Part shown: positions 1 through 64,000 of the stretch, piece by piece
Numbering within the stretch: the first letter of the stretch is position 1
Layout of the letters: the number at the start of each line of letters is the position of its first letter
Origin: a candidate division Zixibacteria bacterium SM23_73_2
Lineage (GTDB): Bacteria > Zixibacteria > MSB-5A5 > SM23-73-2
Reading direction: 5' to 3'
Assembly (NCBI GenBank): GCA_001304315.1
Contig: LJUW01000004.1
Span: forward strand, 1,018 to 65,017
Length of the DNA: 64,000 nucleotides
Program-made: the position numbers and the translations under genes
The notes under the pieces: generated by a model
Told to the model about the DNA's origin: nothing
Databases searched by the model: none
What the model saw: only the letters and a program-made list of their open reading frames with translations

Positions 1-149
1 TTCTGCACGAAGATAACTACCGCTTAATGAAAACTGCCCTGGATCAAGGGTTTTTGCAGAGCGGTGGGTGGTGGCAATACACCCAAAGAAAAAGAAAGCT
101 GCTCCCAGGAGAAAAAGACATTCCTTCCAGGTAAATAGTTTCCACCTAT

Positions 150-794
150 TCATCTGAATCCTCCTTGGTTATGTGGTAAATTTTTGATTATGGCCCGCTG
201 CAACAAACGCAGCTGTATAATCATTATTAAAGTATGCACCACAATGGTAATATTGGTGATGACAGTTAGAAGAAGAATAGTCGTTAGAACAATCCAACTG
301 CTTAAAGTCACTGTTATGATGCCAAAAAAAACCGAAAAACAGACCAAACTTGCTATGTGAACACTATTAAAGTACAAACCAGGAACATCAAAACGCATGA
401 GCATCCCACGTCGGTAAGAAATTAGCAGAGCACTTAATGCGGAACCGCTTGCCAGGCCTGTCGCCAGTCGAGAAAAGGTAGTGGGAGCAAATAAGCCAAG
501 ATATCCCCCAACACCCCAATCGATTGCCATTGATCCGATAGCAATTGCAAGTATAAACAGCGAGGATTTACTAATCAGTTTAGTTCGGTCACTTGTCCAC
601 AAGGTCAAGAGAAGAAATGAAGATATAAAGCCCAGATGGAGTCCCATGCAGCGCGGGCAAAGAAGAATCTTTCTGCCATCAACGCTCATTAGGATAGTGG
701 AATCCTGGTGACAAATTAGTCCGAAAATCATCCCAGCAATCTTTTCTATTATTATTTCCAAGCCTCCATTTCCTCCCTTGATATTTTGAAGCAA
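150..794 (-). CDS. Polytopic membrane protein, DUF2085-like
   Basis: About 5 predicted TM helices. N-terminal 'CHQDS...CPRCMGLH' cysteine/histidine motif resembles the DUF2085 family. No catalytic motif seen. Confidence 0.4.
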   Translation of the reverse strand: MLQNIKGGNGGLEIIIEKIAGMIFGLICHQDSTILMSVDGRKILLCPRCMGLHLGFISSFLLLTLWTSDRTKLISKSSLFILAIAIGSMAIDWGVGGYLGLFAPTTFSRLATGLASGSALSALLISYRRGMLMRFDVPGLYFNSVHIASLVCFSVFFGIITVTLSSWIVLTTILLLTVITNITIVVHTLIMIIQLRLLQRAIIKNLPHNQGGFR

Positions 795-1010
795 ATTCTG
801 TGCGCAAAATTTCTTTCAACTCAATCAGAGCCTCAATACAATAAATGTAAATTCCTATAACTGAACTATCCTTCTTTCTCCTTTTTGTTTATTTTCACCA
901 GCTTTAGCTTTCTATTAATTCATTAATACTCCAAAAATCGAACTTCCGGTAAGGGCATCTTTTCCCCTTAGCCTCTTTAATCTTATGATGAAAATAACCT
1001 TTCCTATCAA

Positions 1011-1063
1011 AACCTAAATCATCCTAATCTTCTTCCCCTCCCCTTCTGAAAAACCTCCATCAC
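1011..1063. repeat. Direct repeat R1 (diverged copy of the 3' end of the alpha-oxoamine synthase gene)
   Basis: About 80% identical to 1625-1676. R2 there encodes the gene's C-terminus '...[13 protein letters not shown]'. R1 is non-coding. Confidence 0.55.
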
Positions 1064-1079
1064 CTTATTCAACAAACCC

Positions 1080-1547
1080 TTATCCCGCTCGTATTGATTT
1101 GTGAAAATGAACAATAACCCACTGATTCTCCCGCTTCTCCAGAACCCAGGTACACCTGACGGGCATATCAACGGGATTCTCATCCATCCAGGTCTTAAGG
1201 TTCCACAAACAGGTTGCCCATGCCAGTTTTCCCGTGTCCGATACGTGGATTTTAAGGTCGTTGATCTCGATTTTGGTCTTGGATAAAGAGGCGTTTTGAT
1301 CCTCCATAACTTTTTTAAGAGCCTCCCATCCGATTATTGGATACCCAAAGCTGCCGAAATTAACCATCTCCGGATCGTGAGCCACGTTCTCTGCATAAAG
1401 CTCCATATCCTCATTTTCAACGCTTGCCACGTAGTTATCCAGAACGGTCCTTATTTTTGACCTTTCCGCTTCTATATTAACCCGTTGTTCACAGCTCAAA
1501 GGGAATATAAAAGCTAACACCACAAAAAGGACAAATCCCCTCTTCAT
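1080..1547 (-). CDS. NTF2-like / SnoaL-like (DUF4440) lipoprotein
   Basis: Signal peptide with lipobox-like 'FPLSC'. About 130-aa alpha+beta cone fold signature (W...W, 'WVIVHFH'). Confidence 0.5.
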   Translation of the reverse strand: MKRGFVLFVVLAFIFPLSCEQRVNIEAERSKIRTVLDNYVASVENEDMELYAENVAHDPEMVNFGSFGYPIIGWEALKKVMEDQNASLSKTKIEINDLKIHVSDTGKLAWATCLWNLKTWMDENPVDMPVRCTWVLEKRENQWVIVHFHKSIRAG

Positions 1548-1624
1548 AAGATACCTCCTTTGGATTTATTTAAAAGCCAGAAGAAATCAACTGCTATCTC
1601 CATATTGATTTAAATCCGTGAAAA

Positions 1625-1676
1625 AACCTAAATCACCCCCATCCCCTTACCCACCTTCTCGAAAACCTCCAGCACC
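1625..1676. repeat. Direct repeat R2 (functional 3' end of the alpha-oxoamine synthase gene)
   Basis: See R1. Together they bracket a 543-bp segment holding only the NTF2-like lipoprotein gene. Confidence 0.55.
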
Positions 1677-2809
1677 CTATCCATTTGCCTATCAGTATGG
1701 GTAGCAGTATAGCTTGTTCTCAAAAGCTGGAACCCGGGTGAGACCGCTGGGGAGATTATCGGGTTGGTGAAGATCCCCTCATCGAAAAGCATCTTCCAGA
1801 ACTGAAAGCATTTCATGTCATCGCCTATATATATCGGAATTATCGGGGTCTGAGTGGGACCTATATCAAATCCCATATTCTTGTATTCCCTTTGCATCCT
1901 GTGGGCTATATCCCACAATCTTTCTCTGCGCTCAGGCTCGGTTTCGATAATGTCCAAAGCTGCCAAACAGGTGGCCACTGCTGATGGTGGCATTGAGGCG
2001 GAAAAGATCAAAGTCCTGGATATATGCTTGATGTAGTGAATTACATCCTCTGGTCCTGCTATAAAACCACCTATGGAGGCGAAGGATTTGGAAAAGGTCC
2101 CCATAACTAAATCCACCTCATCCTCCATTCCAAAATGCTCGCCGGTTCCCCTACCATTCTCCCCTAAAACTCCGATGGCATGGGCATCATCAACCATCAC
2201 TCGAGCATCATATTTTTTAGCTAACCTTATGATCTCAGGCAGGTTGGCAATGTCCCCCTCCATGCTGAAAACACCATCCACGATAATCATCTTCCCCCAC
2301 TCCTTGTCGCAGCTTGCTAAAACCCTTTCCAGATCAGACATGTCATTGTGCTTGAATTTCAAAACCTTTCCAAAGGAAAGCCTGCACCCATCAACTATGC
2401 TGGCATGGTCCGAGCGGTCGGTTATCATATAATCCCTTTTGCCCACCAAAGGGGAGATGGTTCCTAAATTGGTCTGAAATCCAGTGGAGAATACCAGGGC
2501 TGACTCTTTTTTCATAAACTTGGCCAGCCTTCTTTCCAGCTCCTCGTGTATATCCAGAGTTCCGTTCAAAAATCTTGAGCCGGTGCAGCCTGAGCCATAT
2601 CTTTCAACAGCCTCGATCGCAGCCAGTTTAACCCTGGGATCACTGGTCAAACCAAGATAATTGTTCGACCCTATCATTATTATCTTTTTGCCGTTGATTA
2701 TCACCTCGGTATCCGCACCTGAGGAGATGGGATTAAAATAGGGATAGATACCCCTTGCCATTACCTCCTTGGCATCCTGGTAATTTTTGCATTTATCGAA
2801 AATATCCAC
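1628..2809 (-). CDS. PLP-dependent alpha-oxoamine synthase family acyltransferase (2-amino-3-ketobutyrate CoA ligase / serine palmitoyltransferase / BioF-like)
   Basis: 'GSNNYLGL' N-terminal motif and PLP-lysine context '[15 protein letters not shown]'. Length 393 aa is typical of Kbl/SPT/BioF. Exact substrate not assignable. Confidence 0.75.
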
Positions 2810-2937
2810 TTCTTTGACCTTCTTTGAGATTATTGTTGCTAATCCTTCAAAATTTGATATTTTTAGAAATCATGAAATATTTAATTTTTTATCTTATGAA
2901 ATAAAACAGGTTTTGTCAAGTAAAAATACCAAGTATT

Positions 2938-3939
2938 TTGAATCAAGAAATCCAACAGAAAAAGGCTTTAGTCACGGGTGCAAATGGATTTGTAGGAAGC
3001 CATCTGGTAGAGGCTTTGTTAGAAAGGGATTATAAAGTCAAATCCATGGTGAGAAAAACAAGCAACTTAAGATGGCTTTCCGGATTGGATGTAGAATTTA
3101 TCTACGGTAACCTTTTTGACAAAAGCTTTCTGGAAAAAGCTGTGTCCGATGTTGATTTAGTATTTCACGCTGCTGCTTTAACCAAGGCTAAAAACAAAGA
3201 GGAGTTTCACCGGGTAAATTACCAGGGTACTAAAAACCTGATCCAGGCATGCTATGACAAAAATCCCGAATTGAAAAGGTTTGTGCTCATTAGCTCCCAT
3301 GCAGCTGTCGGACCCACAAAAGAGTTTATGTCCTCAGATGAGAATACCCTCCCCAATCCAATATCAGAATATGGCAAAAGCAAGCTTCTGGCTGAAAAGG
3401 AGGTCTTGAATTACAAAGATAAGCTTCCGGTGACCATAATAAGACCGCCAGCAGTCTATGGTCCCAGGGACACAGATATGTACATGTTTTTTAAATTGAT
3501 TAAAAAGGGAATAAAACCGCTTTTCGGATGGGGCGAAAGCCAAGTCAGCCTGATTTACGTAAAAGATCTGGTCCAAGGGATTATCCTGTCCGCAGAATCA
3601 GAAAAAGCAAAAGGAGAAATCTTTTTTTTATCAGATGATAAAAGCTATTCTTTCAGGGAAGCGGAAAAAACAATACAGGATAGATTAAAGGTAAAAGCCA
3701 TTTATCTGAGGATGCCAAAGTTCCTCTTTATGACCGTTGCTTTTTTGTCTGGGCTTTCTGGAAAACTAAAAGGTAGTGTAGGTGCTCTGAATCTGGACAA
3801 GGCAAAGGAGATCACTCAAAAATACTGGGTCTGCACCTCCAAAAAAGCTAAAGCTGAGCTTGGATTTTCGCCTAAGTATACTTTTGAAAAAGGGGTCAAG
3901 GAGACTGCCCAATGGTATAAAAATCTTGGGTGGCTCTAA
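2938..3939 (+). CDS. NAD-dependent epimerase/dehydratase (extended SDR)
   Basis: Rossmann 'LVTGANGFVGSHLVEAL' motif and YxxxK region. Divergently transcribed from the alpha-oxoamine synthase gene. Confidence 0.75.
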   Translation: MNQEIQQKKALVTGANGFVGSHLVEALLERDYKVKSMVRKTSNLRWLSGLDVEFIYGNLFDKSFLEKAVSDVDLVFHAAALTKAKNKEEFHRVNYQGTKNLIQACYDKNPELKRFVLISSHAAVGPTKEFMSSDENTLPNPISEYGKSKLLAEKEVLNYKDKLPVTIIRPPAVYGPRDTDMYMFFKLIKKGIKPLFGWGESQVSLIYVKDLVQGIILSAESEKAKGEIFFLSDDKSYSFREAEKTIQDRLKVKAIYLRMPKFLFMTVAFLSGLSGKLKGSVGALNLDKAKEITQKYWVCTSKKAKAELGFSPKYTFEKGVKETAQWYKNLGWL

Positions 3940-3979
3940 ATCCGGAGTGTAAAAACTTGTTTTTACGAAATAAGAGACC

Positions 3980-5134
3980 ATGAAAACAAAAAATGTCGAT
4001 CTAAAAAAAATCAGAGACGAGTTCCCCTTTACCAAAAATAATATAATCTTTTTAAACCACGCCTCCTTTGGACCCATTCCCCAGTGTACTTTAAAAGCAA
4101 AATTGGAGTATCTGAAATACGCCTCATTACAAAAGACCCAGAACATCGACCAGATGTGTTTTGATATTCTGGATGATACACGGAAAAAAGCAGCCAAATT
4201 GATCAATGCAAAAACAGAGGAGATCGGGTATTCCTTCAATACCTCCTATGGTTTGAATTTCGCTGTCTGGGGGCTGGATTTAAAACCAGATGATAAAGTC
4301 CTTCTGTCCGATGTGGAATTCCCGGCAAACGTCTATCCCTGGCTCAATCTCAAAAGCAAAGGGGTGAAGATAAAGCTTGTCCCCAGCAAAGACAGATTTT
4401 TCGATATAGATAAATTCAAAAAATCCATAGATTCAAAAACCAAGGTTTTATCCCTAAGTTATGTCCAGTTCCTTAACGGTTTTAAAAACGATCTGGAGGA
4501 GATCGGAAAAATATGCGAAAAGAAGGATATTTTCTTTGTGGTGGACGCAATTCAGGGAATAGGGAATTTAAATTTAGATGTCAGGAAACTGAAAATTGAC
4601 TTCTTAAGCACCGGAGGAGCAAAGTGGCTTTTATCCGGGCTGGGCACCGGATTTTTCTATTATTCCAAAAATGCCAAAAAAAAGCTTAACCCCTCCTTTT
4701 TCGGATGGATGGGTGTTGACTGGAAAGTAGATTTCACCGATCTATTGAATTTCGATTTAGACCCCTTTGAAGACGCCCGAAGATTTGCAACCGGCTCCCA
4801 CCCTTTTGAAAACGTAATCGCCATGCACACCTCCCTGGGATTTCTTTTAGATATCGGGATAAAAAAAATTGAAAGACATAACAAAAAGCTTCTTGACATC
4901 CTGATAAATTATTTAAAAGATTCCACCTATAAGATAAAAAGTGACCTTTCCCCCAGGCATAGATCCTCTATTTTATCCTTCACCTGCAAAAACAGCAAAA
5001 ATCTGTTCGAGAAACTCACACAGAAGAAGATAATTTCCTCTTACCGGGAAAAAGCGATAAGAGTATCCCCGCATTTTTATAATACAGAAGAAGAAATAGA
5101 GGAGCTGATTAAAATTTTAAAGAAAAACGCATAA
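3980..5134 (+). CDS. Class V aminotransferase / cysteine desulfurase-like PLP enzyme
   Basis: 'FLNHASFGPIP' N-terminus and fold-type I PLP layout typical of aminotransferase class V (SufS/CsdA/isopenicillin-N epimerase-like). Confidence 0.65.
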   Translation: MKTKNVDLKKIRDEFPFTKNNIIFLNHASFGPIPQCTLKAKLEYLKYASLQKTQNIDQMCFDILDDTRKKAAKLINAKTEEIGYSFNTSYGLNFAVWGLDLKPDDKVLLSDVEFPANVYPWLNLKSKGVKIKLVPSKDRFFDIDKFKKSIDSKTKVLSLSYVQFLNGFKNDLEEIGKICEKKDIFFVVDAIQGIGNLNLDVRKLKIDFLSTGGAKWLLSGLGTGFFYYSKNAKKKLNPSFFGWMGVDWKVDFTDLLNFDLDPFEDARRFATGSHPFENVIAMHTSLGFLLDIGIKKIERHNKKLLDILINYLKDSTYKIKSDLSPRHRSSILSFTCKNSKNLFEKLTQKKIISSYREKAIRVSPHFYNTEEEIEELIKILKKNA

Positions 5135-5137
5135 AAT

Positions 5138-5190
5138 AACCTCTCCCTTTTCCCCTCTCCTTTTTAAGGAGAGGGACAGGATGAGGTAAA
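5138..5190. repeat. REP-like hairpin repeat, copy 1 ('cccctctcc-ttttt-aaggagaggg-acaggRtgaggtaaa')
   Basis: 10-bp perfect stem 'ccctctcctt/aaggagaggg'. Nearly identical copy at 5294-5345; degenerate copies at 5688-5730 and 5879-5922. Confidence 0.7.
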
Positions 5191-5293
5191 ATCCGATCAG
5201 GTGAAAAATAAACCCTATCCCAAAGTTTTTTCACATATCCCCGTTGAGTAGAGTATTAAGTCCTCCAAAGAAATAAATCTCAATATTACTAAT

Positions 5294-5345
5294 AACCTCT
5301 CCCTTTTCCCCTCTCCTTTTAAGGAGAGGGACAGGGTGAGGTAAA
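5294..5345. repeat. REP-like hairpin repeat, copy 2
   Basis: 51/52 nt identical to copy 1, including the flanking 'aataacctctccc'. Confidence 0.7.
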
Positions 5346-5393
5346 CCTCGCTAAGAAACAAAAATGATTTCTCGAAAAAATCAGGGACAGGTC

Positions 5394-5417
5394 ATATGAC
5401 CTGTCCCAGTAAGGCTT
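5394..5417. repeat. 24-bp perfect palindrome 'gggacaggtcatatgacctgtccc'
   Basis: Perfect inverted repeat. Shares 'ggacagg(tc)' with the repeat cores and with the MITE-like element at 24652. Confidence 0.6.
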
Positions 5418-5687
5418 TGCAGAAAAAACCCCCTCCAAGAGATTAAAGAAAGGCGGGATAATTTTCCTTTTAAATAAAAACTATTATACTAATCACCCCA
5501 GGGATGTCCCTGAGAGGGCACTGTACCTGAACTTACTTCAGATCCTGGATTTTTGATATACGGACTCTTTCTTTCAAACATCATACTTGTTTTGTTTATG
5601 ATTTTAAGGTTTACCTTTCTTTTTACAGATAAGTATACGCCCAGAACACTTTTAGGTTCCAAAAATCTTTCAAAAACCTCACTCACA

Positions 5688-5730
5688 AATCCCTCTCCTT
5701 TAGAGGAGAGGGATAACAGGGTGAGGTGTA
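5688..5730. repeat. REP-like hairpin repeat, degenerate copy 3
   Basis: 'ccctctcctttagaggagagggataacagggtgaggtgta' keeps the stem and the 'cagggtgaggt' tail. Confidence 0.5.
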
Positions 5731-5878
5731 TCAGCTAACTTCGATCGCTTTTAATGTTTTTGGAAATCAATAAGATATGGCGGAGTTTAAATGAGCTCCA
5801 TCAAAAAGAACGACTTAAAAGCTAAACTTTCCTCTACAAAAAAGCTAATCTTTAGGGGAAAAAAATCCAATCCCATCT

Positions 5879-5922
5879 ATTCCCCTCTCCTCTTGAGGAG
5901 TTGGGCAATGGGTAAGGTTAAA
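5879..5922. repeat. REP-like hairpin repeat, degenerate copy 4
   Basis: 'tcccctctcctcttgaggagttgggcaatgggtaaggttaaa' has a partial stem and a 'ggtaaggttaaa' tail. Confidence 0.4.
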
Positions 5923-5992
5923 TAAACAAGCTTCCTCACCTTAAGCCTGCATGATTTTTATCTGGTATACAAAAATATCAAACATTTTTCTC

Positions 5993-6021
5993 TTGACATA
6001 TTTCAAACATTTATGGTAAAT
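5993..6021 (+). promoter_or_regulatory. Sigma-70-like promoter candidate for the RRE-S2P-HlyD gene
   Basis: TTGACA at 5993-5998, 17-nt spacer, then GTAAAT/TAAATT at 6016-6022. About 25 bp upstream of the ATG at 6046. Confidence 0.35.
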
Positions 6022-6045
6022 TAACAAAAACAATCCAAAAAGAAA

Positions 6046-8376
6046 ATGCCTGAGGAATATCCCAAGATTAGAGAGGATTTAATCAAAACCGAGCAAAAGT
6101 TCGAGGGGGAAACCTATTATGTGATAAAAGACCCCCGGACAAAAAGATTTTTCAGGGTAAAAGAATTCGAATACTTCATTATCCAGAATCTGAACGGGGA
6201 AAATACAAAAGAGAAAATCAGAGAAATATTCGAAGCCCGATTTAAAATAAAATTAAAACCCGAGGTTTTGGATAAATTCATCCTTAATCTAAAGAACTCC
6301 CATTTTTTGGAAACCGAGATAACCAGAAGAGAACTTTCCAAAGTCAGTTACCAGACCGAAAAAGATAAAAACCTCTTAAAGAAAATCCTTTTCATAAAGA
6401 TCAAAGCTTTTGATCCGGACAAATTTTTAACCGGACTTCTAAAAAAAACCAAATTCTTCTACACAAAAAAGTTTTTATACCTGTCCCTTCTGGCGATATT
6501 TTTAGCCCTAATAGTAACCGTATCCAACTGGGGGGATTTAGGCTACAGCCTCAAAAGACTCTATCACCCCTCCACCATCATAAAGGTCTGGGTAGCTTTA
6601 TTTCTTATGGGATTTTTTCACGAGATAGGACACGCTCTAACTTGCAAATACTATGGCGGAGAGGTCCGCGAGATGGGGCTTTTACTGATCTATCTTCAGC
6701 CCGCATTTTACACCAACGTCTCCGATGCCTGGATGTTTCCGGAGAAGAAAAAAAAGCTTCTGGTCTCTCTGGCTGGTCCTTTTGTGCAACTTTTTTTATG
6801 GGCGGTAGCAACCATACTCTGGAGGATAACCGCACTGGATACTCAACTGAACGGTTTCCTCCTAGTTTTTATGATCGCCTCGGGGATTTTGCTTCTGTTC
6901 AACTTCAACCCTTTGATAAAACTGGACGGCTATTACATCCTGTCAGATTATCTTGAGATTCCCAATCTGAGAAAAAAAGCTTTTGGTTTCTTGAATAACC
7001 TTTTCAAAAGAAAAATGCTTAAGTTAAATCCTCCTGAAACAGATTTCTTAATGCATACGCACCTTTCCAAAAAACAGAAAAAAACTTATCTGTTATACGG
7101 ATTTTTCTCGATCGTCTATTCGGTTCTTCTCTTAGGTTATATTTTCATCAAGGTGGAGATTTTTTTAGTCTCGAATCTTCAGGCTTACGGATTCTTTTTG
7201 TTTTTGTTGATTTTATACATTATATTCAAAAATCCGGTCGGGATTATTCTTGCCGGAGCTTTGAATTTTTTTCTTTTTAAAAAGGAGCAGATGAGAAAAC
7301 CAAAAAAACTTCTAACCTACCTCATAATTATAGTTGCCGTCATTCTTTTTCTGTTTCTTTTTCCGGTGGAGCTGAGAATCTCATCCCCCTGCCAGATTCA
7401 ACCCCTGAAGTCTTACACTCTCACCACCCAGCCGGATGGATATCTTCTGGAAAACCTTCTGGTCTCCGGATCAGAGCAAAGAAAGAATACAAATTTTTTA
7501 AAGCTCATGTCCGGTGACTACGGAGTGGTTAATCTAAAATCCAAACTTAAAGAAGGGGACCGGGTAAAAGAGGGTGAAATTATAGCTACTATTACTTCTG
7601 CCCAGTATCAAATCCAGCTAAAAGGAATAAATGCCAAAATTGAAAAATCAAAAGTTTACTTAGAATATCTTCAGAACCTACCCAGAAAAGAGGAGCTAAA
7701 GAAAGCAAAGGATAAAGTCAAACAAGCAGAAATAAAATTGGAAGCTAAAGAAAAGGATCTGAAAAGAGCCATAAACCTACATGCTGAAAATCTGATCTCA
7801 GATGAGGAGTTCGAAAAAATTCAAACCGATTATTCGGTACTGAACAAAGAAAAACAAATCGCCCAAAACGATCTCTCGATAGTAGAGGCGGGAGCTGAGC
7901 CGGAACAGATAAAGATGGCTCAGGCAGAGCTTAAGGAGCTGAAAGCGGAAAAAGAGGCGCTCGAGTCCCAGATAAAAGCCTCAACCTTAAAAAGCCCCAT
8001 CTCGGGAGTGGTTACCCAGGCCAGAGCCGATTCGGTCTTTTTGAAAATCGAGAATCTGGATACGGTGAGGGTTTTTATAAAAGTATCGGAAAAAGACATG
8101 GATGTGGTTAAACCGGATCTTAAGGTCAAGGCGAAGTTCCGCTCCTATCCCTTTGAATCCTTTTACGGGAAGGTCTCAGAGATATCCTTCAAATCCGATG
8201 ATCTGGGGAAAAAGAGCGTTTTTTTAGTTTCCAGTAAGATAGAGAACCAGGACAGTCTTTTAAGATCGGGAATGACCGGGAATGCTAAAATCTACTGCGG
8301 GAAAAGAAGTCTACTCTATATTCTGACCAGAGGAATAATCCATTACATCCGGGTGGAATTCTGGTCCTGGTGGTAA
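6046..8376 (+). CDS. Tripartite fusion: PqqD-like RRE domain + site-2-protease-type M50 intramembrane metalloprotease + HlyD-like membrane-fusion adaptor
   Basis: - Residues 1-95 ('YYVIKDPRTKRFF..FEYFIIQNLNGENT..IREIF') fit the PqqD/RRE leader-peptide-binding fold.
- 'FFHEIGHAL' HExxH in a TM helix plus a downstream 'NPLIKLDG' (S2P LDG motif), in a multi-TM core.
- C-terminal ~320 aa carry a long coiled coil and an 'SPISGVV' beta-barrel motif typical of HlyD/MFP adaptors. Confidence 0.7.
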   Translation: MPEEYPKIREDLIKTEQKFEGETYYVIKDPRTKRFFRVKEFEYFIIQNLNGENTKEKIREIFEARFKIKLKPEVLDKFILNLKNSHFLETEITRRELSKVSYQTEKDKNLLKKILFIKIKAFDPDKFLTGLLKKTKFFYTKKFLYLSLLAIFLALIVTVSNWGDLGYSLKRLYHPSTIIKVWVALFLMGFFHEIGHALTCKYYGGEVREMGLLLIYLQPAFYTNVSDAWMFPEKKKKLLVSLAGPFVQLFLWAVATILWRITALDTQLNGFLLVFMIASGILLLFNFNPLIKLDGYYILSDYLEIPNLRKKAFGFLNNLFKRKMLKLNPPETDFLMHTHLSKKQKKTYLLYGFFSIVYSVLLLGYIFIKVEIFLVSNLQAYGFFLFLLILYIIFKNPVGIILAGALNFFLFKKEQMRKPKKLLTYLIIIVAVILFLFLFPVELRISSPCQIQPLKSYTLTTQPDGYLLENLLVSGSEQRKNTNFLKLMSGDYGVVNLKSKLKEGDRVKEGEIIATITSAQYQIQLKGINAKIEKSKVYLEYLQNLPRKEELKKAKDKVKQAEIKLEAKEKDLKRAINLHAENLISDEEFEKIQTDYSVLNKEKQIAQNDLSIVEAGAEPEQIKMAQAELKELKAEKEALESQIKASTLKSPISGVVTQARADSVFLKIENLDTVRVFIKVSEKDMDVVKPDLKVKAKFRSYPFESFYGKVSEISFKSDDLGKKSVFLVSSKIENQDSLLRSGMTGNAKIYCGKRSLLYILTRGIIHYIRVEFWSWW

Positions 8377-8598
8377 TTTAAGTTGTATTTTAAAATGTTA
8401 CCGGGCTGAATACCCTGCATTATTGCCAAAACAAATTTGTCTCTCCACAGAAAAGCAATTCATACTGTCATAAGTTATTAAAAAAAAACAACTTAAACAT
8501 CAATTTGAACATTTTATCAGGGAATTTGAGGTTGAAAATCAAGCTAATCCAAATTCAATCCTGACGTATAACCTATTGGAAAAAAAAGATAAAAGGAC

Positions 8599-8627
8599 TT
8601 GACAAAAACGGGATTTGGTATTAAATT
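8599..8627 (+). promoter_or_regulatory. Sigma-70-like promoter candidate for the small-protein/sigma-54-activator operon
   Basis: TTGACA (8599-8604), 17-nt spacer, TAAATT (8622-8627). Confidence 0.35.
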
Positions 8628-8711
8628 TAAGGTGGAGTAAAACAACTTAGAACGATATAATTTTTAATTATCGTTTGTAGGAACTCATATCCTTTGATTT
8701 GGAGGGAAAAG

Positions 8712-9038
8712 ATGCTTAAAAAAATCTTAAGCCTTCTGATCTTCTTAATCCTAACTTTTTCACTCATCTTTTCGGTCTATCCCGGTCCCGGAGAGGAACC
8801 GGACATAGAGGGTCATCCCTGGAGCGACACTCGGGGTACCATTGCACCAGTGCCAGAGGAACACGTTCGCTTGATCTTTGTGTGGAATTTCAACCCGGTG
8901 CCTCATTTCACCTTAATGTTTTTCAAGAACAATCAAGTGCCCTCGCAGCAAACCCAAAAGGTAACAAAAAGAGAGGTCAGTAAAGGCAAAGACGAAATTT
9001 CTCAGAGACATAAAGATCTGAGAAAAGAAATTAAATGA
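8712..9038 (+). CDS. Small membrane-anchored/secreted protein (108 aa), translationally coupled to the sigma-54 activator
   Basis: ATG at 8712 preceded by GGAGGG. The ORF track's TTG start at 8694 is less likely. N-terminal hydrophobic segment 'ILSLLIFLILTFSLIFSV', then a P/G/E-rich region and a basic C-terminus. Stop overlaps the next start (ATGA at 9035). Confidence 0.45.
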   Translation: MLKKILSLLIFLILTFSLIFSVYPGPGEEPDIEGHPWSDTRGTIAPVPEEHVRLIFVWNFNPVPHFTLMFFKNNQVPSQQTQKVTKREVSKGKDEISQRHKDLRKEIK

Positions 9039-11902
9039 AAACCAAAGCGAAGAAAAACGCCTCAAGTTTCTGGTCAAGAATTGAGGCTGCAGAAGAGTTA
9101 ATCCGAAAGAAAGCTTACAAGCAAGCTTTGGCGGATATTAAAGAGTTGAAGCAGGAACAGAAGCATTCCCCCTTCAGTGAAGAGGGTGCTGCTATATCCT
9201 GTCTTTTAGCTGATTCACTGTCCAATCAGGGGAGATACAAGGAAGCTCTTCCCGAAGCCAAAAACGCCTATCACTTTTTCAAAAACACCTTAGAACACAA
9301 AAGGATAGCTGAAATCCTGTGGATTTTAGGGAACATCTATCTTGCCACCGGTTTGCTTAAAGAGGCAGAGAATCAGATAAGGGATGCAATAACCACTTAC
9401 AGAAGATCAGACGATATCAAAGGTATTATAGCTGGATACAACAAGATAGCCCAGATATACTTCATTCAATCAGATTTTACCAAATCAGAGGAATATCTTA
9501 AGGAATCGATTAGGTTATGCGATGAGATAGATTATTATCAAAAAAAAGGTGGGCTTTTACGTAATTTAGCCACTGTCAATACCTTACAGGGAAAAATCAA
9601 TCAGGCTGAAAAGAATTTATTAAAAAGCATTCTGATTAACCAGAAACTGAAAGACGAAATATTTTTAGCCCAGGGTTATCTCTCCCTGGGATACGTCAAA
9701 TTCTTAAAAAGAGACTTTACTCAATCCTATAATCTCTATCAAAAGGCAAAAAAACTGATTGAGGAAAACAACCTCACCAGGGATTTAGCCATCTTTTGTG
9801 AATACTCGGCGGAGCTGTCTTTAGCACAGGGAGATTATAAAAAAGCAGAAGAGCTCTGCAATCAGGCGCTTTCCTTAATAGAAAAAAACGCTCCTGAAGG
9901 AGACATCGCTTCCCAGACCAACAGGATTTTAGCTGAGCTTAAAACAGCCCAGAACCAGCTCGATTCCGCTTTAGAATTCTGCGAAAGGTCTCTGGAGGTA
10001 TCAATATCCTTAAACGAGAGAATAGAACAGGGAACCGTATACCGTATCCTGGGAGAGATCTGGTCGAAAAAGGGGCAGCAAAAAAAAGCCTTAGACTATT
10101 TCTCCAAAAGCATCGACCTGTTTCAAAAGTTGGGCACCGATTACGAGTTAGCCAAAACACTTCTTAAAGCTGGAAAAGCAGGTTGTTTTGATTACAAAAT
10201 ATCTCTTGGTTTTCTAGAAAAAAGCCAGAAGCTTTTCACCGAGATAAAAATACCTTATCTCTCTGCAGAGGTCCAGCTTTCTAAGGCTCATCTGTTCCTG
10301 GAAGAAAACGATATGGACCAGGCTGTAGATACTCTGGATTCAGCCCAGGCTCTTTTCGCCCAAATCTCAGACGAGGATAAGCTTAAGGAAGTTGAAACCG
10401 CAAGAGAGAAAATCGAGAATCTGCTTTCAGAGAAATCACTGTCAGTGGAGAACGAATACCGGTTGTTCAGAAGATATCTCTCAGAGGGTGAGTACCGGGG
10501 GCTCAAGGGAGGGAGCCTAAAGGAGATTCTGAACATACTGGGTAAAAGGGTGGAAGCGGATAGAGGATTTATACTATTGAAGAATGGCGAAGAGGAATTG
10601 AAAGCTGTTTCCTGTTTTAATATTCAACCTGAGGATGCAAGCCGATTATTCTCAGAACTGCCCGATTCTCAAAAGCTAACTCAACAGCCGGTAATCAGCA
10701 CCAGCGCCTTTAGAGTGAATGGAGAACAGATCAAGGGTTTCCTTTTGATCCCCCTGAACTCCGGGGAAAAAGTAGAAGGGTATCTGTATCTCGATAGAAA
10801 TGGGCGGATATTACCAAAAACCTTCTTTACCCAGACCCAGTTTAACTTCGCTGTTGCATTTGGTGATGTGATCGGATTGAAGTTAATCGAGCTCGAGAAA
10901 AAAAGGCTGGAACAGGATAATCTTAAGTTAAGGCAACAGCTTGAATTAACCCACGCCTTTCCAACAGTTATAACTCAAAGTCCCAGGATGCTGAATATCC
11001 TGTGGAAGCTCTTGCAGGTCAAAGACTCCAGTCTTCCGATATTACTTGAAGGCGAAACCGGAACCGGCAAAGACTTGATTGCAAAGGCCATCCATTATTC
11101 ATGCAACAAAAAAGAAGGTAAATTCGTTGCCATAAACTGCGCAGCTTTACCCGAGCCTTTATTTGAGTCAGAGCTTTTCGGACACAAAAAGGGCTCTTAT
11201 ACCGGGGCAGCCTTTGACAAAAAAGGTCTTCTGGAGGAAGCTGACGGAGGAACTTTATATCTGGACGAGCTGGCGGACATAACCCCATCCTCCCAGATAA
11301 AGCTTCTTCGGGTTTTGGAAAACAAGGAATTCACCCGTCTGGGTGAAACCACTCTCAGAAAAGTGGACATCCGGATAATTACCTCCACCAACAGAATAAT
11401 GAAGGAGGAGGTGGAAAAAGGTAACTTCCGAAAGGATCTATTCTATCGTCTTAACGCCGTTCATATCAGGATTCCAACCCTTAAAGAAAGAAGGGAAGAC
11501 ATTCCTATCCTGGTGGATCATTTCATCCGAAGCTACTCGGATGATCCTTCACTTTTCTCCAATCTGGTACCTTTGATTCTGGAGATCTTCACCAACTACG
11601 ACTGGCCCGGAAACATAAGAGAGCTGGAGAACGAAGTCAAAAGGATTTTAACCTTCAACAAAGGCAAAGAACAAGCTCAGCTGGAGGGACTCTCCGACAA
11701 GTTCACCATGCCGGAGGAGCTGATAAAAGAAAAGCTCTCATTGTACGACCGCATAGCTTTGCTGGAGAAGCAATACATCATAAAAGCTTTAAACGAAAAC
11801 AACTGGGTAAAGAAAAAAGCTGCTCGCACGCTCTCCATCCCCGAATCCTCCTTGAGGTTCAAGATGAAGCAGTACAAAATATCTACTCCCAAGAAAAAAT
11901 AG
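9035..11902 (+). CDS. Sigma-54-dependent transcriptional activator with N-terminal TPR sensor region (TPR - GAF-like - AAA+ - Fis HTH)
   Basis: - About 450-aa TPR-like N-terminus.
- AAA+ 'GETGTGKDLIAKAIH', and 'GSYTGA', a variant of the GAFTGA sigma-54 contact loop.
- 'PGNIRELEN' and a C-terminal HTH_8 'KKAARTLSIPESSLRFKMKQY'. Confidence 0.85.
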   Translation: MKTKAKKNASSFWSRIEAAEELIRKKAYKQALADIKELKQEQKHSPFSEEGAAISCLLADSLSNQGRYKEALPEAKNAYHFFKNTLEHKRIAEILWILGNIYLATGLLKEAENQIRDAITTYRRSDDIKGIIAGYNKIAQIYFIQSDFTKSEEYLKESIRLCDEIDYYQKKGGLLRNLATVNTLQGKINQAEKNLLKSILINQKLKDEIFLAQGYLSLGYVKFLKRDFTQSYNLYQKAKKLIEENNLTRDLAIFCEYSAELSLAQGDYKKAEELCNQALSLIEKNAPEGDIASQTNRILAELKTAQNQLDSALEFCERSLEVSISLNERIEQGTVYRILGEIWSKKGQQKKALDYFSKSIDLFQKLGTDYELAKTLLKAGKAGCFDYKISLGFLEKSQKLFTEIKIPYLSAEVQLSKAHLFLEENDMDQAVDTLDSAQALFAQISDEDKLKEVETAREKIENLLSEKSLSVENEYRLFRRYLSEGEYRGLKGGSLKEILNILGKRVEADRGFILLKNGEEELKAVSCFNIQPEDASRLFSELPDSQKLTQQPVISTSAFRVNGEQIKGFLLIPLNSGEKVEGYLYLDRNGRILPKTFFTQTQFNFAVAFGDVIGLKLIELEKKRLEQDNLKLRQQLELTHAFPTVITQSPRMLNILWKLLQVKDSSLPILLEGETGTGKDLIAKAIHYSCNKKEGKFVAINCAALPEPLFESELFGHKKGSYTGAAFDKKGLLEEADGGTLYLDELADITPSSQIKLLRVLENKEFTRLGETTLRKVDIRIITSTNRIMKEEVEKGNFRKDLFYRLNAVHIRIPTLKERREDIPILVDHFIRSYSDDPSLFSNLVPLILEIFTNYDWPGNIRELENEVKRILTFNKGKEQAQLEGLSDKFTMPEELIKEKLSLYDRIALLEKQYIIKALNENNWVKKKAARTLSIPESSLRFKMKQYKISTPKKK

Positions 11903-11923
11903 AAAATAATATTTGATTTTAAA

Positions 11924-11947
11924 AGCCATCTCCGGATGGTTTTTTTG
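11924..11947 (+). terminator. Weak rho-independent terminator after the sigma-54 activator
   Basis: Short stem 'agccatc/gatggtt' with a 4-nt loop, followed by TTTTTTG. Confidence 0.35.
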
Positions 11948-12122
11948 TATTTGACCTGTCAAGCTTCAGCTTGATCAATAATTTTTATTTACCAAGAATT
12001 TCCCCCATCAAACTCAAGGATTTACATCAACAACATCTTTTCCTGTCGCATTCAAAAACTATTGACAATTGATTCAACTTAGATTAATTATTAAGAAAAC
12101 TTACACAAAAAGGAAGGTTTGA

Positions 12123-12566
12123 ATGAAATATAAAGCATTCTTCGAAAAGATGTTTTTACCTTTGATTTTAGTACCTTTTGGATTTTTTCTTTTCAACAGT
12201 TGCGGGGGACGACCAGATCCCAGAAAAACGGTGATGGATTTTGTAAAAGCTGTGGCACAATCAGATTCTTTGACTCTGGATAATCTGGTCGATTTTGAGG
12301 TATTTACTCAAAAAAAATACCCTGATCTGCCTGAGGAAAAAATACCCGCGACAAAACAAAGATTGAAAAGAAATCTTTTAAAAAGTGGCATTACCAGGGT
12401 GAAATGGGAAAACTACCGCAAGGTGCTCGGGGATGTCAAATTCGAAGGTGACACCGCAAACGTTGAATTGACCCTAATGCATTTAAAAACCGGGATTTAC
12501 AGTTATACCACTGTGCGGATGTATTTAAAAGAGGGTAAATGGAAGATATTCTACTACGAGGATTAA
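12123..12566 (+). CDS. Hypothetical lipoprotein
   Basis: Signal peptide with lipobox 'LFNSC'. No recognisable catalytic motifs. Confidence 0.5.
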   Translation: MKYKAFFEKMFLPLILVPFGFFLFNSCGGRPDPRKTVMDFVKAVAQSDSLTLDNLVDFEVFTQKKYPDLPEEKIPATKQRLKRNLLKSGITRVKWENYRKVLGDVKFEGDTANVELTLMHLKTGIYSYTTVRMYLKEGKWKIFYYED

Positions 12567-12579
12567 AAAATCAAAATTA

Positions 12580-12900
12580 AAAATTTGGAGTGCAATAACT
12601 TGTTATTGCATGCATCCCACCAAAGGCGGGATTGAGTTATCGGAGCCATAAAGGCTCCTCTACGCGTAGCAGAAGATTTATCCTTCTGCTGTGAACTATT
12701 AACCATTAACCATCTGCCATTGTGTGCCCGCCAGGTCCCCCCTGGCCGGACGGGCTGACCTGGTGGGAATAACTGGTCGGGTCAGGGGATCCGACCAACA
12801 CAGGCTCAATTTACCCAGTGCTGTCGGGAGTTACCTCCCGACAGAAAACATCAGCCTGCCCTCTCAGGGGAGAATGCTCCTGACGCCACCATTCAACTAT
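12580..12900. ncRNA. GC-rich multi-hairpin island; candidate structured ncRNA or nested repeat cluster of unknown class
   Basis: - About 58% GC in a roughly 40% GC genome, in a convergent intergenic gap.
- At least 6 strong hairpins, e.g. 'tgcaataac-ttg-gttattgca' and 'tgtcgggagg-tta-cctcccgaca'.
- Shares 'cccctggccggacRggc' and 'caggtcccc' with the MITE-like elements. Confidence 0.25.
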
Positions 12901-12901
12901 C

Positions 12902-13918
12902 CTATTTTTTAACCCTTTGCCCCGAACCTTTATCAAACCTATGAATCTTTCTCTCTTCAAAAACCAACCAAACCTCCTCCCCCTCTCTAATTTTCTCCTC
13001 AGGCTTAAGCCTTACTGATACTAAAATGTCCGAAACCTCAACGTAAAGATAATTATCCGAACCCAGAATCTCTATGACGCTCGATTTTCCTTTGATCGAA
13101 TCTGGAACCTCTTTTAAAGATAACTTAAAATCCTCAGGTCTTATTCCAACTGTTACATTTTTATCTTTAACAAAGGGAACAATCTCTCCTGGCAAAAAAT
13201 TCATCGTGGGAGAACCGATAAAACCTGCGGTGAAGATATCCTCCGGTTTCTCATAAACATCCTTGGGTGTGCCCACCTGCAGTATCTTTCCATCCTTAAT
13301 CACCGCCAACCTGTCAGATAAGGTCATCGCCTCTGCCTGGTCATGGGTAACGTATATGATTGTTATATTGACTTTTTTATGGAGCCTTTTCAGCTCGGTT
13401 CTCATCCTCAGTCTCAGCTTCGCATCTAAATTTGACAAAGGTTCATCCAGAAGCAAAACATCCGGCTCCAAAACCAAAGCCCTGCCCAGAGCGACTCTCT
13501 GACGTTGACCACCTGAAAGCTCTCGGGGCAGCCGTCTCCCCAATCCCTCCAACCTTAAAAGATCCAGAGCCCACCCGATCTTTTCCCTTTTCTTTTTTCC
13601 CTCCATCCTTCTTATCTTCAAACCGAATCCAATATTAGCCTCGACTGACATATGAGGGAACAAAGCATAACTCTGAAAAACCATGGAGATGTTTCTTTTT
13701 TGAGGAGGAATATCATTAACCAATCTTTTATCAATGAAGATTTTTCCAGTGCTGATCTTTTCCAGACCAGCAATTAACCTCAAGGTGGTCGATTTGCCAC
13801 AGCCTGATGGACCAACCAGGGTCAAAAACTCCCCATCCCCAACTTTCAGATTAATATCATCTACTGCCTTGACCTCTCCGAAAAGCTTACTCAAACTCTC
13901 CAATCTTACTTCAGCCAC
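12902..13918 (-). CDS. ABC transporter ATP-binding protein, MalK/UgpC-type with C-terminal TOBE domain
   Basis: Walker A 'GPSGCGKST', signature 'LSGGQRQRVALGRAL', Walker B 'LLLDEPLSNLD'. About 110-aa C-terminal regulatory (TOBE/MalK_C) domain. Confidence 0.85.
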   Translation of the reverse strand: MAEVRLESLSKLFGEVKAVDDINLKVGDGEFLTLVGPSGCGKSTTLRLIAGLEKISTGKIFIDKRLVNDIPPQKRNISMVFQSYALFPHMSVEANIGFGLKIRRMEGKKKREKIGWALDLLRLEGLGRRLPRELSGGQRQRVALGRALVLEPDVLLLDEPLSNLDAKLRLRMRTELKRLHKKVNITIIYVTHDQAEAMTLSDRLAVIKDGKILQVGTPKDVYEKPEDIFTAGFIGSPTMNFLPGEIVPFVKDKNVTVGIRPEDFKLSLKEVPDSIKGKSSVIEILGSDNYLYVEVSDILVSVRLKPEEKIREGEEVWLVFEERKIHRFDKGSGQRVKK

Positions 13919-14009
13919 GATCTTCTCTGATTTTTAAGTTCCTATTAGTTCCCCTGAATTCTTGATGCATACTCACCAGCACATAATCCGAGGCTATTGC
14001 TCAACTCCC

Positions 14010-14145
14010 CTGGCCGGACAGGCATCGTGTCATTCTGACCCCCGCTAACAGCGGGAGGAAGAATCTCATTTGCGAAGCATTCTTTGAATTTCCTACGATA
14101 TAAAAGACCCTTCACTTCGTTCAGGGTGACACTTGTAGACTTTGA
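14010..14145. repeat. MITE-like GC-rich palindromic element, copy A (between permease and ATPase genes of the ABC operon)
   Basis: About 85% identical, in inverted orientation, to 29104-29262. Contains 'gtcattctgac', the hairpin 'cccgctaacagcggg' and 'gaagaatctc...gcattctt'. The spurious ORF 13945-14157 is its translation. Confidence 0.65.
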
Positions 14146-14200
14146 TAATAATCTCATTCTCTACTTTAACTTCCGCTAAAAGAATTTTCGTTTGTCAAAC

Positions 14201-15025
14201 TCATTTCACCGCTCCCGCGGTCAAACCGGTTCTCATATATCTCTGAACCGCAAAGGTAAATATAATAACCGGAATGCATATGAAAAGAGAGATCGCAGCT
14301 ATGAAATTCTTCTGGGGTGACCAGGTTAAAATTCTTAAAAGGTAAACTGGCAGAGTGCTTTCCGTTCCCTGAAACATAAGAAAATAAGCGAACACGAACT
14401 CATTCCAGGACAGAAGAAAAGTATAGATAGCAGCTGCTCCCAGCCCCGGTAAAGCCAAAGGTACAAGAATCCTCAAAAATGAATATGCCCGGGAAGCCCC
14501 CAATACCTGTGACTGTTCCTCCAGATCCCTGGGGATCGACTCGAAAACCCCTTTAGCGATGTAAATGGTATAAGGCAAGGATAAAAGAGTATGAGCTAAG
14601 GCTACCGAGATCACCGGGGGCAGAAGGGATAAAGGCTTTTTAAAAAACTGCTCCGCCACCGGGATCACCGCAGATATGTCCGGGAACAACCGTACAGACA
14701 GAAGAAAGAAAAGCAAAATTGCCAAACCCGGGATTTTAAACCGGGCTAAGGCGAAAGCTGATGGAACACCCAAGAAAAGACAAAAAGCCACAGTTAAAAA
14801 ACCAACCTCAAGACTGACAATTCCGGATTGCAAGAAATCATTTCTAACCGATAAGGATTCGAACATCTTGAAATTTGGTTCAAAAGGCCAGAAAGGTTCA
14901 GGATACCTCCCTCCGGTGACCACGCTGTCCCGATCCGATACTGAGTACTTAAAAAGGATGAAGATGGGGAAGATTATGAAAAAAATGGTAATTGCGATAA
15001 GAATTATTTTTAATAAGTTTCCCAT
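14201..15025 (-). CDS. Carbohydrate ABC transporter permease (MalG/UgpE-like)
   Basis: 6 TM helices and the EAA loop region 'AKGVFESIPRDLEEQSQVLGAS'. Confidence 0.8.
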   Translation of the reverse strand: MGNLLKIILIAITIFFIIFPIFILFKYSVSDRDSVVTGGRYPEPFWPFEPNFKMFESLSVRNDFLQSGIVSLEVGFLTVAFCLFLGVPSAFALARFKIPGLAILLFFLLSVRLFPDISAVIPVAEQFFKKPLSLLPPVISVALAHTLLSLPYTIYIAKGVFESIPRDLEEQSQVLGASRAYSFLRILVPLALPGLGAAAIYTFLLSWNEFVFAYFLMFQGTESTLPVYLLRILTWSPQKNFIAAISLFICIPVIIFTFAVQRYMRTGLTAGAVK

Positions 15026-15040
15026 ATCTCATTCATCAGT

Positions 15041-15925
15041 TTAAACTTTTATTAATTGGGATCTTACAGTTTTAGTCAAAAAGGTAAAAAGAAAAGTTGT
15101 CGTCCCGATAAAGATCACCAGCCACAGGGCGCAGGCACAGGCAAGCTGGGGATTCTGCTCCACGTGATATAACCTTTCGATTAATACTCCCAAAAGAGGA
15201 TAGGCTGGAGCAATGATAAAAGGGAAAATAAATTCCTTCCAGTTCTCAATTGATCTCAAGATCAAAACAGTGGAGATAGCTGGAGTGAGAAGCGGGAGGG
15301 TGATGTATTTAAACCTCTGCCAAAAACTTGCACCCATAATCTCGGAAGCCTCATACGCTTCCCTATCTATGGTCTGAAGACCCGCCAGGATAATCAGCAT
15401 GGCAATGGGCATATCCCTCCAAACCTTCCCCAGCATGGCTAAACCGATTGAGAAAAACTCGGACCCGCTGAAATTCAAAGGAAAAGATAGGATTTTGGGA
15501 AAGAAAACGTATTTGCCTAAAAGAAGATCGTTGATGTGACCGAAAGGATAGGAGAACAAAAGATTTATAATTACCGCGGTAACCAAAGCCGGTATTGCAA
15601 TGGGAACCAAAAACAGGCTTCTGATCAAACCCACCCCTTTGAAACTCTCGTAAACCAGCAATGCCAGGATTATCCCCACCACAAGCTGAAGTGGAGTACC
15701 CACCAGCATAAACCAGAAGGTCCTCCACAAAGCTTCCCTGAACTCAATCTCTGCGAAAACGGACAATATAGGCAGACCCTCCCCCAAGGAGAATTTGAAA
15801 AGATAAAACAATACAATCACAAGGAAAGCGAAAAGGTAAAGAAAGGAGGGAATGGTGATTCCGATGATAAAAAGGTTATCTTTTATCTGCTCCCATATGG
15901 AGTAACTTTTTGTTTTCCTCAGCAT
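15041..15925 (-). CDS. Carbohydrate ABC transporter permease (MalF/UgpA-like)
   Basis: 6 TM helices and the EAA-like loop 'DREAYEASEIMGASFWQRFKYITLP'. Confidence 0.8.
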   Translation of the reverse strand: MLRKTKSYSIWEQIKDNLFIIGITIPSFLYLFAFLVIVLFYLFKFSLGEGLPILSVFAEIEFREALWRTFWFMLVGTPLQLVVGIILALLVYESFKGVGLIRSLFLVPIAIPALVTAVIINLLFSYPFGHINDLLLGKYVFFPKILSFPLNFSGSEFFSIGLAMLGKVWRDMPIAMLIILAGLQTIDREAYEASEIMGASFWQRFKYITLPLLTPAISTVLILRSIENWKEFIFPFIIAPAYPLLGVLIERLYHVEQNPQLACACALWLVIFIGTTTFLFTFLTKTVRSQLIKV

Positions 15926-17372
15926 ACTTTTTCAAAACCGATTTTATCTCACCCTTACCAAAAAGCTTTTTCTCCACCGCTATCTCATACCAGGCATCCA
16001 GGTAGTTCTTGCCCAGGGCTGGCAGGGAAACGAGCGAGGGCGATGGTTTAGTTCCAAGCTCAAATTGCCTTTGCGAGATCTCGAAGATGTCTTTTTTCCA
16101 GTCCTCGGAGAATATCTCAGAGATCTCCTCTACGACATCGATCCTTACCGGAAACATACCGAAGCGGGAACATTCCTCGATCTGGTTGGTTTTGCTGGTA
16201 ATAAACCGAGCCAATTTGTAAGAGAGATCAGGTGAAGGAGACGTCTTTGGAATCCCCCACCACCAGCCATAAAGATTTGAGTTATGATCTCCCTTTCTTT
16301 TGGGATTACCTTTGTTATCCAATTCTAAAGAGACGCCTGCGGGTACAATGGAAATACCCAAATCCTCAGGATCTTTGAGGTATCCGATCATGGTCGGATC
16401 AGAACCACCGTGAATAAAGAAAAGATCAATCTGGTGCATGAAAGCCAAAAAAACCTGCCCCTCGGAAATAGCCTTCCATATCCCTCCCCCGGACCAGCTC
16501 TGCTCCCACATACCCGGATTGTAAAGATTATTATTCACAAAAAAACCTTCCCACAAGAACATATCCACCACCGGATCGGTATCCATCCTGAGTATATCGT
16601 TTTTATCTCCTCCCATCTCGAACACCCTGGTGAAAAGCTCGTTGGTGGTCCCCGCATATTTTTTGCCCCGATGAGCCATCCGGGGAAGTAAAAGTCCCTG
16701 ATAAGAATTATTTGCCCAAAAGTAGGATAATACCAAAAGGTCATAAAAATCCCACCGATTGGGGTCTTTTTCCAGGATATAATCCCGGGGCAGTCCATAT
16801 CCGTTCACTTTTTTCAACATCCCGCCGATTACCTCTCTGTCCTTTTCCCAGTTATTCAAAACATCCTCCACTTTGGATTTCAGATAGAACAAAAGATAGG
16901 TCTCCAGCTTTCTCGGAATATAGAAAACCTCCCCATCGATGGTCCCGATATCCAAAGCCAGGGGAAGATATTCCGAAAGATCGATCTTTAGCTGAGCGCT
17001 GTCAACGATCTCTTTTAATGAAGTCAAATATCCTTCCCTGGCCAAAGGATAGACCATCTCGTAGGCGGTTTTGACCAAGCCTATTCTTTTCTCCCCGGAT
17101 TTAAACTCAAGCTCTATCATCCTTTTCACGTCCTCCACCTTGTCAAAGGTAACCACGTTGAGCTTTGTGTTTTCCTGTTTCTCAAACTCCTTCATCTTTT
17201 CCCTGAACCATAGATCCTGGATATCCATCATCCTTATCAAGACCGTCATCTCGGTTTTTGGCTTTTTTTCACAGTAAAGTTGTGTGATGATTATCACCAA
17301 AATCAGAAGACAAAAACCGATTTTAAAAAAAATTTTAATTTTAATCTTTTTCGATCCTTTCCAATATTCCAA
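15876..17372 (-). CDS. Extracellular solute-binding protein (family 1, sugar-binding) lipoprotein
   Basis: Signal peptide/lipobox 'TQLYC'. About 470-aa periplasmic binding fold. First gene of the SBP-permease-permease-ATPase operon. Confidence 0.7.
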   Translation of the reverse strand: MEYWKGSKKIKIKIFFKIGFCLLILVIIITQLYCEKKPKTEMTVLIRMMDIQDLWFREKMKEFEKQENTKLNVVTFDKVEDVKRMIELEFKSGEKRIGLVKTAYEMVYPLAREGYLTSLKEIVDSAQLKIDLSEYLPLALDIGTIDGEVFYIPRKLETYLLFYLKSKVEDVLNNWEKDREVIGGMLKKVNGYGLPRDYILEKDPNRWDFYDLLVLSYFWANNSYQGLLLPRMAHRGKKYAGTTNELFTRVFEMGGDKNDILRMDTDPVVDMFLWEGFFVNNNLYNPGMWEQSWSGGGIWKAISEGQVFLAFMHQIDLFFIHGGSDPTMIGYLKDPEDLGISIVPAGVSLELDNKGNPKRKGDHNSNLYGWWWGIPKTSPSPDLSYKLARFITSKTNQIEECSRFGMFPVRIDVVEEISEIFSEDWKKDIFEISQRQFELGTKPSPSLVSLPALGKNYLDAWYEIAVEKKLFGKGEIKSVLKKYAEENKKLLHMGADKR

Positions 17373-18180
17373 ACACCGCTTGATTCCAGCCCGCAGGACC
17401 TATCCCCTCAGTTAAAAAAGGCTCTTTTATTCTTTTTAATACCTCTTTTTTATAATTCCCATTATGAAGTTTAACTAAAACAGGATAATCAACCTCCAAA
17501 AGCATAGACAAATCGTTCATACTGTCCCCTAAACCTAAAGATACAAGCTCAGATTCCCATTCTTTTTCATACATCTTTTTAAGCATCCTTAAAGCTTCTC
17601 CCTTATTACTTCCCCCGGTCAAATGAAAAAGCTTCCCCCCTTTCACCATATTCAATCCCAGCTCGGTGAATTCATTTTGAATTATTTTCAAAGTATCCTG
17701 CTCCGGAGAGGTTATAAAATAAAAGGGTTCATCATACTCCCTTTTCTTTGCCAAAGAAGCCTCATTTTGGCTCAAACCGAAATCCTTTTGTATCTCCTCC
17801 GGGCTCATATCCCCGAATCCCTTAACTTTCAGTCCAAACTCCCCTGTTACCTCAAAAAGCTTTTCTCTTAAGACCTGATAAGTAGTGCCAAATTCCTTCA
17901 CCAGATACTTATCTTTCTCTTTCAGAGAAAAATCAACGGATTTAAAATAATCTTTTGGTAAAAATATAGCTCCCCCGTTCTCCGGGATAAAGGGATGATG
18001 ATTTTTCAATTTCTTCTGATAGACCTCGATCTCAGCCCTGGTCTTGCTTGTACACATTATCAGAGGAATACCCCTTTTTCTTAATTCTGCCAAAGCGGGT
18101 ATTGCTGGTTTAAAAGAATAGGTATGATAGTCGAGAAGGGTCCCATCCAGATCGGTGAATACCAATATCTTCTTTTTCAT
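17341..18180 (-). CDS. HAD-IIB phosphatase, mannosyl-/glucosyl-3-phosphoglycerate phosphatase (MPGP/YedP) family
   Basis: 'VFTDLDGTLLD' motif I, 'LIMCTSKTRAEI', 'GDSMND' motif IV. Size and spacing match the MPGP family. Confidence 0.65.
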   Translation of the reverse strand: MKKKILVFTDLDGTLLDYHTYSFKPAIPALAELRKRGIPLIMCTSKTRAEIEVYQKKLKNHHPFIPENGGAIFLPKDYFKSVDFSLKEKDKYLVKEFGTTYQVLREKLFEVTGEFGLKVKGFGDMSPEEIQKDFGLSQNEASLAKKREYDEPFYFITSPEQDTLKIIQNEFTELGLNMVKGGKLFHLTGGSNKGEALRMLKKMYEKEWESELVSLGLGDSMNDLSMLLEVDYPVLVKLHNGNYKKEVLKRIKEPFLTEGIGPAGWNQAVFGILERIEKD

Positions 18181-18185
18181 GATTT

Positions 18186-18893
18186 TCAGATATGAGAGAT
18201 ATCATCTGGTTTTTTCTTGGGTTCGCCTGTTGATTTGACCTTCTTTTCCAAAAAATCCTTAGCCATATCCTTCCCGCCCAGACCAAAAGCAATGGCCAAA
18301 GCTAAAACCACACCCCCTAAAAGTATGGAAAAAGTAGCTATCACCACCCCCTTAGCAATACCCAACTGTTCTATCCCCATTGCCAGAAACAGTATCAAAA
18401 TCAGAACGTGAACCGCGACCGAGATCGGCTTGGCTGATTTCACCTGGGCGTTGACCAGAGCAATCAATATAGCCCTTCCCACGAATCCAGCTAAAAGATA
18501 CCCGAAGATCAAAACCAGAACCGCTATCAAAAAGCGGGGAAGGTACACCAAAAACGATGCAGCCATCTGATCTACTGCCCCAACATTCAAAGTGCTCAAG
18601 CTCACCAGTAGAAATAAAAAAATCACTACCCAGTAAAGGATCAAGCCGATGATCTCCGAGGGAGTCCTTCTGACATTGGCTCTGGCCAAAGCAGTGGATA
18701 AACCGATACGGTAGCACAAAGTATCAAATCTCACCCCCTTTAGGATCTCACGAATCGCCACTTTCAGAATCCATGCCAGAATGAATCCCAAAACCACAAT
18801 GATCAAAAACACCAGGACTTTTGGACCTAAGACCTTCAGTTCTTCCCAAAACTGAACAAAAGGATTAGACGATAATATCAAATTCATAATCAC
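18186..18893 (-). CDS. Membrane protein with conserved-TM-helix repeats
   Basis: 6-7 TM helices with internally repeated hydrophobic segments. No other signature. Confidence 0.35.
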   Translation of the reverse strand: MIMNLILSSNPFVQFWEELKVLGPKVLVFLIIVVLGFILAWILKVAIREILKGVRFDTLCYRIGLSTALARANVRRTPSEIIGLILYWVVIFLFLLVSLSTLNVGAVDQMAASFLVYLPRFLIAVLVLIFGYLLAGFVGRAILIALVNAQVKSAKPISVAVHVLILILFLAMGIEQLGIAKGVVIATFSILLGGVVLALAIAFGLGGKDMAKDFLEKKVKSTGEPKKKPDDISHI

Positions 18894-18899
18894 TCCTTT

Positions 18900-20168
18900 T
18901 TATTTCCATCTGGATAAAAGATATCCTTTTTGTTTTTCAAATTCCTGACACAGATTTTCTATTTTCTCCTCCACCTCAGGTGGTGAGCTTTCCATGGTTT
19001 CATTGACAAAAGAAGCGGTTCTCCCCAAATAAAGAGGAGTCAAAGACCTCAGGATATGTTCACGGGTCATTATATTTTTATGAAAAGCTAAGGAGAAATC
19101 ATAGACTATCCTCACCCAGAGCTCTGCGGGTAATCTGAATTCCAAAACGTTATAAGAGGATATCCGATTCAGCTCAGATAGAACGTCTCCAGACAAGAAT
19201 CTATCCCAGACCGAAACTAAATCGGATACTCCGTACTTGAAACTCTCCACCATACCCTCCAGATTAACTCTCACCGGATCAGTTGCCACCTCGAATTTGA
19301 ACCCGAATTCCGGAACCGGAGTTGAATCTGTGACTCCAGACCAACTGTCATAATGGGTCTCCATAAGGTTAAAAACCGAGCCCACCACCTGGGAAAGCAT
19401 TGAGGAAAGGTCTGCTCCCGGATCTTTGGGATTATGAATTTTGGCGCCTAAAAAGGATTGACATACCTTAAAACCACCAGCAACCGAGGTGGTGGTCATC
19501 CAGATATCTATCCCGTATCTTGCCACATCGGTTTGATAGACCTTTTTATTCTTTAGGAAATGCGATAACATCTCTCCAGAAAAACCGAATTCACCCCCGA
19601 TCGGCTGTCTTATCCTTTTGCCGTACAAAGCCCTGGTCAGAGGATATACGATTGAATTAGTAATGGTACCATCGTATTTGTGCCTCTGATATAAAGGTGC
19701 CACAAAATCGAAACCGTGAAAAAGGATCGGCTCGATCAAAGACTCCATCCACTCCGGGGTAATGCTCCTCAGATCGGAATCTACCACTGCACAGGCTTTT
19801 GCCTCGAGAAGATGAGCTATCTCAAAGATGGTTCTGAAAGCACTTCCCTTTCCCGGAATACCGTGATAAGGGGTTACGATCTTGTTAATCAGATGGATCG
19901 GATGTTCGATCAAGATGGTATCGAAATCCTCCACCGCTGTCTCTTTAACCAGGTTGGGAGTCCCATCCTTAGATCCGCCATCTGAATTAATAAGCACGAA
20001 GTTATATTTGGAAAAGTACTTAACCAATCCTGCTGATACTGCTCTGACCACATGGGGTATGGTTCTGGCATTGTTGTAGCTGGGTATCCCCACTACTATA
20101 TCGGCTTTTTTGTATTCCTTTACTTTCTCTCTTACCTCTTTGTTTAAGATGCTTCTTGGCATAAACAC
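18900..20168 (-). CDS. GT81-like glycosyltransferase (glucosyl-3-phosphoglycerate synthase GpgS family) with ~100-aa C-terminal extension
   Basis: 'VVGIPSYNNARTIPHVV', 'LINSDGGSKDGT', 'GIPGKGSAF' and 'AVVDSDLRSITPEW' line up with the GpgS NTP-sugar-binding core (DxD = DSD). Confidence 0.55.
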   Translation of the reverse strand: MFMPRSILNKEVREKVKEYKKADIVVGIPSYNNARTIPHVVRAVSAGLVKYFSKYNFVLINSDGGSKDGTPNLVKETAVEDFDTILIEHPIHLINKIVTPYHGIPGKGSAFRTIFEIAHLLEAKACAVVDSDLRSITPEWMESLIEPILFHGFDFVAPLYQRHKYDGTITNSIVYPLTRALYGKRIRQPIGGEFGFSGEMLSHFLKNKKVYQTDVARYGIDIWMTTTSVAGGFKVCQSFLGAKIHNPKDPGADLSSMLSQVVGSVFNLMETHYDSWSGVTDSTPVPEFGFKFEVATDPVRVNLEGMVESFKYGVSDLVSVWDRFLSGDVLSELNRISSYNVLEFRLPAELWVRIVYDFSLAFHKNIMTREHILRSLTPLYLGRTASFVNETMESSPPEVEEKIENLCQEFEKQKGYLLSRWK

Positions 20169-21493
20169 TAACCCGCTAAAATCAAATGGATATCCATAAC
20201 GTTGGTATTGGTTGGACCGGTCTTTATCAGATCACCTAACTTTTCAAAAAAATGGTAGGAATCGTTTTGCTCCAGATACTCTTCCGGATTCAAGTTCAAC
20301 TTTTTTGCCCGGGAAACCGTGAATCCATCGCAGACTGCACCAGCAGCATCGGTCGGTCCATCGGTTCCATCGGTATTCAGGCTGGCGATCACAACATCCT
20401 TTAATCCCTCGATCTGGATAGCGGAAACCAGTGCAAACTCCTGGTTCCTTCCCCCCAATCCATCTCCCTTGACTTTCACCGTGGTTTCACCACCGGAGAT
20501 TACACATGCAGGGGTGGGAACAATTTTTCCCTCAACTCTTATTTTTCTGGCTAACTCAGCATGTTTAAAAGCAGCCTCTCTGGTATCACCTGAGATGGTC
20601 GATGACAAAATAAGGATATTAAAATCAAGTTCTTTTGCCTTTCTCTCCGCCTCCTTTAAAGCTAAAACATTCGATCCCACAATTATGTTTTTCACTTTTT
20701 CAAAAATCGAATCACCGGACTTTAACGTTTCGAAATCTTTTTTGTTTTGATTCTCTTCTAAAAACTTCTTTATAGTTTCCGGGATCTCATTTATCAATTC
20801 ATACTTCTCAAGAATCTCAAGACAATCTCCGAAAGTTGTAGGGTCAGGTGCAGTAGGTCCAGAGGCAATAGAATCCAATCTATCCCCGATAACATCTGAC
20901 AGTATTAAGGATACTATTTGAGCCGGGTAAGCTAACTTGGCTAATTTTCCTCCTTTAACCCGGGAGATGTGTTTTCTTATGGTGTTTATCTCATCTATGT
21001 TAGCTCCGCACTCCAGAAGAAGCGAAGTTATCTTTTTCTTATCCTCCAGATCGATTCCCTCCAAGGGAGAAGTTAAAAGAGCTGATCCTCCTCCTGAAAG
21101 AAGACAGATAACCAAATCGTTTTCAGATGCCTGGGAGAGGATTTCGATTATTCTTTCCGTTCCCAAAATCCCGCTTTGGTCAGGGATGGGGTGACTTCCG
21201 AAAAACAGTTCTATCTTTTTGAGGGAAGCTTCATAACCTGTTTTTGAAACAATTGCTCCGGAATCGATCAACTCCCCTAAAACCTCTTCGGTAGCCTGAG
21301 CCATCAGAGCTGAAGCTTTGCCCGCCCCCACTACAAAGATTCTTCTAATTTCCTCTAATTTTCTTCTGAAATCTCCAGTTTCAATATAACCGTTTTTAAG
21401 TTTCAGAAATCTTTTTACGCAAAGCTCTGGATTTGCCCCTTTCAACGACTCCTTTAATATTAAGTTAGCTTTTTCCCTCAATAAAGCTTCCAT
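20168..21493 (-). CDS. Glycerate 2-kinase (MOFRL family, GckA/TtuD-like)
   Basis: MOFRL N- and C-terminal domains. 'GGETTVKVKGDGLGGRNQEFAL' signature. Confidence 0.8.
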   Translation of the reverse strand: MEALLREKANLILKESLKGANPELCVKRFLKLKNGYIETGDFRRKLEEIRRIFVVGAGKASALMAQATEEVLGELIDSGAIVSKTGYEASLKKIELFFGSHPIPDQSGILGTERIIEILSQASENDLVICLLSGGGSALLTSPLEGIDLEDKKKITSLLLECGANIDEINTIRKHISRVKGGKLAKLAYPAQIVSLILSDVIGDRLDSIASGPTAPDPTTFGDCLEILEKYELINEIPETIKKFLEENQNKKDFETLKSGDSIFEKVKNIIVGSNVLALKEAERKAKELDFNILILSSTISGDTREAAFKHAELARKIRVEGKIVPTPACVISGGETTVKVKGDGLGGRNQEFALVSAIQIEGLKDVVIASLNTDGTDGPTDAAGAVCDGFTVSRAKKLNLNPEEYLEQNDSYHFFEKLGDLIKTGPTNTNVMDIHLILAG

Positions 21494-21513
21494 GGTTTTA
21501 TTTTGGGGGAAGT

Positions 21514-22722
21514 TTACTTATTATCTTCTGCTACTGTTTCCTTTAGTCTTTCCAAAAAATCTGGAATGGCAGAAGTAACTCTGTTCCAGTTGGGGATCTC
21601 AGGGATTCCCAAGGGATCATCCAAAAATTCTTTTCCAGCGATCTTAATTCCTTGCAGAAAAGTCTCCACTGCTGTCACCTCAGCATGTCGATCGAAAAAC
21701 AAATTATTTATGAAAGCATCATCCTCATATCTTTTTATGGTATCCTGGGCAGCCCTCAGATAGGTTCCGGTCAAAGTTCTGAGAAGACCGGCTGAAATTA
21801 TAATACCCTCCTGGGAGAGAGTTCTGAAAAGAGATTTGGTTATATCGATACACATTTTCAAAAGCCCTTTGGTTCGGTCGTCTGGAGAAAGCTCCTGATG
21901 TTTATGTTCGTAGGTATCAACCAGGTCAACCTGGCAGATCCTTTTGGGAACGCAGTTCCGATAGACCTCTGCCAAGACCCCTACCTCCAATCCCCAGTCG
22001 CTCGGGATCCTGATTGCTCTTGCCAGATCAACGTCCTGGCTGAATTCCCCGGCTAAAGGATAGCGAAAACTATCCAGATATACCAGAAACGGATGATAAC
22101 CTACGATTTTCTGCAAAGCGCGGACAAGTGGGGTGAAATATAGTCGGGTGACCCTTCCGAACATCCTGTCAGTTACCCTGGAGTAATAACCTTTGCAAAA
22201 CTCGTAGCCCAGATTAGGATTAGCCAGAGGGTAGCAGAGGCGAGCTAAAAGCTCTCGGCTGTAGTTTACTATGTCACAATCGTGTAGAACAATGACCTCA
22301 CTTTTCTCGTTAGCTATCACATAGCCAAAGGCAATCCACACTGATCTCCCCTTTCCATCCTCGCCCAAGGAAAGCTCGTTTTCATCCAGAAGCTTGTAAA
22401 GCTCACCTATCCTGGGACCGGAGCTCCAGACGATATTTATATCCAGATCAAGGTTTGACAAAATCTTTTTGGCCCTTTTGAATTCCATCGCATTGGTTTT
22501 GTTCATCACCATCACTATCTCGTTCAAATAGTTAACCTCTTTCAACTGCTTGAGAATGCTGGGCAAAGCCTTCCTCTCGAACTCCGCATAAACAGCGGGG
22601 AGGATTAAAGCCAGGGGTCTGTGATCTCCATGTTCCTTTATCTCAGCTTCCAGGGATTCAAGATCCCGGTTCCCTAATCTATGTAAAGTTGAAATTGCTC
22701 CTTGCTGAAAGAAATCACCCAT
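21514..22722 (-). CDS. GT55-like mannosyl-3-phosphoglycerate synthase family glycosyltransferase
   Basis: 'DGKGRSVWIAFGYV' and 'VLHDCDIVNY' blocks resemble the archaeal/bacterial MpgS 'GKGEGM...VDADNY' core. Confidence 0.55.
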   Translation of the reverse strand: MGDFFQQGAISTLHRLGNRDLESLEAEIKEHGDHRPLALILPAVYAEFERKALPSILKQLKEVNYLNEIVMVMNKTNAMEFKRAKKILSNLDLDINIVWSSGPRIGELYKLLDENELSLGEDGKGRSVWIAFGYVIANEKSEVIVLHDCDIVNYSRELLARLCYPLANPNLGYEFCKGYYSRVTDRMFGRVTRLYFTPLVRALQKIVGYHPFLVYLDSFRYPLAGEFSQDVDLARAIRIPSDWGLEVGVLAEVYRNCVPKRICQVDLVDTYEHKHQELSPDDRTKGLLKMCIDITKSLFRTLSQEGIIISAGLLRTLTGTYLRAAQDTIKRYEDDAFINNLFFDRHAEVTAVETFLQGIKIAGKEFLDDPLGIPEIPNWNRVTSAIPDFLERLKETVAEDNK

Positions 22723-22971
22723 CTCTCCCTCCTTTCCTATTTTAGTTTAGTATTCTAAACTTAAAAGTCAAGTAAAAACTAAATTTTCAATGGGTTTTCA
22801 CAAATGTGTGGAAAATCAGTATAAAAACAGTAAATAAAATAATAAAAAACCTCTTTTGTTTTAAACCTGCCAGATTGATACTGTCATTGCTATAGATTAT
22901 AAGATATCTCAGATCTAAAGCAATTTATCCAAACAATGCTTGTGAAAGGTAAAACAATTTTTTATCTTTAA

Positions 22972-23688
22972 ATGTGGTATCCGATGGGTAAAAATAAAAC
23001 CATAGAATCTCTGGTAAATAGCTTGGGCAAAAAGTTCTCAACTTCCCTTGACATCGATCTTTCGAAAAAAAAATCCCAGGAGATATTCAAATGGTTTTTA
23101 GCCTCGGTTCTTTTCGGGGCAAGGATATCCGAAACGATAGCGTGCAAAACCTTCAATGAATTTAAAAAAGAGGATGTCTTGACCCCCTCTGCTGTTTTGG
23201 AAACCGGCTGGGACGGGCTGGTAAGGATTCTGGATAGCGGAGGATATGTCAGGTACGATTTTAAAACCGCCACTAAACTATTGGAGATAACCAAAGATTT
23301 AATCGATGAATATAAGGGGGATTTACAAAAACTTCATTCATCTGCAAAGGATCAAAAGGATCTGGAACGGAGAATAAAGAATCTGGGAAAAGGTATCGGA
23401 GACGTTACTTGTAATATATTCTTACGAGAACTTAGGGGAATCTGGGGAAAAGCCGATCCTCTGCCCGGTGCTATGGTGATCGAGGGAGCAGGAAATTTAG
23501 GACTTTTGACTTCAGGTCAAACTAAAAGGAAAATGCTTCTGCAGCTGAAAAAATTGTGGCGGGAAAACAGGGTGAAAGAAAAGGATTTCTCTGATTTCGA
23601 GGCAGCACTATTAAGATTGGCAAAGGATTTCTGCAGGAAGAAAAAGTGCCATATCTGTGTGGTAAAAAATTACTGTATGAAAAAATAA
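22972..23688 (+). CDS. HhH-GPD superfamily base-excision repair protein-like, with C-terminal Cys cluster
   Basis: Helix-hairpin-helix-like 'LGKGIGDVTCNIFLRELRG' and C-terminal 'C-x4-C-x2-C-x5-C' resembling the EndoIII/MutY FCL cluster. Weak assignment. Confidence 0.35.
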   Translation: MWYPMGKNKTIESLVNSLGKKFSTSLDIDLSKKKSQEIFKWFLASVLFGARISETIACKTFNEFKKEDVLTPSAVLETGWDGLVRILDSGGYVRYDFKTATKLLEITKDLIDEYKGDLQKLHSSAKDQKDLERRIKNLGKGIGDVTCNIFLRELRGIWGKADPLPGAMVIEGAGNLGLLTSGQTKRKMLLQLKKLWRENRVKEKDFSDFEAALLRLAKDFCRKKKCHICVVKNYCMKK

Positions 23689-23748
23689 AAACCAAAACCG
23701 GTAGCCACAGACAAAAGCCTGCGAAATAAAAAATTTCAAGAAACTCGA

Positions 23749-24519
23749 ATGGAACCCTATCCTCGATACATAACACCGGGCTTTAAGCCATTCGATCCTC
23801 TGGAACTGGCAAGAAAAACGGAGGAGATCACTTGCCAGGGGGATTTAAAAAAATACTCTAAATTCTTATGCGCAGGCGTTTATCAGGGAATCTCAACCGG
23901 ATACACTGTAGGATGCTGCCTCAGGTGCATCTTCTGCTGGGTAAACTGGTCAAGGGATTTCCCGGAAAAGGGTATGGATTTTTACTCTCCCCAGCAAGTT
24001 TTTAAAAAGCTGGTATTCTATGCCAAAAAGAAAAATGTTCCCAGATTGCGAATCTCAGGCGGCGAGCCAACCTTAGGTAAAGAGCATCTTTTAAAGGTCC
24101 TGGATCTGGTAAATACCACCGACTACCTTTTCATTCTGGAGACCAACGGAATCCTTTTTGGATATGACAGGGATTATGTCTCTAAATTAAAAAAACATAA
24201 AAACGTGTATATTCGTCTCTGCCTGAAAGCCGGAACACCGGAGGGATTTGAAAAAAGGACCGGTGCAAAAGGTGATTTTTTCGAGCTTCCCTATCTGGGA
24301 ATAAAAAACCTGATGGAAGAAAATCTTAAGTTTCACGTGGCATGCATGAACGACCCGGCCTTGATGCCGGATTCGGAAAACCAGATTATGAAGAAAAAGC
24401 TCAAAAAGCTCGGATATTTCGATTATTTAGAGGAGGAGTTCTGCGATCCATATTATACCTCAGTCCAAAGATTAGAAAAAGCAGGTTATCACATATTTAA
24501 TCAGAAAAACAGAGATTAA
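23749..24519 (+). CDS. Radical SAM domain protein
   Basis: 'CCLRCIFC' gives CxxxCxxC, plus a 'SGGEPTL' glycine-rich SAM motif. Confidence 0.7.
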   Translation: MEPYPRYITPGFKPFDPLELARKTEEITCQGDLKKYSKFLCAGVYQGISTGYTVGCCLRCIFCWVNWSRDFPEKGMDFYSPQQVFKKLVFYAKKKNVPRLRISGGEPTLGKEHLLKVLDLVNTTDYLFILETNGILFGYDRDYVSKLKKHKNVYIRLCLKAGTPEGFEKRTGAKGDFFELPYLGIKNLMEENLKFHVACMNDPALMPDSENQIMKKKLKKLGYFDYLEEEFCDPYYTSVQRLEKAGYHIFNQKNRD

Positions 24520-24603
24520 AGTCAAAAAGGAATGCAAAAACTTGTTTTTGCGAAAAGATCACTAAATAATCAGAATATTGTAGGCTAAAAAAGAGATGAA
24601 AAA

Positions 24604-24660
24604 GTGAAAAGTTTGATTCTATCTGATTTTCACCGAAAAGAAAAAAACAATGTGGTGGAC
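24604..24660 (+). other. Duplicated 5' fragment of the downstream metallophosphoesterase gene
   Basis: 24611-24651 is about 80% identical to 24848-24888 ('ttgattctatctgattttcaccgaaaaga' versus 'ttggctctgtccgattttcacggaaaaga'). The ORF 24604-24828 reads through the MITE-like element. Confidence 0.5.
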
Positions 24661-24812
24661 AGGTCCCCTCAGGGTGACCGAGAACTCACATTTGTCATTC
24701 TGAACGGAGCAAAGCGGAGTGAAGAATCTCGGTTTTATGCGGTTTGGGAGAAGAGATTCTTCGTCCTACGGACTCAGAATGACAATTCTCGGTCAGCATC
24801 CCCTGACCTGTT
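24652..24812. repeat. MITE-like GC-rich palindromic element, copy C (about 160-bp near-perfect long hairpin)
   Basis: Arms 'ggacaggtcccctcagggtgaccgagaa' and 'ttctcggtcagcatcccctgacctgttc'. Internal 'gtcattctga...tcagaatgac' and 'gaagaatctc...gagattcttc'. Motifs shared with copies A and B. Confidence 0.65.
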
Positions 24813-24840
24813 CACAAGTCAGATTTGAAAGGAGAAAAAG

Positions 24841-25599
24841 ATGAACATATTGGCTCTGTCCGATTTTCACGGAAAAGACCAAATCTGGCCCGATTTTCTT
24901 AAAGCTATTAAAAACTCGGATTTTGACTTAGTTGTATTCACTGGTGATATTTTGAAATGGAGAGTAAAGTGCACCGAATGGGCAGAGGCGAAAAAGGAAA
25001 AAAGAATACCCGATAAAAACAAACAGGAAATAAAAGAGGAGATCGAAAAGAACACAGACAATTACTGGAAGTTCTATCTTCAAATTGCGAAACTACAGAA
25101 ACCAACCTTTCTGATACCAGGAAACGTCGATTCCCCCATAAGTCAGTATTTAAAAGTGGCAACCGAGGCGATGAAAAATCCCAACATCCACATAATCCAT
25201 CATTCCTTTTTCCTCTTTGGAAATTGTGTCATAGCGGGTTTCGGAGGTGAGATAACAGAAAAAGATAAAGAGGATTTCTTTGTTCTTCAATATCCCAGGT
25301 GGGAAGCAGAGTATGGGCTTGGTTTCCTTCCCAATTTAAATCAACCAAAGATATTGTTATTTCACACCCCACCTTTAGGAAAGCTTGATTTAGATAATGA
25401 TAAACACAAAGGCTCTATGGTAATAAACGACCTTATCCAGATATATAAACCCTCTTTAGTTTTTTGCGGACACGCACATAAGGCACGTGGAGAGGAAAAA
25501 ATCGGACCAACAAAAGTCATAAATCCGGGAGCTTTAAAAGATGGATTTTATGCTTTAGTGGATACTGATACACAAAAAGTGGACTTTATAAAGTTCTAA
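24841..25599 (+). CDS. Calcineurin-like metallophosphoesterase
   Basis: 'LALSDFHGK', 'FTGDIL', 'GNVD' and 'GHAH' metal-binding motifs. Confidence 0.7.
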   Translation: MNILALSDFHGKDQIWPDFLKAIKNSDFDLVVFTGDILKWRVKCTEWAEAKKEKRIPDKNKQEIKEEIEKNTDNYWKFYLQIAKLQKPTFLIPGNVDSPISQYLKVATEAMKNPNIHIIHHSFFLFGNCVIAGFGGEITEKDKEDFFVLQYPRWEAEYGLGFLPNLNQPKILLFHTPPLGKLDLDNDKHKGSMVINDLIQIYKPSLVFCGHAHKARGEEKIGPTKVINPGALKDGFYALVDTDTQKVDFIKF

Positions 25600-26023
25600 A
25601 ATTAAAACATCTTATATCTTAAAAGACTCAAAATTTAGCCAATTCAAATAATTTCTTTCGCATTTCTTTCTGATTAAAAAAAGAAGGATAGCTTGGTTGA
25701 AGCAAAGGAGGTGAGAACCGAAGTTTCCTTAGTTCACCCAGCTATCCTCGAGGCAGGCACTCTTTAAAAGAGCAATCTATTTTTTTTTATCGGAGAATCC
25801 TTTATTTTCTGAAGTGAATATAATCAAAAAATCTCTCTAAAAATAGTTCTGAGAAAGATTTAAACACATCCTCCAAAACATCTTTTTTCATAAAATTCTG
25901 AAGTCAAAAGATTTTTCATTTTTTTTTAAAGATTTGAATTTTTAAAGTCGATAGACATTTAGTGTGCTAAAACCTGATTATGGTAAATCGGGTTAAAAAA
26001 TGCAAAGGAGGTGAGAACCAAAG

Positions 26024-26413
26024 ATGAAGAAACTCCCACTTCTTTTACTGACTTTTCTTTTGACCTTCGCTTTTGTGGGTAATGCCAATGCCTGGGACGT
26101 TTGCGAGACCTCAGTGGAGACCTTGGAGGTAGCAGGCGTGGTAACCTTCACTTCCTCTTTCTGCAACTGTCTGAACGGGGATGTGATCACCATCGAGATC
26201 ACCCCTGATGATCCTTCAGTGACAGTTGATCGGGTAGAGTTCATCAAAGCCACACCGCACTGGGAGAGCAATGAAAGCTATGCACAGCAGGTAGTGGTAA
26301 CCGCCACAACCGCGGATGTGATGCTCTATTTGGTAACCGAAAAAACCCGCACCATTCACCTGTGGCTATACCTTTCCACCGGTGAACACATCGGGGTGAA
26401 CGCCCACTTCTAA
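26024..26413 (+). CDS. Hypothetical secreted protein
   Basis: Signal peptide 'LLLLTFLLTFAFVGNANA'. Strong RBS 'aaggaggtga'. Confidence 0.45.
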   Translation: MKKLPLLLLTFLLTFAFVGNANAWDVCETSVETLEVAGVVTFTSSFCNCLNGDVITIEITPDDPSVTVDRVEFIKATPHWESNESYAQQVVVTATTADVMLYLVTEKTRTIHLWLYLSTGEHIGVNAHF

Positions 26414-26447
26414 GGGACTTTTTTGCCCAAAGCATTCAATAAAAATG

Positions 26448-26531
26448 CGGAGGGCGCAGGATTCGAACCCGCAAGTCCTTACGGACGGTGGATTTCAAGT
26501 CCACTGCCTTACCAGTTAGGTCTAGCCCTCC
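26448..26531 (-). tRNA. tRNA-Ser (anticodon UGA)
   Basis: Minus-strand read 'GGAGGGC...GCCCTCCG'. 7-bp acceptor stem, anticodon loop 'CTTGAAA', long variable arm 'CGTCCGTAAGGACTTGC', T-arm 'GCGGGTTCGAATCCTGC'. CCA not encoded. Confidence 0.85.
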
Positions 26532-26656
26532 GGTGGTGCTGGTGGATAGTAGATAGTCATTAGTAGTTAGTAAATTATGCTCTATCACCTCTTTTATAAA
26601 TCATTAATCTAACCTAAAACCTTACGAAAATATAAAATCTTTCCTTAAAATCGCAA

Positions 26657-26689
26657 ACAAAAAATAAAAAGGCGGGGAAAATCCCGCCC
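26657..26689 (-). terminator. Rho-independent terminator after the M1 peptidase gene
   Basis: Minus-strand hairpin 'ggcgggattttccccgcc' followed by 'tttttattttttg'. Confidence 0.65.
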
Positions 26690-26716
26690 AAACATAATAT
26701 TTCCTTTATTCTGCTA

Positions 26717-28957
26717 TCACCAGCAGGGATCAGATCCGCCTTTTAAAAGGTAATTAGCTAAATAGATAATATCCGCCACTTCAGTAGAATCATTACAATC
26801 AACATCCCCGCACTCCAAAGGATTTGGTGCAGGACCTGATTTGAACAGATAATTAGCCAAGAAAACCACATCTGCCAGATTCACTTTATCATCGTAAATC
26901 AGATCGCATTGTGCAGTTGTGTCGTATTCAACCACCATAGTGAAATCCTGTGTATCGGTGATGTTATCCGCATCTTCCACCTGGACGGTGAAATAAAAAG
27001 TGTCAGCCACAAAGGGAGCTCCGGAGATAATCCCTGAAGAAGAGCTCAGGGAAAGCCCATCCGGAAAATCACCGGATATAACCGACCACTCATAAGGGGA
27101 GGTTCCACCTTTAGCCTTTATGGTATCGTAATAGGTCCAGAAGGTCTTTCCATCGGTCAATGAAGATGTGACAATGTTTAATTCATAGTCTTCTTCAGTT
27201 GAAACCTTCAAGATCCAGTCATCGGTGTCCAGTTCCAGCTTCTGAGGAAGAACGTCAACAGTCAATTTAAGGTCCTGTGAACGCATATCGTTAAAAACCA
27301 CCAGAGTGGTCTCCACAGCGCTTGTGGTATCCCTTATGGTTATGTCAATGGGCATGGTATAAACCTGTGGTTCGGATGGCTGCATCTGGTCTATATGCAG
27401 ATACACCTCATAACCCTCGAAAGAAGTATCCGAAGCCCAGGAATATTGGTAGCTTGGATGGTATTCACCGTAAATCCACTCCTGGAAAAACCAGTCCAAG
27501 TCATCTCCGTAAACGTCCTCACACACCCCATGAAAATCCTCGGTAACGGCAGTTCCATTAGCATAACGGGGATCGGAATAGTAGGCTTTCAGGATGTCGA
27601 AAAATGTCGAATCCCCTACCACATGCCTGAGCATATGCAGAACCCAGGCTCCCTTATCGTACACTATCAAATCGAAAATAGCCCAGACATCGGAGGTGTC
27701 TTCCACATATACTGTTCCTCCATCCAGCCACTCCATATACCCCATATGCTCGTGATAAGCAACCTCACCATAATAATGCTCACGAAAAAGCGCCTCGCAA
27801 TAGGATGCGAATCCCTCGTTTAACCAGATGTGGTGCCAGTCCCTGCAGGTTATGTAATCCCCCCACCACTGATGAGCCAGCTCGTGCACGGTCAGAGACC
27901 AAACGTAATACCAGTAGATAATGCTGGTGCAGGTCTGATGCTCCATCCCCCCACCCCACTTGAAATGTGCCATACCGTATTTTTCCGACAAAAAAGGGTA
28001 TTCCCCGAAAGCCTGGGCATAGTATTCTATTGCCGGAACGGTAACCAAGTAATGCGCCTGGGCAGTGCCCTGATAATCGGGAAAAACATAAAATACGACA
28101 TCCATCGAGTCGGTTGGGGAATAGTGGTAATAATAGGTAAATTCAGAATAGGCATAAATTGTAACTGATATAAGATAGGTGGTTATGGGGTAGGACTCGT
28201 GCCATTTATATGTTTTCGTTCCCTCAGGATTGGTAACTGTATCCCTCAAAGTTCCATTGGAGGCAACGATAAGGTCGGGTCTTACGGTTATGTTGATATC
28301 AGCCGAATCAGCCTTATCATGAGGAAAATCCTTGCAGGGCCACCAGTTGCGGGCAAAGAAGGGTTCACTCAAGCTCGATATCATTGGGTAGCCATTATAG
28401 GTTTCGAAGGTAAAAGCCTGAAATCCTCCCGGCTCCGGATGCCCGTGATAGAAAACCGAGACCACAAACTTCTCACCGGTATTGTATGCTCTATCCATGG
28501 TTACGTCTATTAAGTTATTACTATGGACAAAGGCAAGAGAAGAACCTCCCAGCTTAACCGAGTCAACAGTCAAGGAATCGATTAAATTAAGGGTAACCAG
28601 GGTTAACCCGTCAATTTTGCTTTCCGCTTCCATATCCACCCAACCGGATACGGTCTCGTTTGTGTCGTCGATGGTCAGATTCAGTCCGTAATACAAAGCA
28701 TCATAATCATCCTGCGCAGCGGGCATCTTCGTATCCACCAGTTTCATTGCCTCCCTTTCCCTCAAAAGCTTTCTGGCTTTCATCTCCCCCAGCATCTTGT
28801 GGAGATCCTTTGGGCTCATCTCGGTTACAACCTTTTTATCCTGTTCTGGTTCAAATTGAGCTCCGATAATTACAAACCCTGATATTAAAAAAACGATCAC
28901 CAGGATAATAATTACTATGAGATATTTCAAATCAAACCTCCGATTGTAAAAGTACAA
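26717..28957 (-). CDS. Secreted M1-family (aminopeptidase N-like) zinc metallopeptidase with C-terminal dockerin-like domain
   Basis: Gluzincin 'HELAHQWWGD...x18...EGFASYCE'. N-terminal signal/TM. The last ~60 aa carry two dockerin-type Ca-binding-like repeats 'DDKVNLADVVFLANYLFKSG' and 'DVDCNDSTEVADIIYLANYLLKGG'. Confidence 0.8.
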   Translation of the reverse strand: MYFYNRRFDLKYLIVIIILVIVFLISGFVIIGAQFEPEQDKKVVTEMSPKDLHKMLGEMKARKLLREREAMKLVDTKMPAAQDDYDALYYGLNLTIDDTNETVSGWVDMEAESKIDGLTLVTLNLIDSLTVDSVKLGGSSLAFVHSNNLIDVTMDRAYNTGEKFVVSVFYHGHPEPGGFQAFTFETYNGYPMISSLSEPFFARNWWPCKDFPHDKADSADINITVRPDLIVASNGTLRDTVTNPEGTKTYKWHESYPITTYLISVTIYAYSEFTYYYHYSPTDSMDVVFYVFPDYQGTAQAHYLVTVPAIEYYAQAFGEYPFLSEKYGMAHFKWGGGMEHQTCTSIIYWYYVWSLTVHELAHQWWGDYITCRDWHHIWLNEGFASYCEALFREHYYGEVAYHEHMGYMEWLDGGTVYVEDTSDVWAIFDLIVYDKGAWVLHMLRHVVGDSTFFDILKAYYSDPRYANGTAVTEDFHGVCEDVYGDDLDWFFQEWIYGEYHPSYQYSWASDTSFEGYEVYLHIDQMQPSEPQVYTMPIDITIRDTTSAVETTLVVFNDMRSQDLKLTVDVLPQKLELDTDDWILKVSTEEDYELNIVTSSLTDGKTFWTYYDTIKAKGGTSPYEWSVISGDFPDGLSLSSSSGIISGAPFVADTFYFTVQVEDADNITDTQDFTMVVEYDTTAQCDLIYDDKVNLADVVFLANYLFKSGPAPNPLECGDVDCNDSTEVADIIYLANYLLKGGSDPCW

Positions 28958-29103
28958 TCATAACAAAAGGCTAACTTTGTATAGTTAATCCCATGCTATG
29001 AATTTAATATAAATTCTCTATTTGTCAATAAGCCGATCAACCTATAGTAATTACGGTCTATGAAAAGTCAAATTTGTAAAGTGAAATTTTGTAGCTGTTG
29101 CCG

Positions 29104-29262
29104 AAGTCTACAAATGTCACCCTGCCTGTCCCTGGCAGTCAGGCCGGGAAACGAAGTGAAGGGTCTTTTATTTCGTAGGAAATTCGAAGAATGCTTCGCA
29201 AATGAGATTCTTCCCCCCGCTGTTAGCGGGAGTCAGAATGACACAATGCCTGCCCAGCCAGA
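29104..29262. repeat. MITE-like GC-rich palindromic element, copy B (inverted relative to copy A, with 27-bp internal insertion)
   Basis: Reverse complement aligns to 14010-14145 ('cccgctaacagcggg', 'aagaatctcatttgcgaagcattctt', 'aaaagacccttcacttcg'). The spurious ORF 29060-29302 is its translation. Confidence 0.65.
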
Positions 29263-29397
29263 GGTATTGATCAACATCCCCTTTTGTAGTGTAAAGTATT
29301 AGTTGATATAATTAATACTTTAAAATGAAATGCGGTAAATCAAACAACAATAAAAAGCAAAGGATCTACTCTTTTTTGATACTACTCTTTAGTTCGC

Positions 29398-30777
29398 TTA
29401 AACGGATTTTCGTGAAAGCTTAGCAACAGATTCAACGTGATAGGTGTGAGGGAACATATCTATGGGCACGACTTCGTCTAATGAATATTCTTTTTCACAT
29501 AATATTTTTAGATCGCGAGATAAAGTAGCAGGGTTGCAGGAGACGTATATTATTTTCTGTGGTTTTAAATTCAAAATTGATTTAACCACCTTGGGATGCA
29601 AACCCGCTCTGGGGGGATCAACCACCACCAGGTGGAATTTTTCACCTTCGCTTTGAAATTTCGACAGAACCGCCTTTGCCTCACCTAAGATGAATTTGCA
29701 ATTTTTCACCCCATTTATCCCCGCATTAAGCTCTGCATCCTGGCAAGCCTTAACTGAGGAATCAACTCCCAAAACCTCCTTAGCCTCAGATGAGAGGAAA
29801 ATAGAGATGGTGCCGGTTCCGGAATAAAGGTCTAAAACTCTTTCACTGCCATCCAGATCAGCTAAATCCAGAACTTTGTCGAAAAGCTTTTTCGCCTGAA
29901 GGGTATTGGTCTGGAAAAAGGAGTTGGCAGAGATACAAAACAAAAACCGGTCCAGTCTCTCGGTGATGCTTCTCTCTCCAAATAATACCTTCTCCTCCTC
30001 ACCCACCGCAATGTTGGCTAATTTCTTATTTATGTTTCTCACGATGCTTTTAACTTTAGGAAATTTATCTTTTAACCTCTGGCAAAGCTCTTGCGCATCA
30101 AAAAACTCGCCCTTGTGGGTAACGATGTTGACCATCACCTCTTCTGTGTTTTTCCCCTCCCTTATGACCAAAAATCTGAAAAATCCCTGGTGTGATTTTG
30201 AGTCGTAGGCAGAGAGTTTTCCACCTCTGCAGAAATCCCTTACCAAAACTATTATCTGGTTGGAAGTCTGTGACTGCAAAAAGCATTCTTTCAAATCGAA
30301 AACCCGATCATACCGACCATCCGGGTGAAGACCTAAAATCAAATCCCCCTTTTCATCTCTATCAAAGGAAAACTCCATTTTGTTGCGATAATAAAATGTG
30401 TTATCCGAACCCAAGATGGGTAAAATCTTTGGATTTTCAAAACCGCCAATATGAATCAAACTCTCCCTAACCTGCTTTTCTTTGTATTCCAATTGATGCT
30501 CGTATTTCAGATTCTGAAATTTGCATCCCCCACAAAGACCAAAATGGGAACAAAGGGGCTCTGCTCTGAGATTGGATTTTTTTATCAACTCGACTTTTTC
30601 TGCTAAAGCAAAAGTCCTCTTTTTTTTCAATACCTTAGCTTTTAACCTGTCCCCGGGAATTCCCCCTTTGACCAGCACCACCATACCATCCAATTTAGCC
30701 ACACCCCTTCCCCCAAAAGCTAAGTCGAACACCTCCAAGTCTACAATATCATCTTTTTTTATCTTTGTGTTCATCAC
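29398..30777 (-). CDS. rlmD: 23S rRNA (uracil-C5)-methyltransferase RlmD/RumA family
   Basis: N-terminal TRAM domain, 4Fe-4S Cys 'CSHFGLCGGC', SAM-MTase 'VLDLYSGTGT', 'DPPRAG', and a C-terminal catalytic Cys region. Confidence 0.8.
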   Translation of the reverse strand: MMNTKIKKDDIVDLEVFDLAFGGRGVAKLDGMVVLVKGGIPGDRLKAKVLKKKRTFALAEKVELIKKSNLRAEPLCSHFGLCGGCKFQNLKYEHQLEYKEKQVRESLIHIGGFENPKILPILGSDNTFYYRNKMEFSFDRDEKGDLILGLHPDGRYDRVFDLKECFLQSQTSNQIIVLVRDFCRGGKLSAYDSKSHQGFFRFLVIREGKNTEEVMVNIVTHKGEFFDAQELCQRLKDKFPKVKSIVRNINKKLANIAVGEEEKVLFGERSITERLDRFLFCISANSFFQTNTLQAKKLFDKVLDLADLDGSERVLDLYSGTGTISIFLSSEAKEVLGVDSSVKACQDAELNAGINGVKNCKFILGEAKAVLSKFQSEGEKFHLVVVDPPRAGLHPKVVKSILNLKPQKIIYVSCNPATLSRDLKILCEKEYSLDEVVPIDMFPHTYHVESVAKLSRKSV

Positions 30778-31270
30778 CTTTTTGGTTTGAAAGATAATTT
30801 AAAAGCCCTCCTTTTTGAGCTATCTCCAGCTCCAGACCAGAGATCGGCTTTCCCCTTATTTCCTTTTTGGTGGTTAAGTTTCTGATCAAACCACTCTGAG
30901 GCTCAACTTCAAGCTCATCCCCGGTTTTGACCTTTTCGGATATACCCTCGCATTCCAGAAGCGGAAATCCCAAATTTATGGAGTTACGGTAAAAAATCCT
31001 GGAGAAGGACTCGGCCACAACACAACTTACACCTGCTTCCCTCAGGCACACGACCGCATGCTCCCTGGAGCTCCCGCATCCGAAGTTTTTGCCAGCTACT
31101 ATAATATCTCCGGATTTTACCTTCCTGGTAAAATTTTCAAAACCGGGCACAAACTCCATGGCATGCTTTGCCATCTCCTTCGGATCGGTTAAGGGAAGGT
31201 ACTGGCCGTGATAGATCTGATCGGTATCGATGTTATCACCTGTAACCCAGGCTTTACCTTTGTTTAGCAT
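30749..31270 (-). CDS. Aconitase-family small subunit (3-isopropylmalate dehydratase LeuD-like), orphan
   Basis: 'WVTGDNIDTDQI' and 'AGKNFGCGSSREHA' swivel-domain motifs. No adjacent large subunit. 3' end overlaps the rlmD start by 29 bp. Confidence 0.7.
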   Translation of the reverse strand: MLNKGKAWVTGDNIDTDQIYHGQYLPLTDPKEMAKHAMEFVPGFENFTRKVKSGDIIVAGKNFGCGSSREHAVVCLREAGVSCVVAESFSRIFYRNSINLGFPLLECEGISEKVKTGDELEVEPQSGLIRNLTTKKEIRGKPISGLELEIAQKGGLLNYLSNQKGDEHKDKKR

Positions 31271-31557
31271 CTTTTTCTCCTTATTTTTATCCTTGAATTA
31301 AAATTACATATGATAAACTTATCCGTTTATATTCAATAACTTATAAAAACACAGATAACCTTTTTAATATTTTTTGATATTGATAATCAATTTCAATTTC
31401 CTGAGTATAGTCATCCGTATATATGTCGAAAGATAAATATAGCGAAATGACGCTGTTTTTGTCAAACAAAAATCGCATTACCGACTTGACAAATAAGCAT
31501 TTTCTATTATAATATATTGGAAGACAAATGATTGTTAACCTCAGTAGAGGTGATAAA

Positions 31558-33816
31558 ATGAAAAAGCCCCTGATTTTAAACCTATTTCTAACAGGTTTCT
31601 TTTTAGCTTTACTATTCATACCATACCAGGCTTTTTCCACAGATCATGCCAGAGTAAAATCCGATCTTTCAGATCTTAGAGTTGAAAAAAAGAACGGGTA
31701 TGATCAGGTTACCTTAGAAGATGCACATAGCTTCGCCCCACCGGGTGCTCCTGACCTGCCAGTAAAAATTTTTAGGGTCTATGTCCCTCAGGATTTAGAG
31801 CTTGGGGACGTCATTTTGACCTATAAAGAAAAAACCGTCCTTGCTGAAGAATACTGGATTTCTCCTGTTCAGCCGGAGGTTCCTCTGTCGCAGCTTGAAG
31901 CTGGGAAAATCGAGACTATCCCCCCGGATCCTGCAATATACGGCTCTGCAACTGAATTCCCGGGCAAGCTTCTGGAATTGGGCTCCGGCGGATTTATGAT
32001 GGGGCAAAAGATCGCCGAGATCTTCGTGTATCCTTTACAATACATTCCCTCTGAGAAAAAACTTATCCTTATAACCGATATGGAGCTTGAATTCGTGTAT
32101 GAAAAATCACAGAAAAAGCCTTTACCCACTTATAACCTGACAGAAAAAGCAGCTAAGTTCCGATCAGATATGGTCAAAAATATCGTTATTAATCCCCAGG
32201 AGGTAGAAGTTTCTCCAAAAGGATTCTCAGCCCAGGATACCCTGATAGAGTATCTGATAATAACTCCCAACTCATTTATCCCAGCTTTTCAACCTCTGGT
32301 TGAGTGGAAAAGCCAGAAGGGAATCTTAATCGACATAAAAACGACCGAGTGGATATACTCCAATTTTACCGGGGATGACGACCAGGAAAAGATAAGAAAC
32401 TTCATCCGACACGCCTTTCAGAATTACGGAACCTTGTGGGTTCTTCTGGGAGGGGACATCCAGTACGTTCCTCACCGGTTAGCCTGGGCTTTCATCTACG
32501 ACGGCGACTGGAGAGACGATATTCCGGCTGACCTTTACTATTCCGATCTGGACGGTGACTGGAACTGGGACGGCGACGACCGTTTCGGCGAATACTGCGA
32601 TTCGGTTGACCTTTATCCTGACGTTCTGGTGGGGAGGGTTCCCGCCAACACGGAAAATCATATTCAAGCTTTTGTTAATAAGGTCTTAACTTACGAGAAA
32701 AATCCCCCGGATGACTATACCACCAAGGTTCTTATGGCTGGCGGGATCCTGTGGGATTCCCCCTACACCGACGGGGGTGTACTGAAAAACGTGATTCAGA
32801 ATATTTACCTGCCCGAGTATTTCGACGTGACCAAACTGTATGAAAGCGAGAATACTTTAAACAAAACCAGCTTCAGAAACAATTTCAACTCCGGGATGAA
32901 CATAATAAACCATTATCACCACGGAAGCGTAAGCGGGTTTGACGTAGGAACGGGTTACTGGTACAAACAGGATATGGACGATTTGACCAACTCCTCCAAG
33001 CCGTCGGTTCTCTATACCATTTCCTGCCTTTCCAATGCTTTTGACATGGATTGCCTGGGAGAACATTCCATCAGGAACCCGGATGGAGGATGCGTGGCTT
33101 ACATAGGAAACAGCCGCTATGGCTGGGGTTCTCCAGGATCTCCCACCCAGGGTTCAGGACCACAGATGGACATGAAATTCTTCAGTTATCTTTTTACCCA
33201 AAACAGCTATCATGCCGGAAAAACCCTGGCTGATGCCAAATCCTATTACGTTCCCCAGGCCCGGGTTCAAAGCTCCGGGAATTACTTGAGATGGGCGATT
33301 TACGCTTTGAACCTTATGGGCGATCCTGAACTCTGCATCTGGAACGATTCTCTAGCTGAACTGATAGTGTCCCATCCCAAAAAGCTTCAACCGGGAGCTC
33401 ACCAGATCAATGTTGAGGTCAGCAATGCAGGTGAGCCTTTATCCGGAGCCTTAGCATGTTTAAGCAATGATCCGGAGATCTATTTCAGGGATACCACAGA
33501 TTCGGTCGGTGAAGTCGGCTTCAGTCTGGATGTAATGGATACCTGCCAGGTCCTTCTGGTGGTAACCTCCCACAACTACGTTCCCTACCAGTATCCCATT
33601 GAGTTCGTAGATTACCAGCCCGGAGATGCCAATGGCGACGGCTCTTTGAACGTTTCCGACTGCATTTTTCTGGCTAACTACCTTCTCAAGCAGGGCCAGG
33701 CACCAGATCCTCTGGATCTGGGAGAAGCTGACTGCAATGGCAGCATAAATTTATCTGACGTTATAATTATCGCAAACTACTATTTTAAGGGGGGGCCTAC
33801 CCCATGTAGCTTTTAG
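31558..33816 (+). CDS. Secreted peptidase C25 (gingipain-like) family protein with C-terminal dockerin-like domain
   Basis: Start moved to the ATG at 31558 (MKKPL..., signal peptide). 'WVLLGGDIQYVPHR' and 'YYSDLDGDWNWDGD' match C25 caspase-like fold hallmarks. C-terminal repeats 'DANGDGSLNVSDCIFLANYLLKQG' and 'DCNGSINLSDVIIIANYYFKGG'. Confidence 0.7.
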   Translation: MKKPLILNLFLTGFFLALLFIPYQAFSTDHARVKSDLSDLRVEKKNGYDQVTLEDAHSFAPPGAPDLPVKIFRVYVPQDLELGDVILTYKEKTVLAEEYWISPVQPEVPLSQLEAGKIETIPPDPAIYGSATEFPGKLLELGSGGFMMGQKIAEIFVYPLQYIPSEKKLILITDMELEFVYEKSQKKPLPTYNLTEKAAKFRSDMVKNIVINPQEVEVSPKGFSAQDTLIEYLIITPNSFIPAFQPLVEWKSQKGILIDIKTTEWIYSNFTGDDDQEKIRNFIRHAFQNYGTLWVLLGGDIQYVPHRLAWAFIYDGDWRDDIPADLYYSDLDGDWNWDGDDRFGEYCDSVDLYPDVLVGRVPANTENHIQAFVNKVLTYEKNPPDDYTTKVLMAGGILWDSPYTDGGVLKNVIQNIYLPEYFDVTKLYESENTLNKTSFRNNFNSGMNIINHYHHGSVSGFDVGTGYWYKQDMDDLTNSSKPSVLYTISCLSNAFDMDCLGEHSIRNPDGGCVAYIGNSRYGWGSPGSPTQGSGPQMDMKFFSYLFTQNSYHAGKTLADAKSYYVPQARVQSSGNYLRWAIYALNLMGDPELCIWNDSLAELIVSHPKKLQPGAHQINVEVSNAGEPLSGALACLSNDPEIYFRDTTDSVGEVGFSLDVMDTCQVLLVVTSHNYVPYQYPIEFVDYQPGDANGDGSLNVSDCIFLANYLLKQGQAPDPLDLGEADCNGSINLSDVIIIANYYFKGGPTPCSF

Positions 33817-33848
33817 CTACCTCAGAGTCCGCTATCCTAAAATGGGGA

Positions 33849-33881
33849 AATCCTGCGAGAGGGGATCGCAGGATTTTTTTG
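33849..33881 (+). terminator. Rho-independent terminator after the C25 peptidase gene
   Basis: 9-bp stem 'atcctgcga/tcgcaggat', loop 'gagggga', then TTTTTTTG. Confidence 0.65.
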
Positions 33882-34073
33882 TTTCTATTTCTGGAGTACT
33901 GCAATTTATTGTGGCTTGAAAGAACAAAGTTCGGCTCTTCGATAAATATTCTAACTTAGATTATCAATGGGAAAATGTAACTTTATCCTTCAGGATTGAA
34001 TTTAGATACATCCAACTAACTAAAGTGTCATTCTCTAATCATCAGAATGATTTAGATAAACGTATTTATTCCC

Positions 34074-35267
34074 CTATATACGCTTTTCAATTCTATACAA
34101 ATATTTAATTCCGGATTTATCAATGGTAAGAAAATAGACAATCTTTTCAATACCATTCACGACCTGAAGTACTCCGTTGAATTTATCTTTACTAAGAAAT
34201 CTTCCCGTATTCGGGTCAATTTCAAAACAAAAAGTTGCCATGGTTTGTTTCACCCCAGTAAAGAAGTAGTAATCAATTATACCTGTCAAAAGATATAATT
34301 TTGTGCCATCAAAGTATAATGCTCCATAGTTATTACAACTCTCTTTCTCTTCTGTTTCAATAGTTTGACTCCAAATTACTTTTCCTCCATTCAAATTATC
34401 TAAAAGGGATAAAACCTTTGGTTCCTTATTCGATTTTCCGTAAAGTGCTACGAATCTCCCATACTCAGAAATTGCAGATGAGAAGTGCCTTTCATTCTTA
34501 TTCCAAAGTTGGTTACTATTCCTGTCAAAAGAAAAAAGAGTCCAGCCATTAAAAAGAACGAAATAATTTTCATCATAAGAACAAGTAAATTCTGGAAAAC
34601 CATAAAAGAAAGGACGGTTATCAGTGAACCTGAACTTCCAGATCTCTTTGCCTGTTAAAGCATTAAAAAGATAACAGTGATCCAGGTAAAAACATAACAA
34701 CTCGCTGTCAGATAAAGCCTCTACTTGCCAGTCACCAGAAAGATGGAGTGACCACAATTCCCCTCCATCCTCATTATATACTCTTAGAGGATCATAAGAG
34801 TGTATGTTTTGCTTGGTATAGTAAAACTCACTACTTGGTGATGAGTGAAGCCCCCCTATGTTCCTTGTAAGTTTCCATATGTTTTTGCCTTTATTATTAA
34901 AAACGTGTGCCTCGCCTATCCCTTTCCCTGTCAGAACCAGTAGTTTTTCATCCCTTTGATCAACCAAGTCATACCATAAAAAGTGTCCAATATCATCCGA
35001 GACTGACCACTTAACACTATCCTTATAATTAATAAAAGTAATCATTTTTTGATTTCCATTCTTTGTCAAAATTGCTATACAATCTCCAATCGTTTTAAAG
35101 TTCACAATCTTCCCTGAAAACTCCATTGACCAAGTGATTTCTGAATTGGGAAAAACTTTTAATATTTCCTTTTCTGGAGTTGTTTGTCCAACTACAAAAC
35201 CATGAAAGGTAAACAGTATAAAAAGTAAACAAAATGAAAAACACACAACTTTTAGGTTCTTTAACAT
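34074..35267 (-). CDS. Secreted PQQ-like beta-propeller repeat protein (BamB-like fold), low-GC gene
   Basis: Likely start MLKNLKV.. (signal peptide). Recurring '(I/L)W(K/S)' beta-propeller blade motifs. About 33% GC versus about 42% in the neighbours. Confidence 0.4.
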   Translation of the reverse strand: MLKNLKVVCFSFCLLFILFTFHGFVVGQTTPEKEILKVFPNSEITWSMEFSGKIVNFKTIGDCIAILTKNGNQKMITFINYKDSVKWSVSDDIGHFLWYDLVDQRDEKLLVLTGKGIGEAHVFNNKGKNIWKLTRNIGGLHSSPSSEFYYTKQNIHSYDPLRVYNEDGGELWSLHLSGDWQVEALSDSELLCFYLDHCYLFNALTGKEIWKFRFTDNRPFFYGFPEFTCSYDENYFVLFNGWTLFSFDRNSNQLWNKNERHFSSAISEYGRFVALYGKSNKEPKVLSLLDNLNGGKVIWSQTIETEEKESCNNYGALYFDGTKLYLLTGIIDYYFFTGVKQTMATFCFEIDPNTGRFLSKDKFNGVLQVVNGIEKIVYFLTIDKSGIKYLYRIEKRI

Positions 35268-35340
35268 AGCCTGACCTTCACATTTTATGTAAAAAGTCAA
35301 AGTGCTTTAACTCGTTTAAGCAACTAATCCTGTCAAATTC

Positions 35341-36474
35341 CTACCTCCCTATCCTCCTCGACAACCAGGATTTCTCCAGATAGACCGCCCGGTGAGGACA
35401 TAGCTCGTGACAGCACATACAATTGATGCAATTTTTATAGTCATAGACCGGAGTTGGATCCCCGGGATAAATGGTTTTAACCGGGCAGTTCTCCACACAG
35501 ACGTTGCAGTTGGTGCAGTTCCCATCTAATATAGCAGGTCTGACCCAGATATAGGGAGCCAAAAGCTTAACCAAAAATTTGGGAATAAGCCTTAAGAATC
35601 TATTGGAGGGAAGCTTTAAGTCAAACATGGAAAAATCGGGTAGATCATCCCCCAGGATCTCGATCTGGGAAAGGTCCCCTCTCCCCAATCCCCTTTCAGA
35701 GGCAATGTTAGTAGTATCAATCTCGCCATCCTTGAAACCATAAATCCTCGCTGTCACCGAATCTAAAGCCACAGCATCCTCGGAAGCCAGGATAATACCC
35801 AAATAGGTCGGGTTACCGGAGGCAGGACCATCCCCGGACATGCAAACCACCGCATCAACTATGTTCAGATGCGGTTTGACCAGGGAAAAAATGTCCACCA
35901 CCACTTCGGCAAAGTCTCTGGGTCCGGGTGCCTCCTTATGATATTCCCCTTTTCTGAAACCGGGAATAACCCCGAACATGTTCTTGATCCCACAGGTCAA
36001 AAGGGTTAAAGTATGGGTCTTCAGCTTGGGAAGGCTGATTATAACATCGAAGTCCAAAGCTGGTTTAGCAATGAAATAGGTTTTCCCTGAAGAAGTTTCT
36101 TTCCTGTAAACGCCTTCCTTCTCAAATGATAGAAGCTCAGCTCCGGTTTTTTCGGAGACCTCTGCCATACCGGTGTTTTTCCAAAGCCTCTCAATACCTT
36201 TCTCAGTTCCTCCGGGGCTATCTCCGATAAAGGGAATCCCGCCTAATTTTTTGACCTCCTCTATCACCGCCAGGACCAAAGAGGGATGGGTGGTAACAGC
36301 CCTTTCTGGTTCCCTGGCAGATAGAAGATTCGGTTTTACCAGCACCCGGTCATTCTTTTTTACGAATCTTTTCAGCCCGCCCAGATATTCTAAAGAACGT
36401 TTGAGTGCTTCTCTAACGTTATCCAGCTGGTAATCCTGACACCTGGTGATAAAAACCTTGCTTTTATCCGGCAT
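35341..36474 (-). CDS. DUF362 domain protein with C-terminal 4Fe-4S dicluster ferredoxin domain
   Basis: DUF362 core plus 'CTNCNVCVENCP' and 'CINCMCCHELCP' ferredoxin motifs. Confidence 0.7.
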   Translation of the reverse strand: MPDKSKVFITRCQDYQLDNVREALKRSLEYLGGLKRFVKKNDRVLVKPNLLSAREPERAVTTHPSLVLAVIEEVKKLGGIPFIGDSPGGTEKGIERLWKNTGMAEVSEKTGAELLSFEKEGVYRKETSSGKTYFIAKPALDFDVIISLPKLKTHTLTLLTCGIKNMFGVIPGFRKGEYHKEAPGPRDFAEVVVDIFSLVKPHLNIVDAVVCMSGDGPASGNPTYLGIILASEDAVALDSVTARIYGFKDGEIDTTNIASERGLGRGDLSQIEILGDDLPDFSMFDLKLPSNRFLRLIPKFLVKLLAPYIWVRPAILDGNCTNCNVCVENCPVKTIYPGDPTPVYDYKNCINCMCCHELCPHRAVYLEKSWLSRRIGR

Positions 36475-36482
36475 TTTTCAAC

Positions 36483-37382
36483 TTAGTGGGAATTAAGCGG
36501 GCGATCCTCTTTTTTGTCAGAAGAACTCTTTTCTTTTTCTTTGATGCTTTTGGTTGCTTTTAGTTTTGTCACTTTAACCGTTTTTATTCTCTGACCCGCT
36601 ACCTTCTCAACCAAAAACTTAAGTCCTGAGGACTTTAAAACCACTCCCTCCCTGGGCACGCTTCCAACCAGATCGTAGATGTACCCCCCGACCGTCTCGA
36701 ATTCCTTTTCCGGAATATCGGTATCCAAAGCTGTGTTTAAATCCTCGATGGAAATATTAGCTGATACTCTGAAATTTTCCTCATCCAGCTTTTTTATCTT
36801 CTCCTCCTCCATATCGTACTCATCCTGGATCTCCCCCACGATCTCCTCCAAGATATCCTCCATGGTCACCAATCCCGAAGTTCCCCCGTATTCATCCACC
36901 ACCACTGCCAGATGAATCTTTTCTTTTTTCATCTCCTTTAAAAGCTCGTCGATTTTTTTGGATTCGGGAATGAAATAGGGCTTTCGGACAAGTTTGGATA
37001 AATCGAGTTTTTCCTCGCTCTCGATTAAAAGAAGATCTTTAGCATGAAGGGTTCCAATTATGTTATCGATGTTGTCTTTATATATAGGAATCCGCGAATG
37101 TCCATGTTTGGTAATAAGCTCCTTCACCTTCTCCAGAGGGGTATCGAGCGAAGCACATACCACATCGATCCTGGGAACCATAATCTCCTTAACCGAAGTA
37201 TCCCCGAATTCGATGATCCGGCTAACCATCTTTTTCTCATCTTCCTCAAGTGCCTTTACCTCCTCGATCGGATCAAATTTTCTCTCACCCTCTTTTTCAT
37301 TGGATTTATCCTCATCGGAAACCGAAGATTTTTCACTCAGGTTTCCCCTAACCTTTTTGAAAATATCTTTTATCAAGCCCAT
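36483..37382 (-). CDS. CBS-pair + CorC_HlyC transporter-associated domain protein (CorC/YbeX-like)
   Basis: Two CBS motifs and a C-terminal CorC_HlyC domain. No DUF21 membrane domain. Last gene of the ybeZYX-like operon. Confidence 0.75.
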   Translation of the reverse strand: MGLIKDIFKKVRGNLSEKSSVSDEDKSNEKEGERKFDPIEEVKALEEDEKKMVSRIIEFGDTSVKEIMVPRIDVVCASLDTPLEKVKELITKHGHSRIPIYKDNIDNIIGTLHAKDLLLIESEEKLDLSKLVRKPYFIPESKKIDELLKEMKKEKIHLAVVVDEYGGTSGLVTMEDILEEIVGEIQDEYDMEEEKIKKLDEENFRVSANISIEDLNTALDTDIPEKEFETVGGYIYDLVGSVPREGVVLKSSGLKFLVEKVAGQRIKTVKVTKLKATKSIKEKEKSSSDKKEDRPLNSH

Positions 37383-37837
37383 CTATTTCCCTTTTTTAAA
37401 TTGAGATATCGGTCCTCTTTATTTTTCATCAACAAGGATTTTTTCTTGTTCTGGTGATGGTACCCCAAAAGGTGAAGAATCCCGTGAGCGACCAGAAGGT
37501 TTACCTCCTCCTGGAAAGATTTACGGTATTCTTTTGCATATTCTTCTGCCCGATCCAGGTTAACGTAGACCTCTCCAAAAACATCAGGCTCCACCCCCAT
37601 ATTTCCACCCTTCCTCATATCGAATGACAGCACATCGGTGGATGAGTTTTTTCTTTTGAATTTCCGATTGAGCTCTCTCATCTTTTTATCATCGACGAAG
37701 ACGATGTTTAACTTCTCCTGTCTTTTTTCACCTTCCATTATCTTCTGGGCTAACCTCTTTATCCCGGTCGCAGAGACTCTTTTTTTTGGATGAAGATTAG
37801 CTGTTGTGATATCATTTGGATTGGTCTTTTTCCTCAT
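37373..37837 (-). CDS. ybeY: Endoribonuclease YbeY (rRNA maturation factor)
   Basis: 'HGILHLLGYHH' H3xH5xH zinc motif. 154 aa. Confidence 0.85.
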   Translation of the reverse strand: MRKKTNPNDITTANLHPKKRVSATGIKRLAQKIMEGEKRQEKLNIVFVDDKKMRELNRKFKRKNSSTDVLSFDMRKGGNMGVEPDVFGEVYVNLDRAEEYAKEYRKSFQEEVNLLVAHGILHLLGYHHQNKKKSLLMKNKEDRYLNLKKGNRWA

Positions 37838-37852
37838 CCTAATTCCACCAGA

Positions 37853-40096
37853 TCATCTCTCTTCCACCAGCTCAGGATAATCAACTCGGGGGTGAAATAC
37901 CCCTATCAGGATGGGCACGAAGCTTTCCTCTATGACGTGAAGATCTTTCAAGGTCAGGTCACACTCATCCAGCTCCCCCGATTCGAATTTATCCATTATA
38001 ATCCTTTTAACTACCGCTTTTATTCTCGAGGATTTAGGATCCTCCAGGGTTCGTGATGCCGCTTCCACCGCATCCGCAAGCATCAAGATAGCTGCCTCCT
38101 TCGACTGTGGTTTGGGGCCCGGGTATCGGAATTCATCCTTCACCTCCTCGGAGGCACCCTGCTCCAGTGCTTTATTATAGAAGTAATTCATCACCGTGGT
38201 GCCGTGATGCTCCTTCATCAGGTCAATTAACTGCTTGGGTAACTTAGCTTTTTTAGCCATCTCCACTCCCTCCTTCACATGTGATTCTAAGATCAAGGCA
38301 CTCATCGAAGGGGTGAGCTTCTCATGTTTGCTTTTAAATCCCATCTGATTCTCAACAAAATATTCGGGTTTCTCCATCTTTCCGATGTCGTGATAATAAG
38401 CTCCCACCCTTGCCAGGAGGGTGTTGGCCCCCAAAGATTTAGCCGCTGCCTCAGCCAGATTACCGATGACAATCGAATGGTGATAGGTCCCTGGAGCTAC
38501 CAGAGCCAGTCTTTTCAAAAGGGGATTATTCAAATCGGAAAGCTCCAGAAGGGTAATATCCGTGGTTATATTGAAGAGGGATTCGAACATCGGTAAAAGC
38601 CCCATAGTCAAAACCGTGGAGAAAAATCCGTTGAAAATCCCATATCCGCAAAGCTCGATAATCTTTGGCGTGTGAGAAAATTTTAAGGATTCCATCAAAA
38701 AGATCAAAACCACATAAACGAAGCAAACGTAGAGCATGGGACGGTAAAATTTATATCTGTGGGTAACCTCTCTTACGCTGTAAGCAGCCACGCTTCCGGA
38801 AACCAGAGAGACTAAAGCAAAGTTCAAATTGAAATTGTGCATCATCCCCAGAAGAAAAGATAGGATGAAAGTGACTATCAAACCTGTTTCCACCCCAAGG
38901 AGAATGGTCAAAAGCAAAGAGGTTAAAGCAACCGGAACCAGATACTCGGACAGCTGCCACTGGAAAACAATCAGATAAGCCAAAAGAACCTCGGTTAAGA
39001 TCAAGATGGTGATCATCAAAAGCTTGGAGGTGTCGAAAAGAAGTTCCCTTTTAAAAATATACAAGAATATCAAAAGGATCAGAATCATGGAGAATACAAA
39101 GATCATCCTTCCTATGACCAAAAGAACGAACTCCCAGCGATTATCCTTGAAGCTCCATTTAACTTCAGAGGAAGCCAAAGATGAAAGTTTCTCCAACTCA
39201 CTATGACTGATTATCTGGTCTTTCTCCACGATCTCCTCACCTTTCAGGACCAATCCCTTATGCTTGGGTATAGATGCTAAAAGTTCCTCCCTGCGTTTGT
39301 TGGTCTCCTCAAGGTCAAATTTAAGGTTGGGTACTAAAAAGTGGAATGTGATTTCATAGGCTGTCGTAGCATAAAGTGCATCACTTTTAAACCTTTCCCG
39401 AGCTAAATATGAAAGCTCCTTTTTAGCCTCGGTTAAAGTAAGAATCTTATCTTTGGTCGTTACCAGAGTCTCCTTTCCTTCCTGCAGGATCAGAACGGAA
39501 TTGAGGTTTTCAAAGGAATGGTTCTCAAAATCGTTAACCACTCCTATCTTATATATATCCGTTAATATCTCCAAGCAAGTGGGCTTGAGCTTCTCAAAGG
39601 ATTTCGTATTGGCCAAAAGCTTTGTACTCTCTTTGGTTAAGAAGGGGAATACCAGACTTAGTTTCTCCTCCCTCAGGTCTATTCCTTTGGTATTCTGATT
39701 GAGGCTATCCAGCTTAGAAAAAAATTGGTTGAGCGAGTTCAGAACGGAAAAACTAACGTTTCTCTCCCGTTTAAGGACAATGTGGAGATTGGACAAAGCC
39801 AGCTTTTTATCCTTCTCTAACTCCTCGTCGGTTTTTAGAATCGGAAAAGTGAAAGGAGCTAAAATATCGTCCTTGGCGATCTCACCCTCCCGTGGAAGCT
39901 CAGGGGGTTGATACATCGATTCCACCGGATAAATAAAGGATATGAAAAGAAGTAAAAAAAGAGCCAAAAAAACCTTTAGAATTTTATCCAAGGTCTTTTT
40001 TTTAGGCTTTTTGTTATTATCTTTTTTGGGAGAAAAAAGTTTTCTTATCCTTACTTTCCACCTTAAAAAAGGCCATTTAAACATAAATCGAGGCAA
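37853..40096 (-). CDS. 7TM-receptor with intracellular HD hydrolase domain (PgpH/YqfF-like cyclic-di-AMP phosphodiesterase family)
   Basis: N-terminal extracellular domain, 7 TM helices, C-terminal HD/HDIG domain ('HSIVIGNLAEAAA...YYHDIGK'). Sits between phoH and ybeY as in Firmicutes. Confidence 0.75.
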   Translation of the reverse strand: MPRFMFKWPFLRWKVRIRKLFSPKKDNNKKPKKKTLDKILKVFLALFLLLFISFIYPVESMYQPPELPREGEIAKDDILAPFTFPILKTDEELEKDKKLALSNLHIVLKRERNVSFSVLNSLNQFFSKLDSLNQNTKGIDLREEKLSLVFPFLTKESTKLLANTKSFEKLKPTCLEILTDIYKIGVVNDFENHSFENLNSVLILQEGKETLVTTKDKILTLTEAKKELSYLARERFKSDALYATTAYEITFHFLVPNLKFDLEETNKRREELLASIPKHKGLVLKGEEIVEKDQIISHSELEKLSSLASSEVKWSFKDNRWEFVLLVIGRMIFVFSMILILLIFLYIFKRELLFDTSKLLMITILILTEVLLAYLIVFQWQLSEYLVPVALTSLLLTILLGVETGLIVTFILSFLLGMMHNFNLNFALVSLVSGSVAAYSVREVTHRYKFYRPMLYVCFVYVVLIFLMESLKFSHTPKIIELCGYGIFNGFFSTVLTMGLLPMFESLFNITTDITLLELSDLNNPLLKRLALVAPGTYHHSIVIGNLAEAAAKSLGANTLLARVGAYYHDIGKMEKPEYFVENQMGFKSKHEKLTPSMSALILESHVKEGVEMAKKAKLPKQLIDLMKEHHGTTVMNYFYNKALEQGASEEVKDEFRYPGPKPQSKEAAILMLADAVEAASRTLEDPKSSRIKAVVKRIIMDKFESGELDECDLTLKDLHVIEESFVPILIGVFHPRVDYPELVEER

Positions 40097-40107
40097 AACT
40101 TCTGCCT

Positions 40108-41085
40108 CTAACTTCCTCCTTTTCTCTGTGACTGAAACTTCTCGTAAGCTTTGATCACATCCTGAACCAGCTTATGCCTTACCACATCCTTCTCAGTAAG
40201 ATATACGAACTTTATCCCCTTTATTCCAGACAAAATTTTCTGTGATTGGACCAGCCCGGATGCTACCTTATTGGCCAGATCTATCTGGGTGATATCCCCG
40301 GTGACTATCGCCTTGGAGTTCTCCCCTAAACGGGTTAAAAACATCTTCATCTGATCTGAGGTAGTGTTCTGGGCTTCATCCAGGATAACGAAGCAGTTGT
40401 TCAAAGTCCTTCCCCTCATGAAAGCCAAAGGTGATATCTCAATTATCCCCAACTCCATCAGTTTTCTGATCTTCTCAGCGGTTAACATATCGTGCAGAGC
40501 ATCATATACCGGCCTTAAATACGGGTCGACTTTCGCTCTGATGTCCCCGGGTAAAAATCCCAGACTTTCCCCTGCCTCAACCGCAGGTCTTACCAAAACC
40601 AGCCTTTCCACCCTCTTCTGCTTCAGCGCAGAAACTGCCATAGCTACCGCCAAATAGGTCTTCCCTGTGCCCGCGGGTCCGATGACCAAAACTATATCGT
40701 ATCCCTCCATAGCCTTGAGGTAATCCTTTTGACCCAGGGTTCGCGGTTTTATGCCCTTTTTGGTAGTAAGGGAAGTTACCAAAGTTTTGGCTTGAAGATC
40801 TTCAAAAGGTCCTTTTTTTCTTTCTTTCACCATGGATATAGCATAAATCAGGTATCTTTCATTCAGCTCCTGGTTTTTATCCACATAAGATATCAAATCC
40901 GAAAAAAGCTTTTCCAGCTTCTCCACCTCCCCTTTTTCCCCTTCTAACTTTATCCCATCCCCTCGAGCGATGATCCTGACGTCGAATTCATCCTGTATCA
41001 TGCGCAGGAAAGCATCGCTCTGGCCAAATAGAATTCTCTGGTCTACACCCGAAAGGTCAATTTTTCTGGTTGTGAGCTTTTCCAA
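40108..41085 (-). CDS. PhoH-like ATPase (YbeZ)
   Basis: Walker A 'GPAGTGKTYLAVA' and PhoH signature. N-terminal KH-like region. Confidence 0.85.
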   Translation of the reverse strand: MEKLTTRKIDLSGVDQRILFGQSDAFLRMIQDEFDVRIIARGDGIKLEGEKGEVEKLEKLFSDLISYVDKNQELNERYLIYAISMVKERKKGPFEDLQAKTLVTSLTTKKGIKPRTLGQKDYLKAMEGYDIVLVIGPAGTGKTYLAVAMAVSALKQKRVERLVLVRPAVEAGESLGFLPGDIRAKVDPYLRPVYDALHDMLTAEKIRKLMELGIIEISPLAFMRGRTLNNCFVILDEAQNTTSDQMKMFLTRLGENSKAIVTGDITQIDLANKVASGLVQSQKILSGIKGIKFVYLTEKDVVRHKLVQDVIKAYEKFQSQRKGGS

Positions 41086-41088
41086 TTT

Positions 41089-42915
41089 TTATTTTTTCCC
41101 CAAATCGATTTTAATGCCCAGCTCCCTCAATTGCGTTTGATCCACCTCTTCTGGTGCACCATCCATTAAAGACAAAGCCTGAGTGGTCTTGGGAAAAACT
41201 ATAACATCCCTGATGGAATCGGAGCCGGTCATCAAAGCAACAATCCGATCCAAGCCAGGTGCTATACCTCCATGGGGAGGGGCTCCGTATTCCAGTGCAT
41301 TCAAAAGGAAACCGAATGCTTTCTCTGCTCTTTTGTCTTCCCATCCCAGGATATTTAAGATTTTAAGCTGAATATCTTTTTTATGATTTCTGATTCCACC
41401 CGAGGCGATCTCCACTCCGTTTAAAACCAGATCGTACTGCCTGGCTTTAATTTTACGCCAGGGATGAGAGGGATCATCTAAGGGTAGATTCGATTTGAAT
41501 CCCTGATCCAATTTATCAATGTCCTCCTCATAAGGCATTGTTACTATATTATGCATGGCCATAAATCTTTTCTCCTCCGGACTGTACTCAAAAAGAGGAA
41601 AATCGGTGATCCACAAAAAATTCCATTTAGATCGATCAACCAGATCATAATTTTTGGCTATCTGATTCCTCAACCTGCCCAGAGAAGTTAAAACCACTTC
41701 CTCTTTCCCGGCTATAATAAAGCCGGTGTCTTCCTCCTCCAATTTCAATTTATCACAGAGGGTATCCTTTTCTTTCTGCTCAACGAATTTAGCAATAGGT
41801 GATTTTATACCCTCTTTCGTTTTGGATATCCACAGAAGCCCTTTTGCACCAGAATCTTTGACAAAGCTTTCCAGTTCCTCAATCTTTTTTCTGGACAGGG
41901 TTCTGCTCCTCTTGAAATTTATTCCGCAAACAGACCCACCGCTTTTAACCGTATCGGAAAACAACTTATAGGCAGAGGAGGTCAAAACATCTGTTAGATC
42001 CTCTATCTCCATTTCAAACCTGGTATCGGGTTTATCCGTTCCATACCTTTTCATAGCTTCAACAAAGCTGAGTCGGGGAAAGGGAGTCTCTACCTCAACG
42101 TTTTTGACCTTTTTAAAAACATAAGCCATCATCCCCTCAGTAACCGCGAAAACATCATCCTCGGTAACGAATGCCATCTCCATATCTATCTGAGTATGTT
42201 CCGGCTGCCGGTCAGCCCTGAGATCCTCATCCCTCAAACAGCGAGCTATCTGAAAATACCTGTCGAAACCCGAGATCATCAGAATCTGCTTCAAAAGCTG
42301 AGGGGATTGGGGGAGAGCAAAGAACTTCCCTGGATTGGTCCTGGAGGGAACTATAAAATCCCTAGCTCCCTCTGGGGTGCTCCTGATCAAAAGAGGGGTC
42401 TCTATCTCGTAAAATCCCTGGGAATCCAAATAATCCCTCACCGCCTTTGTTGCCTGGTGTCTCACCCTGATTTTTTCCTGCAAAGGGGACCTGCGTAAGT
42501 CCAGGTATCTGTATTTTAATCTGAGATCCTCACTGGCAGAGGTTTGGTCCTCGATCTCAAAAGGAGGAGTTTTGGAGGGATTTAAAACTTCCAGCTTTTC
42601 TACTAAAAGCTCGATGTCTCCGGTTTTCATTTTGGTATTTCTCATTCCCTCAGGTCTCAAACCAACCTTTCCTTCCACGCTTATCACGTACTCTGCCCGG
42701 AGATGAGATGCTTTCCTGATGGTCTCATCATCAAGAGAATCCGGCTTGAAAACCACCTGGGTTTTTCCATAACGATCCCGCAGGTCGATGAATATCACAC
42801 CCCCGTGATTTCTCCACCTGTGCACCCAGCCGTTAAGTATCACCTTTTTGCCCGCATCCGAACTGCCCAATTCCCCGCAGGTATGGGTTCTCTTTAAGCT
42901 CTTGAAATCAGCCAT
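41089..42915 (-). CDS. aspS: Aspartate--tRNA ligase
   Basis: Class IIb aaRS. N-terminal OB anticodon-binding domain, motifs 1-3, 'GGIRNH', 'PPHGGIAPGLDRIVALM'. Confidence 0.9.
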   Translation of the reverse strand: MADFKSLKRTHTCGELGSSDAGKKVILNGWVHRWRNHGGVIFIDLRDRYGKTQVVFKPDSLDDETIRKASHLRAEYVISVEGKVGLRPEGMRNTKMKTGDIELLVEKLEVLNPSKTPPFEIEDQTSASEDLRLKYRYLDLRRSPLQEKIRVRHQATKAVRDYLDSQGFYEIETPLLIRSTPEGARDFIVPSRTNPGKFFALPQSPQLLKQILMISGFDRYFQIARCLRDEDLRADRQPEHTQIDMEMAFVTEDDVFAVTEGMMAYVFKKVKNVEVETPFPRLSFVEAMKRYGTDKPDTRFEMEIEDLTDVLTSSAYKLFSDTVKSGGSVCGINFKRSRTLSRKKIEELESFVKDSGAKGLLWISKTKEGIKSPIAKFVEQKEKDTLCDKLKLEEEDTGFIIAGKEEVVLTSLGRLRNQIAKNYDLVDRSKWNFLWITDFPLFEYSPEEKRFMAMHNIVTMPYEEDIDKLDQGFKSNLPLDDPSHPWRKIKARQYDLVLNGVEIASGGIRNHKKDIQLKILNILGWEDKRAEKAFGFLLNALEYGAPPHGGIAPGLDRIVALMTGSDSIRDVIVFPKTTQALSLMDGAPEEVDQTQLRELGIKIDLGKK

Positions 42916-42937
42916 TTATCACCTGAAGTTCTTTTCG

Positions 42938-43273
42938 TTAATGTCTTTTATAAATTATCTTACCAGTCCTTTTTATCTCACCCAAAAAATCCAACTGAGT
43001 TGCATTCTTATATTCATCGGGAGTATAACCCAAAGCTTCAATTTCTGTAATCTTTGCTTGCCAGGCTATCATTCCTAAAAGAACCAATCTTTTATGAAAA
43101 TTCATTTTTTTGAAGTCATCTGAGATCACAGCCAAATCAATATCACTCCATCTTTTCTGTTTCCCTCTGATAACCGACCCAAAAAGAATGACCTTTTCTA
43201 TATCGATATTATCTTTCAATATAGTGATAAACTTCTCTATTTTTATTAAAGCTTTATCTCTTTTTTTAGCCAT
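42938..43273 (-). CDS. Nucleotidyltransferase-domain protein (MNT-type antitoxin-like)
   Basis: 'ILFGSVIRGKQKRWSDIDLAVI' minimal NTase GS...D.D motif. Overlaps the HEPN gene by 28 bp. Confidence 0.75.
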   Translation of the reverse strand: MAKKRDKALIKIEKFITILKDNIDIEKVILFGSVIRGKQKRWSDIDLAVISDDFKKMNFHKRLVLLGMIAWQAKITEIEALGYTPDEYKNATQLDFLGEIKRTGKIIYKRH

Positions 43274-43656
43274 TCTATAACCTTTTCGGTTTTATTAAAA
43301 ATTCTCTCAGCTGTTTTAAAATCTTTTATCTCCACCGATTCTCTATAGGATGGATAACGAGCTGATATATAGTATTTATCTATATCCACTATTGCAATTA
43401 GGAATTTCTCCGGTACTGTCAATTTTAACTCCTCACACAATCTCTCCAGCTTGTGAATATAAGGAGGAGTCTTGTTATGCTTTTTTACGTAAATACCCTT
43501 TAGATATTTCTCTATAGCCTGTTGACAGATAAAAGCACACCAGCTATATCTTCGGGCTTCAAGCATCGCTTTTGCAGATTTTAAATCTTCCTTGGATTTA
43601 TCGAACCAGAGTTTAGCTACATTCTCAGAATTTCCACTTTTTGGATATTTATTCAT
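43246..43656 (-). CDS. HEPN-domain protein (toxin-like partner of MNT)
   Basis: 136 aa, all-alpha. Paired and overlapping with the NTase gene, as in HepT/MntA modules. Confidence 0.6.
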   Translation of the reverse strand: MNKYPKSGNSENVAKLWFDKSKEDLKSAKAMLEARRYSWCAFICQQAIEKYLKGIYVKKHNKTPPYIHKLERLCEELKLTVPEKFLIAIVDIDKYYISARYPSYRESVEIKDFKTAERIFNKTEKVIEWLKKEIKL

Positions 43657-43833
43657 AATTAGAAATTAAATTCTAAAGATAATCCATCGTTTCGCTAACT
43701 ATTTTAGTCTTCTTATCAGTTAGAGGAGAAAACAAACGAGTGCTTCTTGAAAAATAATCGCTTATTCTCCTGAGAATCAAAAAAAACTATATCCCCTATC
43801 ATCTTATTGTTCATATATTCTCATTTAAAACTA

Positions 43834-43851
43834 TTATGACAAATGTCATAA
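43834..43851. promoter_or_regulatory. Palindromic operator candidate 'ttatgaca-aa-tgtcataa' upstream of the HEPN/MNT pair
   Basis: Perfect 8-bp inverted arms with a 2-bp spacer, about 180 bp upstream of the HEPN start in an AT-rich gap. Confidence 0.3.
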
Positions 43852-43967
43852 GTATCGCTTTTTTTTGATCTATAAAAAAATCCCTCAATTTTCTGAGTTG
43901 TCTGGTTAATCAAATCATTTTTTTATACATCCATGATAAGCATAAAGAGAAATTTGTCAACCTAAAT

Positions 43968-44366
43968 TCAACTCTCCACTTTCTGCTTTCTCGATCTTTG
44001 AATTACAAAAAGAAAGAATTGAACCGAAACCACTCCAATAAAATCGGCTAAAAAGTCAAAAAAATCACAATATCTTCCAGGAACAGAAATCTGGTAAAGC
44101 TCGCTTCCCAGAGCATGAGCTCCACCTAAAAGTATACTGAAAAAGTGAGGATTACCTTTAAAAAATCTGTTTTCCTTCTGGGAGAGTGCCAAAAACAAAA
44201 GATATGAAAAAACCGCATAGACCAGAAAATGATAAATTTTGTCTACAGGATCAAACCCAAACTTGGGGTAAGACAGAGAAGAAACAGAGGTTAAAACAAA
44301 GATTAAAATAGCGTAAGATATAACCAAAAGCCAGCGATTCATAAAGAAAATCTTTTTAATGGACAA
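43968..44366 (-). CDS. VanZ-like family membrane protein
   Basis: 132 aa, 4 TM helices, arrangement typical of VanZ-like proteins. Confidence 0.45.
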   Translation of the reverse strand: MSIKKIFFMNRWLLVISYAILIFVLTSVSSLSYPKFGFDPVDKIYHFLVYAVFSYLLFLALSQKENRFFKGNPHFFSILLGGAHALGSELYQISVPGRYCDFFDFLADFIGVVSVQFFLFVIQRSRKQKVES

Positions 44367-44374
44367 CTCCTTAC

Positions 44375-45883
44375 CTATTTTTTCCTTTTGATTCTGCCCT
44401 CAACTTCAGAATCGATCCGCTTTTGCTTTTTCACAGCACGGATATAGACATCCCTGTCCAGATCAGGGTAAATTCTACAGGCTATTTCCTCTTTAGGTTT
44501 TCCAATATAATTTTCCAAATGATCCAGCATATAATCGTTTATCGCCACCTTATAATTTTTCTTCGGCAAAAGAGGAATCCCGTTTACCGAAACCTCGAAT
44601 ATCCTCTCCCCTTCAGGTTTCTGGGGATCATAGCTATATTCGATTCCCGAGACCTGCATTAGTAAATAACCAGAAGAGTTTTTCTCCAGCACATCCAGAA
44701 GCTCTTCCCCGGTTAAATGGAAACTGACGAAATGATCCGAGAAGGGATTTATCTCCCATATATCTCTGATCGTTATAGATCCCGCAGGCAGGTTTTTCCT
44801 CAAAGCACCGGAATTGATAAAAGCAACGTCAGATTTTGTATATTCCCTTATAACATCCGCTGTCCAATTGTATAAATTAGATTCCCCCTTGCTACTTCTT
44901 ATCCAGGGAGAAAGAAGCGTACCTATAACCTTATCCAGATCCGGTGCTAATTTTTTTTCCAATGAATCGACCTTCCTTTGAATAGCCCGATCTGGCGAAA
45001 CCTTACTGTTTTCTGTCTCGATTAGTCTATTTTCAAAATTGATTAACCGTTCCTTTTCCAGATCAAAAACCAGATCCAATTTCCCGATATACCTCCCCTT
45101 TGAGCCTGCCTGGCAGATTACAGTTTGATTTATAACCTCAGGATAAATAAGTCGAGTATGGCTATGTCCGCCGATTATTACATCTATACCCTTAACTTCC
45201 TGAGCAACCTCTTTATCTTTACTAAATCCCATATGACTGACCAGCACTATCAGATCAGCTTCTTTTTCCAAAAGTCCCAGATACTTTTGGCAGGTTTTTT
45301 TTGCTGAACCTACCTTCAATCCCAAAGTTCCCTTCTCCACCACCTCCTCCTTAAGATCTTCTGTATTCAATCCCATAAATGCGATTTTAGCTTTTCCTCT
45401 TTTTAAGATCAAGTAAGGTAAAACCAAAGGCTCTCCGGTCTTTTGCTCAACCACATTGGCACAGATAATCGGAAACTCGGCAAAATCGATTAAACTTTTC
45501 AAATTATCCAAGCCATAATCGAATTCATGGTTGCCCAACTCGAAGATATCGGGTTTTATCCTATTTAAAATCTCAAACTCAGCTTTTCCGGAGGTCAAAG
45601 TAGAAAGCGGTGTTCCCACCAGCTCATCCCCAGCACAGACTAAAACGCAATTCTCAGATTTCTCCTTTAAAGAGTCAAGCCAGGAAGAAAAATAGGCGCT
45701 TCCTGAGACCAGAGGGGATCCCGGATCATCAGATGAAGGGTAGGGATTAAAACTTGCATGGAAATCGTTCCAGTATAGAATGGTTACCTTCTCAAGTTCA
45801 GGCTGCTTTCCACAACCTGTGGTTAAGAAAAGGACAAAAACTATAATAAAAAATATGTAGAAAGATCTTTTATGGTCTATCAT
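44375..45883 (-). CDS. Bifunctional metallophosphatase / 5'-nucleotidase family lipoprotein (UshA-like)
   Basis: Lipobox 'LTTGCG', 'YWNDFHA', 'GNHEFDYG', and a C-terminal 5'-nucleotidase substrate-binding domain. Confidence 0.8.
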   Translation of the reverse strand: MIDHKRSFYIFFIIVFVLFLTTGCGKQPELEKVTILYWNDFHASFNPYPSSDDPGSPLVSGSAYFSSWLDSLKEKSENCVLVCAGDELVGTPLSTLTSGKAEFEILNRIKPDIFELGNHEFDYGLDNLKSLIDFAEFPIICANVVEQKTGEPLVLPYLILKRGKAKIAFMGLNTEDLKEEVVEKGTLGLKVGSAKKTCQKYLGLLEKEADLIVLVSHMGFSKDKEVAQEVKGIDVIIGGHSHTRLIYPEVINQTVICQAGSKGRYIGKLDLVFDLEKERLINFENRLIETENSKVSPDRAIQRKVDSLEKKLAPDLDKVIGTLLSPWIRSSKGESNLYNWTADVIREYTKSDVAFINSGALRKNLPAGSITIRDIWEINPFSDHFVSFHLTGEELLDVLEKNSSGYLLMQVSGIEYSYDPQKPEGERIFEVSVNGIPLLPKKNYKVAINDYMLDHLENYIGKPKEEIACRIYPDLDRDVYIRAVKKQKRIDSEVEGRIKRKK

Positions 45884-46039
45884 AACAAAGAAAAACTCGA
45901 TTCTCTTTGAGACGTCATAATGTTTTACATAAACTTTAAATATCTACGGATGATAATATCTGCCAACTAAACTTTACCGTCAAAGTTATTTATCTTAAAA
46001 ATAATAATTCTTTTTATTTGTCAACGAAAAATGTAAAGG

Positions 46040-46081
46040 CGTGAAAAGAAAAAGAGCTGACACCTCCCCTGGCATCAGCTC
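46040..46081 (-). terminator. Rho-independent terminator downstream of the K-rich small ORF
   Basis: Minus-strand hairpin 'gagctga...tcagctc' (7-bp stem) followed by 'tttttcttttc'. Confidence 0.5.
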
Positions 46082-46107
46082 TATTCTCCATTGACAAGCT
46101 TGGTAAA

Positions 46108-46203
46108 CTACCTTCTTCTGGTGGTCTTCTTCTTAGTAGCCTTCTTCTTGGTAGTTTTTTTCTTAGCGGTCTTCTTCTTAGTAGCCTTCTTCTTAGCTGG
46201 CAT
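46108..46203 (-). CDS. Candidate 31-aa lysine-rich peptide 'MPAKKKATKKKTAKKKTTKKKATKKKTTRRR'
   Basis: RBS 'GGAGGTGA' 5 nt upstream of the ATG. Sits 24 bp downstream of the GxxExxY gene and ends just upstream of a terminator. The sequence is a KKKAT/KKKT repeat resembling histone H1-like tails. Confidence 0.3.
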   Translation of the reverse strand: MPAKKKATKKKTAKKKTTKKKATKKKTTRRR

Positions 46204-46227
46204 TAAGTTCACCTCCTTCCTTATTTT

Positions 46228-46590
46228 TTATCTGGTTACGTTTTTTATCTCTAATACCTCCTTTCCGAAATCCATTATCATACCTAAATTAAGCTTGGTT
46301 GCTTTCAAAAATCCTCTCATCTTGGACTCATCGGTATCGTTTATCGATTCCCCTGATTTTAACATGACTATAATTGAGTTCTTTACCACAAACTCAAGGG
46401 TATATTCTCCAGCCACACTTCCTTTGTAAGAAAGTTTTATGTTTTTCTTTCTTTCATATTCGATCTTTCTTAAATCTAACTCATAAGCTAAAGCTTGAGT
46501 ATAAGCGGACTCAGGGAAACCCAATCCCATGTTCTTATGAACTTCCAAGGCTGCTTCTACTATCTGATCCTGTAGTTCCTTTATAGTCAT
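46228..46590 (-). CDS. GxxExxY family protein (PD-(D/E)XK-like, TIGR04256-type)
   Basis: 'GLGFPESAY' GxxExxY motif, 'YELDLRKIEYERKK', 'LEFVVKNSIIVMLKS', 'LNLGMIMDFG'. Matches the family consensus along its whole length. Confidence 0.75.
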   Translation of the reverse strand: MTIKELQDQIVEAALEVHKNMGLGFPESAYTQALAYELDLRKIEYERKKNIKLSYKGSVAGEYTLEFVVKNSIIVMLKSGESINDTDESKMRGFLKATKLNLGMIMDFGKEVLEIKNVTR

Positions 46591-46766
46591 AAAGTTTAAA
46601 TTCTATCTTTTTATTCTTGACTGACATAAAGTTAAAAAAGCAATAAATTCCAAAAGCAACTTATGTGCCAATATTCTCATAGCCATATATTATATTTCTA
46701 ATATATTATTAATCAACACATTAGCAAGGAGAGCTGAAACCTTTTGAAAATTAATAGATTATAAAA

Positions 46767-46784
46767 TGAAACATTAATGTTTCA
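46767..46784. promoter_or_regulatory. 18-bp perfect palindrome 'tgaaacattaatgtttca'; first of three 'ACATWAATGT'-type sites
   Basis: Related sites at 46837-46854 ('caacataaatgtaac') and 46858-46873 ('atattaatgttgc'), all upstream of the GxxExxY/K-peptide operon. Confidence 0.4.
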
Positions 46785-46943
46785 CACAAATAACCCTATT
46801 ATATAAAATAACTTGAAAAAAAGCTATTTTTTTGAATGCAACATAAATGTAACAAGAAATATATTAATGTTGCTCTTAGATTTATGAAGGGAAAATCAGA
46901 GCTTTTTTATTAGATTATATGAAGGCTTTTATTAATAGTAAGG

Positions 46944-48746
46944 TCAGCGGTGTTTTTTCAAAAGACGCTGAAGTTCCACCCGGTGCATATTAGCTTCTTT
47001 AGCTGCGCGGGAGATGTTGTTTTTATTTTTCTCTAATATGTTTTTGATAAATTTCTTTTCAACTTCCTCTACGACTTTCTTTCTTAAAGTCTTCAACTCC
47101 TGATAATTTTCTGGAATCTCAATTCCAGAGTCATCTCCAGAATTATTCAGGATATTTTTCGGAAGATCGTCTCTGGTTATCAGAGGATTTTTCGCTAAGA
47201 TAACCGCGCGCTCGATAATATTCTCCAATTCTCTGATATTACCTGGAAAATGATAACGGCTCAAAAGATTTAAAACTTCGTTATCTATTCCCTCGATTTT
47301 CTTCCCCAGTTTTTCCGAGAAATCACGGGCGAAGCTCTCAGCCAAAGGTGCGATATCCAGTCTCCTTTCACGTAAGGGAGGAAGTTTCAGATTAATAACG
47401 TTAATCCGGTAATACAGATCTTCCCTGAACTCCTCTTCCTTTACCCTCGAGAACAGATCTTTATTGGTGGCAGCAATGATCCTTATATCCGATCTTTTAA
47501 CCTTATTGGAGCCCAGGGCTTCGAACTCATGGGATTGCAAAAAGCGAAGAATTTTTACCTGTAAAAGAGAGCTCATCTCACCGATCTCATCCAGAAAAAT
47601 TGTTCCGCCATTGGCAATCTCGAACTTGCCCGGTTTTTTTTGGGTAGCCCCGGTGAAAGCGCCTTTCTCATATCCGAAAAGCTCTGATTCTAAAAGGGTT
47701 TCTGGAATTGCGGCACAGTTGATGGTTACGAATGGTTTCTTAGAACGGCCGGAGTTAAAATGAGTGGCTCTGGCCAAAAGTTCCTTTCCGGTACCTGATT
47801 CTCCCTCGATCAAAACCGTGGCATCGGTATCGGCAACATCCGCTACTGTCTTTAATATCTCCACCATCTGGGAACTGTTGCCTATGATCTCATCGAACTC
47901 GAATTTCTCCCTTAGATCCTCCAGAAGTTTTTCCTGCGAGTGCTTGAGCTCGGAAAGAAGAAGGTTATTCTCCACTGCCTGAGCTATTCTCTCTGCCAAA
48001 GAGATCAAAAGATTTGCATCCTCGGAGGAAAAAATAGAATCGGTATCTGCGTTCTCCAGATATATCGCTCCCAAAACCTGCTCCTTGGATTTGAGCGGAA
48101 CACAGAGAACCGATCTGGTGGAATCGGAAAGCTCATCTTTTTCATCCCCGGATTCCGAATCCAGGATATTAGCCATGCAAATCGAATTGCCAGTGGAGTA
48201 AACATTCTCCATAATCAATGCTTTGATTTTATCATCGAACTCCTCCAGGGTTTTTCTCTCCTTATCCTTGCCGATAGTGAAAATCGGGGAATTCTTTTGA
48301 TTGGATATTTCCAAAAGTGCCTTCTCCGCAGAGAAAAGATCAAGCAAAGAATCCACAACCATATCCAACAGGATATTTATGTCAGTCTCAGAGTATATCG
48401 CAGTTGAAAGCTCATAGAGTATCCGGTAGGTTCTCCTCTCATCCTCGGTCTGCTTGAAATCGGTTTTGAAGCGCTGGTAATCCCTTAAAAGTTTAGCCAG
48501 GTTATCGCTTACCTCGTTCTCCAGATTAGAAAATTTTTTCTCAACCGAATCCAGGCTATTTAGAGATTTATCCAAAAGGCTTTGTGATTTTTTGGATGAA
48601 AGATTGGAGTTTAATACCAAGATCCCCTCGCGAAGGTTCAGAAGATCTTTGTAAATCTTTTTGAGATTTTTTAAGCTTACAGACTTTAAAGAAGAAAGGT
48701 TTTCTTCTAACCTGAAAGTTCTCTGGTCAAATTTTGATTTTTGCAT
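46944..48746 (-). CDS. Sigma-54-dependent Fis-family transcriptional activator with N-terminal GAF domain
   Basis: Coiled-coil then GAF N-terminus. AAA+ '[15 protein letters not shown]', intact 'GAFTGA', 'PGNIRELEN', C-terminal HTH_8. Confidence 0.85.
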
Positions 48747-49007
48747 CTTTTAAAAATAAAAGTTTATTTTCTTTCTTTGTCAACAAGATTTATTACATGC
48801 AAGCAAAAATTCTAATTCAAATCTCAACTAAAAAATATCAAGAATAATCATCTCCTCTATATATTATACTCTTGTTCTGGTAAAAAATCTTTAATTTATA
48901 CAAACTGAAATAAAAATTAAATGACGATCCCCACCTACGGGATGTATCTGATCAGGGTAACTGAAAGGGGAAAGTAAAGATCGGATAACCAACTTGAGTG
49001 ATTAAGT

Positions 49008-49628
49008 TTATTTAAAAAACATCTCTTTTATTCCATCGAAAACGAACTGAACTGATAGAGCTAGAAGGATAAGCCCCATTATCCTGACCAACACGTTCAA
49101 TCCGGTCTCCCCCAATTTACTGAAAAGCAATCCTGAGCTTTTTAATATAAAATAACATACCAGACAGGTAAAAAGGATGGAGGCGATAACGATTGCTGAC
49201 TGGCATAGCGAATTTGCTTTCTCCATAAGAACCAAAACCGTTGCGATACTGGCAGGTCCGCTCAGCATAGGCATGGCCAGAGGAACGATGGCTACATCTT
49301 CTTTTTCCGCTGCTGCTTTCTCTTCTCCGGTAGTTATATGACTCCCCGGTTTTTTAGCATAAAGCATATCCAAAGCTATCTTTAAAAGCAGAATCCCTCC
49401 GGCAACCCTAAAAGCAGCGAAGGTAATGCCAAAGATTTTAAATATTACCGCACCCAGAAGAGCAAAGAGTATTAAAATCAAAGAAGCAGCCCAACAAGCT
49501 CTTTTTATAATTCTTTCTTTTCTCTTTTGGGTATATCCCTCTGTGGTTACCAACACCACCGGTATGGCTCCCAAGGGGTCCATGACCACAAAAACTGCTG
49601 CGAGTGAACTTATAATGAATTCAAGCAT
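49008..49628 (-). CDS. MarC-family (UPF0056) integral membrane protein
   Basis: 6 TM helices and an 'MDPLGAIPV' N-terminal motif. Confidence 0.7.
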   Translation of the reverse strand: MLEFIISSLAAVFVVMDPLGAIPVVLVTTEGYTQKRKERIIKRACWAASLILILFALLGAVIFKIFGITFAAFRVAGGILLLKIALDMLYAKKPGSHITTGEEKAAAEKEDVAIVPLAMPMLSGPASIATVLVLMEKANSLCQSAIVIASILFTCLVCYFILKSSGLLFSKLGETGLNVLVRIMGLILLALSVQFVFDGIKEMFFK

Positions 49629-49728
49629 GGTATATTCAAATCACAAAATCCTGTTATAAAAAAGTAACAATCATTATTTAAACTTTATCAGTTTATAAAT
49701 TGTTTGTCATTTGAGGAAGGTGGATTTT

Positions 49729-50430
49729 TCATTCTTCATCAAAACTCTCATAAACAATGAATTCCTCCAAATATTTTTTCTCAGGCATGGGGGGCCACTC
49801 CAAAGGAATCCCCAGAGGTGTTGCGCATATGAATTTAAGGTTTTCAGGTGCATTCAAAAAAGATTTCACCACCCCCCCCTCAAAATAGGTGGTGAAAAAG
49901 CCTGTTCCATAGCCCATTGACCTGGCAGCCAGCATCAGGTTCTCAACAGCCAGACATCCGTCATATAAAGCATATTGTGGGTAAACCGAGGTATCCACCA
50001 AAACTATAATATAAACCGGTGCGGTCATCGCCTTTTGAATAGCTTCTTTTCCACCAGTGACATACAGATTTCTTTTTTCCTCTTCCAGTTCTGGATGAGT
50101 TTTTATTTTCTGTTCCCATGAGGTTTGAAGCAACTCCGATAGGGACTCAAGCCGTGATCTTTTCTGAATCACCACGAATTTCCAGGGCTGAACGTTACCC
50201 GCAGTAGGTGCATACCGGGCTGCATCCAAAATCTTGATAATGTGTTCTTGGGGAACAGAAGTTCCTTGAAATTCCCTTACCGTCCTCCGGGTACCAATCA
50301 CCTCAAAAACCGCCTTGACCTTCAGGCTATTAGATTCTGCCTCATCACTATCCAAAGAGCAACTCTCCAATAGAAGTAAAAGAAACAGATTCAGGATAAT
50401 TAATATCCCAATATAACTTTTTACACTCAT
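49729..50430 (-). CDS. Nitroreductase-family flavoprotein, secreted/lipoprotein form
   Basis: 'RRTVREF', 'AARYAPTAGNVQPWKFVVI' and a C-terminal 'GYGTGF'. Signal peptide with 'LESCS'. Confidence 0.7.
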   Translation of the reverse strand: MSVKSYIGILIILNLFLLLLLESCSLDSDEAESNSLKVKAVFEVIGTRRTVREFQGTSVPQEHIIKILDAARYAPTAGNVQPWKFVVIQKRSRLESLSELLQTSWEQKIKTHPELEEEKRNLYVTGGKEAIQKAMTAPVYIIVLVDTSVYPQYALYDGCLAVENLMLAARSMGYGTGFFTTYFEGGVVKSFLNAPENLKFICATPLGIPLEWPPMPEKKYLEEFIVYESFDEE

Positions 50431-50881
50431 GATTTATCTCCTTTTTCAATATTGTAAACAACTACAAAAAATCCCCTGAATAAAACCACAACTATCTAAA
50501 AAAATATAAGGGTCGTAAAATATTTTATCAAGATAAAAGTTAGGTGCAGATAAAAAGCCAAGGGATCGGGGTAGATAATCATCTACCTTTCTATAATATC
50601 GAGAAAAATCATTCTGATAAATGCTTTAAATTAGAATTACCAGAACCTTAGTCTTCAATAATTATGCTCAAATATTGAACATCAACTTTTAGCCCCTTGT
50701 GCCGATAGTTATGACAAGTTAGAGGAATCACAGCAAGATTAGGACACCAAGTTTCAAGTTTAAAGTAACATAATCCATGGTAAGAGGAGGTGTCTTATAT
50801 TTTACTTGAACCAGAAAAACAAAAAACCTTCTCTAAAAACAATATCAAAACCTTAAAATCAATGGAAGGAGGTGAAGGAGA

Positions 50882-51397
50882 GTGAAGACTACCAGGAAAC
50901 TGTTCAGCAACCGGGCAGGTTTTACTCTGGTTGAGCTGGCTATCGGTCTGGTGATCATCGGTCTTCTGATCGGGGCTATCCTGGGTGGTGCCCAGATGAT
51001 CAAGAACGCCAAAATCAAAAGGCAGATAGCGGACCTGCGAGGTTTATACGGAGCGGTCTATACCTACTTCGATAGATTCCTGCAGCTTCCCGGGGACAGC
51101 GATGCTGATGGTTATTTCGATAGCGATTCCCTGGTTTGGAATGAAGTTGAGGCTGAGGAATTAGCTTACGAGACCAAGAGGAGCCCGTTCGGAGCCAAGT
51201 ACTATTTTGGTGCCGACACGGCAGCCACCCCAACCGCTCACAGGAACGGCAATTTTATCAGGGTGAGCCTTCCCCCGGACGTGTGCGAGAACGTGGACAA
51301 GCAGCTGGACGACGGAATAGACAGCACCGGCTTTGTAGTATCAAGTTCACAGTATATCGGTACTGCAAAGATCAATCTTTACTACTTCGTCGATTAA
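50882..51397 (+). CDS. Type IV pilin / pseudopilin (prepilin-type N-terminal methylation domain)
   Basis: GTG start after 'GGAGGTGAAGGAG'. 'NRAGFTLVELAIGLVIIGLL' class III signal, with G-1/F+1/E+5. Confidence 0.7.
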   Translation: MKTTRKLFSNRAGFTLVELAIGLVIIGLLIGAILGGAQMIKNAKIKRQIADLRGLYGAVYTYFDRFLQLPGDSDADGYFDSDSLVWNEVEAEELAYETKRSPFGAKYYFGADTAATPTAHRNGNFIRVSLPPDVCENVDKQLDDGIDSTGFVVSSSQYIGTAKINLYYFVD

Positions 51398-51413
51398 GGG
51401 GTCATTATTGTCA

Positions 51414-51459
51414 ATTCGAAAAGGGGCATCGCCATCCATGCGGTGTCCCCTGCTCGAAT
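51414..51459 (+). other. Long stem-loop between the two pilin genes (possible attenuator/processing site)
   Basis: Arms 'attcgaaaagggg' and 'cccctgctcgaat' enclose the inner hairpin 'ggggca...tgtcccc'. No immediate U-tract, so this is not a canonical terminator. Confidence 0.3.
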
Positions 51460-51496
51460 TCTGCGAAAAAACTTTATTATATTTTTAGAAAACTAA

Positions 51497-52348
51497 ATGA
51501 ACTTTTCATTTTGCAGAATAGCTTACGGTCACCCTTATAGAGGGTTTACCCTTCTGGAGTTAGCCATAACCATGGCTATTCTGGGGATAATAACCATCTC
51601 CGCGGTGAGTCTCTATGCTGTTGTTGTCAAACAGCAGAGGGCAACCAAAACCAAAGAGGAAATGAAAAGCATAAAAGAGGCGATACTGGGTTACTATCAG
51701 AACGATCTGGTTTTGCCCTCCCCTGATTCCGGATACAAAGTTCCCTTAGATGAGCTCAACCTTCCTACCTCTGCCCAAACGGATGAGATCTATACCGGCA
51801 AATATTATGCCTATATTGCAACCAACAACGGTTCCCCTTTCTCCGAGCTGAAAGTCGATGGGCAGTCCATAGGGAACACCTCCATGGTTTTGATATCCAG
51901 GGGAACCAATCTAATTTTCGAGGAGGAAAACACAGATATGGACGATGGAGAATATACTCAGACAAGCTCCTCGGTGGATTTCGATGATATTCTTGTTTAC
52001 TTTTCAGCCAATGAACTGGAAGCTTCAATCTCCTGGAGAAGAGAGATAGAGGAGGAGGAAGCTATTTTAAACGAGGCTGCTCAAATATTGGCTGAGAACG
52101 ACGACGATGGGGACGGATATGTGGATGAGGATTCCACCGATCCTTCGGGTAACTCGGACAGCTTTACCGATTGGACCCTGGTAAGCGGTGTGGAATCGTT
52201 AACTAATGCAGGACTAATATCCAATCCGGATCATTTGGTGGACTCCTGGGGCACTGAATATATCTGGGATTCGGTTAATTATAGATTTTACTCCGCAGGT
52301 CCCAACAGGACCGATGAGGGCTGCGGGGGCGATGATATATGTTCTTAA
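51497..52348 (+). CDS. Prepilin-type N-terminal domain protein (minor pilin-like) with acidic C-terminal region
   Basis: 'YRGFTLLELAITMAILGII' class III signal after a 16-aa leader. D/E-rich 'ENDDDGDGYVDED' segment. Confidence 0.6.
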   Translation: MNFSFCRIAYGHPYRGFTLLELAITMAILGIITISAVSLYAVVVKQQRATKTKEEMKSIKEAILGYYQNDLVLPSPDSGYKVPLDELNLPTSAQTDEIYTGKYYAYIATNNGSPFSELKVDGQSIGNTSMVLISRGTNLIFEEENTDMDDGEYTQTSSSVDFDDILVYFSANELEASISWRREIEEEEAILNEAAQILAENDDDGDGYVDEDSTDPSGNSDSFTDWTLVSGVESLTNAGLISNPDHLVDSWGTEYIWDSVNYRFYSAGPNRTDEGCGGDDICS

Positions 52349-52364
52349 AGGGAGAGAATTCAAA

Positions 52365-53720
52365 ATGCTTCTTTGCATAGATTTTTCAGGTGAGAAAGCC
52401 AAGATAACAACGACGAAGAAGATAAAAGGAGAACTCAGCTTGGTGAAATCACTTGAAATTAACACCTCCGATCTGGGGGAATACCTTGAGAGTAATTCTA
52501 AACAGATCAAGGAGATAAGGGTTTCAGGACCTCTGGAAAACACCTTTCACAAAACCTTCATCCTCCCTGATATGAAAAGCAATATGCTCAAAGGAGCTGT
52601 GGAAAATGAGGTGATAAAAGAATTCGGAAATGACTATCTATTTGAACAATTGGATTTAGGGGAAATGACAGTCTCCGGAGCTAAACCAAACCGAAGGATA
52701 ATGACCGCAGGAATTGAAAGAAAGGCCCTGGAGCAGCTCTCGGATACTTTTGCAGATTCTAAGATCAAACCCAACATCTTTACCACCCATCCTGCGGCTT
52801 TACAGGTATTGCTTGAGAAATTAGGGCTTTCAGATGATAAACCTCAGGGCTTTGTGGAAATAGCCCATCCCAGAAGCCGGATCGTTGTCTTCAAAGGAAA
52901 AGAAATACAGTTGACCAGGGAACTTCCCTTAGCTGAAAAAGAGAAAGATCCTGAGAGTTCAGCTCTGGCAAAAGATATCTATAGGACTCTGCTTTTCTAC
53001 GGTGAGAGTTACCCTAACCAGAAAGTAACTAGATTGGTGATCTCCGGGAACTCTTGCACCACAGAAATTGTTGAGAACTTAAGGCAGAAGGCTGGTGTCG
53101 AAATTATCCTTTTCTCACCTGAAACCATTATAAAAGACATAGAAGATAACTCTCAAATTCATCCGGGGTGTTTAGGCCTGGCTCTCCTTGACCCGGGGAG
53201 CTTCCATTTTGGTTTTGTACCCTTCTCGGTTCAGGAGAAGAAAAAATTCACAAAGATGGTAACCCTTCTCTCCTCCGCTTTTTTTGGTATTCTCTTAATC
53301 GTAGTTTTAGTAATTTTCAGGTTCTCCTTAAATCTAAAGGATTTAGATGCCTACCAGGGAGGGATAAAGGGGGAGATTAAAATGAAAGAGGACAGGATGA
53401 AGGAGTTGTCCTTAGAGCTTGTCTCTCATTCCATCGAGACCTCCCAGCCCCACTGGTCTGAAATTCTTCTGGAACTAGCTGCGGCTGTGCCAACGGGAAT
53501 CTCCCTTGAAAGCATGACCATGAGAAAATCGAAAAAGGGATGGAGGGGTGAACTATACGGAGCTGCCAAGGGACCCGATGAGATCACCTCCCTGGTTTTG
53601 GTGGAGGGAATACAGGATAATTTTAATCAATCACCTCTTTTTACTCAAGTTAAGGTGACCGAGAAAAAATTGGAAGGTAAAAGAATAACCTTTAAGATAA
53701 CATATCAACTCAAGGGATAA
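52365..53720 (+). CDS. PilM-like actin-fold domain fused to PilN-like TM/periplasmic domain (MshI-like)
   Basis: Start at the ATG 52365 with RBS 'AAGGGAGAG'. N-terminal ~300 aa PilM/GspL-like, TM 'VTLLSSAFFGILLIVVLVIF', C-terminal PilN-like coiled coil. Confidence 0.5.
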   Translation: MLLCIDFSGEKAKITTTKKIKGELSLVKSLEINTSDLGEYLESNSKQIKEIRVSGPLENTFHKTFILPDMKSNMLKGAVENEVIKEFGNDYLFEQLDLGEMTVSGAKPNRRIMTAGIERKALEQLSDTFADSKIKPNIFTTHPAALQVLLEKLGLSDDKPQGFVEIAHPRSRIVVFKGKEIQLTRELPLAEKEKDPESSALAKDIYRTLLFYGESYPNQKVTRLVISGNSCTTEIVENLRQKAGVEIILFSPETIIKDIEDNSQIHPGCLGLALLDPGSFHFGFVPFSVQEKKKFTKMVTLLSSAFFGILLIVVLVIFRFSLNLKDLDAYQGGIKGEIKMKEDRMKELSLELVSHSIETSQPHWSEILLELAAAVPTGISLESMTMRKSKKGWRGELYGAAKGPDEITSLVLVEGIQDNFNQSPLFTQVKVTEKKLEGKRITFKITYQLKG

Positions 53721-53721
53721 G

Positions 53722-54258
53722 ATGGGAAAAGTAAAGGGGATAATCGCTGTTTTTGCAATTCTTTTGGTTTTGCTCTTTTTCTTTGGAATCAAAAATATAA
53801 AATCTTTACAGGGGCAGATCGGGGGACAGAAGGAAAACATATCAGAGTTGGATCAGCGTTTGGAGAAGATCAGGAATCTGGAGGAATCATTGGAACTGAG
53901 AAGATTAACAGGTAAAGTGCTGCCCCAGATTCCACGAGTGGAGGATCCTATTGCTAACAAAATCCTGATAGAGAAGTTTTTTAAATCCTTTCTCACCCGA
54001 TTAGGGCTCGAAGCTGAGGTTAAAGTGGAAAATGAGCGCAAGAGCAGGGATTTCCCCGATGTGGTCGAAGTAAATGAAGTGCCAATTAAAATAGGCATAA
54101 CAAGTTACTCCTCCTACAAACAGGTGATGAATTTGCTGGAGGAGTTCCGAAAGTTCCCCTTGTCCATAGAGATATTAACCATCGGCGGAACCGATGTTGC
54201 TGTACCTGGGGTTTTGAGGTTACAGCTGAAATATTATGTCGTCCCGGGAGGAGCTTAG
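53722..54258 (+). CDS. PilO/GspM-like inner-membrane pilus assembly protein (MshJ-like)
   Basis: N-terminal TM, coiled coil 'ELDQRLEKIRNLEE', about 100-aa periplasmic domain. Position in the cluster supports the call. Confidence 0.4.
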   Translation: MGKVKGIIAVFAILLVLLFFFGIKNIKSLQGQIGGQKENISELDQRLEKIRNLEESLELRRLTGKVLPQIPRVEDPIANKILIEKFFKSFLTRLGLEAEVKVENERKSRDFPDVVEVNEVPIKIGITSYSSYKQVMNLLEEFRKFPLSIEILTIGGTDVAVPGVLRLQLKYYVVPGGA

Positions 54259-54259
54259 A

Positions 54260-54916
54260 ATGTCATTTTCTGAAAGTCTGAGATCAAAAAAGATCAAATT
54301 CGGATTAGGGGCAATAGGAGCGCTTTTTTTAGGGTTCTTTATGCTTAAGTTTATGACCTCAGGCGGAGGCGAGGTAACTGAGAAAATATCCCAACGAACC
54401 TCCAATCCCCGTAAAACCATCTCCCAACCCAAAAAAGAAGAACCGACCAAATCTCCTTTGTTCCAGGCTTTAAAAGATCTGCAGGACCCTTTTCGAGGGG
54501 AAAGTCCCGAGATGATGGAGTTGCAGAACAAAATCAAAAAAACTCAAAAAGAGATTGAATTCTTGAAAGTCTCTTTGGAGGCAAAAAAACTTAAAGAGGA
54601 GCTAAAAAAGCTGGGAGGGGAAACCATCTTAAAGGAGATAGAAAAAAAAGAAGGGAAATCCACATCCGGAATTTCAAAGATGCCAAAAACAAAATCCTCG
54701 GACAATGTATTGGTTAAAGCAATTATGATAACCGATGAGAAAAAAAACGCCCTTTTGATCTCCGGTGGGAAAAGAAGCTGGGTTTGCGAGGGGGAGGAAT
54801 TCGATGGATGGAGGGTAAAACAGATAAAAAATGACAGCGTGGTTTTGTCGAAAGCAGGCAAAACCTATGTGTTCTTTTACGACCGGTCCAGTTTTTTTAA
54901 GGAAGGAAAATCATGA
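54260..54916 (+). CDS. PilP-like pilus assembly protein (MshK-like)
   Basis: ATG 54260 with RBS 'GGGAGGAG'. TM anchor, low-complexity linker, C-terminal beta domain '...FDGWRVKQIKNDSVVLSKAGKTYVF'. Confidence 0.4.
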   Translation: MSFSESLRSKKIKFGLGAIGALFLGFFMLKFMTSGGGEVTEKISQRTSNPRKTISQPKKEEPTKSPLFQALKDLQDPFRGESPEMMELQNKIKKTQKEIEFLKVSLEAKKLKEELKKLGGETILKEIEKKEGKSTSGISKMPKTKSSDNVLVKAIMITDEKKNALLISGGKRSWVCEGEEFDGWRVKQIKNDSVVLSKAGKTYVFFYDRSSFFKEGKS

Positions 54917-56382
54917 GAGGATATAGTTTTCAAAAAGCCACCATTGGAATGATTTTCGTTTTCATCTTCTTCTGCGGTTGTGCTTCCAAAATCTCCAGGT
55001 ACAATGTGGGCGATGCGATCTCGGAGACCAAGGGTGATATCCAGACGCCACCACCCATCCCCCCGGATTTGAGCCTATCTCCACTTTTAGACACAGAATC
55101 TGAAAAAGAAAAGCTTTTTTCATTTTCAGCCAAAGGAATAGCTTTAGAGGATGTGCTTTATCCCCTATCAAAGGAAGCAGGATTTAATATCATATGGGAC
55201 AAAGAAGTAAATCCCCGGGATAGGGTGAGCGTAACTTTTGAAGATCTGACACTCGCCGAGGCACTGGATGCTATATTTGCTCCCACTGAATACCTCCATT
55301 CCATCAACAGCCCCACCCTCCGGATAAAACTCATAGATACTAAAATCTTTGAGCTTGGATATATTCCCAATAAGATAAACACCATGATTCAGGTAGGGGG
55401 GAACGTACTGGGCAGTATTGAGAATGCAGGAGGGGTAACCGGTCAATTCCAGATTACCGGAAACACCGATCAGGAAGCGATGGATCTCTGGAAGCAGGTG
55501 GAGGAAGGATTAACAAAAATAATCTCTTCTGAGGGAAAGTATATCATAAACAAACTTGCCGGAATAATCACAATTACGGATCGAAAGAAAAACCTTAAAA
55601 TGGCTGAGGAGTTTATCCAGGAGCTAAGAAAAAGCTTAGGTAGGCAGGTCTTGATCGAAGCCGAGGTGATCGAGGTAACATTGGAACAGAAACAATCCTA
55701 TGGTATCGATTGGTCAGCTGTGCATTCCTTTTTAATGGATCATAAAACAACGGAAATAGAAGCCTCTCAAGCTTTAGCTTTAACCGGTTCTGTCTTTGAG
55801 TTCAAAGCCTCTCGAAGCGATGCCTCCCTGATTGTCAACGCTTTAGGAAAATACGGGGAGGTCAATGTTATATCCAAGCCGAGAGTCAATGTGATGAACG
55901 GACAAACCGCGGTGATAAACGTTGGACGAGTTGAAAGTTACTGGGAGATAACCGGGCTTCCTGGAGGTTTAGAGATCGGTCAGCCGGTTTTGATCCCGGA
56001 GCAAAAGACAGTGCTTTTGGGGCTGATGATGGGAGTAACCCCTTATATATCATCGGACGATTTCGTCACCCTGCAGGTGGTTCCGATTGTAACCGACATC
56101 GGCACCTGGGCAGAATTTCAATTTCAGGATCAAACCCTAAAAGCACCCAATGTGGATATACGCGAGGCAAGCACTCAGGTGGGGATAAAAAACGGTGAAA
56201 CCATAGTAATCGGGGGCTTGATCACCTCCAAGAAATCCAAGTCCGAGCACAAGATCCCCATCTTAGGAGATATCCCTATTTTAAGCTATCTTTTCAAACG
56301 CAAGGAGAAAATAGAACAAAGGGCTGAGCTGGTGATATTTTTAACCCCCAGGATAACCACTTTTGACAAAAAGGAAGGTTAA
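54913..56382 (+). CDS. Type II/IV secretion secretin (PilQ/GspD/MshL family)
   Basis: Lipoprotein-like N-terminus 'FFCGCAS'. Secretin domain 'VISKPRVNVMNGQTAVINVG' and 'IPILGDIPILSYLFKRKEK'. Confidence 0.8.
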   Translation: MRGYSFQKATIGMIFVFIFFCGCASKISRYNVGDAISETKGDIQTPPPIPPDLSLSPLLDTESEKEKLFSFSAKGIALEDVLYPLSKEAGFNIIWDKEVNPRDRVSVTFEDLTLAEALDAIFAPTEYLHSINSPTLRIKLIDTKIFELGYIPNKINTMIQVGGNVLGSIENAGGVTGQFQITGNTDQEAMDLWKQVEEGLTKIISSEGKYIINKLAGIITITDRKKNLKMAEEFIQELRKSLGRQVLIEAEVIEVTLEQKQSYGIDWSAVHSFLMDHKTTEIEASQALALTGSVFEFKASRSDASLIVNALGKYGEVNVISKPRVNVMNGQTAVINVGRVESYWEITGLPGGLEIGQPVLIPEQKTVLLGLMMGVTPYISSDDFVTLQVVPIVTDIGTWAEFQFQDQTLKAPNVDIREASTQVGIKNGETIVIGGLITSKKSKSEHKIPILGDIPILSYLFKRKEKIEQRAELVIFLTPRITTFDKKEG

Positions 56383-56383
56383 A

Positions 56384-57349
56384 ATGGAATTGACTTATAA
56401 ATCCTCTAAACAAGAAAATGAAGTCACCCAGAAATACTCTGATCGCAGGGTAATAGTTACTCCGCCCCAACAGAAGGGAAAGCAGGCTCTTCTGCGGGTG
56501 GATCTTCTGGATTCCTACCGGGAATTTTTCGGTTTAAAAGAGATTCCATTTACCATTTCTCCCAATCCTAAGTTCTTTTATTTCTCCCGCTCTCATGCTG
56601 AGGCTTTAAATCATATCAGATACGGCATTTACGAGGGCTTGGGATTCACCATGATAACCGGGGAGCCGGGCACGGGTAAAACCATTCTTTCACGATATTT
56701 CTTGAGTAAAGCAGGAGACGATCTTTTGATAACCAAGATATCCGATCCCCGTTTTTCCCAGAAAGAGCTCCTCTTAGCTCTTCTGGAAAATTTGGGGATG
56801 TCTGGAATTACCCAACAGGACCTTTCCCAAAGAAAACTAACCCAGCGCCTTTGCGACCTGCTTTTATCCTCCTATCAGAAATCCAAGAAGGTGGTTTTGT
56901 TTCTGGATGAGGCTCAAGGTATGGATTCGGAATCCCTGGAGGGCATAAGGCTTCTTTCCAACCTTGAAACTGAGAACCACAAGCTGATCCAGATAGTGCT
57001 TCTGGGCCAGAGGGAGTTGGAGGAGAAGCTTTCAGAGGAGAACTTAAGACAGTTCGACCAGCGTATTCTGGTGAGATACAATCTGTTCCCCCTTGAACTT
57101 GACGAGATTCAACCCTACGTGGAGCATCAACTCAAGATAGCAAAAGCTCCCTCGGTGGAGTTTAGCGTTCAAGCGATCAACAAAATCTACGAGATCACCA
57201 GAGGATTACCCCGGATGATTAACGTTCTCTGCGAGCGGGCGATGATGTCCTCCTTCATTGAGAACAAAAAGACCATCGATGTGAAAAACGTATTGGAGGG
57301 CTGGGATAGTTTGAATGGGATAAAGATACTGGAAAAAACAAGACTTTAA
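56384..57349 (+). CDS. ExeA/GspA-like AAA+ ATPase (MshM-like)
   Basis: Walker A 'GEPGTGKTILSRYFL', Walker B 'VLFLDEAQ'. ExeA-family layout. Confidence 0.7.
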   Translation: MELTYKSSKQENEVTQKYSDRRVIVTPPQQKGKQALLRVDLLDSYREFFGLKEIPFTISPNPKFFYFSRSHAEALNHIRYGIYEGLGFTMITGEPGTGKTILSRYFLSKAGDDLLITKISDPRFSQKELLLALLENLGMSGITQQDLSQRKLTQRLCDLLLSSYQKSKKVVLFLDEAQGMDSESLEGIRLLSNLETENHKLIQIVLLGQRELEEKLSEENLRQFDQRILVRYNLFPLELDEIQPYVEHQLKIAKAPSVEFSVQAINKIYEITRGLPRMINVLCERAMMSSFIENKKTIDVKNVLEGWDSLNGIKILEKTRL

Positions 57350-57382
57350 AGAAAAATAAACTAAAATATCCGGGTAAAAAAA

Positions 57383-58708
57383 GTGGGACTGATAAATAAA
57401 GTCATAACCAAGGTAGAGAAAAAGGAAAGTTTACCTGACAAGAGAGAAAAACCTCCAACTCATAAGGAAATGCCTCACCTGCCAAAGGGGAAGAAGAGGC
57501 TGGCGATTTTAATAGCTATTCCAATTTTGATGATAGCGTTTTCAGGTTTTGGTTATATGTTTTTTATCAAACCCACACAAGAAGCTCCGCCAAAGGTGGT
57601 TCGCAGATCGATAAGTGCCAGAAGAAGACCGACAACGCCAAACCCGACTCCTTCTGATCAAAAAGTAAAATCTGAGGCTGCTAAGATCACGGAGGGAGGA
57701 CAAAAGGGTAATATTACAGATAAAGGCATAGAAGAATCAACTCTTTCAAAGGAATCCGAAAAACAATCTGAATCAACTCCTGAGCAAAAAGTGGAAATTT
57801 CAACAACTGGTGTCGGCTCCTCCATAAAAACAACTGAAAACAAACCTGCTGAAGTTAAAGATGATTCGGAAACTAAAGAATCACAGAGTGAAAAGCTAAA
57901 AGAGCCTGAAGTAATTTCAATTCCCATAGAAGAAGAGGTGAAAACAAAAGACACCAAATTATCTGAGAGTATTAAGAAAACCTCCCCTGGGAAATCCTTG
58001 GCTATATCTCAAGCTCCTGAGGGTGAAGACATCTCATCAGAAAAAGCAGCCTTGTCTCAAGATCAAAAATCGGAAGACGACTTAGCTCAAAAACAATCTT
58101 TAGTCGTCAAGGAAAAATCGAGCCTAAAAGCCCAGAGGTATTATAATAAGGGGTTCACTTATCATAAGCAGGGAAATTTTAACCAGGCTATCGACTCTTA
58201 CATGAAGGCTTTGAGTTTCAACCCCGAACATCTGCAAGCCAGCCTCAACCTGGCAACAGCATACATCCAGGCAGGTAGATTAAAAGAGGGGGAAAAAGAA
58301 CTTAACCAACTTTATACAAGAAACCCTGAGGATCCAAAAATCATTTTCAATTACGCTCTGCTTCTTTATCAGATCGGAGAGTTTGATGATGCTAAAACCA
58401 AGCTCCAAAAACTTCTTGAAATCAATCCTCTTCATCTGGAGGCCAATCTACTCATAGCCAAAATCCACGAGGAAAAAAAAGAAACAGAACAAGCCATCCA
58501 GTTCTGCAGGAAAGCCTACAGCATAAATTCAACCGATCCTAGAGTTCTTTATCAATTAGGCAGATCCTTTGATATAAAAAAAGACACCGAAAATGCTGTA
58601 AGGTTTTATAGCTTGTTCTTACAAAACTCCTTGGAAAAAGACGATAAGTCAAAATCAAAAGTACGAGATCGATTGAATTACCTTCTCTCTAAAAAGGAGG
58701 GGAAATGA
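57383..58708 (+). CDS. Membrane-anchored TPR-repeat protein (MshN-like)
   Basis: N-terminal TM, about 200-aa S/E/K-rich linker, then 5-6 TPR repeats. Pairs with the ExeA-like ATPase as in MSHA clusters. Confidence 0.55.
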   Translation: MGLINKVITKVEKKESLPDKREKPPTHKEMPHLPKGKKRLAILIAIPILMIAFSGFGYMFFIKPTQEAPPKVVRRSISARRRPTTPNPTPSDQKVKSEAAKITEGGQKGNITDKGIEESTLSKESEKQSESTPEQKVEISTTGVGSSIKTTENKPAEVKDDSETKESQSEKLKEPEVISIPIEEEVKTKDTKLSESIKKTSPGKSLAISQAPEGEDISSEKAALSQDQKSEDDLAQKQSLVVKEKSSLKAQRYYNKGFTYHKQGNFNQAIDSYMKALSFNPEHLQASLNLATAYIQAGRLKEGEKELNQLYTRNPEDPKIIFNYALLLYQIGEFDDAKTKLQKLLEINPLHLEANLLIAKIHEEKKETEQAIQFCRKAYSINSTDPRVLYQLGRSFDIKKDTENAVRFYSLFLQNSLEKDDKSKSKVRDRLNYLLSKKEGK

Positions 58709-60345
58709 CCCAGACATTGGAAGAAGTTCTTTTAGATACCGGCAGAATAACCAAAAGCCAGTTGGAATTAGCCCAGAGGGAGATGAGGCGTACCGGTGCC
58801 AAGTTCGGGGATATCTGTGAGAGATTGGGGTTTATAAGCCACGAGGAAGTTTTAGAGTTCGTGGGGAAACAATCGGAGATCCCTTATCTTGATTTCTCCA
58901 ACACTCCCATAGATAAAGAGGCAGTTAAACTTATCCCTGAAGAACTCGCCAGAAAATACAAGCTCATACCTGTTGAGGAAAAAAATGGTACACTAACCGT
59001 TGCCATGTCTAATCCTAATGATATCAATGCTATCGACCGATTAAGGGATATTACCAGACTCTCGATCGAACCCAGAATAGCAGATGAGGAAACGATTTTA
59101 GGCTATGCAGATGACTTCTATGGAATAGCTACCTCCCCCGAGGAGATGATCGAGGAGAGCTTAAGCCAGGCCTTAAGCCTGGAGGAGGTAGAGGAGGAAA
59201 CCCCTCCTTTGATCAAACTGGTGGATTCGCTCATTGCCCAGGGAATAAAGGAAAGAGCTACCGACGTACACATCGAGGTGGATGAAAGCGTGGGAAGGGT
59301 ACGCTACAGGATAGACGGTGTGCTTCAAACCGCTTTTATGTTGCCCAAGAAGATCTACCGGGCAGTGGTTAGCAGGATCAAGGTTATGTCCAGTTTGGAC
59401 ATAACCGAGTCGAGGATACCCCAGGACGGCAGCTTCCGCTTCAGCTACAATACTCAGGAGATCGACATTAGAGTTTCCACCATGCCCATCTTCTACGGGG
59501 AGAGCGTGGTAATGAGAATACTGCAGAAGCCCCGCTTCCTCATGCAGCTCAGCGATCTGGGTTTCTGGGGGGATAATCTGGAGACTTTCAAAAGGCTGGT
59601 GCAGAAACCCTTTGGCATGATGGTGATCACCGGTCCCACTGGCTCGGGCAAGTCCACCACCTTATATGCTGCTCTTAAAACATTAAACGCTTTGGAAAAA
59701 TGTTTAATCACCTTGGAGGATCCGGTGGAGTATCAGATCCCCATGAGTAAGCAATCCCCGATCCACGAAAAAGCAGGTTACACTTTTGCCAAGGGACTCC
59801 GTTCCATTCTGCGTCACGATCCTGACATAATCCTGCTGGGTGAGATGAGGGATGAGGAGACAGCGGAGATGGCTTTCCGGGCTTCCATGACCGGCCACTT
59901 GGTTTTCACCACCCTGCATGCCAATACCGCATCAGCTGCGGTAGCACGTCTTCTGGATATGGACATCGAGCCTTTTGTGGTATCCTCCTCTCTTCTGGCA
60001 GTGGTGGCTCAGAGGCTGGCTCGGAGGATATGTTCCAAATGCAAGGAGAGCTACACCCCATCTGAGGAGGAGCTTGGTTATTACCCCCAGCTAAAAGAGG
60101 TAAAAGATCCGGTTTTTTATCGGGGCAAAGGCTGCGAAAAGTGCAAACATACCGGATATAGGGGAAGGATAGGAATATACGAGGTTCTTGAGGTAAATGA
60201 TAAAGTAAATCATCTCATTATGCAGAAAGCCCTTTCCTCTGAAATAGAAAAAGCAGCCGAGATGAAAATGATGCTGGACGATGGAATAGAGAAGGTTTTG
60301 AAGGGATCAACCACCATTGATGAGATCAGAAGGGTAATAGGATAA
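58705..60345 (+). CDS. Type II/IV secretion system ATPase GspE/PilB/MshE family
   Basis: T2SSE_N domain, Walker A 'GPTGSGKSTT', Asp/His boxes, tetracysteine 'CSKC...CEKC'. Confidence 0.9.
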   Translation: MTQTLEEVLLDTGRITKSQLELAQREMRRTGAKFGDICERLGFISHEEVLEFVGKQSEIPYLDFSNTPIDKEAVKLIPEELARKYKLIPVEEKNGTLTVAMSNPNDINAIDRLRDITRLSIEPRIADEETILGYADDFYGIATSPEEMIEESLSQALSLEEVEEETPPLIKLVDSLIAQGIKERATDVHIEVDESVGRVRYRIDGVLQTAFMLPKKIYRAVVSRIKVMSSLDITESRIPQDGSFRFSYNTQEIDIRVSTMPIFYGESVVMRILQKPRFLMQLSDLGFWGDNLETFKRLVQKPFGMMVITGPTGSGKSTTLYAALKTLNALEKCLITLEDPVEYQIPMSKQSPIHEKAGYTFAKGLRSILRHDPDIILLGEMRDEETAEMAFRASMTGHLVFTTLHANTASAAVARLLDMDIEPFVVSSSLLAVVAQRLARRICSKCKESYTPSEEELGYYPQLKEVKDPVFYRGKGCEKCKHTGYRGRIGIYEVLEVNDKVNHLIMQKALSSEIEKAAEMKMMLDDGIEKVLKGSTTIDEIRRVIG

Positions 60346-61541
60346 TGCCTCAATATACCTATCAGGCTGTAGACAGTGCAAACAAAAGGATAAAAGGTTT
60401 TATCAACGCTCACACCCTGGAGGATGCTGAAAGTCAGCTTCGGGAGAAGGGATTATACCCGATCTCGGTGCAGGCTAAGGCTAAAAAGCAAGGGCTGACC
60501 CTATCTAAAAAAATCACCAAAAAAGACCTTTTGGGTTTTACCATTCAGCTCCATCTGATGTTTACCGCGGGACTACCTCTTTTGGACTCTTTACAAAACA
60601 TCTCGGAGCAGGAGAAAAATCCAAAATTCAAGCAAGTTATCGGGGATATCTGCAAAAGGATAGAGTCCACCGGCAGTTTTTCAGAGGCGATCGCCGCTCA
60701 CCCAAAAGTGTTCCCCCCGTTCTACATTGGGGCAGTGAGGGCAGGAGAATCAGGAGGAACCCTGCCGGAGATTCTTGAGGAGCTGGCCGATTCCTTGGAA
60801 AAGCAAGATGAACTGCAATCTGAATTAAAACAAGCTCTAATGTATCCCATGATGATCATGTGCGTTATGTCCGCAGTTACAGGCTTTTACGCTTTTTATC
60901 TCATGCCTAAAATGATGACACTGGTAGAGGAACTTGGCGCTCCCATCCCCTTTTATACCAGGGCGATACAGTGGCTGGTCAATACTATTATGGGAATCTG
61001 GCTGCCCCTGGTAGTCCTTTTTGTGGTTGGTATCATTGCTCTTCTTATTTACCGCAAGACCGAAAGTGGAGCTTATACTTTAGGCTATCTAAAACTTAAG
61101 TTTCCGCTTTTTGGTCCGGTAATGCAGAAATCGGTCTTATGCAATTTCTCCCACTATCTTTCGCTACTTCTGCGTTCGGGCTTTGGACTTTTGCCCTCTC
61201 TGGATCTGGTCAAAGGGACCATCGGGAACAAAAGCCTGGTAAGATCGATAGAGACAATTCAGGAAAGGATCAAAAGGGGTGAGTCTTTTGCTGATTCGAT
61301 GAGAGGGCTCCCTTTCCCCGGTTTCATGATAACCATGATTGGTTTAGGAGAGCAGACCGGCAAGGTAGCAGAACAGCTTGCCATGGTGAATGAATATTTT
61401 GAGAAAGACGTGAGGAGAACCACCAAGAAGGTTTTAACTATAATGGAGCCTTTGATCTTAGTCACCTTTGGGGGAATTTCCGCGGTGATACTTTTGTCTA
61501 CCTTCTTCCCTCTGTACAATTCCATGAGCCAGATCAGATAA
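60345..61541 (+). CDS. Type II/IV secretion system platform protein GspF/PilC/MshG family
   Basis: Two T2SSF repeats and 3 TM segments. Start overlaps the ATPase stop (ATAATG). Confidence 0.85.
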   Translation: MPQYTYQAVDSANKRIKGFINAHTLEDAESQLREKGLYPISVQAKAKKQGLTLSKKITKKDLLGFTIQLHLMFTAGLPLLDSLQNISEQEKNPKFKQVIGDICKRIESTGSFSEAIAAHPKVFPPFYIGAVRAGESGGTLPEILEELADSLEKQDELQSELKQALMYPMMIMCVMSAVTGFYAFYLMPKMMTLVEELGAPIPFYTRAIQWLVNTIMGIWLPLVVLFVVGIIALLIYRKTESGAYTLGYLKLKFPLFGPVMQKSVLCNFSHYLSLLLRSGFGLLPSLDLVKGTIGNKSLVRSIETIQERIKRGESFADSMRGLPFPGFMITMIGLGEQTGKVAEQLAMVNEYFEKDVRRTTKKVLTIMEPLILVTFGGISAVILLSTFFPLYNSMSQIR

Positions 61542-61682
61542 AATCAAAAACTCCACTTGAGCAAAAAAAATCCTCTATCCGTCTAACTTGATGACGAGAG
61601 TTCTTTTAAGTTTTTTCGAAAAGTTACTTCTCTCGGATGATTCTGATTAGATCAGGAAAGCGTTTCAAAGTTATCGGAAAAA

Positions 61683-62033
61683 TTAATCTAAGATTTTGCT
61701 ATCAGAGATCTTATCCCCTATCCGTTCAGTTGGATTTTTTGTCTTTTCTAACCAGATATTTGTCTGGGGATTTTTTCCAAGGGTCAACCTGACAAATCGT
61801 TTCAGAGTAACTATACCAGCGAAAACTAAAAAACCTAAAACAGCTCCACCAAAAATAGAGAAAGATAGGAAATCCTCAGAGTACAAAAACCACAAAATTA
61901 TGGTGATAACGAAAAAGGTCAGTAAAATCTTCGCCAACCTGTTAAAAAATAGCTGGTGAATATGAGGGGAACTCAGTTTCCCCTTTGCTATGTCCTCCAA
62001 TGTATCATCCCTCATCTTCTGAATCCTTTCCAC
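61683..62033 (-). CDS. Hypothetical small membrane protein
   Basis: 2 predicted TM helices. Overlaps the upstream ORF by 29 bp in another frame. Confidence 0.3.
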   Translation of the reverse strand: MERIQKMRDDTLEDIAKGKLSSPHIHQLFFNRLAKILLTFFVITIILWFLYSEDFLSFSIFGGAVLGFLVFAGIVTLKRFVRLTLGKNPQTNIWLEKTKNPTERIGDKISDSKILD

Positions 62034-62379
62034 CTGAAAACAAGCACTCGCATAGATCGAAGGCCAAATAAAAGGCGTATGAAGCTAAAACGGTGACGGC
62101 AAAGGAGACCGACATTATCTTGAGAAAATCCGGGTGTAGGGGAAATAAAACCCTGGTCAGAAGATAGAGCATACTCAGGCACCCTGAAACGACAATCAGG
62201 ATAAACGTATCAGCCATAACTACCAAAGCGATGTTTTTAGCCTTCTTTAGTTTATTCGGTCTGGGCAGCCTGGACTTAGAATCCTCGGATACCAAGCTCT
62301 TTTCTGTCACTTTCTGGGCTCTTAACATAACAAAAACCTCAATCAGGTTACTCAATGGGCAACAGCTAAATAAAAACAA
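62005..62379 (-). CDS. Hypothetical small membrane protein
   Basis: 2-3 TM helices and an acidic C-terminus. Could be the N-terminal part of a frameshifted gene together with 61683-62033. Confidence 0.3.
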   Translation of the reverse strand: MFLFSCCPLSNLIEVFVMLRAQKVTEKSLVSEDSKSRLPRPNKLKKAKNIALVVMADTFILIVVSGCLSMLYLLTRVLFPLHPDFLKIMSVSFAVTVLASYAFYLAFDLCECLFSGGKDSEDEG

Positions 62380-62649
62380 AACACATAAAAATGATGCTCA
62401 AACTACTTTATATTTAATTATCGGCATATTTGCTCAAGCCCGAAGGCTGATTTTCGTGAATTTGCTAATCTATATAAGCATTAAATTGCAAAAAAGATTG
62501 TTTTTCTTATTTCTTGATTTTAAAAAAAAAATTATTCCCGGAACTTGACAAAAATCCAACCTAACATTTATTTACCTGAATACAAAAAAACAATTTCTAA
62601 AAAAATTGATTTTTACTGTATATATGCAAAAATAACCAGAGGTAAAAAG

Positions 62650-63150
62650 ATGAAAAATCAAAAGGAAAAAACCGTTCACATATTATTTCACTTGGTGCTT
62701 GTGGTCTTGATGATCGCTCAGATAATATTTTTTATTATCTATTTCAACCACGGTAAAATTCTCTTTATGAAAATAACCGGGATAGGCTTTTGGATAATCT
62801 CAGCTTTTTTAGGATGGTTTCCGATTTACGTTTTCAAGAAAAAAGGAGGAGTTTCCAAGGGGGAAAGCTACGTTAAAACAACCAAACTGGTCGATACCGG
62901 CGTCTACAGCCTGGTCAGGCATCCCCAGTTTTTAGCGGGAATACTTTTGAGCCTCGCTTTTATATTAATATCCCAGCACTGGTTAGTCCTGATCTTGGGA
63001 ATCCCGATTATAATAATCTTTTATATTGGTGGATTAAAAGGGGATAGATCCTTGGTCGATAAATTTGGAAAAGAGTATGAAGAATATATGAAAATAGTTC
63101 CCAGGTTTAATATTATACTTGGTATCATCAGAAAGCTGAAAAATGTGTAA
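62650..63150 (+). CDS. Isoprenylcysteine carboxyl methyltransferase (ICMT/PEMT) family membrane methyltransferase
   Basis: Start at the ATG 62650 (RBS 'GAGGTAAAAAG'). 4-5 TM helices. C-terminal 'VDTGVYSLVRHPQF...GDRSLVDKFGKEYEEYMKIVPRF' SAM-binding region. Confidence 0.65.
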   Translation: MKNQKEKTVHILFHLVLVVLMIAQIIFFIIYFNHGKILFMKITGIGFWIISAFLGWFPIYVFKKKGGVSKGESYVKTTKLVDTGVYSLVRHPQFLAGILLSLAFILISQHWLVLILGIPIIIIFYIGGLKGDRSLVDKFGKEYEEYMKIVPRFNIILGIIRKLKNV

Positions 63151-63278
63151 CCTTTAAAATTAAGATCATCGAGTCTGCGAAAACCTCTTCTTTTATATTT
63201 CTTAGACATTGATTCTCTTAAAAACTTTTCAATACCAATTAACCAAACTTCAAAGTAGAACAGATTATTTAAAAGCAA

Positions 63279-64000
63279 TCATCCAAGCCAGGGAAGCTTG
63301 TCCAGATCAACGTTCCCGCCGGAAAGAATTAAACCAATTCTTTTCCCCTTAAGGTCGATTTTATCCTCCAGTAGGGCAGCGAAAGGAACAGCAGCTGAGG
63401 GCTCAATTACCATCTTCATTCTCTCCCAGATGTGACGCATCGATGAGATAATCGCATCCTCACTCACAGTCACTATCAGGTGCACATATCTTTTAATGAT
63501 AGCAAAGGTAAGATCGCCCAGCGAGGTTAACAATCCATCTGCTATCGTATTAGGATTAACCGAGGGTATCAATTTCCCCTGATGAAGCGATCGGTATGCG
63601 TCATCTGCTCCTTTTGGCTCAACACCGATAATCTTAGTTTCAGGTGAAAGGCTGGATAGGGTCAGAGCTGTTCCGCTTAAAAGCCCTCCTCCGCCAACCG
63701 GAGCCATAACTGCATCCAGCTTTCTGACCTCCTCCAAAAGTTCCAGAGTAACTGTTCCCTGACCAGCTATGACCCGAGGATCGTTATAGGGATGTATAAA
63801 AGTCGCACCGGTTTTATTAACGATTTTGGCAAGACCCTCCTCTCTTGCTGCAAGATTCGGTTCACAGAAGGTTATCTCTCCTCCGTATCCCTGCACAGCT
63901 TTTATCTTAATCTCTGGAGCATCTTTGGGCATGACTATATATGCTCCTATGCCTCTATTTTTGGCTGCAAGGGACAGAGCCTGAGCATGATTTCCCGAAG
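63279..64000 (-). CDS. Threonine/serine dehydratase-like PLP enzyme (fold-type II), 5'-truncated by the window edge
   Basis: 'GATFIHPYNDPRVIAGQGT' and 'APVGGGGLLSG' PALP motifs. The reading frame continues beyond position 64000. No ACT regulatory domain in the visible C-terminus. Confidence 0.75.
   Translation of the reverse strand, partial: SGNHAQALSLAAKNRGIGAYIVMPKDAPEIKIKAVQGYGGEITFCEPNLAAREEGLAKIVNKTGATFIHPYNDPRVIAGQGTVTLELLEEVRKLDAVMAPVGGGGLLSGTALTLSSLSPETKIIGVEPKGADDAYRSLHQGKLIPSVNPNTIADGLLTSLGDLTFAIIKRYVHLIVTVSEDAIISSMRHIWERMKMVIEPSAAVPFAALLEDKIDLKGKRIGLILSGGNVDLDKLPWLG

Follow-up and report, generated by a model that had tools for sequence, protein, structure and literature searches.

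A candidate glucosylglycerate cluster beside a sugar ABC importer in a Zixibacteria genome from estuarine sediment

The Zixibacteria bacterium SM23_73_2 is represented by a MAG from estuarine sediment (sibling contig names carry White Oak River and SMTZ tags). In the 64,000-nucleotide stretch of its DNA that was analysed here (the window), two glycosyltransferases, a phosphatase and a glycerate kinase are encoded beside a sugar importer. Which glycosylated glycerate would such a block produce, by which route, and does the importer belong to it? The first-pass annotation proposed a glycosyl-glycerate compatible-solute cluster following the phosphorylating route to mannosylglucosylglycerate (MGG) known from Petrotoga. 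[quoted passage not shown] The solute is probably a different one, glucosylglycerate (GG), with two routes of synthesis. The block is most likely a GG cluster with an importer, an already known kind of cluster, rather than the rarer MGG pathway.

Organization of the locus

In the ORF listing of the window, the minus strand between 22722 and 12902 carries nine consecutive ORFs, all in the single direction and with the coordinates first described, and plus-strand genes occupy both flanks. The last base of the glycerate kinase stop codon is the first base of the GTG start of the 422-aa transferase ORF (20168). The stop of the latter is followed after 7 nt by the listed start of the ORF for a PF05552 membrane protein (18893). 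On an identical contig (L001) the start called for this gene corresponds to 18887, which lies 13 nt past the stop of the 422-aa gene and is likely the true start. The ORFs of the HAD phosphatase and the substrate-binding protein (SBP) overlap by 32 nt, given a TTG start for the SBP, and the sole long gap in the block, 282 nt, separates permease 2 from the ATPase gene. The upstream intergenic region (22723..22971, minus strand) separates the block from a divergent gene on the plus strand. It has a GGAGG ribosome-binding site immediately 5' of the ATG and one sigma-70-like site (TTGACT-16-TAAACT, 22771-22744), which is only suggestive because promoter-like matches across the region are no commoner than in shuffled sequence.

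Two glycosyltransferases of different types

The first gene (21514..22722, minus strand) encodes a 402-aa GT-A transferase resembling GpgS of the archaeal/Persephonella type. It had been taken for a GT55 mannosyl-3-phosphoglycerate synthase (MpgS). The protein has no Pfam match at E ≤ 0.01, and hence none to any Pfam GT55 MpgS model. It aligns end to end with NCBIfam NF040724, GpgS_Meth (residues 5-401 on model positions 3-399 of 402; 377 bits, E 1e-112), at a score well below the 700-bit equivalog cutoff of that model. Its PDB sequence matches are GT81 MpgS/GpgS enzymes, the best being the MpgS of Rubrobacter, an enzyme that also has GpgS activity. K124, D148xD150, E226 and H273 align with K114, D134xD136, E232 and H258 of Mycobacterium tuberculosis GpgS, and G189-R-V-T192 aligns with V186/T187 of the same enzyme (PMC2581804 backs the residue mapping). 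KPL04408.1 has the same sequence (100% identity), and many relatives (65-84% identity) bear the JGI name "glucosyl-3-phosphoglycerate synthase". Judged by its sequence, it is a GpgS-type protein, with the catalytic and glycerate-binding residues of GpgS present, and not a GT55 MpgS.

The third gene (18900..20168, minus strand) encodes a 422-aa protein composed of a GT-A domain and a C-terminal helical domain, which was initially described as a GT81 GpgS with a C-terminal extension. Its full length corresponds instead to the MGS fold (GT78-type). The AF2 model (pLDDT 83) finds Rhodothermus marinus mannosylglycerate synthase (2y4j/2bo4) as its best Foldseek match (E 5e-14, TM 0.75, about 412 columns), at a sequence identity of only about 17%, and in the structure search GT81 GpgS covers the N-terminal domain only (E 1e-8). 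Pfam assigns Glycos_transf_2 and MGS_GT (27.6 bits, cutoff 27). The invariant residues K107, D130xD132, R162 and D166 align with K76, D100xD102, R131 and D135 of MGS, and T170, D221 and H245, likewise invariant, with T139, D192 and H217. Two relatives, at 62-63% identity, carry the JGI name "glucosylglycerate synthase". The modelled fold and these residues make the protein most likely a candidate Ggs, a single-step glycosyl-glycerate synthase. The transferases found are of the GpgS and Ggs types, and a pair of MpgS-type and GpgS-type enzymes is rejected.

Kinase, phosphatase and membrane protein

The remaining genes of the synthesis part belong to the families first named for them. The 441-aa class II (MOFRL) glycerate 2-kinase (20168..21493, minus strand) contains DUF4147 (E 1.5e-83) and MOFRL (E 3e-42). 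It matches Thermotoga maritima 2b8n (E 1e-99) and PH0495 (E 3e-96) in the PDB, and NCBIfam glycerate 2-kinase models give about 240 bits, under their cutoffs. No GG hydrolase or phosphorylase, which could account for the kinase, is present. The 279-aa HAD-IIB phosphatase (17341..18180, minus strand), a candidate glucosyl-3-phosphoglycerate phosphatase (GpgP), scores 236 bits against the MPGP family model TIGR01486 (cutoff 165), and equivalog MPGP models stay under their cutoffs. Its PDB match is Thermus thermophilus MpgP (3ztw, E 4e-35), and the motifs DxD (D10, D12), T44-S45 and GDSMND are present.

Between the 422-aa transferase and the phosphatase lies a stand-alone membrane protein of about 233 aa (18186..18893, minus strand) with the PF05552 signature, "mechanosensitive channel conserved TM helix" (E 4.5e-11). 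Two stretches match PF05552, in agreement with the TM repeats described initially, and NF033912 "msc" gives 74 bits. Hydropathy indicates about 5 TM helices, followed by a conserved C-terminal tail ending in S-H-[LI]. The AF2 model is all-helical and has no significant match in the structure search, where local likeness to the MscS TM region appears with probability 0.6-0.85 and E > 1. All of the 120 closest relatives listed have PF05552 only; most span 230-240 aa, with a few truncated, and where a name is given it is usually "hypothetical".

Conserved neighbours in related loci

Synteny was scored in 84 related loci seeded with Ggs, with record titles that point to roughly a dozen groups at phylum level. 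Direct adjacency of Ggs and PF05552 genes could be tested in 75 of them, and other neighbours were counted within 10 kb of Ggs. In 74 of the 75 the PF05552 gene follows Ggs directly on the same strand. The literature search found no published description of this pairing, and the PF05552 gene may be an obligate genomic partner of Ggs. GpgS occurs in 38/84 loci, a homologue of the HAD phosphatase in 37/84 and the two together in 31, while a glycerate kinase homologue occurs in 15/84. Where at least 5 kb is available on both sides, the phosphatase accompanies GpgS in 21 of 25 GpgS-containing loci. TreY and TreZ, both exceeding their NCBIfam cutoffs, recur beside the Ggs-PF05552 pair, as do a TreT-like GT4, a fused OtsA/B, GlgC (a supplier of ADP-glucose), MscS channels, Na/Ca exchangers and P-type ATPases. 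As a set, the neighbours make up an osmolyte and glucose-polymer context, in line with the compatible-solute idea.

The ABC importer

The last four genes encode, as first read, an SBP, a pair of permeases and an ATPase of MalK/UgpC type. The SBP (15876..17372, minus strand) is a divergent family-1 (CUT1) protein (SBP_bac_8 E 2.6e-14, SBP_bac_1 E 1.6e-7). It is probably a lipoprotein, to judge from a hydrophobic N-terminal signal up to Cys34. The best PDB match is weak (maltose/maltodextrin-binding protein, E 0.0035), and none of the NCBIfam models for SBPs is matched above its cutoff. Permease 1 (15041..15925, BPD_transp_1 E 4e-19) is MalF/UgpA-like and permease 2 (14201..15025, BPD_transp_1 E 4e-11) MalG/UgpE-like, both on the minus strand. 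A 282-nt spacer containing short palindromes (13919..14200, minus strand), variable in length and sequence among relatives, precedes the ATPase gene (12902..13918, minus strand; ABC_tran E 4e-34, TOBE_2 E 4e-8), the product of which has a TOBE-type C-terminal domain and scores 417 bits against NF008653 UgpC (cutoff 432).

An importer of this kind had been thought to fit uptake of the solute. The suggestion survives for close relatives, since SBP orthologues of at least 75% identity (L009, L089-L092) all keep the link to the GG genes, but not for the 14 more distant homologues, which stand in unrelated contexts. These 14, out of 18 metagenome loci that were seeded with the SBP and have readable flanks, retain the order SBP-permease-permease-ATPase at 61-68% SBP identity, with no GG gene within 9 kb and with pyrE-like, acpS-like, cupin and NUDIX genes as neighbours. 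Among the 84 loci seeded with Ggs, a single one has this SBP. The link is lineage-specific, and it could quite possibly be incidental, a housekeeping sugar transporter operon having come to lie beside GG genes in one Zixibacteria sub-lineage. Such an accident would, however, have to be squared with the tight same-strand junction at which the phosphatase and SBP ORFs overlap, with the conservation among the closest orthologues and with four Nitrospirales loci in which a different, non-orthologous CUT1 system begins 0-190 nt past the PF05552 gene, recruited independently to the same position. A functional tie between importer and GG genes is plausible but weak.

Proposed pathway and competing readings

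The order of the genes, their families, the catalytic residues that are retained and the synteny counts are observations, and a scheme can be set beside them. By homology, the 402-aa GpgS-type transferase would join NDP-glucose and 3-phosphoglycerate to glucosyl-3-phosphoglycerate, and the HAD phosphatase would release GG by dephosphorylation. A second route is suggested by the fold, the retained residues and the annotation of relatives at the source; in it the 422-aa enzyme would form GG from NDP-glucose, probably ADP-glucose, and free D-glycerate. The MOFRL kinase may convert free D-glycerate to 2-phosphoglycerate and so tie the glycerate pool to glycolysis, perhaps to salvage it once GG is turned over or to control the substrate of the second route. 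The PF05552 protein might most readily be pictured as a valve in the membrane that releases the solute in response to tension, or else as a protein that serves the synthase as sensor or anchor. The CUT1 system would probably recapture or scavenge GG or a related glucoside. We infer that the sugar is glucose and that the cluster serves under osmotic or nitrogen-limitation stress. Of the osmoadaptation or thermoadaptation island suggested earlier, the osmotic half fits the osmolyte-type neighbours in relatives; thermoadaptation is unlikely, because the source is an estuarine sediment.

Other products have to be weighed against GG. MGG formed as in Petrotoga, where GpgS acts first, a second transferase adds mannose and an MPGP-type phosphatase completes the pathway, is very improbable. 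The block does encode an enzyme of GpgS type and a phosphatase of the MPGP family, and MGG producers carry GpgS too, Petrotoga mobilis and Rhodopirellula baltica using GpgS, MggA and MggB (PMC3736172). The Petrotoga route, with its final phosphatase step, is nevertheless defined by MggA, a GT4 alpha-mannosyltransferase; MggA and MggS are both GT4 (GT-B) enzymes, and the MggB of R. baltica is an unrelated, highly specific phosphatase (PMC3736172). Neither transferase of the block is GT4, the second being a GT-A enzyme of MGS/Ggs type. The window has 55 ORFs of 100 aa or more, and a scan of the 39 largest, confined to this stretch of the genome, turned up no Glycos_transf_1/GT4 gene, neither MggA nor MggS. 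On these two grounds the block is not assigned to the Petrotoga route.

A mannosylglycerate (MG) cluster, with the 422-aa protein as a true MGS and the 402-aa protein and phosphatase as an MpgS/MpgP-like pair, is unlikely. It is kept in view because a mannosyl transferase is the closest enzyme of solved structure to the 422-aa protein and because enzymes of MGS type may be promiscuous. The Pfam family of that protein, the Rubrobacter MpgS at the head of the matches of the 402-aa protein (again an enzyme with GpgS activity) and the MPGP names of the phosphatase's top models point the same way, and HAD MpgPs and GpgPs are functionally interchangeable (PMC3240985). Against mannose speak the low identity to MGS, the GpgS model as sole full-length family match of the 402-aa protein and the JGI names for relatives of both transferases, which refer to glucose. 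The recurrent GlgC, TreY/Z, TreT and OtsAB supply or use glucose, and no mannose-1-phosphate guanylyltransferase is found among the conserved neighbours of the related loci. Nor does it seem at all probable that GG is a primer or building block of a larger glycoconjugate, with the membrane protein and transporter devoted to the envelope or a polysaccharide. GG primes mycobacterial methylglucose lipopolysaccharide (MGLP; PMC3240985, PMC2674218) and the PF05552 partner is an uncharacterised membrane protein, but cluster and relatives are devoid of elongating glycosyltransferases, methyltransferases and acyltransferases and are surrounded by osmolyte and ion-homeostasis genes. GG as a compatible solute stays the preferred reading.

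Comparison with known systems

The closest parallel is Persephonella marina, a marine thermophile, the glucosylglycerate operon of which is reportedly made up of gpgS, gpgP and ggs (Costa et al. 2007, Fernandes et al. 2007), the latter work reportedly giving the GpgS-type plus Ggs-type content. As in that reported gene content, the Zixibacteria block has genes for a synthase of GpgS type, a GpgP of HAD type and a single-step synthase of Ggs type together on one strand, which would give two routes to one solute in a single organism. Unlike the P. marina operon, the Zixibacteria cluster also holds a glycerate 2-kinase gene of MOFRL type and the four genes of an ABC importer, and its host is a mesophilic sediment bacterium.

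With R. marinus MGS (GT78; 2bo4, 2y4j) the 422-aa protein shares the full-length two-domain fold and the constellation of DxD, Lys, Asp, His and Arg/Thr acceptor-binding residues; its donor would probably be glucose, whereas that of MGS is mannose. The R. marinus MGS gene is not known to be paired with a PF05552 gene. Mechanosensitive channels of the MscS family are said in a review to be encoded in osmolyte gene clusters, for instance beside ectoine genes. Similarly, a protein with the MscS-type TM-helix signature lies here inside a compatible-solute synthesis cluster, a parallel that makes a role as solute release valve plausible. In contrast to MscS channels, the PF05552 protein comprises the TM repeats only, without the pore and beta domain (PF00924) or the cytoplasmic vestibule.

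GgtABCD of Synechocystis is an ABC importer for glucosylglycerol, sucrose and trehalose. Like it, the Zixibacteria importer has an SBP of CUT1 type, a pair of permeases and a MalK-like ATPase, and is associated with a probable heteroside osmolyte. Unlike in GgtABCD, the Zixibacteria SBP is very divergent and its link to synthesis genes is restricted to one lineage. Re-uptake of leaked solute, as by GgtABCD (named in PMC2874817), is the role proposed for the Zixibacteria importer.

Cluster organization and host

Nine ORFs occupy 12902-22722 (-) in a single direction, as the first-pass annotation had described, and plus-strand genes flank both ends. Read along the minus strand, the order is a 402-aa transferase (21514-22722), a 441-aa kinase (20168-21493), a 422-aa transferase (18900-20168), a membrane protein of the PF05552 family (18186-18893), a 279-aa HAD phosphatase (17341-18180) and a four-gene ABC importer (12902-17372). 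The base at 20168 is both the first of the GTG start of the 422-aa ORF and the last of the kinase stop codon. The PF05552 ORF begins 7 nt past the stop codon of the 422-aa gene with the start as listed (18893), or 13 nt past it with the start used on the identical contig L001 (18887), and the phosphatase and solute-binding protein (SBP) ORFs overlap by 32 nt with the TTG start of the SBP. The sole sizeable gap, of 282 nt, lies between the second permease and the ATPase gene. Promoter and terminator scans gave nothing exceeding shuffled expectation. The cluster is also present in independent assemblies (ENA, Logan). GenBank entries KPL04403-KPL04408, from candidate division Zixibacteria bacterium SM23_73_2, match its proteins exactly, and the G+C content stays even at about 42%.

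WORSMTZ appears as a tag in the contig name of a sibling genome, and SMTZ1 is the name of a related metagenome contig; these tags denote the White Oak River sulfate-methane transition zone. The host is thus apparently a mesophilic bacterium of sediment, which makes thermoadaptation, one of the roles suggested for the island, unlikely.

The two glycosyltransferases

The 402-aa protein had been taken for a GT55 mannosyl-3-phosphoglycerate synthase (MpgS) of the Pyrococcus/Thermus type (Osmo_MPGsynth, TIGR02460). It matches no Pfam family at E ≤ 0.01, and at the same threshold only two NCBIfam models, both of them GpgS (glucosyl-3-phosphoglycerate synthase) and neither MpgS; the GT55 assignment is rejected. 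Model NF040724 (GpgS_Meth, EC 2.4.1.266) spans the protein end to end (residues 5-401 vs model positions 3-399 of 402, E 1e-112), with a score of 377 bits that lies under the curated equivalog cutoff of 700. Its PDB sequence matches are GT81 MpgS/GpgS enzymes, and K124, D148xD150, E226, H273 and G189-R-V-T192 align with K114, D134xD136, E232, H258 and V186/T187 of Mycobacterium tuberculosis GpgS. In the latter enzyme these residues make up the Lys-Asp-Glu network, the DxD motif, a His that binds the metal, and a Val/Thr loop binding the carboxylate of glycerate (PMC2581804). On this sequence evidence, membership in the archaeal/Persephonella-type GpgS family holds, and we infer that the protein is isofunctional with GpgS, converting NDP-glucose and 3-PGA into glucosyl-3-phosphoglycerate.

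The 422-aa protein was the one previously read as a GT81 GpgS with a C-terminal extension. Its AF2 model (pLDDT 83) has as top Foldseek matches 2y4j and 2bo4, the mannosylglycerate synthase (MGS) of Rhodothermus (E 5e-14, about 412 aligned columns), with a TM-score of 0.73-0.76 normalised to the target. The match is full-length and includes the C-terminal helical domain, whereas the GT81 GpgS fold appears as a second-tier match to the N-terminal domain only (E 1e-8); the reading as a GpgS plus extension is rejected. At the sequence level the protein scores 27.6 against Pfam MGS_GT (cutoff 27.0) and 53 bits against PRK13915, the GT81 actinobacterial GpgS model (cutoff 262), and has no PDB sequence match at E ≤ 0.01. 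In a profile of 25 homologues, K107, D130xD132, R162, D166, T170, D221 and H245 are invariant and align, in order, with MGS K76, D100xD102, R131, D135, T139, D192 and H217. The predicted architecture, a GT-A domain followed by a C-terminal helical domain, is that of single-step synthases acting on an NDP-sugar and D-glycerate. Two relatives (62-63% identity) are named 'glucosylglycerate synthase' (Ggs, EC 2.4.1.268) by JGI.

Phosphatase and glycerate kinase

The 279-aa protein scores 236 bits against TIGR01486 (cutoff 164.75), matches PDB 3ztw, the MpgP of Thermus, at E 4e-35, and retains intact HAD motifs (DxD, T/S-K, GDxxND). It is therefore a HAD-IIB phosphatase of the MPGP family, as proposed at first reading, placed at subfamily level: it falls under the cutoff of every equivalog model (e.g., NF001218, 240 vs 362). 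Characterised MpgP/GpgP members act on both GPG and MPG (PMC3240985).

The 441-aa protein combines DUF4147 and MOFRL and matches PDB 2b8n at E 1e-99, in keeping with the glycerate 2-kinase originally named (the MOFRL type, class II), and scores below the equivalog cutoffs of the NCBIfam glycerate 2-kinase models. Only a minority of lineages have the kinase gene inside the cluster. In the simplest reading, the enzyme would manage the free D-glycerate pool used by Ggs, or salvage glycerate after turnover of glucosylglycerate (GG). Neither the cluster genes nor the further window ORFs that were scanned include a GG hydrolase or GG phosphorylase.

Distribution and neighbourhoods of Ggs genes

The families of both transferases are very large and highly conserved: the homologue search with each gave at least 8000 hits, and at least 596 relatives were confirmed in a genome scan, the best 80 of which are all MAGs. 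Analysis of 84 Ggs-seeded loci (L005-L088), from about a dozen groups at phylum level, drew on records titled Zixibacteria, 'Ignavibacteria', Nitrospirota/Thermodesulfovibrionia, Acidobacteriota, Aminicenantes, Syntrophorhabdaceae, Syntrophaceae, Desulfobacterota-type, Nitrospinota, Calditrichaceae and Gallionellales. The PF05552 gene lies directly downstream of Ggs on the same strand in 74 of the 75 loci with at least 900 bp downstream, at a median gap of 69 nt between tblastn matches. GpgS homologues occur within 10 kb of Ggs in 38/84 loci and HAD phosphatases in 37/84, and 31 of the 84 contain both; glycerate kinase is found within the same distance in 15/84. The SBP of the window type accompanies Ggs in a single locus of the 84 (L009, from the closest Zixibacteria genome).

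Also found repeatedly near Ggs are trehalose genes, a GH57-like gene, GlgC, MscS channels, Na/Ca exchangers and P-type ATPases; the TreY and TreZ of relatives both exceed their NCBIfam cutoffs. Judged by its gene content, the Ggs neighbourhood is an osmolyte and ion-homeostasis setting. In two Nitrospirota loci (L007 and L015, about 4864-11974), an MscS channel, DUF5752, a TreT-like GT4 and a fused OtsA/OtsB precede the Ggs-PF05552 pair; this GT4 may be either a trehalose synthase or a mannosyltransferase resembling MggS.

The predicted solute

[quoted passage not shown] Neither transferase of the cluster is a GT4 enzyme, and Pfam found no Glycos_transf_1/GT4 domain in the nine cluster proteins or in 30 other window ORFs, the 39 scanned being the largest of 55 ORFs of at least 100 aa (the remaining 16 are all shorter than 220 aa). 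The MGG reading thus lacks its defining enzyme. The more general proposal of a glycosyl-glycerate compatible-solute cluster stands, with MGG removed as its product.

Mannosylglycerate (MG) is a possible product in place of GG. Against it stands the 402-aa protein, whose sole full-length family model is GpgS. The JGI names of relatives likewise refer to glucose. The relatives' neighbours are also linked to glucose (GlgC, TreY, TreZ, a TreT-like GT4 and OtsAB), and no mannose-activating gene is among them. Each of these points favours glucose over mannose, and the neighbourhoods in particular favour glucose as the donor of the 422-aa protein. The GG operon of Persephonella marina reportedly comprises genes for GpgS, a HAD GpgP and Ggs (Fernandes et al. 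2007); the same-strand set of GpgS-type, HAD GpgP-type and Ggs-type genes found here corresponds to this content. We regard the cluster as a likely dual-route GG synthesis cluster, in which GG is favoured over both MG and MGG. Read in this way, it is of an already known kind, here in an uncultivated phylum.

No relevant report of glucosylglycerate in Zixibacteria or Nitrospira was found in the literature. Because very similar Ggs/GpgS genes occur in very large numbers among uncultivated phyla of sediment and groundwater, GG may be far more widespread as a stress solute of anoxic sediments than the few producers in culture would suggest. For this MAG, genes labelled 'glycosyl transferase' or 'hypothetical' in GenBank become readable as a complete GG toolkit, and naming GG in place of MGG stops the spread of a rare-pathway annotation.

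The PF05552 membrane protein

The gene between the 422-aa transferase and the phosphatase encodes a membrane protein of about 233 aa with two PF05552 stretches and about five TM helices, so the earlier description as a TM-repeat protein was apt. The AF2 model is helical, and the conserved C-terminal tail ends in S-H-[LI]. The protein consists of PF05552 TM repeats only: the pore helix and beta domain of MscS-family channels (PF00924) and their cytoplasmic vestibule are absent. Foldseek gave no significant PDB match to the model, similarity to the TM region of MscS being local (about 90-110 residues, E > 1). The best 120 relatives listed likewise contain PF05552 only; most measure 230-240 aa and a few are cut short, and where a name is given it is mostly 'hypothetical'.

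The full scan yielded 775 PF05552-family representatives at E ≤ 1e-30, and no MscS domain was seen in those checked. Some forms are tandemly duplicated, with 4-5 repeats in about 500-600 aa (P0400, P0425 and similar). The search for natural fusions to Ggs or MscS domains returned only these duplications and one chimera, P0467, in which Ggs residues 1-219 are followed by a PF05552 protein, with an internal deletion; it is probably an assembly artefact.

No description of the PF05552 protein or of its pairing with Ggs was found in the literature. Its near-obligate linkage is to Ggs and not to GpgS or GpgP, and this gene arrangement argues for the two as functional partners. A part as valve, sensor or anchor is speculation. 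One tentative proposal, to which we give rather low probability, is that Ggs and the stand-alone PF05552 protein form a conserved module in which the membrane protein gates GG release or makes the activity of the synthase respond to membrane tension or ionic strength. If true, this would be a minimal osmolyte valve or osmosensor of a new kind, formed of MscS-like TM helices minus the MscS channel body. The conserved pairing may be the one new feature of the cluster, and it provides a concrete lead on the regulation or release of such solutes.

The ABC importer

The last four genes (12902-17372) encode a CUT1 sugar importer, and all four parts expected from the first-pass annotation were found: a family-1 SBP, two permeases of the MalF/MalG type and a MalK/UgpC-type ATPase with a C-terminal regulatory domain. 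Orthologues of the SBP with at least 75% identity (L009, L089-L092) keep the linkage to GG genes. In 14 loci with homologues at 61-68% identity (L093-L106), the ABC operon is intact, GG genes are absent within 9 kb, and the adjoining genes are pyrE-like, acpS-like (holo-ACP-synthase-like), cupin and NUDIX genes.

Four Nitrospirales loci (L055, 11065-15250; L074; L078; L081) have a different CUT1 system that starts 0-190 nt after the PF05552 gene and comprises an SBP, permeases and a MalK-like ATPase. Its SBP shares only 25% local identity with that of the window; the system is non-orthologous and represents an independent recruitment behind the same cluster. A different CUT1 system at the same position speaks against pure coincidence, and a functional link between importer and GG genes is plausible, with the chances roughly even. 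Should the proposed Ggs-PF05552 module be real, CUT1 importers repeatedly recruited behind it would complete a circuit of synthesis, release and recapture.

Within the transporter operon, the 282-nt spacer (13919-14200) contains short palindromes, such as the 25-nt GTCACCCTGAACGAAGTGAAGGGTC at 14106-14130, which, when checked as a possible sign of a repeated mobile element, proved to be single-copy in the window. In the nearest genome the spacer measures 224 nt and is of unrelated sequence, and other relatives have about 39 nt; since both length and sequence differ, it is a variable insert.

Surrounding genes

Of the two sigma-54-dependent activators encoded in the window, at 9035-11902 (+) and 46944-48746 (-), one carries TPR repeats and the other a GAF domain; the gene at 9035-11902 is convergent with the ABC operon and faces its end. 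No obvious -24/-12 promoter was seen upstream of the cluster. Divergent from the cluster, at 22972-25599 (+), lie genes for a 238-aa protein that has no Pfam match, a radical SAM protein and a Metallophos_3 phosphoesterase, and this trio is arranged alike on the independent contigs L001 and L002. Farther away, 51497-61541 (+) holds a type IV pilus/type II secretion-like block (prepilin N-methylation motif protein, secretin, AAA ATPase, TPR protein, T2SSE and T2SSF). The gene at 31528-33816 (+) encodes a C25 (gingipain-like) peptidase bearing a dockerin domain, and that at 26717-28957 (-) an M1 peptidase bearing a He_PIG Ig-like domain; a tRNA gene is located at 26449-26530 (-).

Follow-up and report, generated by a model that had tools for sequence, protein, structure and literature searches.

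Palindromic intergenic repeats of a Zixibacteria genome as probable nested mosaics around inverted pairs of TGTC-tagged hairpins

Three dispersed palindromic elements occur in the 64,000 nucleotides of the candidate division Zixibacteria bacterium SM23_73_2 analyzed here (contig LJUW01000004.1; hereafter the window), and they raise the question of what kind of repeat they represent. A first-pass annotation made from the sequence alone described them as three copies of one MITE-like family at 14010–14145, 24652–24812 and 29104–29262. Its picture of dispersed, non-coding, palindromic and mobile-looking repeats was borne out by further copies elsewhere and by empty orthologous loci. The elements are real at all three places but their true ends differ from those first given (Table 1), and they are not one family: copies A and C belong to one composite family, and copy B, the one near 24652, has the core hairpin only in common with them. 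Chance does not account for the three copies. We consider it probable that the elements are nested mosaics in the style of BIMEs and MITEs, assembled around inverted pairs of TGTC-tagged hairpins of Ssn type that are a variant within the CGTC/TGTC-REP superfamily.

All three elements are intergenic and, as first described, GC-rich (47–51% against 41.5% for the window). The gene contexts had been read correctly for copy A, which is flanked by the permease and ATPase genes of a sugar ABC operon, and for copy C, which lies between RlmD-like and M1 peptidase genes; copy B is flanked by radical-SAM and metallophosphoesterase genes. Open reading frames of 70–80 aa overlap the elements and had been taken for translations of the repeat, a view we share because Pfam matched no family to any of them. 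Copy A matches copy C in inverted orientation, with 90% identity over 130 nt ungapped and 85% over 153 nt gapped, and the latter agrees with the value of about 85% proposed earlier. In that earlier text the lettering departs from the order of its own title, its 'B' being the 29104 copy and its 'C' the 24652 copy, and its statements are consistent when so read. Metagenome contigs identical to the window end at 12818, 14057 and 14126, that is, at repeats.

Table 1. Positions of the elements, hairpin units, modules and target-site duplications in the window
Feature	Position	Strand	Description	Basis
Copy A	13990..14155	-	166 bp, A/C-family composite	Alignment, inverted repeat, orthologous locus L189
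Copy A, inner outward-tagged hairpin pair	14031..14129	.	99 bp, boundaries +-2 nt	Comparison with L189
Copy A, unit 1	14028..14067	+	TGTC, ATTCT, GA, CCCCCGCT-AAC-AGCGGGAG, GA, AGAAT, CTC	
Copy A, unit 2	14104..14131	-	TGTC-ACCCT-GA-ACGAAGT-GA-AGGGT-CTT; lower stem covaries relative to unit 1	
17-nt module	14007..14023	+	CCCCTGGCCGGACAGGC, within copy A shell	
17-nt module, solo copy	12739..12755	+	In loop of another hairpin (CCAGGTC...GACCTGG)	
Copy B	24655..24815	.	161-nt near-perfect palindrome; shell unlike A/C, arms GTGGACAGGTCCCCTCAGGGTGACCGAGAA / TTCTCGGTCAGCATCCCCTGACCTGTTCAC	
Copy B, unit 1	24693..24730	+	TGTCATTCTGA-ACGGAGCAAAGCGGAGT-GAAGAATCTC	
Copy B, unit 2	24753..24784	-	TGTCATTCTGA-GTCCGTAGGAC-GAAGAATCTC	
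Copy C	29095..29281	+	187 bp, A/C-family composite	Absent at orthologous L210 and L211
Copy C, unit 1	29204..29243	-	TGTCATTCTGA-CTCCCGCTAACAGCGGGGG-GAAGAATCTC	
Copy C, unit 2	29115..29167	+	TGTC-ACCCT-G...GA-AGGGT-CTT; 25-nt insert 29125-29149 in loop region	
Target-site duplication, copy 1	29087..29094	+	TTTTGTAG, flanks copy C	
Target-site duplication, copy 2	29282..29289	+	TTTTGTAG, flanks copy C	

The core unit is a hairpin of 28–53 nt composed of a TGTC tag, ATTCT, GA, a variable stem-loop, GA, AGAAT and a CTC tail, and in all three window elements the units form an inverted pair with their tags pointing outward (head-to-head). The window has four occurrences of the string GTCATTCTGA-N(5-27)-GAAGAATC, where 100 shuffles predict 0.00; two more units, one in A and one in C (the latter interrupted by an insert), have the covarying lower stem ACCCT/AGGGT. 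Each of the six units in the window opens with TGTC and closes with a CTC or CTT tail, and the unit edges mark the limit of sequence conservation. Single-stranded DNA folds give an unpaired 4-nt tag, a 5-bp stem, a 2x2 internal loop, an upper stem and a 3-nt tail, with -9.9 kcal/mol (z = -4.3) for unit 1 of copy A. Lower-stem covariation comprises 11 distinct complementary variants, and the units with a stem other than ATTCT are perfectly complementary in 94 of 173 cases, against 15 on average and at most 25 when partners are shuffled. The upper stem-loop is variable, spanning 8–25 nt or, with inserts, up to about 50 nt; its terminal stems measure 2–8 bp compared with 0–1 in shuffled sequence, and a change from GCT..AGC to GCC..GGC is found among the A/C copies.

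Copies A and C have shell and spacer in common, and together with four more copies in JGI metagenomes, in unrelated flanks, they make up the A/C family. Several motifs had been assigned to all three window elements; the short core motifs do occur in each, but cccgctaacagcggg and aaaagacccttcacttcg are common to A and C only. The consensus of the family ends in terminal inverted repeats of ~11 bp, GGGGCTGTTGC... and ...GCAACAGCCCC. The two termini of copy C read (GTAG)CTGTTGCC and, as reverse complement, GGGGATGTTGA, and in copy A the terminal repeat is degenerate at the 14132–14155 end (GAGATTATTATCAAAG). The insertion that had been described in copy C is present, though with 25 nt rather than 27, and its resemblance to the GCCTGYCC..GGCCAGGGG module of the far terminus is in direct and not inverted orientation; four of the six A/C-family copies carry it. 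The 17-nt module of the copy A shell does have a second site, at 12739 and not at 12741–12757 as first placed (two matches in the window against 0 expected), and about 15 nt of this solo copy is missing in the L189 ortholog. The elements are nested mosaics of shell, inner hairpin pair and mini-inserts, each of which is separately present or absent in relatives.

At copy C, 187 bp have been inserted and 8 bp of the target site duplicated. L210 and L211, which are orthologous to this locus, are empty and have one TTTTGTAG copy each, and the window minus the 187-bp element and one TTTTGTAG gives a gap-free alignment with both across the junction. The first-pass annotation had recommended looking for terminal inverted repeats and target-site duplications, and copy C has both, as a MITE would; the other A/C copies showed no clear target-site duplication, with at most 4-bp or partial matches. 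It had also recommended comparing orthologous loci, and those of relatives proved empty or shell-only. The permease-ATPase spacer around copy A is 282 bp in the window, 183 bp in L189 (shell only), 32 bp in L190 and 25 bp in L192, and the L189 spacer is otherwise colinear with the copy A locus, with exactly the 99-bp inner pair missing. Because a close relative without the inner pair and distant relatives without the element have kept the operon, copy A is not needed for it. Loci L063–L065 and L209 were rejected as relatives: with 99.9–100% identity they come from the same organism and are therefore uninformative on empty sites. The end of the L210 contig falls inside the metallophosphoesterase gene.

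Inverted termini, a clean 8-bp duplication and two empty sites at copy C, in a small, non-coding element with several copies, are what would be expected of an ordinary MITE, that is, of internally deleted derivatives of a DDE-type IS in which the palindromic hairpins are chance filler, unrelated to the biology of Ssn or REPs. We regard this as an unlikely full account. L189 shows that the shell can be kept while the inner pair is gained or lost, the 24652 copy has the same core in a different shell, and no fetched locus held a parent IS with these terminal repeats: a search for the terminal pattern among 208 loci returned MITE-like copies only, with no autonomous IS bearing these termini. The distribution of the core also argues against filler. 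The exact pattern TGTCATTCTGA-N8-25-GAAGAATCTC, with 21 conserved bases, was found in 62 IMG/VR viral-contig stretches and in more than 119 GTDB genome stretches, and it recurs with covarying stems across well over ten phylum-level groups. The taxa of the genome stretches include Chloroflexota, Clostridia, Bacteroidota, Ignavibacteria, Planctomycetota, Verrucomicrobiota, Acidobacteriota, delta- and gammaproteobacteria, Rickettsiales, Bdellovibrionales, CPR and Omnitrophota as well as Helicobacter marmotae, Chryseobacterium hispalense and Sedimentibacter. The core unit is a cross-phylum motif of the class of the CGTC-REPs and the Ssn-related motif (SRM), not one specific to this genome. A text search of the literature for the motif strings returned primers and vector sequences only, and the RepRanger paper (PMC12306157) contains nothing specific on the core motif.

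The position of copy A had suggested a role as an element of mRNA stability or decoupling, and a structured cis-regulatory or small RNA, either a stabilizer or decoupler in the ABC operon (cf. the E. coli malEFG REPs) or an ncRNA gene, has to be weighed as the primary identity of the elements. All three copies lie between co-directional genes and are thus probably transcribed, both stems covary, and the 24652 copy forms a strong RNA hairpin. The near-perfect single long hairpin described for that copy was confirmed, with an MFE of -72.5 kcal/mol (z = -5.4) that none of 200 shuffles equalled. For copies A and C the RNA stability does not significantly exceed that of shuffled sequence (z = -0.8 and -1.7), however, and the scan for promoters and terminators around copy A found no such signal inside the element. 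In Rfam, tRNA-Ser alone reached the gathering score in the window, and a permissive scan over the elements gave nothing at E <= 10 except a chance snoRNA match of 16.7 bits. Relatives have the same operon and gene order without the element, the unit occurs in either orientation, on phage contigs and in unrelated contexts, and Ssn is inactive on RNA, which is not a substrate (Chenal et al., Nat Commun 2025, PMC11893778). We consider an RNA identity very improbable. The outcomes that the first-pass annotation had named as fatal to a mobile repeat, an absence of further copies or a conserved structured RNA at orthologous loci, are not what was found: further copies exist, and the orthologous loci are empty or shell-only.

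The proposed relationship to Ssn comes from genes that adjoin the unit in other genomes. Of 119 genome loci, 4 have a small GIY-YIG gene (Pfam PF01541) no more than 120 bp from a unit; a strict GIY-YIG regular expression recovered 2 loci and a small local HMM 5, of which 4 adjoin units. Each of the seven loci with a full-length homolog (L140, L095, L148, L160, L197, L207 and L208) has two to four units within 350 bp of the gene, a proportion subject to ascertainment bias as four of the seven were retrieved via the motif itself; the Anabaena loci L207 and L208 were retrieved by protein similarity and not by the motif. The linked proteins are single-domain and about 93–96 aa long, with units on one or both sides of the gene, and L140, L095 and L207 depart from L148 and L160 in how the units are oriented with respect to the gene. 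Among the 120 closest homologs, 25 have a called open reading frame that continues into a unit and so ends in a peptide tail such as DSSLRSE, EILRxAQND or CHSE. Pfam assigns the linked proteins to PF01541 only and NCBIfam gives no assignment, and their only solved relative is a weak match, UPF0213 BH0048. A protein-based search of viral contigs gave four GIY-YIG loci, three of them partial, too few therefore for a statistic on the reverse association. The 64-kb window, four other A/C-type loci and the loci of Zixibacteria relatives contained no GIY-YIG gene.

Inverted doublets, hairpin dependence and high copy number also recall REPINs, so that the pairs could be REP doublets moved by a RAYT, a single-copy HUH transposase of IS200-like type encoded elsewhere in the genome; an analogy to IS200/IS605 is drawn for the Ssn system as well (PMC11893778). 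The tag here is TGTC, against the GTAG cleaved by RAYTs, and CGTC-type repeats have not been found to flank any RAYT or IS200 gene (PMC3733652). Clustering of neighboring genes (421 units, 181 loci) revealed no universal neighbor and no recurrent transposase, only phage structural genes common to related viral contigs, and the recurrent gene beside units is the GIY-YIG nuclease. Moreover, HUH 'peel-and-paste' transposition gives no 8-bp duplication, and copy C has one. This origin of the pairs is in our judgment very improbable.

On the reading that we favor, of nested mosaics around Ssn-type hairpin pairs, a unit in single-stranded DNA would form its hairpin and become a strand-specific binding and cleavage site for a small single-domain GIY-YIG nuclease of Ssn type. 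The autonomous form would be an SRM-ssn-SRM unit; pairs that lack the gene, like those of the window, would be non-autonomous relics of this form or derived from it. In the Zixibacteria lineage the pairs ride inside larger shells. An Ssn-type enzyme presumably acts on the units in SM23_73_2. As for the A/C shell, we infer from the 8-bp target-site duplication at copy C a putative cut-and-paste or copy-in transposase acting in trans. Any effect on the mRNA of the ABC operon would be secondary. A bolder reading, offered here tentatively, is that the GA/GA-bulged TGTC hairpin is the recognition site of a distinct subclade of Ssn-type GIY-YIG nucleases whose specificity is conserved and shared horizontally, and that this site, outside the SRM definition, spread as hairpin-ssn-hairpin units through most phyla and phages, with orphan pairs hitch-hiking in MITE shells. 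If true, it would be among the most widespread sequence-conserved protein-DNA recognition modules of bacterial repeats.

For the window itself little changes, as the elements are intergenic selfish or relic repeats. Such repeats cause assembly breaks and spurious 70–80 aa open reading frames, and the unit explains common junk peptides in metagenomes, e.g. ...DSSLRSE, EILRxAQNDK and CHSE.... Of wider importance is that the 21-base hairpin framework escapes both the SRM pattern and Rfam and yet adjoins genes for Ssn-like nucleases. If this link is functional, the range and sequence space of the system of Ssn single-stranded DNA nuclease and hairpin, which is of interest for genome dynamics and as a programmable tool for single-stranded DNA, would be wider. 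The unit is also a candidate substrate for new Ssn specificities.

Among known systems, the closest comparison is with the SRM, which includes the Neisseria Transformation Sequence (NTS, or dRS3) and its nuclease SsnA (PMC11893778). Ssn (cd10448) binds and cuts the NTS hairpin CGTCATTCCCGCG..CGGGAATCY in single-stranded DNA only and in one orientation; the identity of the loop is dispensable and loop extensions are tolerated, and an SRM lies near 71% of ssn homologs (PMC11893778). The unit described here is likewise an oriented repeat that forms a hairpin, with an unpaired, conserved GTC tag on its 5' side and a variable, presumably dispensable loop, in tens to hundreds of mostly intergenic copies, and in other genomes it flanks small single-domain GIY-YIG genes; its termini are identical to those of the NTS (GTCATTC...GAATC). 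Unlike the SRM and NTS, its stem is broken by a conserved tandem GA/GA internal loop, its upper stem-loop is long and variable, and there is no ssn gene in the window. The published search pattern, HGTCWYN(0-2)YYVSBRHN(0-5)WNVSBRGN(0-2)RNCYNB (PMC11893778), had no match in the window with a regular expression validated on the NTS consensus, nor beside the examined Ssn-like genes flanked by GA-type units, and the assignment to the SRM class is accordingly based on architecture and linkage instead of the definition in that paper. The Zixibacteria host and most of the phyla found here are outside the mainly Pseudomonadati range emphasized in PMC11893778.

The unit has similar ties to the CGTC-tagged REP superfamily, which comprises CGTC-1 to -4, the Neisseria dRS3 and the Rickettsia RPE-4 and RPE-6 and was surveyed in five phyla (Di Nocera, De Gregorio & Rocco, BMC Genomics 2013, PMC3733652). 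Those repeats have an unpaired terminal tag (CGTC, with TGTC or CCTC allowed), a continuous 8–9 bp stem starting with A-T at positions 1 and 2, a 4–5 nt loop and a 3-nt tail of consensus CCA, and they are mostly head-to-head dimers without a dedicated transposase (PMC3733652). The tag, the A-T stem start, the 3-nt tail, the head-to-head pairs, the location between co-directional genes and the want of a dedicated transposase all recur here, as do dimer spacers of 20–100 bp that sometimes have small hairpins of their own. The window stem begins A-T, T-A (ATTCT/AGAAT) but has 5 bp followed by GA/GA and then the variable upper stem, and a 9-position stem with a 3–4 nt loop is seen only in the shortest variants elsewhere (middle of 8–9 nt). 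The tail is CTC or CTT instead of CCA, and the GA/GA variant extends to many more phyla than the five of that survey and to viral contigs.

At the level of whole elements, the GTAG tags and RAYT dependence of REPINs are not seen for the window units. Copy C is MITE-like in its terminal inverted repeats, 8-bp target-site duplication, small size, non-coding content, several copies and empty sites, and the mosaic of several small palindromic modules is BIME-like; unlike in MITEs, no parent IS lies among the fetched loci and the hairpin-pair cargo comes and goes independently of the shell. What was known is the REP superfamily and the NTS/SRM hairpins, and the units of this window are a variant of these with a GA/GA loop that lies outside the published SRM pattern.

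The "MITE-like family" label of the first-pass annotation is broadly right; the best description of the three elements is that of nested mosaics, built on a hairpin of the Ssn-related/CGTC-REP type that recurs across phyla (Ssn is a small GIY-YIG ssDNA nuclease). Copies A and C are mutually inverted (130 nt at 90% identity ungapped, 153 nt at 85% gapped), in agreement with the earlier estimate of about 85%, and the 24.7-kb copy is, as had been described, a single long hairpin (RNA fold -72.5 kcal/mol, z = -5.4, 0 of 200 shuffles as stable). All three are intergenic and GC-rich (47-51% G+C vs 41.5% for the window), and their overlapping ORFs have no Pfam match; these properties and the gene contexts of copies A and C had been read correctly. 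In the text of the first-pass annotation, 'B' denotes the 29.1-kb copy and 'C' the 24.7-kb copy, and the extents tabulated below revise those given there. Co-directional genes flank all three sites. Among the proteins of SM23_73_2, AMJ90_00790 is 100% identical to the permease adjoining copy A, and AMJ90_00865 is identical to the RlmD-like protein adjoining copy C.

Positions of the elements and of other features in the window
Feature	Position	Strand	Setting
Copy A	13990-14155		between second permease gene and ATPase gene, sugar ABC operon
ATPase gene	12902-13918	-	sugar ABC operon
Second permease gene	14201-15025	-	sugar ABC operon
24.7-kb copy	24655-24815		flanked by radical-SAM gene and metallophosphoesterase gene
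Copy C (29.1-kb copy)	29095-29281		flanked by RlmD/TrmA-like methyltransferase gene and M1 peptidase gene
Solo 17-nt module	12739-12755		
Small-hairpin cluster	12720-12845		downstream of ATPase gene
Second hairpin repeat, four copies	5139-5190, 5294-5345, 5685-5727, 5877-5907		900-bp intergenic region, 5135-6045
tRNA-Ser (anticodon TGA)	26447-26531	-	between metallophosphoesterase region and M1 peptidase gene
15-bp-period tandem repeat	46123-46194		
87-nt inverted match, two arms	11122-11208, 47647-47733		
Sigma-54 activator gene	9035-11902		

Each element holds two units, inverted, with their tags facing outward. In order, the unit consists of an unpaired TGTC tag, ATTCT, GA, a variable stem-loop, GA, AGAAT and a CTC tail. 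Folded as single-stranded DNA, it has the 4-nt tag and the 3-nt tail on either side of a 5-bp lower stem, which a 2x2 GA/GA internal loop separates from the upper stem-loop. The window contains four copies of its core, GTCATTCTGA-N(5-27)-GAAGAATC, vs 0.00 expected from shuffles. A relaxed search added a fifth unit, in copy A, whose stem covaries (ACCCT/AGGGT), and a sixth in copy C is split by an insert. This insert, within the loop region of unit 2 and found in 4 of the 6 A/C family copies, had been noticed before, with its size put at 27 nt rather than 25 nt. Around the unit pair, the A/C shell runs from GGGGCTGTTGCCGAAGTCTACAAA to AATGCCTGYCCGGCCAGGGGAGTTGAGCAACAGCC, with terminal inverted repeats (TIRs) of ~11 bp in the alignment of family copies; the shell of the 24.7-kb copy is unlike it, its arms being small hairpins themselves. 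The 17-nt module CCCCTGGCCGGACRGGC of the copy A shell does stand alone elsewhere as the first-pass annotation stated, at 12739-12755 rather than the 12741-12757 assigned to it, and ~15 nt of it are missing from a relative's orthologous hairpin. The surrounding GC-rich cluster (64%) contains the hairpins CCAGGTC..GACCTGG, GGTCGG..CCGACC and TGTCGGGAGG-TTA-CCTCCCGACA; its module GTCAGGGGAT recurs in the shell of the 24.7-kb copy, and several same-organism metagenome contigs end at 12818-12819.

Searching JGI metagenome contigs with a 22-mer from the A/C spacer yielded four extra copies, at L185 (SMTZ1_10008985), L186 and L188 (Ga0111201_1040) and L187 (Ga0111201_1097), which are 85-98% identical across the element and have unrelated flanks, so the absence of other copies, which the first-pass annotation had named as refuting, does not apply. 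Window-identical metagenome contigs terminate at 12818, 14057 and 14126, inside repeats. At locus C, two relatives (L210 and L211, RlmD 72% identical) lack the element, and the window minus 29095-29281 and one TTTTGTAG copy aligns across the junction without gaps to both; therefore copy C is an insertion of 187 bp that duplicated 8 bp of its target site. The A/C composite is also MITE-like in its TIRs, small size, several copies and, at copy C, a target-site duplication matched by empty sites. No parent IS for the A/C shell was found with the TIR pattern among 208 fetched loci.

At locus A, the permease-ATPase spacer measures 282 bp in the window with the full element, and is empty at 32 bp in L190 (permease 85% identical) and at 25 bp in L192 (73%). 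In L189 (89%) it measures 183 bp, with the flanks and outer shell kept; what is missing there is precisely the inner pair of 99 bp (14031-14129, +-2 nt). This difference could be either insertion of the pair at a GTGTCAC site or hairpin-mediated deletion, both compatible with the 2-nt junction ambiguity; shell and inner pair have been gained or lost independently. L191 (77%, spacer 112 bp) holds another GC-rich hairpin element at the same site (4822-4935 of JGI Ga0568914_0011222, with ..CGGAGCGAAGCCCCGATAAATCGGGG..), different from copy A, so this junction has been colonised repeatedly. The empty sites also contradict a structured RNA conserved at orthologous loci, the alternative that the first-pass annotation had set against a mobile repeat, as do the lack of an Rfam match and the low stability of A and C when folded as RNA. 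A regulatory side-effect of copy A on the ABC operon, by analogy with REP in malEFG, is possible; a scan around copy A placed no terminator or promoter signal within the element, and relatives manage without the element in this operon.

The unit extends far beyond this lineage. The exact pattern TGTCATTCTGA-N(8-25)-GAAGAATCTC was found in 62 IMG/VR stretches, some as arrays, and in >119 stretches of GTDB species representatives. The GTDB matches listed include Chloroflexota, Clostridia, Bacteroidota, Ignavibacteria, Planctomycetota, Verrucomicrobiota, Acidobacteriota, delta- and gammaproteobacteria, Rickettsiales, Bdellovibrionales, CPR groups and Omnitrophota, with Helicobacter marmotae, Chryseobacterium hispalense and Sedimentibacter hydroxybenzoicus among the isolates. 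Sequence conservation ends at the unit edges, the unit middle forms terminal stems of 2-8 bp (0-1 in shuffled sequence), and the lower stem comes in eleven complementary versions, with 94 of 173 perfectly complementary vs a mean of 15 with shuffled partners. Judged from sequence, edge-limited conservation with covariation marks a structure-dependent recognition site, as opposed to common ancestry of the flanks. The core behaves independently of the shell and is conserved across phyla, which contradicts the reading of a plain MITE whose hairpins are incidental. Dense arrays were seen in L133 (Helicobacter marmotae NZ_NXLR01000033.1; six units in 800 bp, 2127-2925), L052 (4077-5241; seven units in 1.2 kb of a viral contig), L058 (150-424; a tandem array with a 59-bp period) and L148 (1675-3452; a GIY-YIG gene with its units, duplicated in tandem over 638 bp).

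Motifs of this kind can border small GIY-YIG genes. Neighbour-gene clustering around units at 181 loci gave no universal neighbour. A local HMM placed small GIY-YIG genes (Pfam PF01541) no more than 120 bp from units in 4 of the 119 genome loci, and a fifth locus has one 3.6 kb away. Homologs fetched by protein similarity (L197, L207 and Anabaena L208) are bracketed by 2-4 units, and for 25 of the 120 closest GIY-YIG homologs the called ORF runs into a unit. Membership of these Ssn-like proteins in cd10448 is putative. The window and related loci contain no GIY-YIG gene. The published degenerate pattern of the Ssn-related motif (SRM) has no match in the window, and none beside the Ssn-like genes, though GA-type units bracket those genes. 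A RAYT/REPIN system is contradicted in that the tag does not fit, a target-site duplication is present and neighbour-gene clustering at 181 loci showed no such gene. In one lineage (L140:2994-3368; L197-L207, gene 1001-1291) the Ssn-like gene and units lie between Aminotran_3 and CbiA/AAA_26 genes, which look like bioA and bioD; this would mean insertion inside a biotin operon. A viral-contig GIY-YIG homolog (L193:1764-2000, IMGVR_UViG_3300045988_146177; 49% identical) is followed by tagged hairpins of the classical type, with a continuous stem (CGTCATTCCGAACTTGGTTCGGAATCTT, CGTCATGCTGAACTCGTTTCAGCATCTT), and not by the GA-bulged variant, which suggests that hairpin type differs between Ssn subclades.

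Hairpin units with covarying stems stand in tags-outward pairs within nested shells, one insertion cleanly duplicated its target site, and the unit type is linked to Ssn-like genes in other genomes. We propose that units fold when replication, transformation or conjugation makes the DNA single-stranded, and that an Ssn-type nuclease may then bind them and nick the tagged strand. Hairpin-ssn-hairpin would be the autonomous form and gene-less pairs its derivatives; in the Zixibacteria lineage, MITE-like shells would carry the pairs, moved in trans by a transposase making 8-bp duplications. The finding matters because the unit is conserved with unexpected exactness and breadth and is linked to a nuclease family discovered only recently, rather than for any feature peculiar to the window.

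The window also carries a second hairpin repeat of the layout CCCTCTCC-loop-GGAGAGGG-ACAGGGTGAGGT. At least 120 IMG/VR stretches carry the pattern CCCTCTCC-N4-10-GGAGAGGG-N1-8-GGTGAGG, which is not associated with GIY-YIG genes and hardly ever co-occurs with TGTC units; it is a separate cross-phylum hairpin family. The minus strand of the tandem repeat (GGTCTTCTTCTTAGTAGCCTTCTTCTT...) would encode a lysine-rich repeat. One arm of the 87-nt inverted match (72% identity) falls within the sigma-54 activator gene, so the match probably reflects a paralogous AAA+ domain and not a repeat element.

Among known systems, the CGTC-tagged REP superfamily, whose tag is often TGTC and whose members include Neisseria dRS3 and Rickettsia RPE-4/6, has stems starting with A-T pairs, 3-nt tails, mostly head-to-head dimers and no dedicated transposase (Di Nocera et al., 2013; PMC3733652). 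Tag, tail and head-to-head arrangement are common to these REPs and the window unit, whose lower stem likewise opens with A-T pairs. At 5 bp before the GA/GA loop, that stem departs from the continuous 8-9 bp stem and 4-5 nt loop of the described families, to which the shortest variants elsewhere (middle of 8-9 nt) come closest, with a 9-position stem and a 3-4 nt loop. The Neisseria Transformation Sequence (NTS, CGTCATTCCCGCGMAVGCGGGAATCYRG) is a longer form of dRS3; like related SRM hairpins, it brackets genes for cd10448, a family of small single-domain GIY-YIG proteins named Ssn. Ssn recognises the hairpin by binding and cleaves immediately upstream, in ssDNA only and in a single orientation only, with the loop dispensable and extensions tolerated, and the NTS-ssnA-NTS layout resembles an insertion sequence (Chenal et al., 2025; PMC11893778). 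The terminal GTCATTC...GAATC is common to NTS and the window unit, and the tolerated loop extensions fit the variable upper stems and 25-nt insert seen here. The window unit falls outside the published degenerate SRM pattern. By its sequence features, then, the unit is a putative new variant of SRM/CGTC-REP, SRM-like by architecture and linkage and outside the published operational definition.
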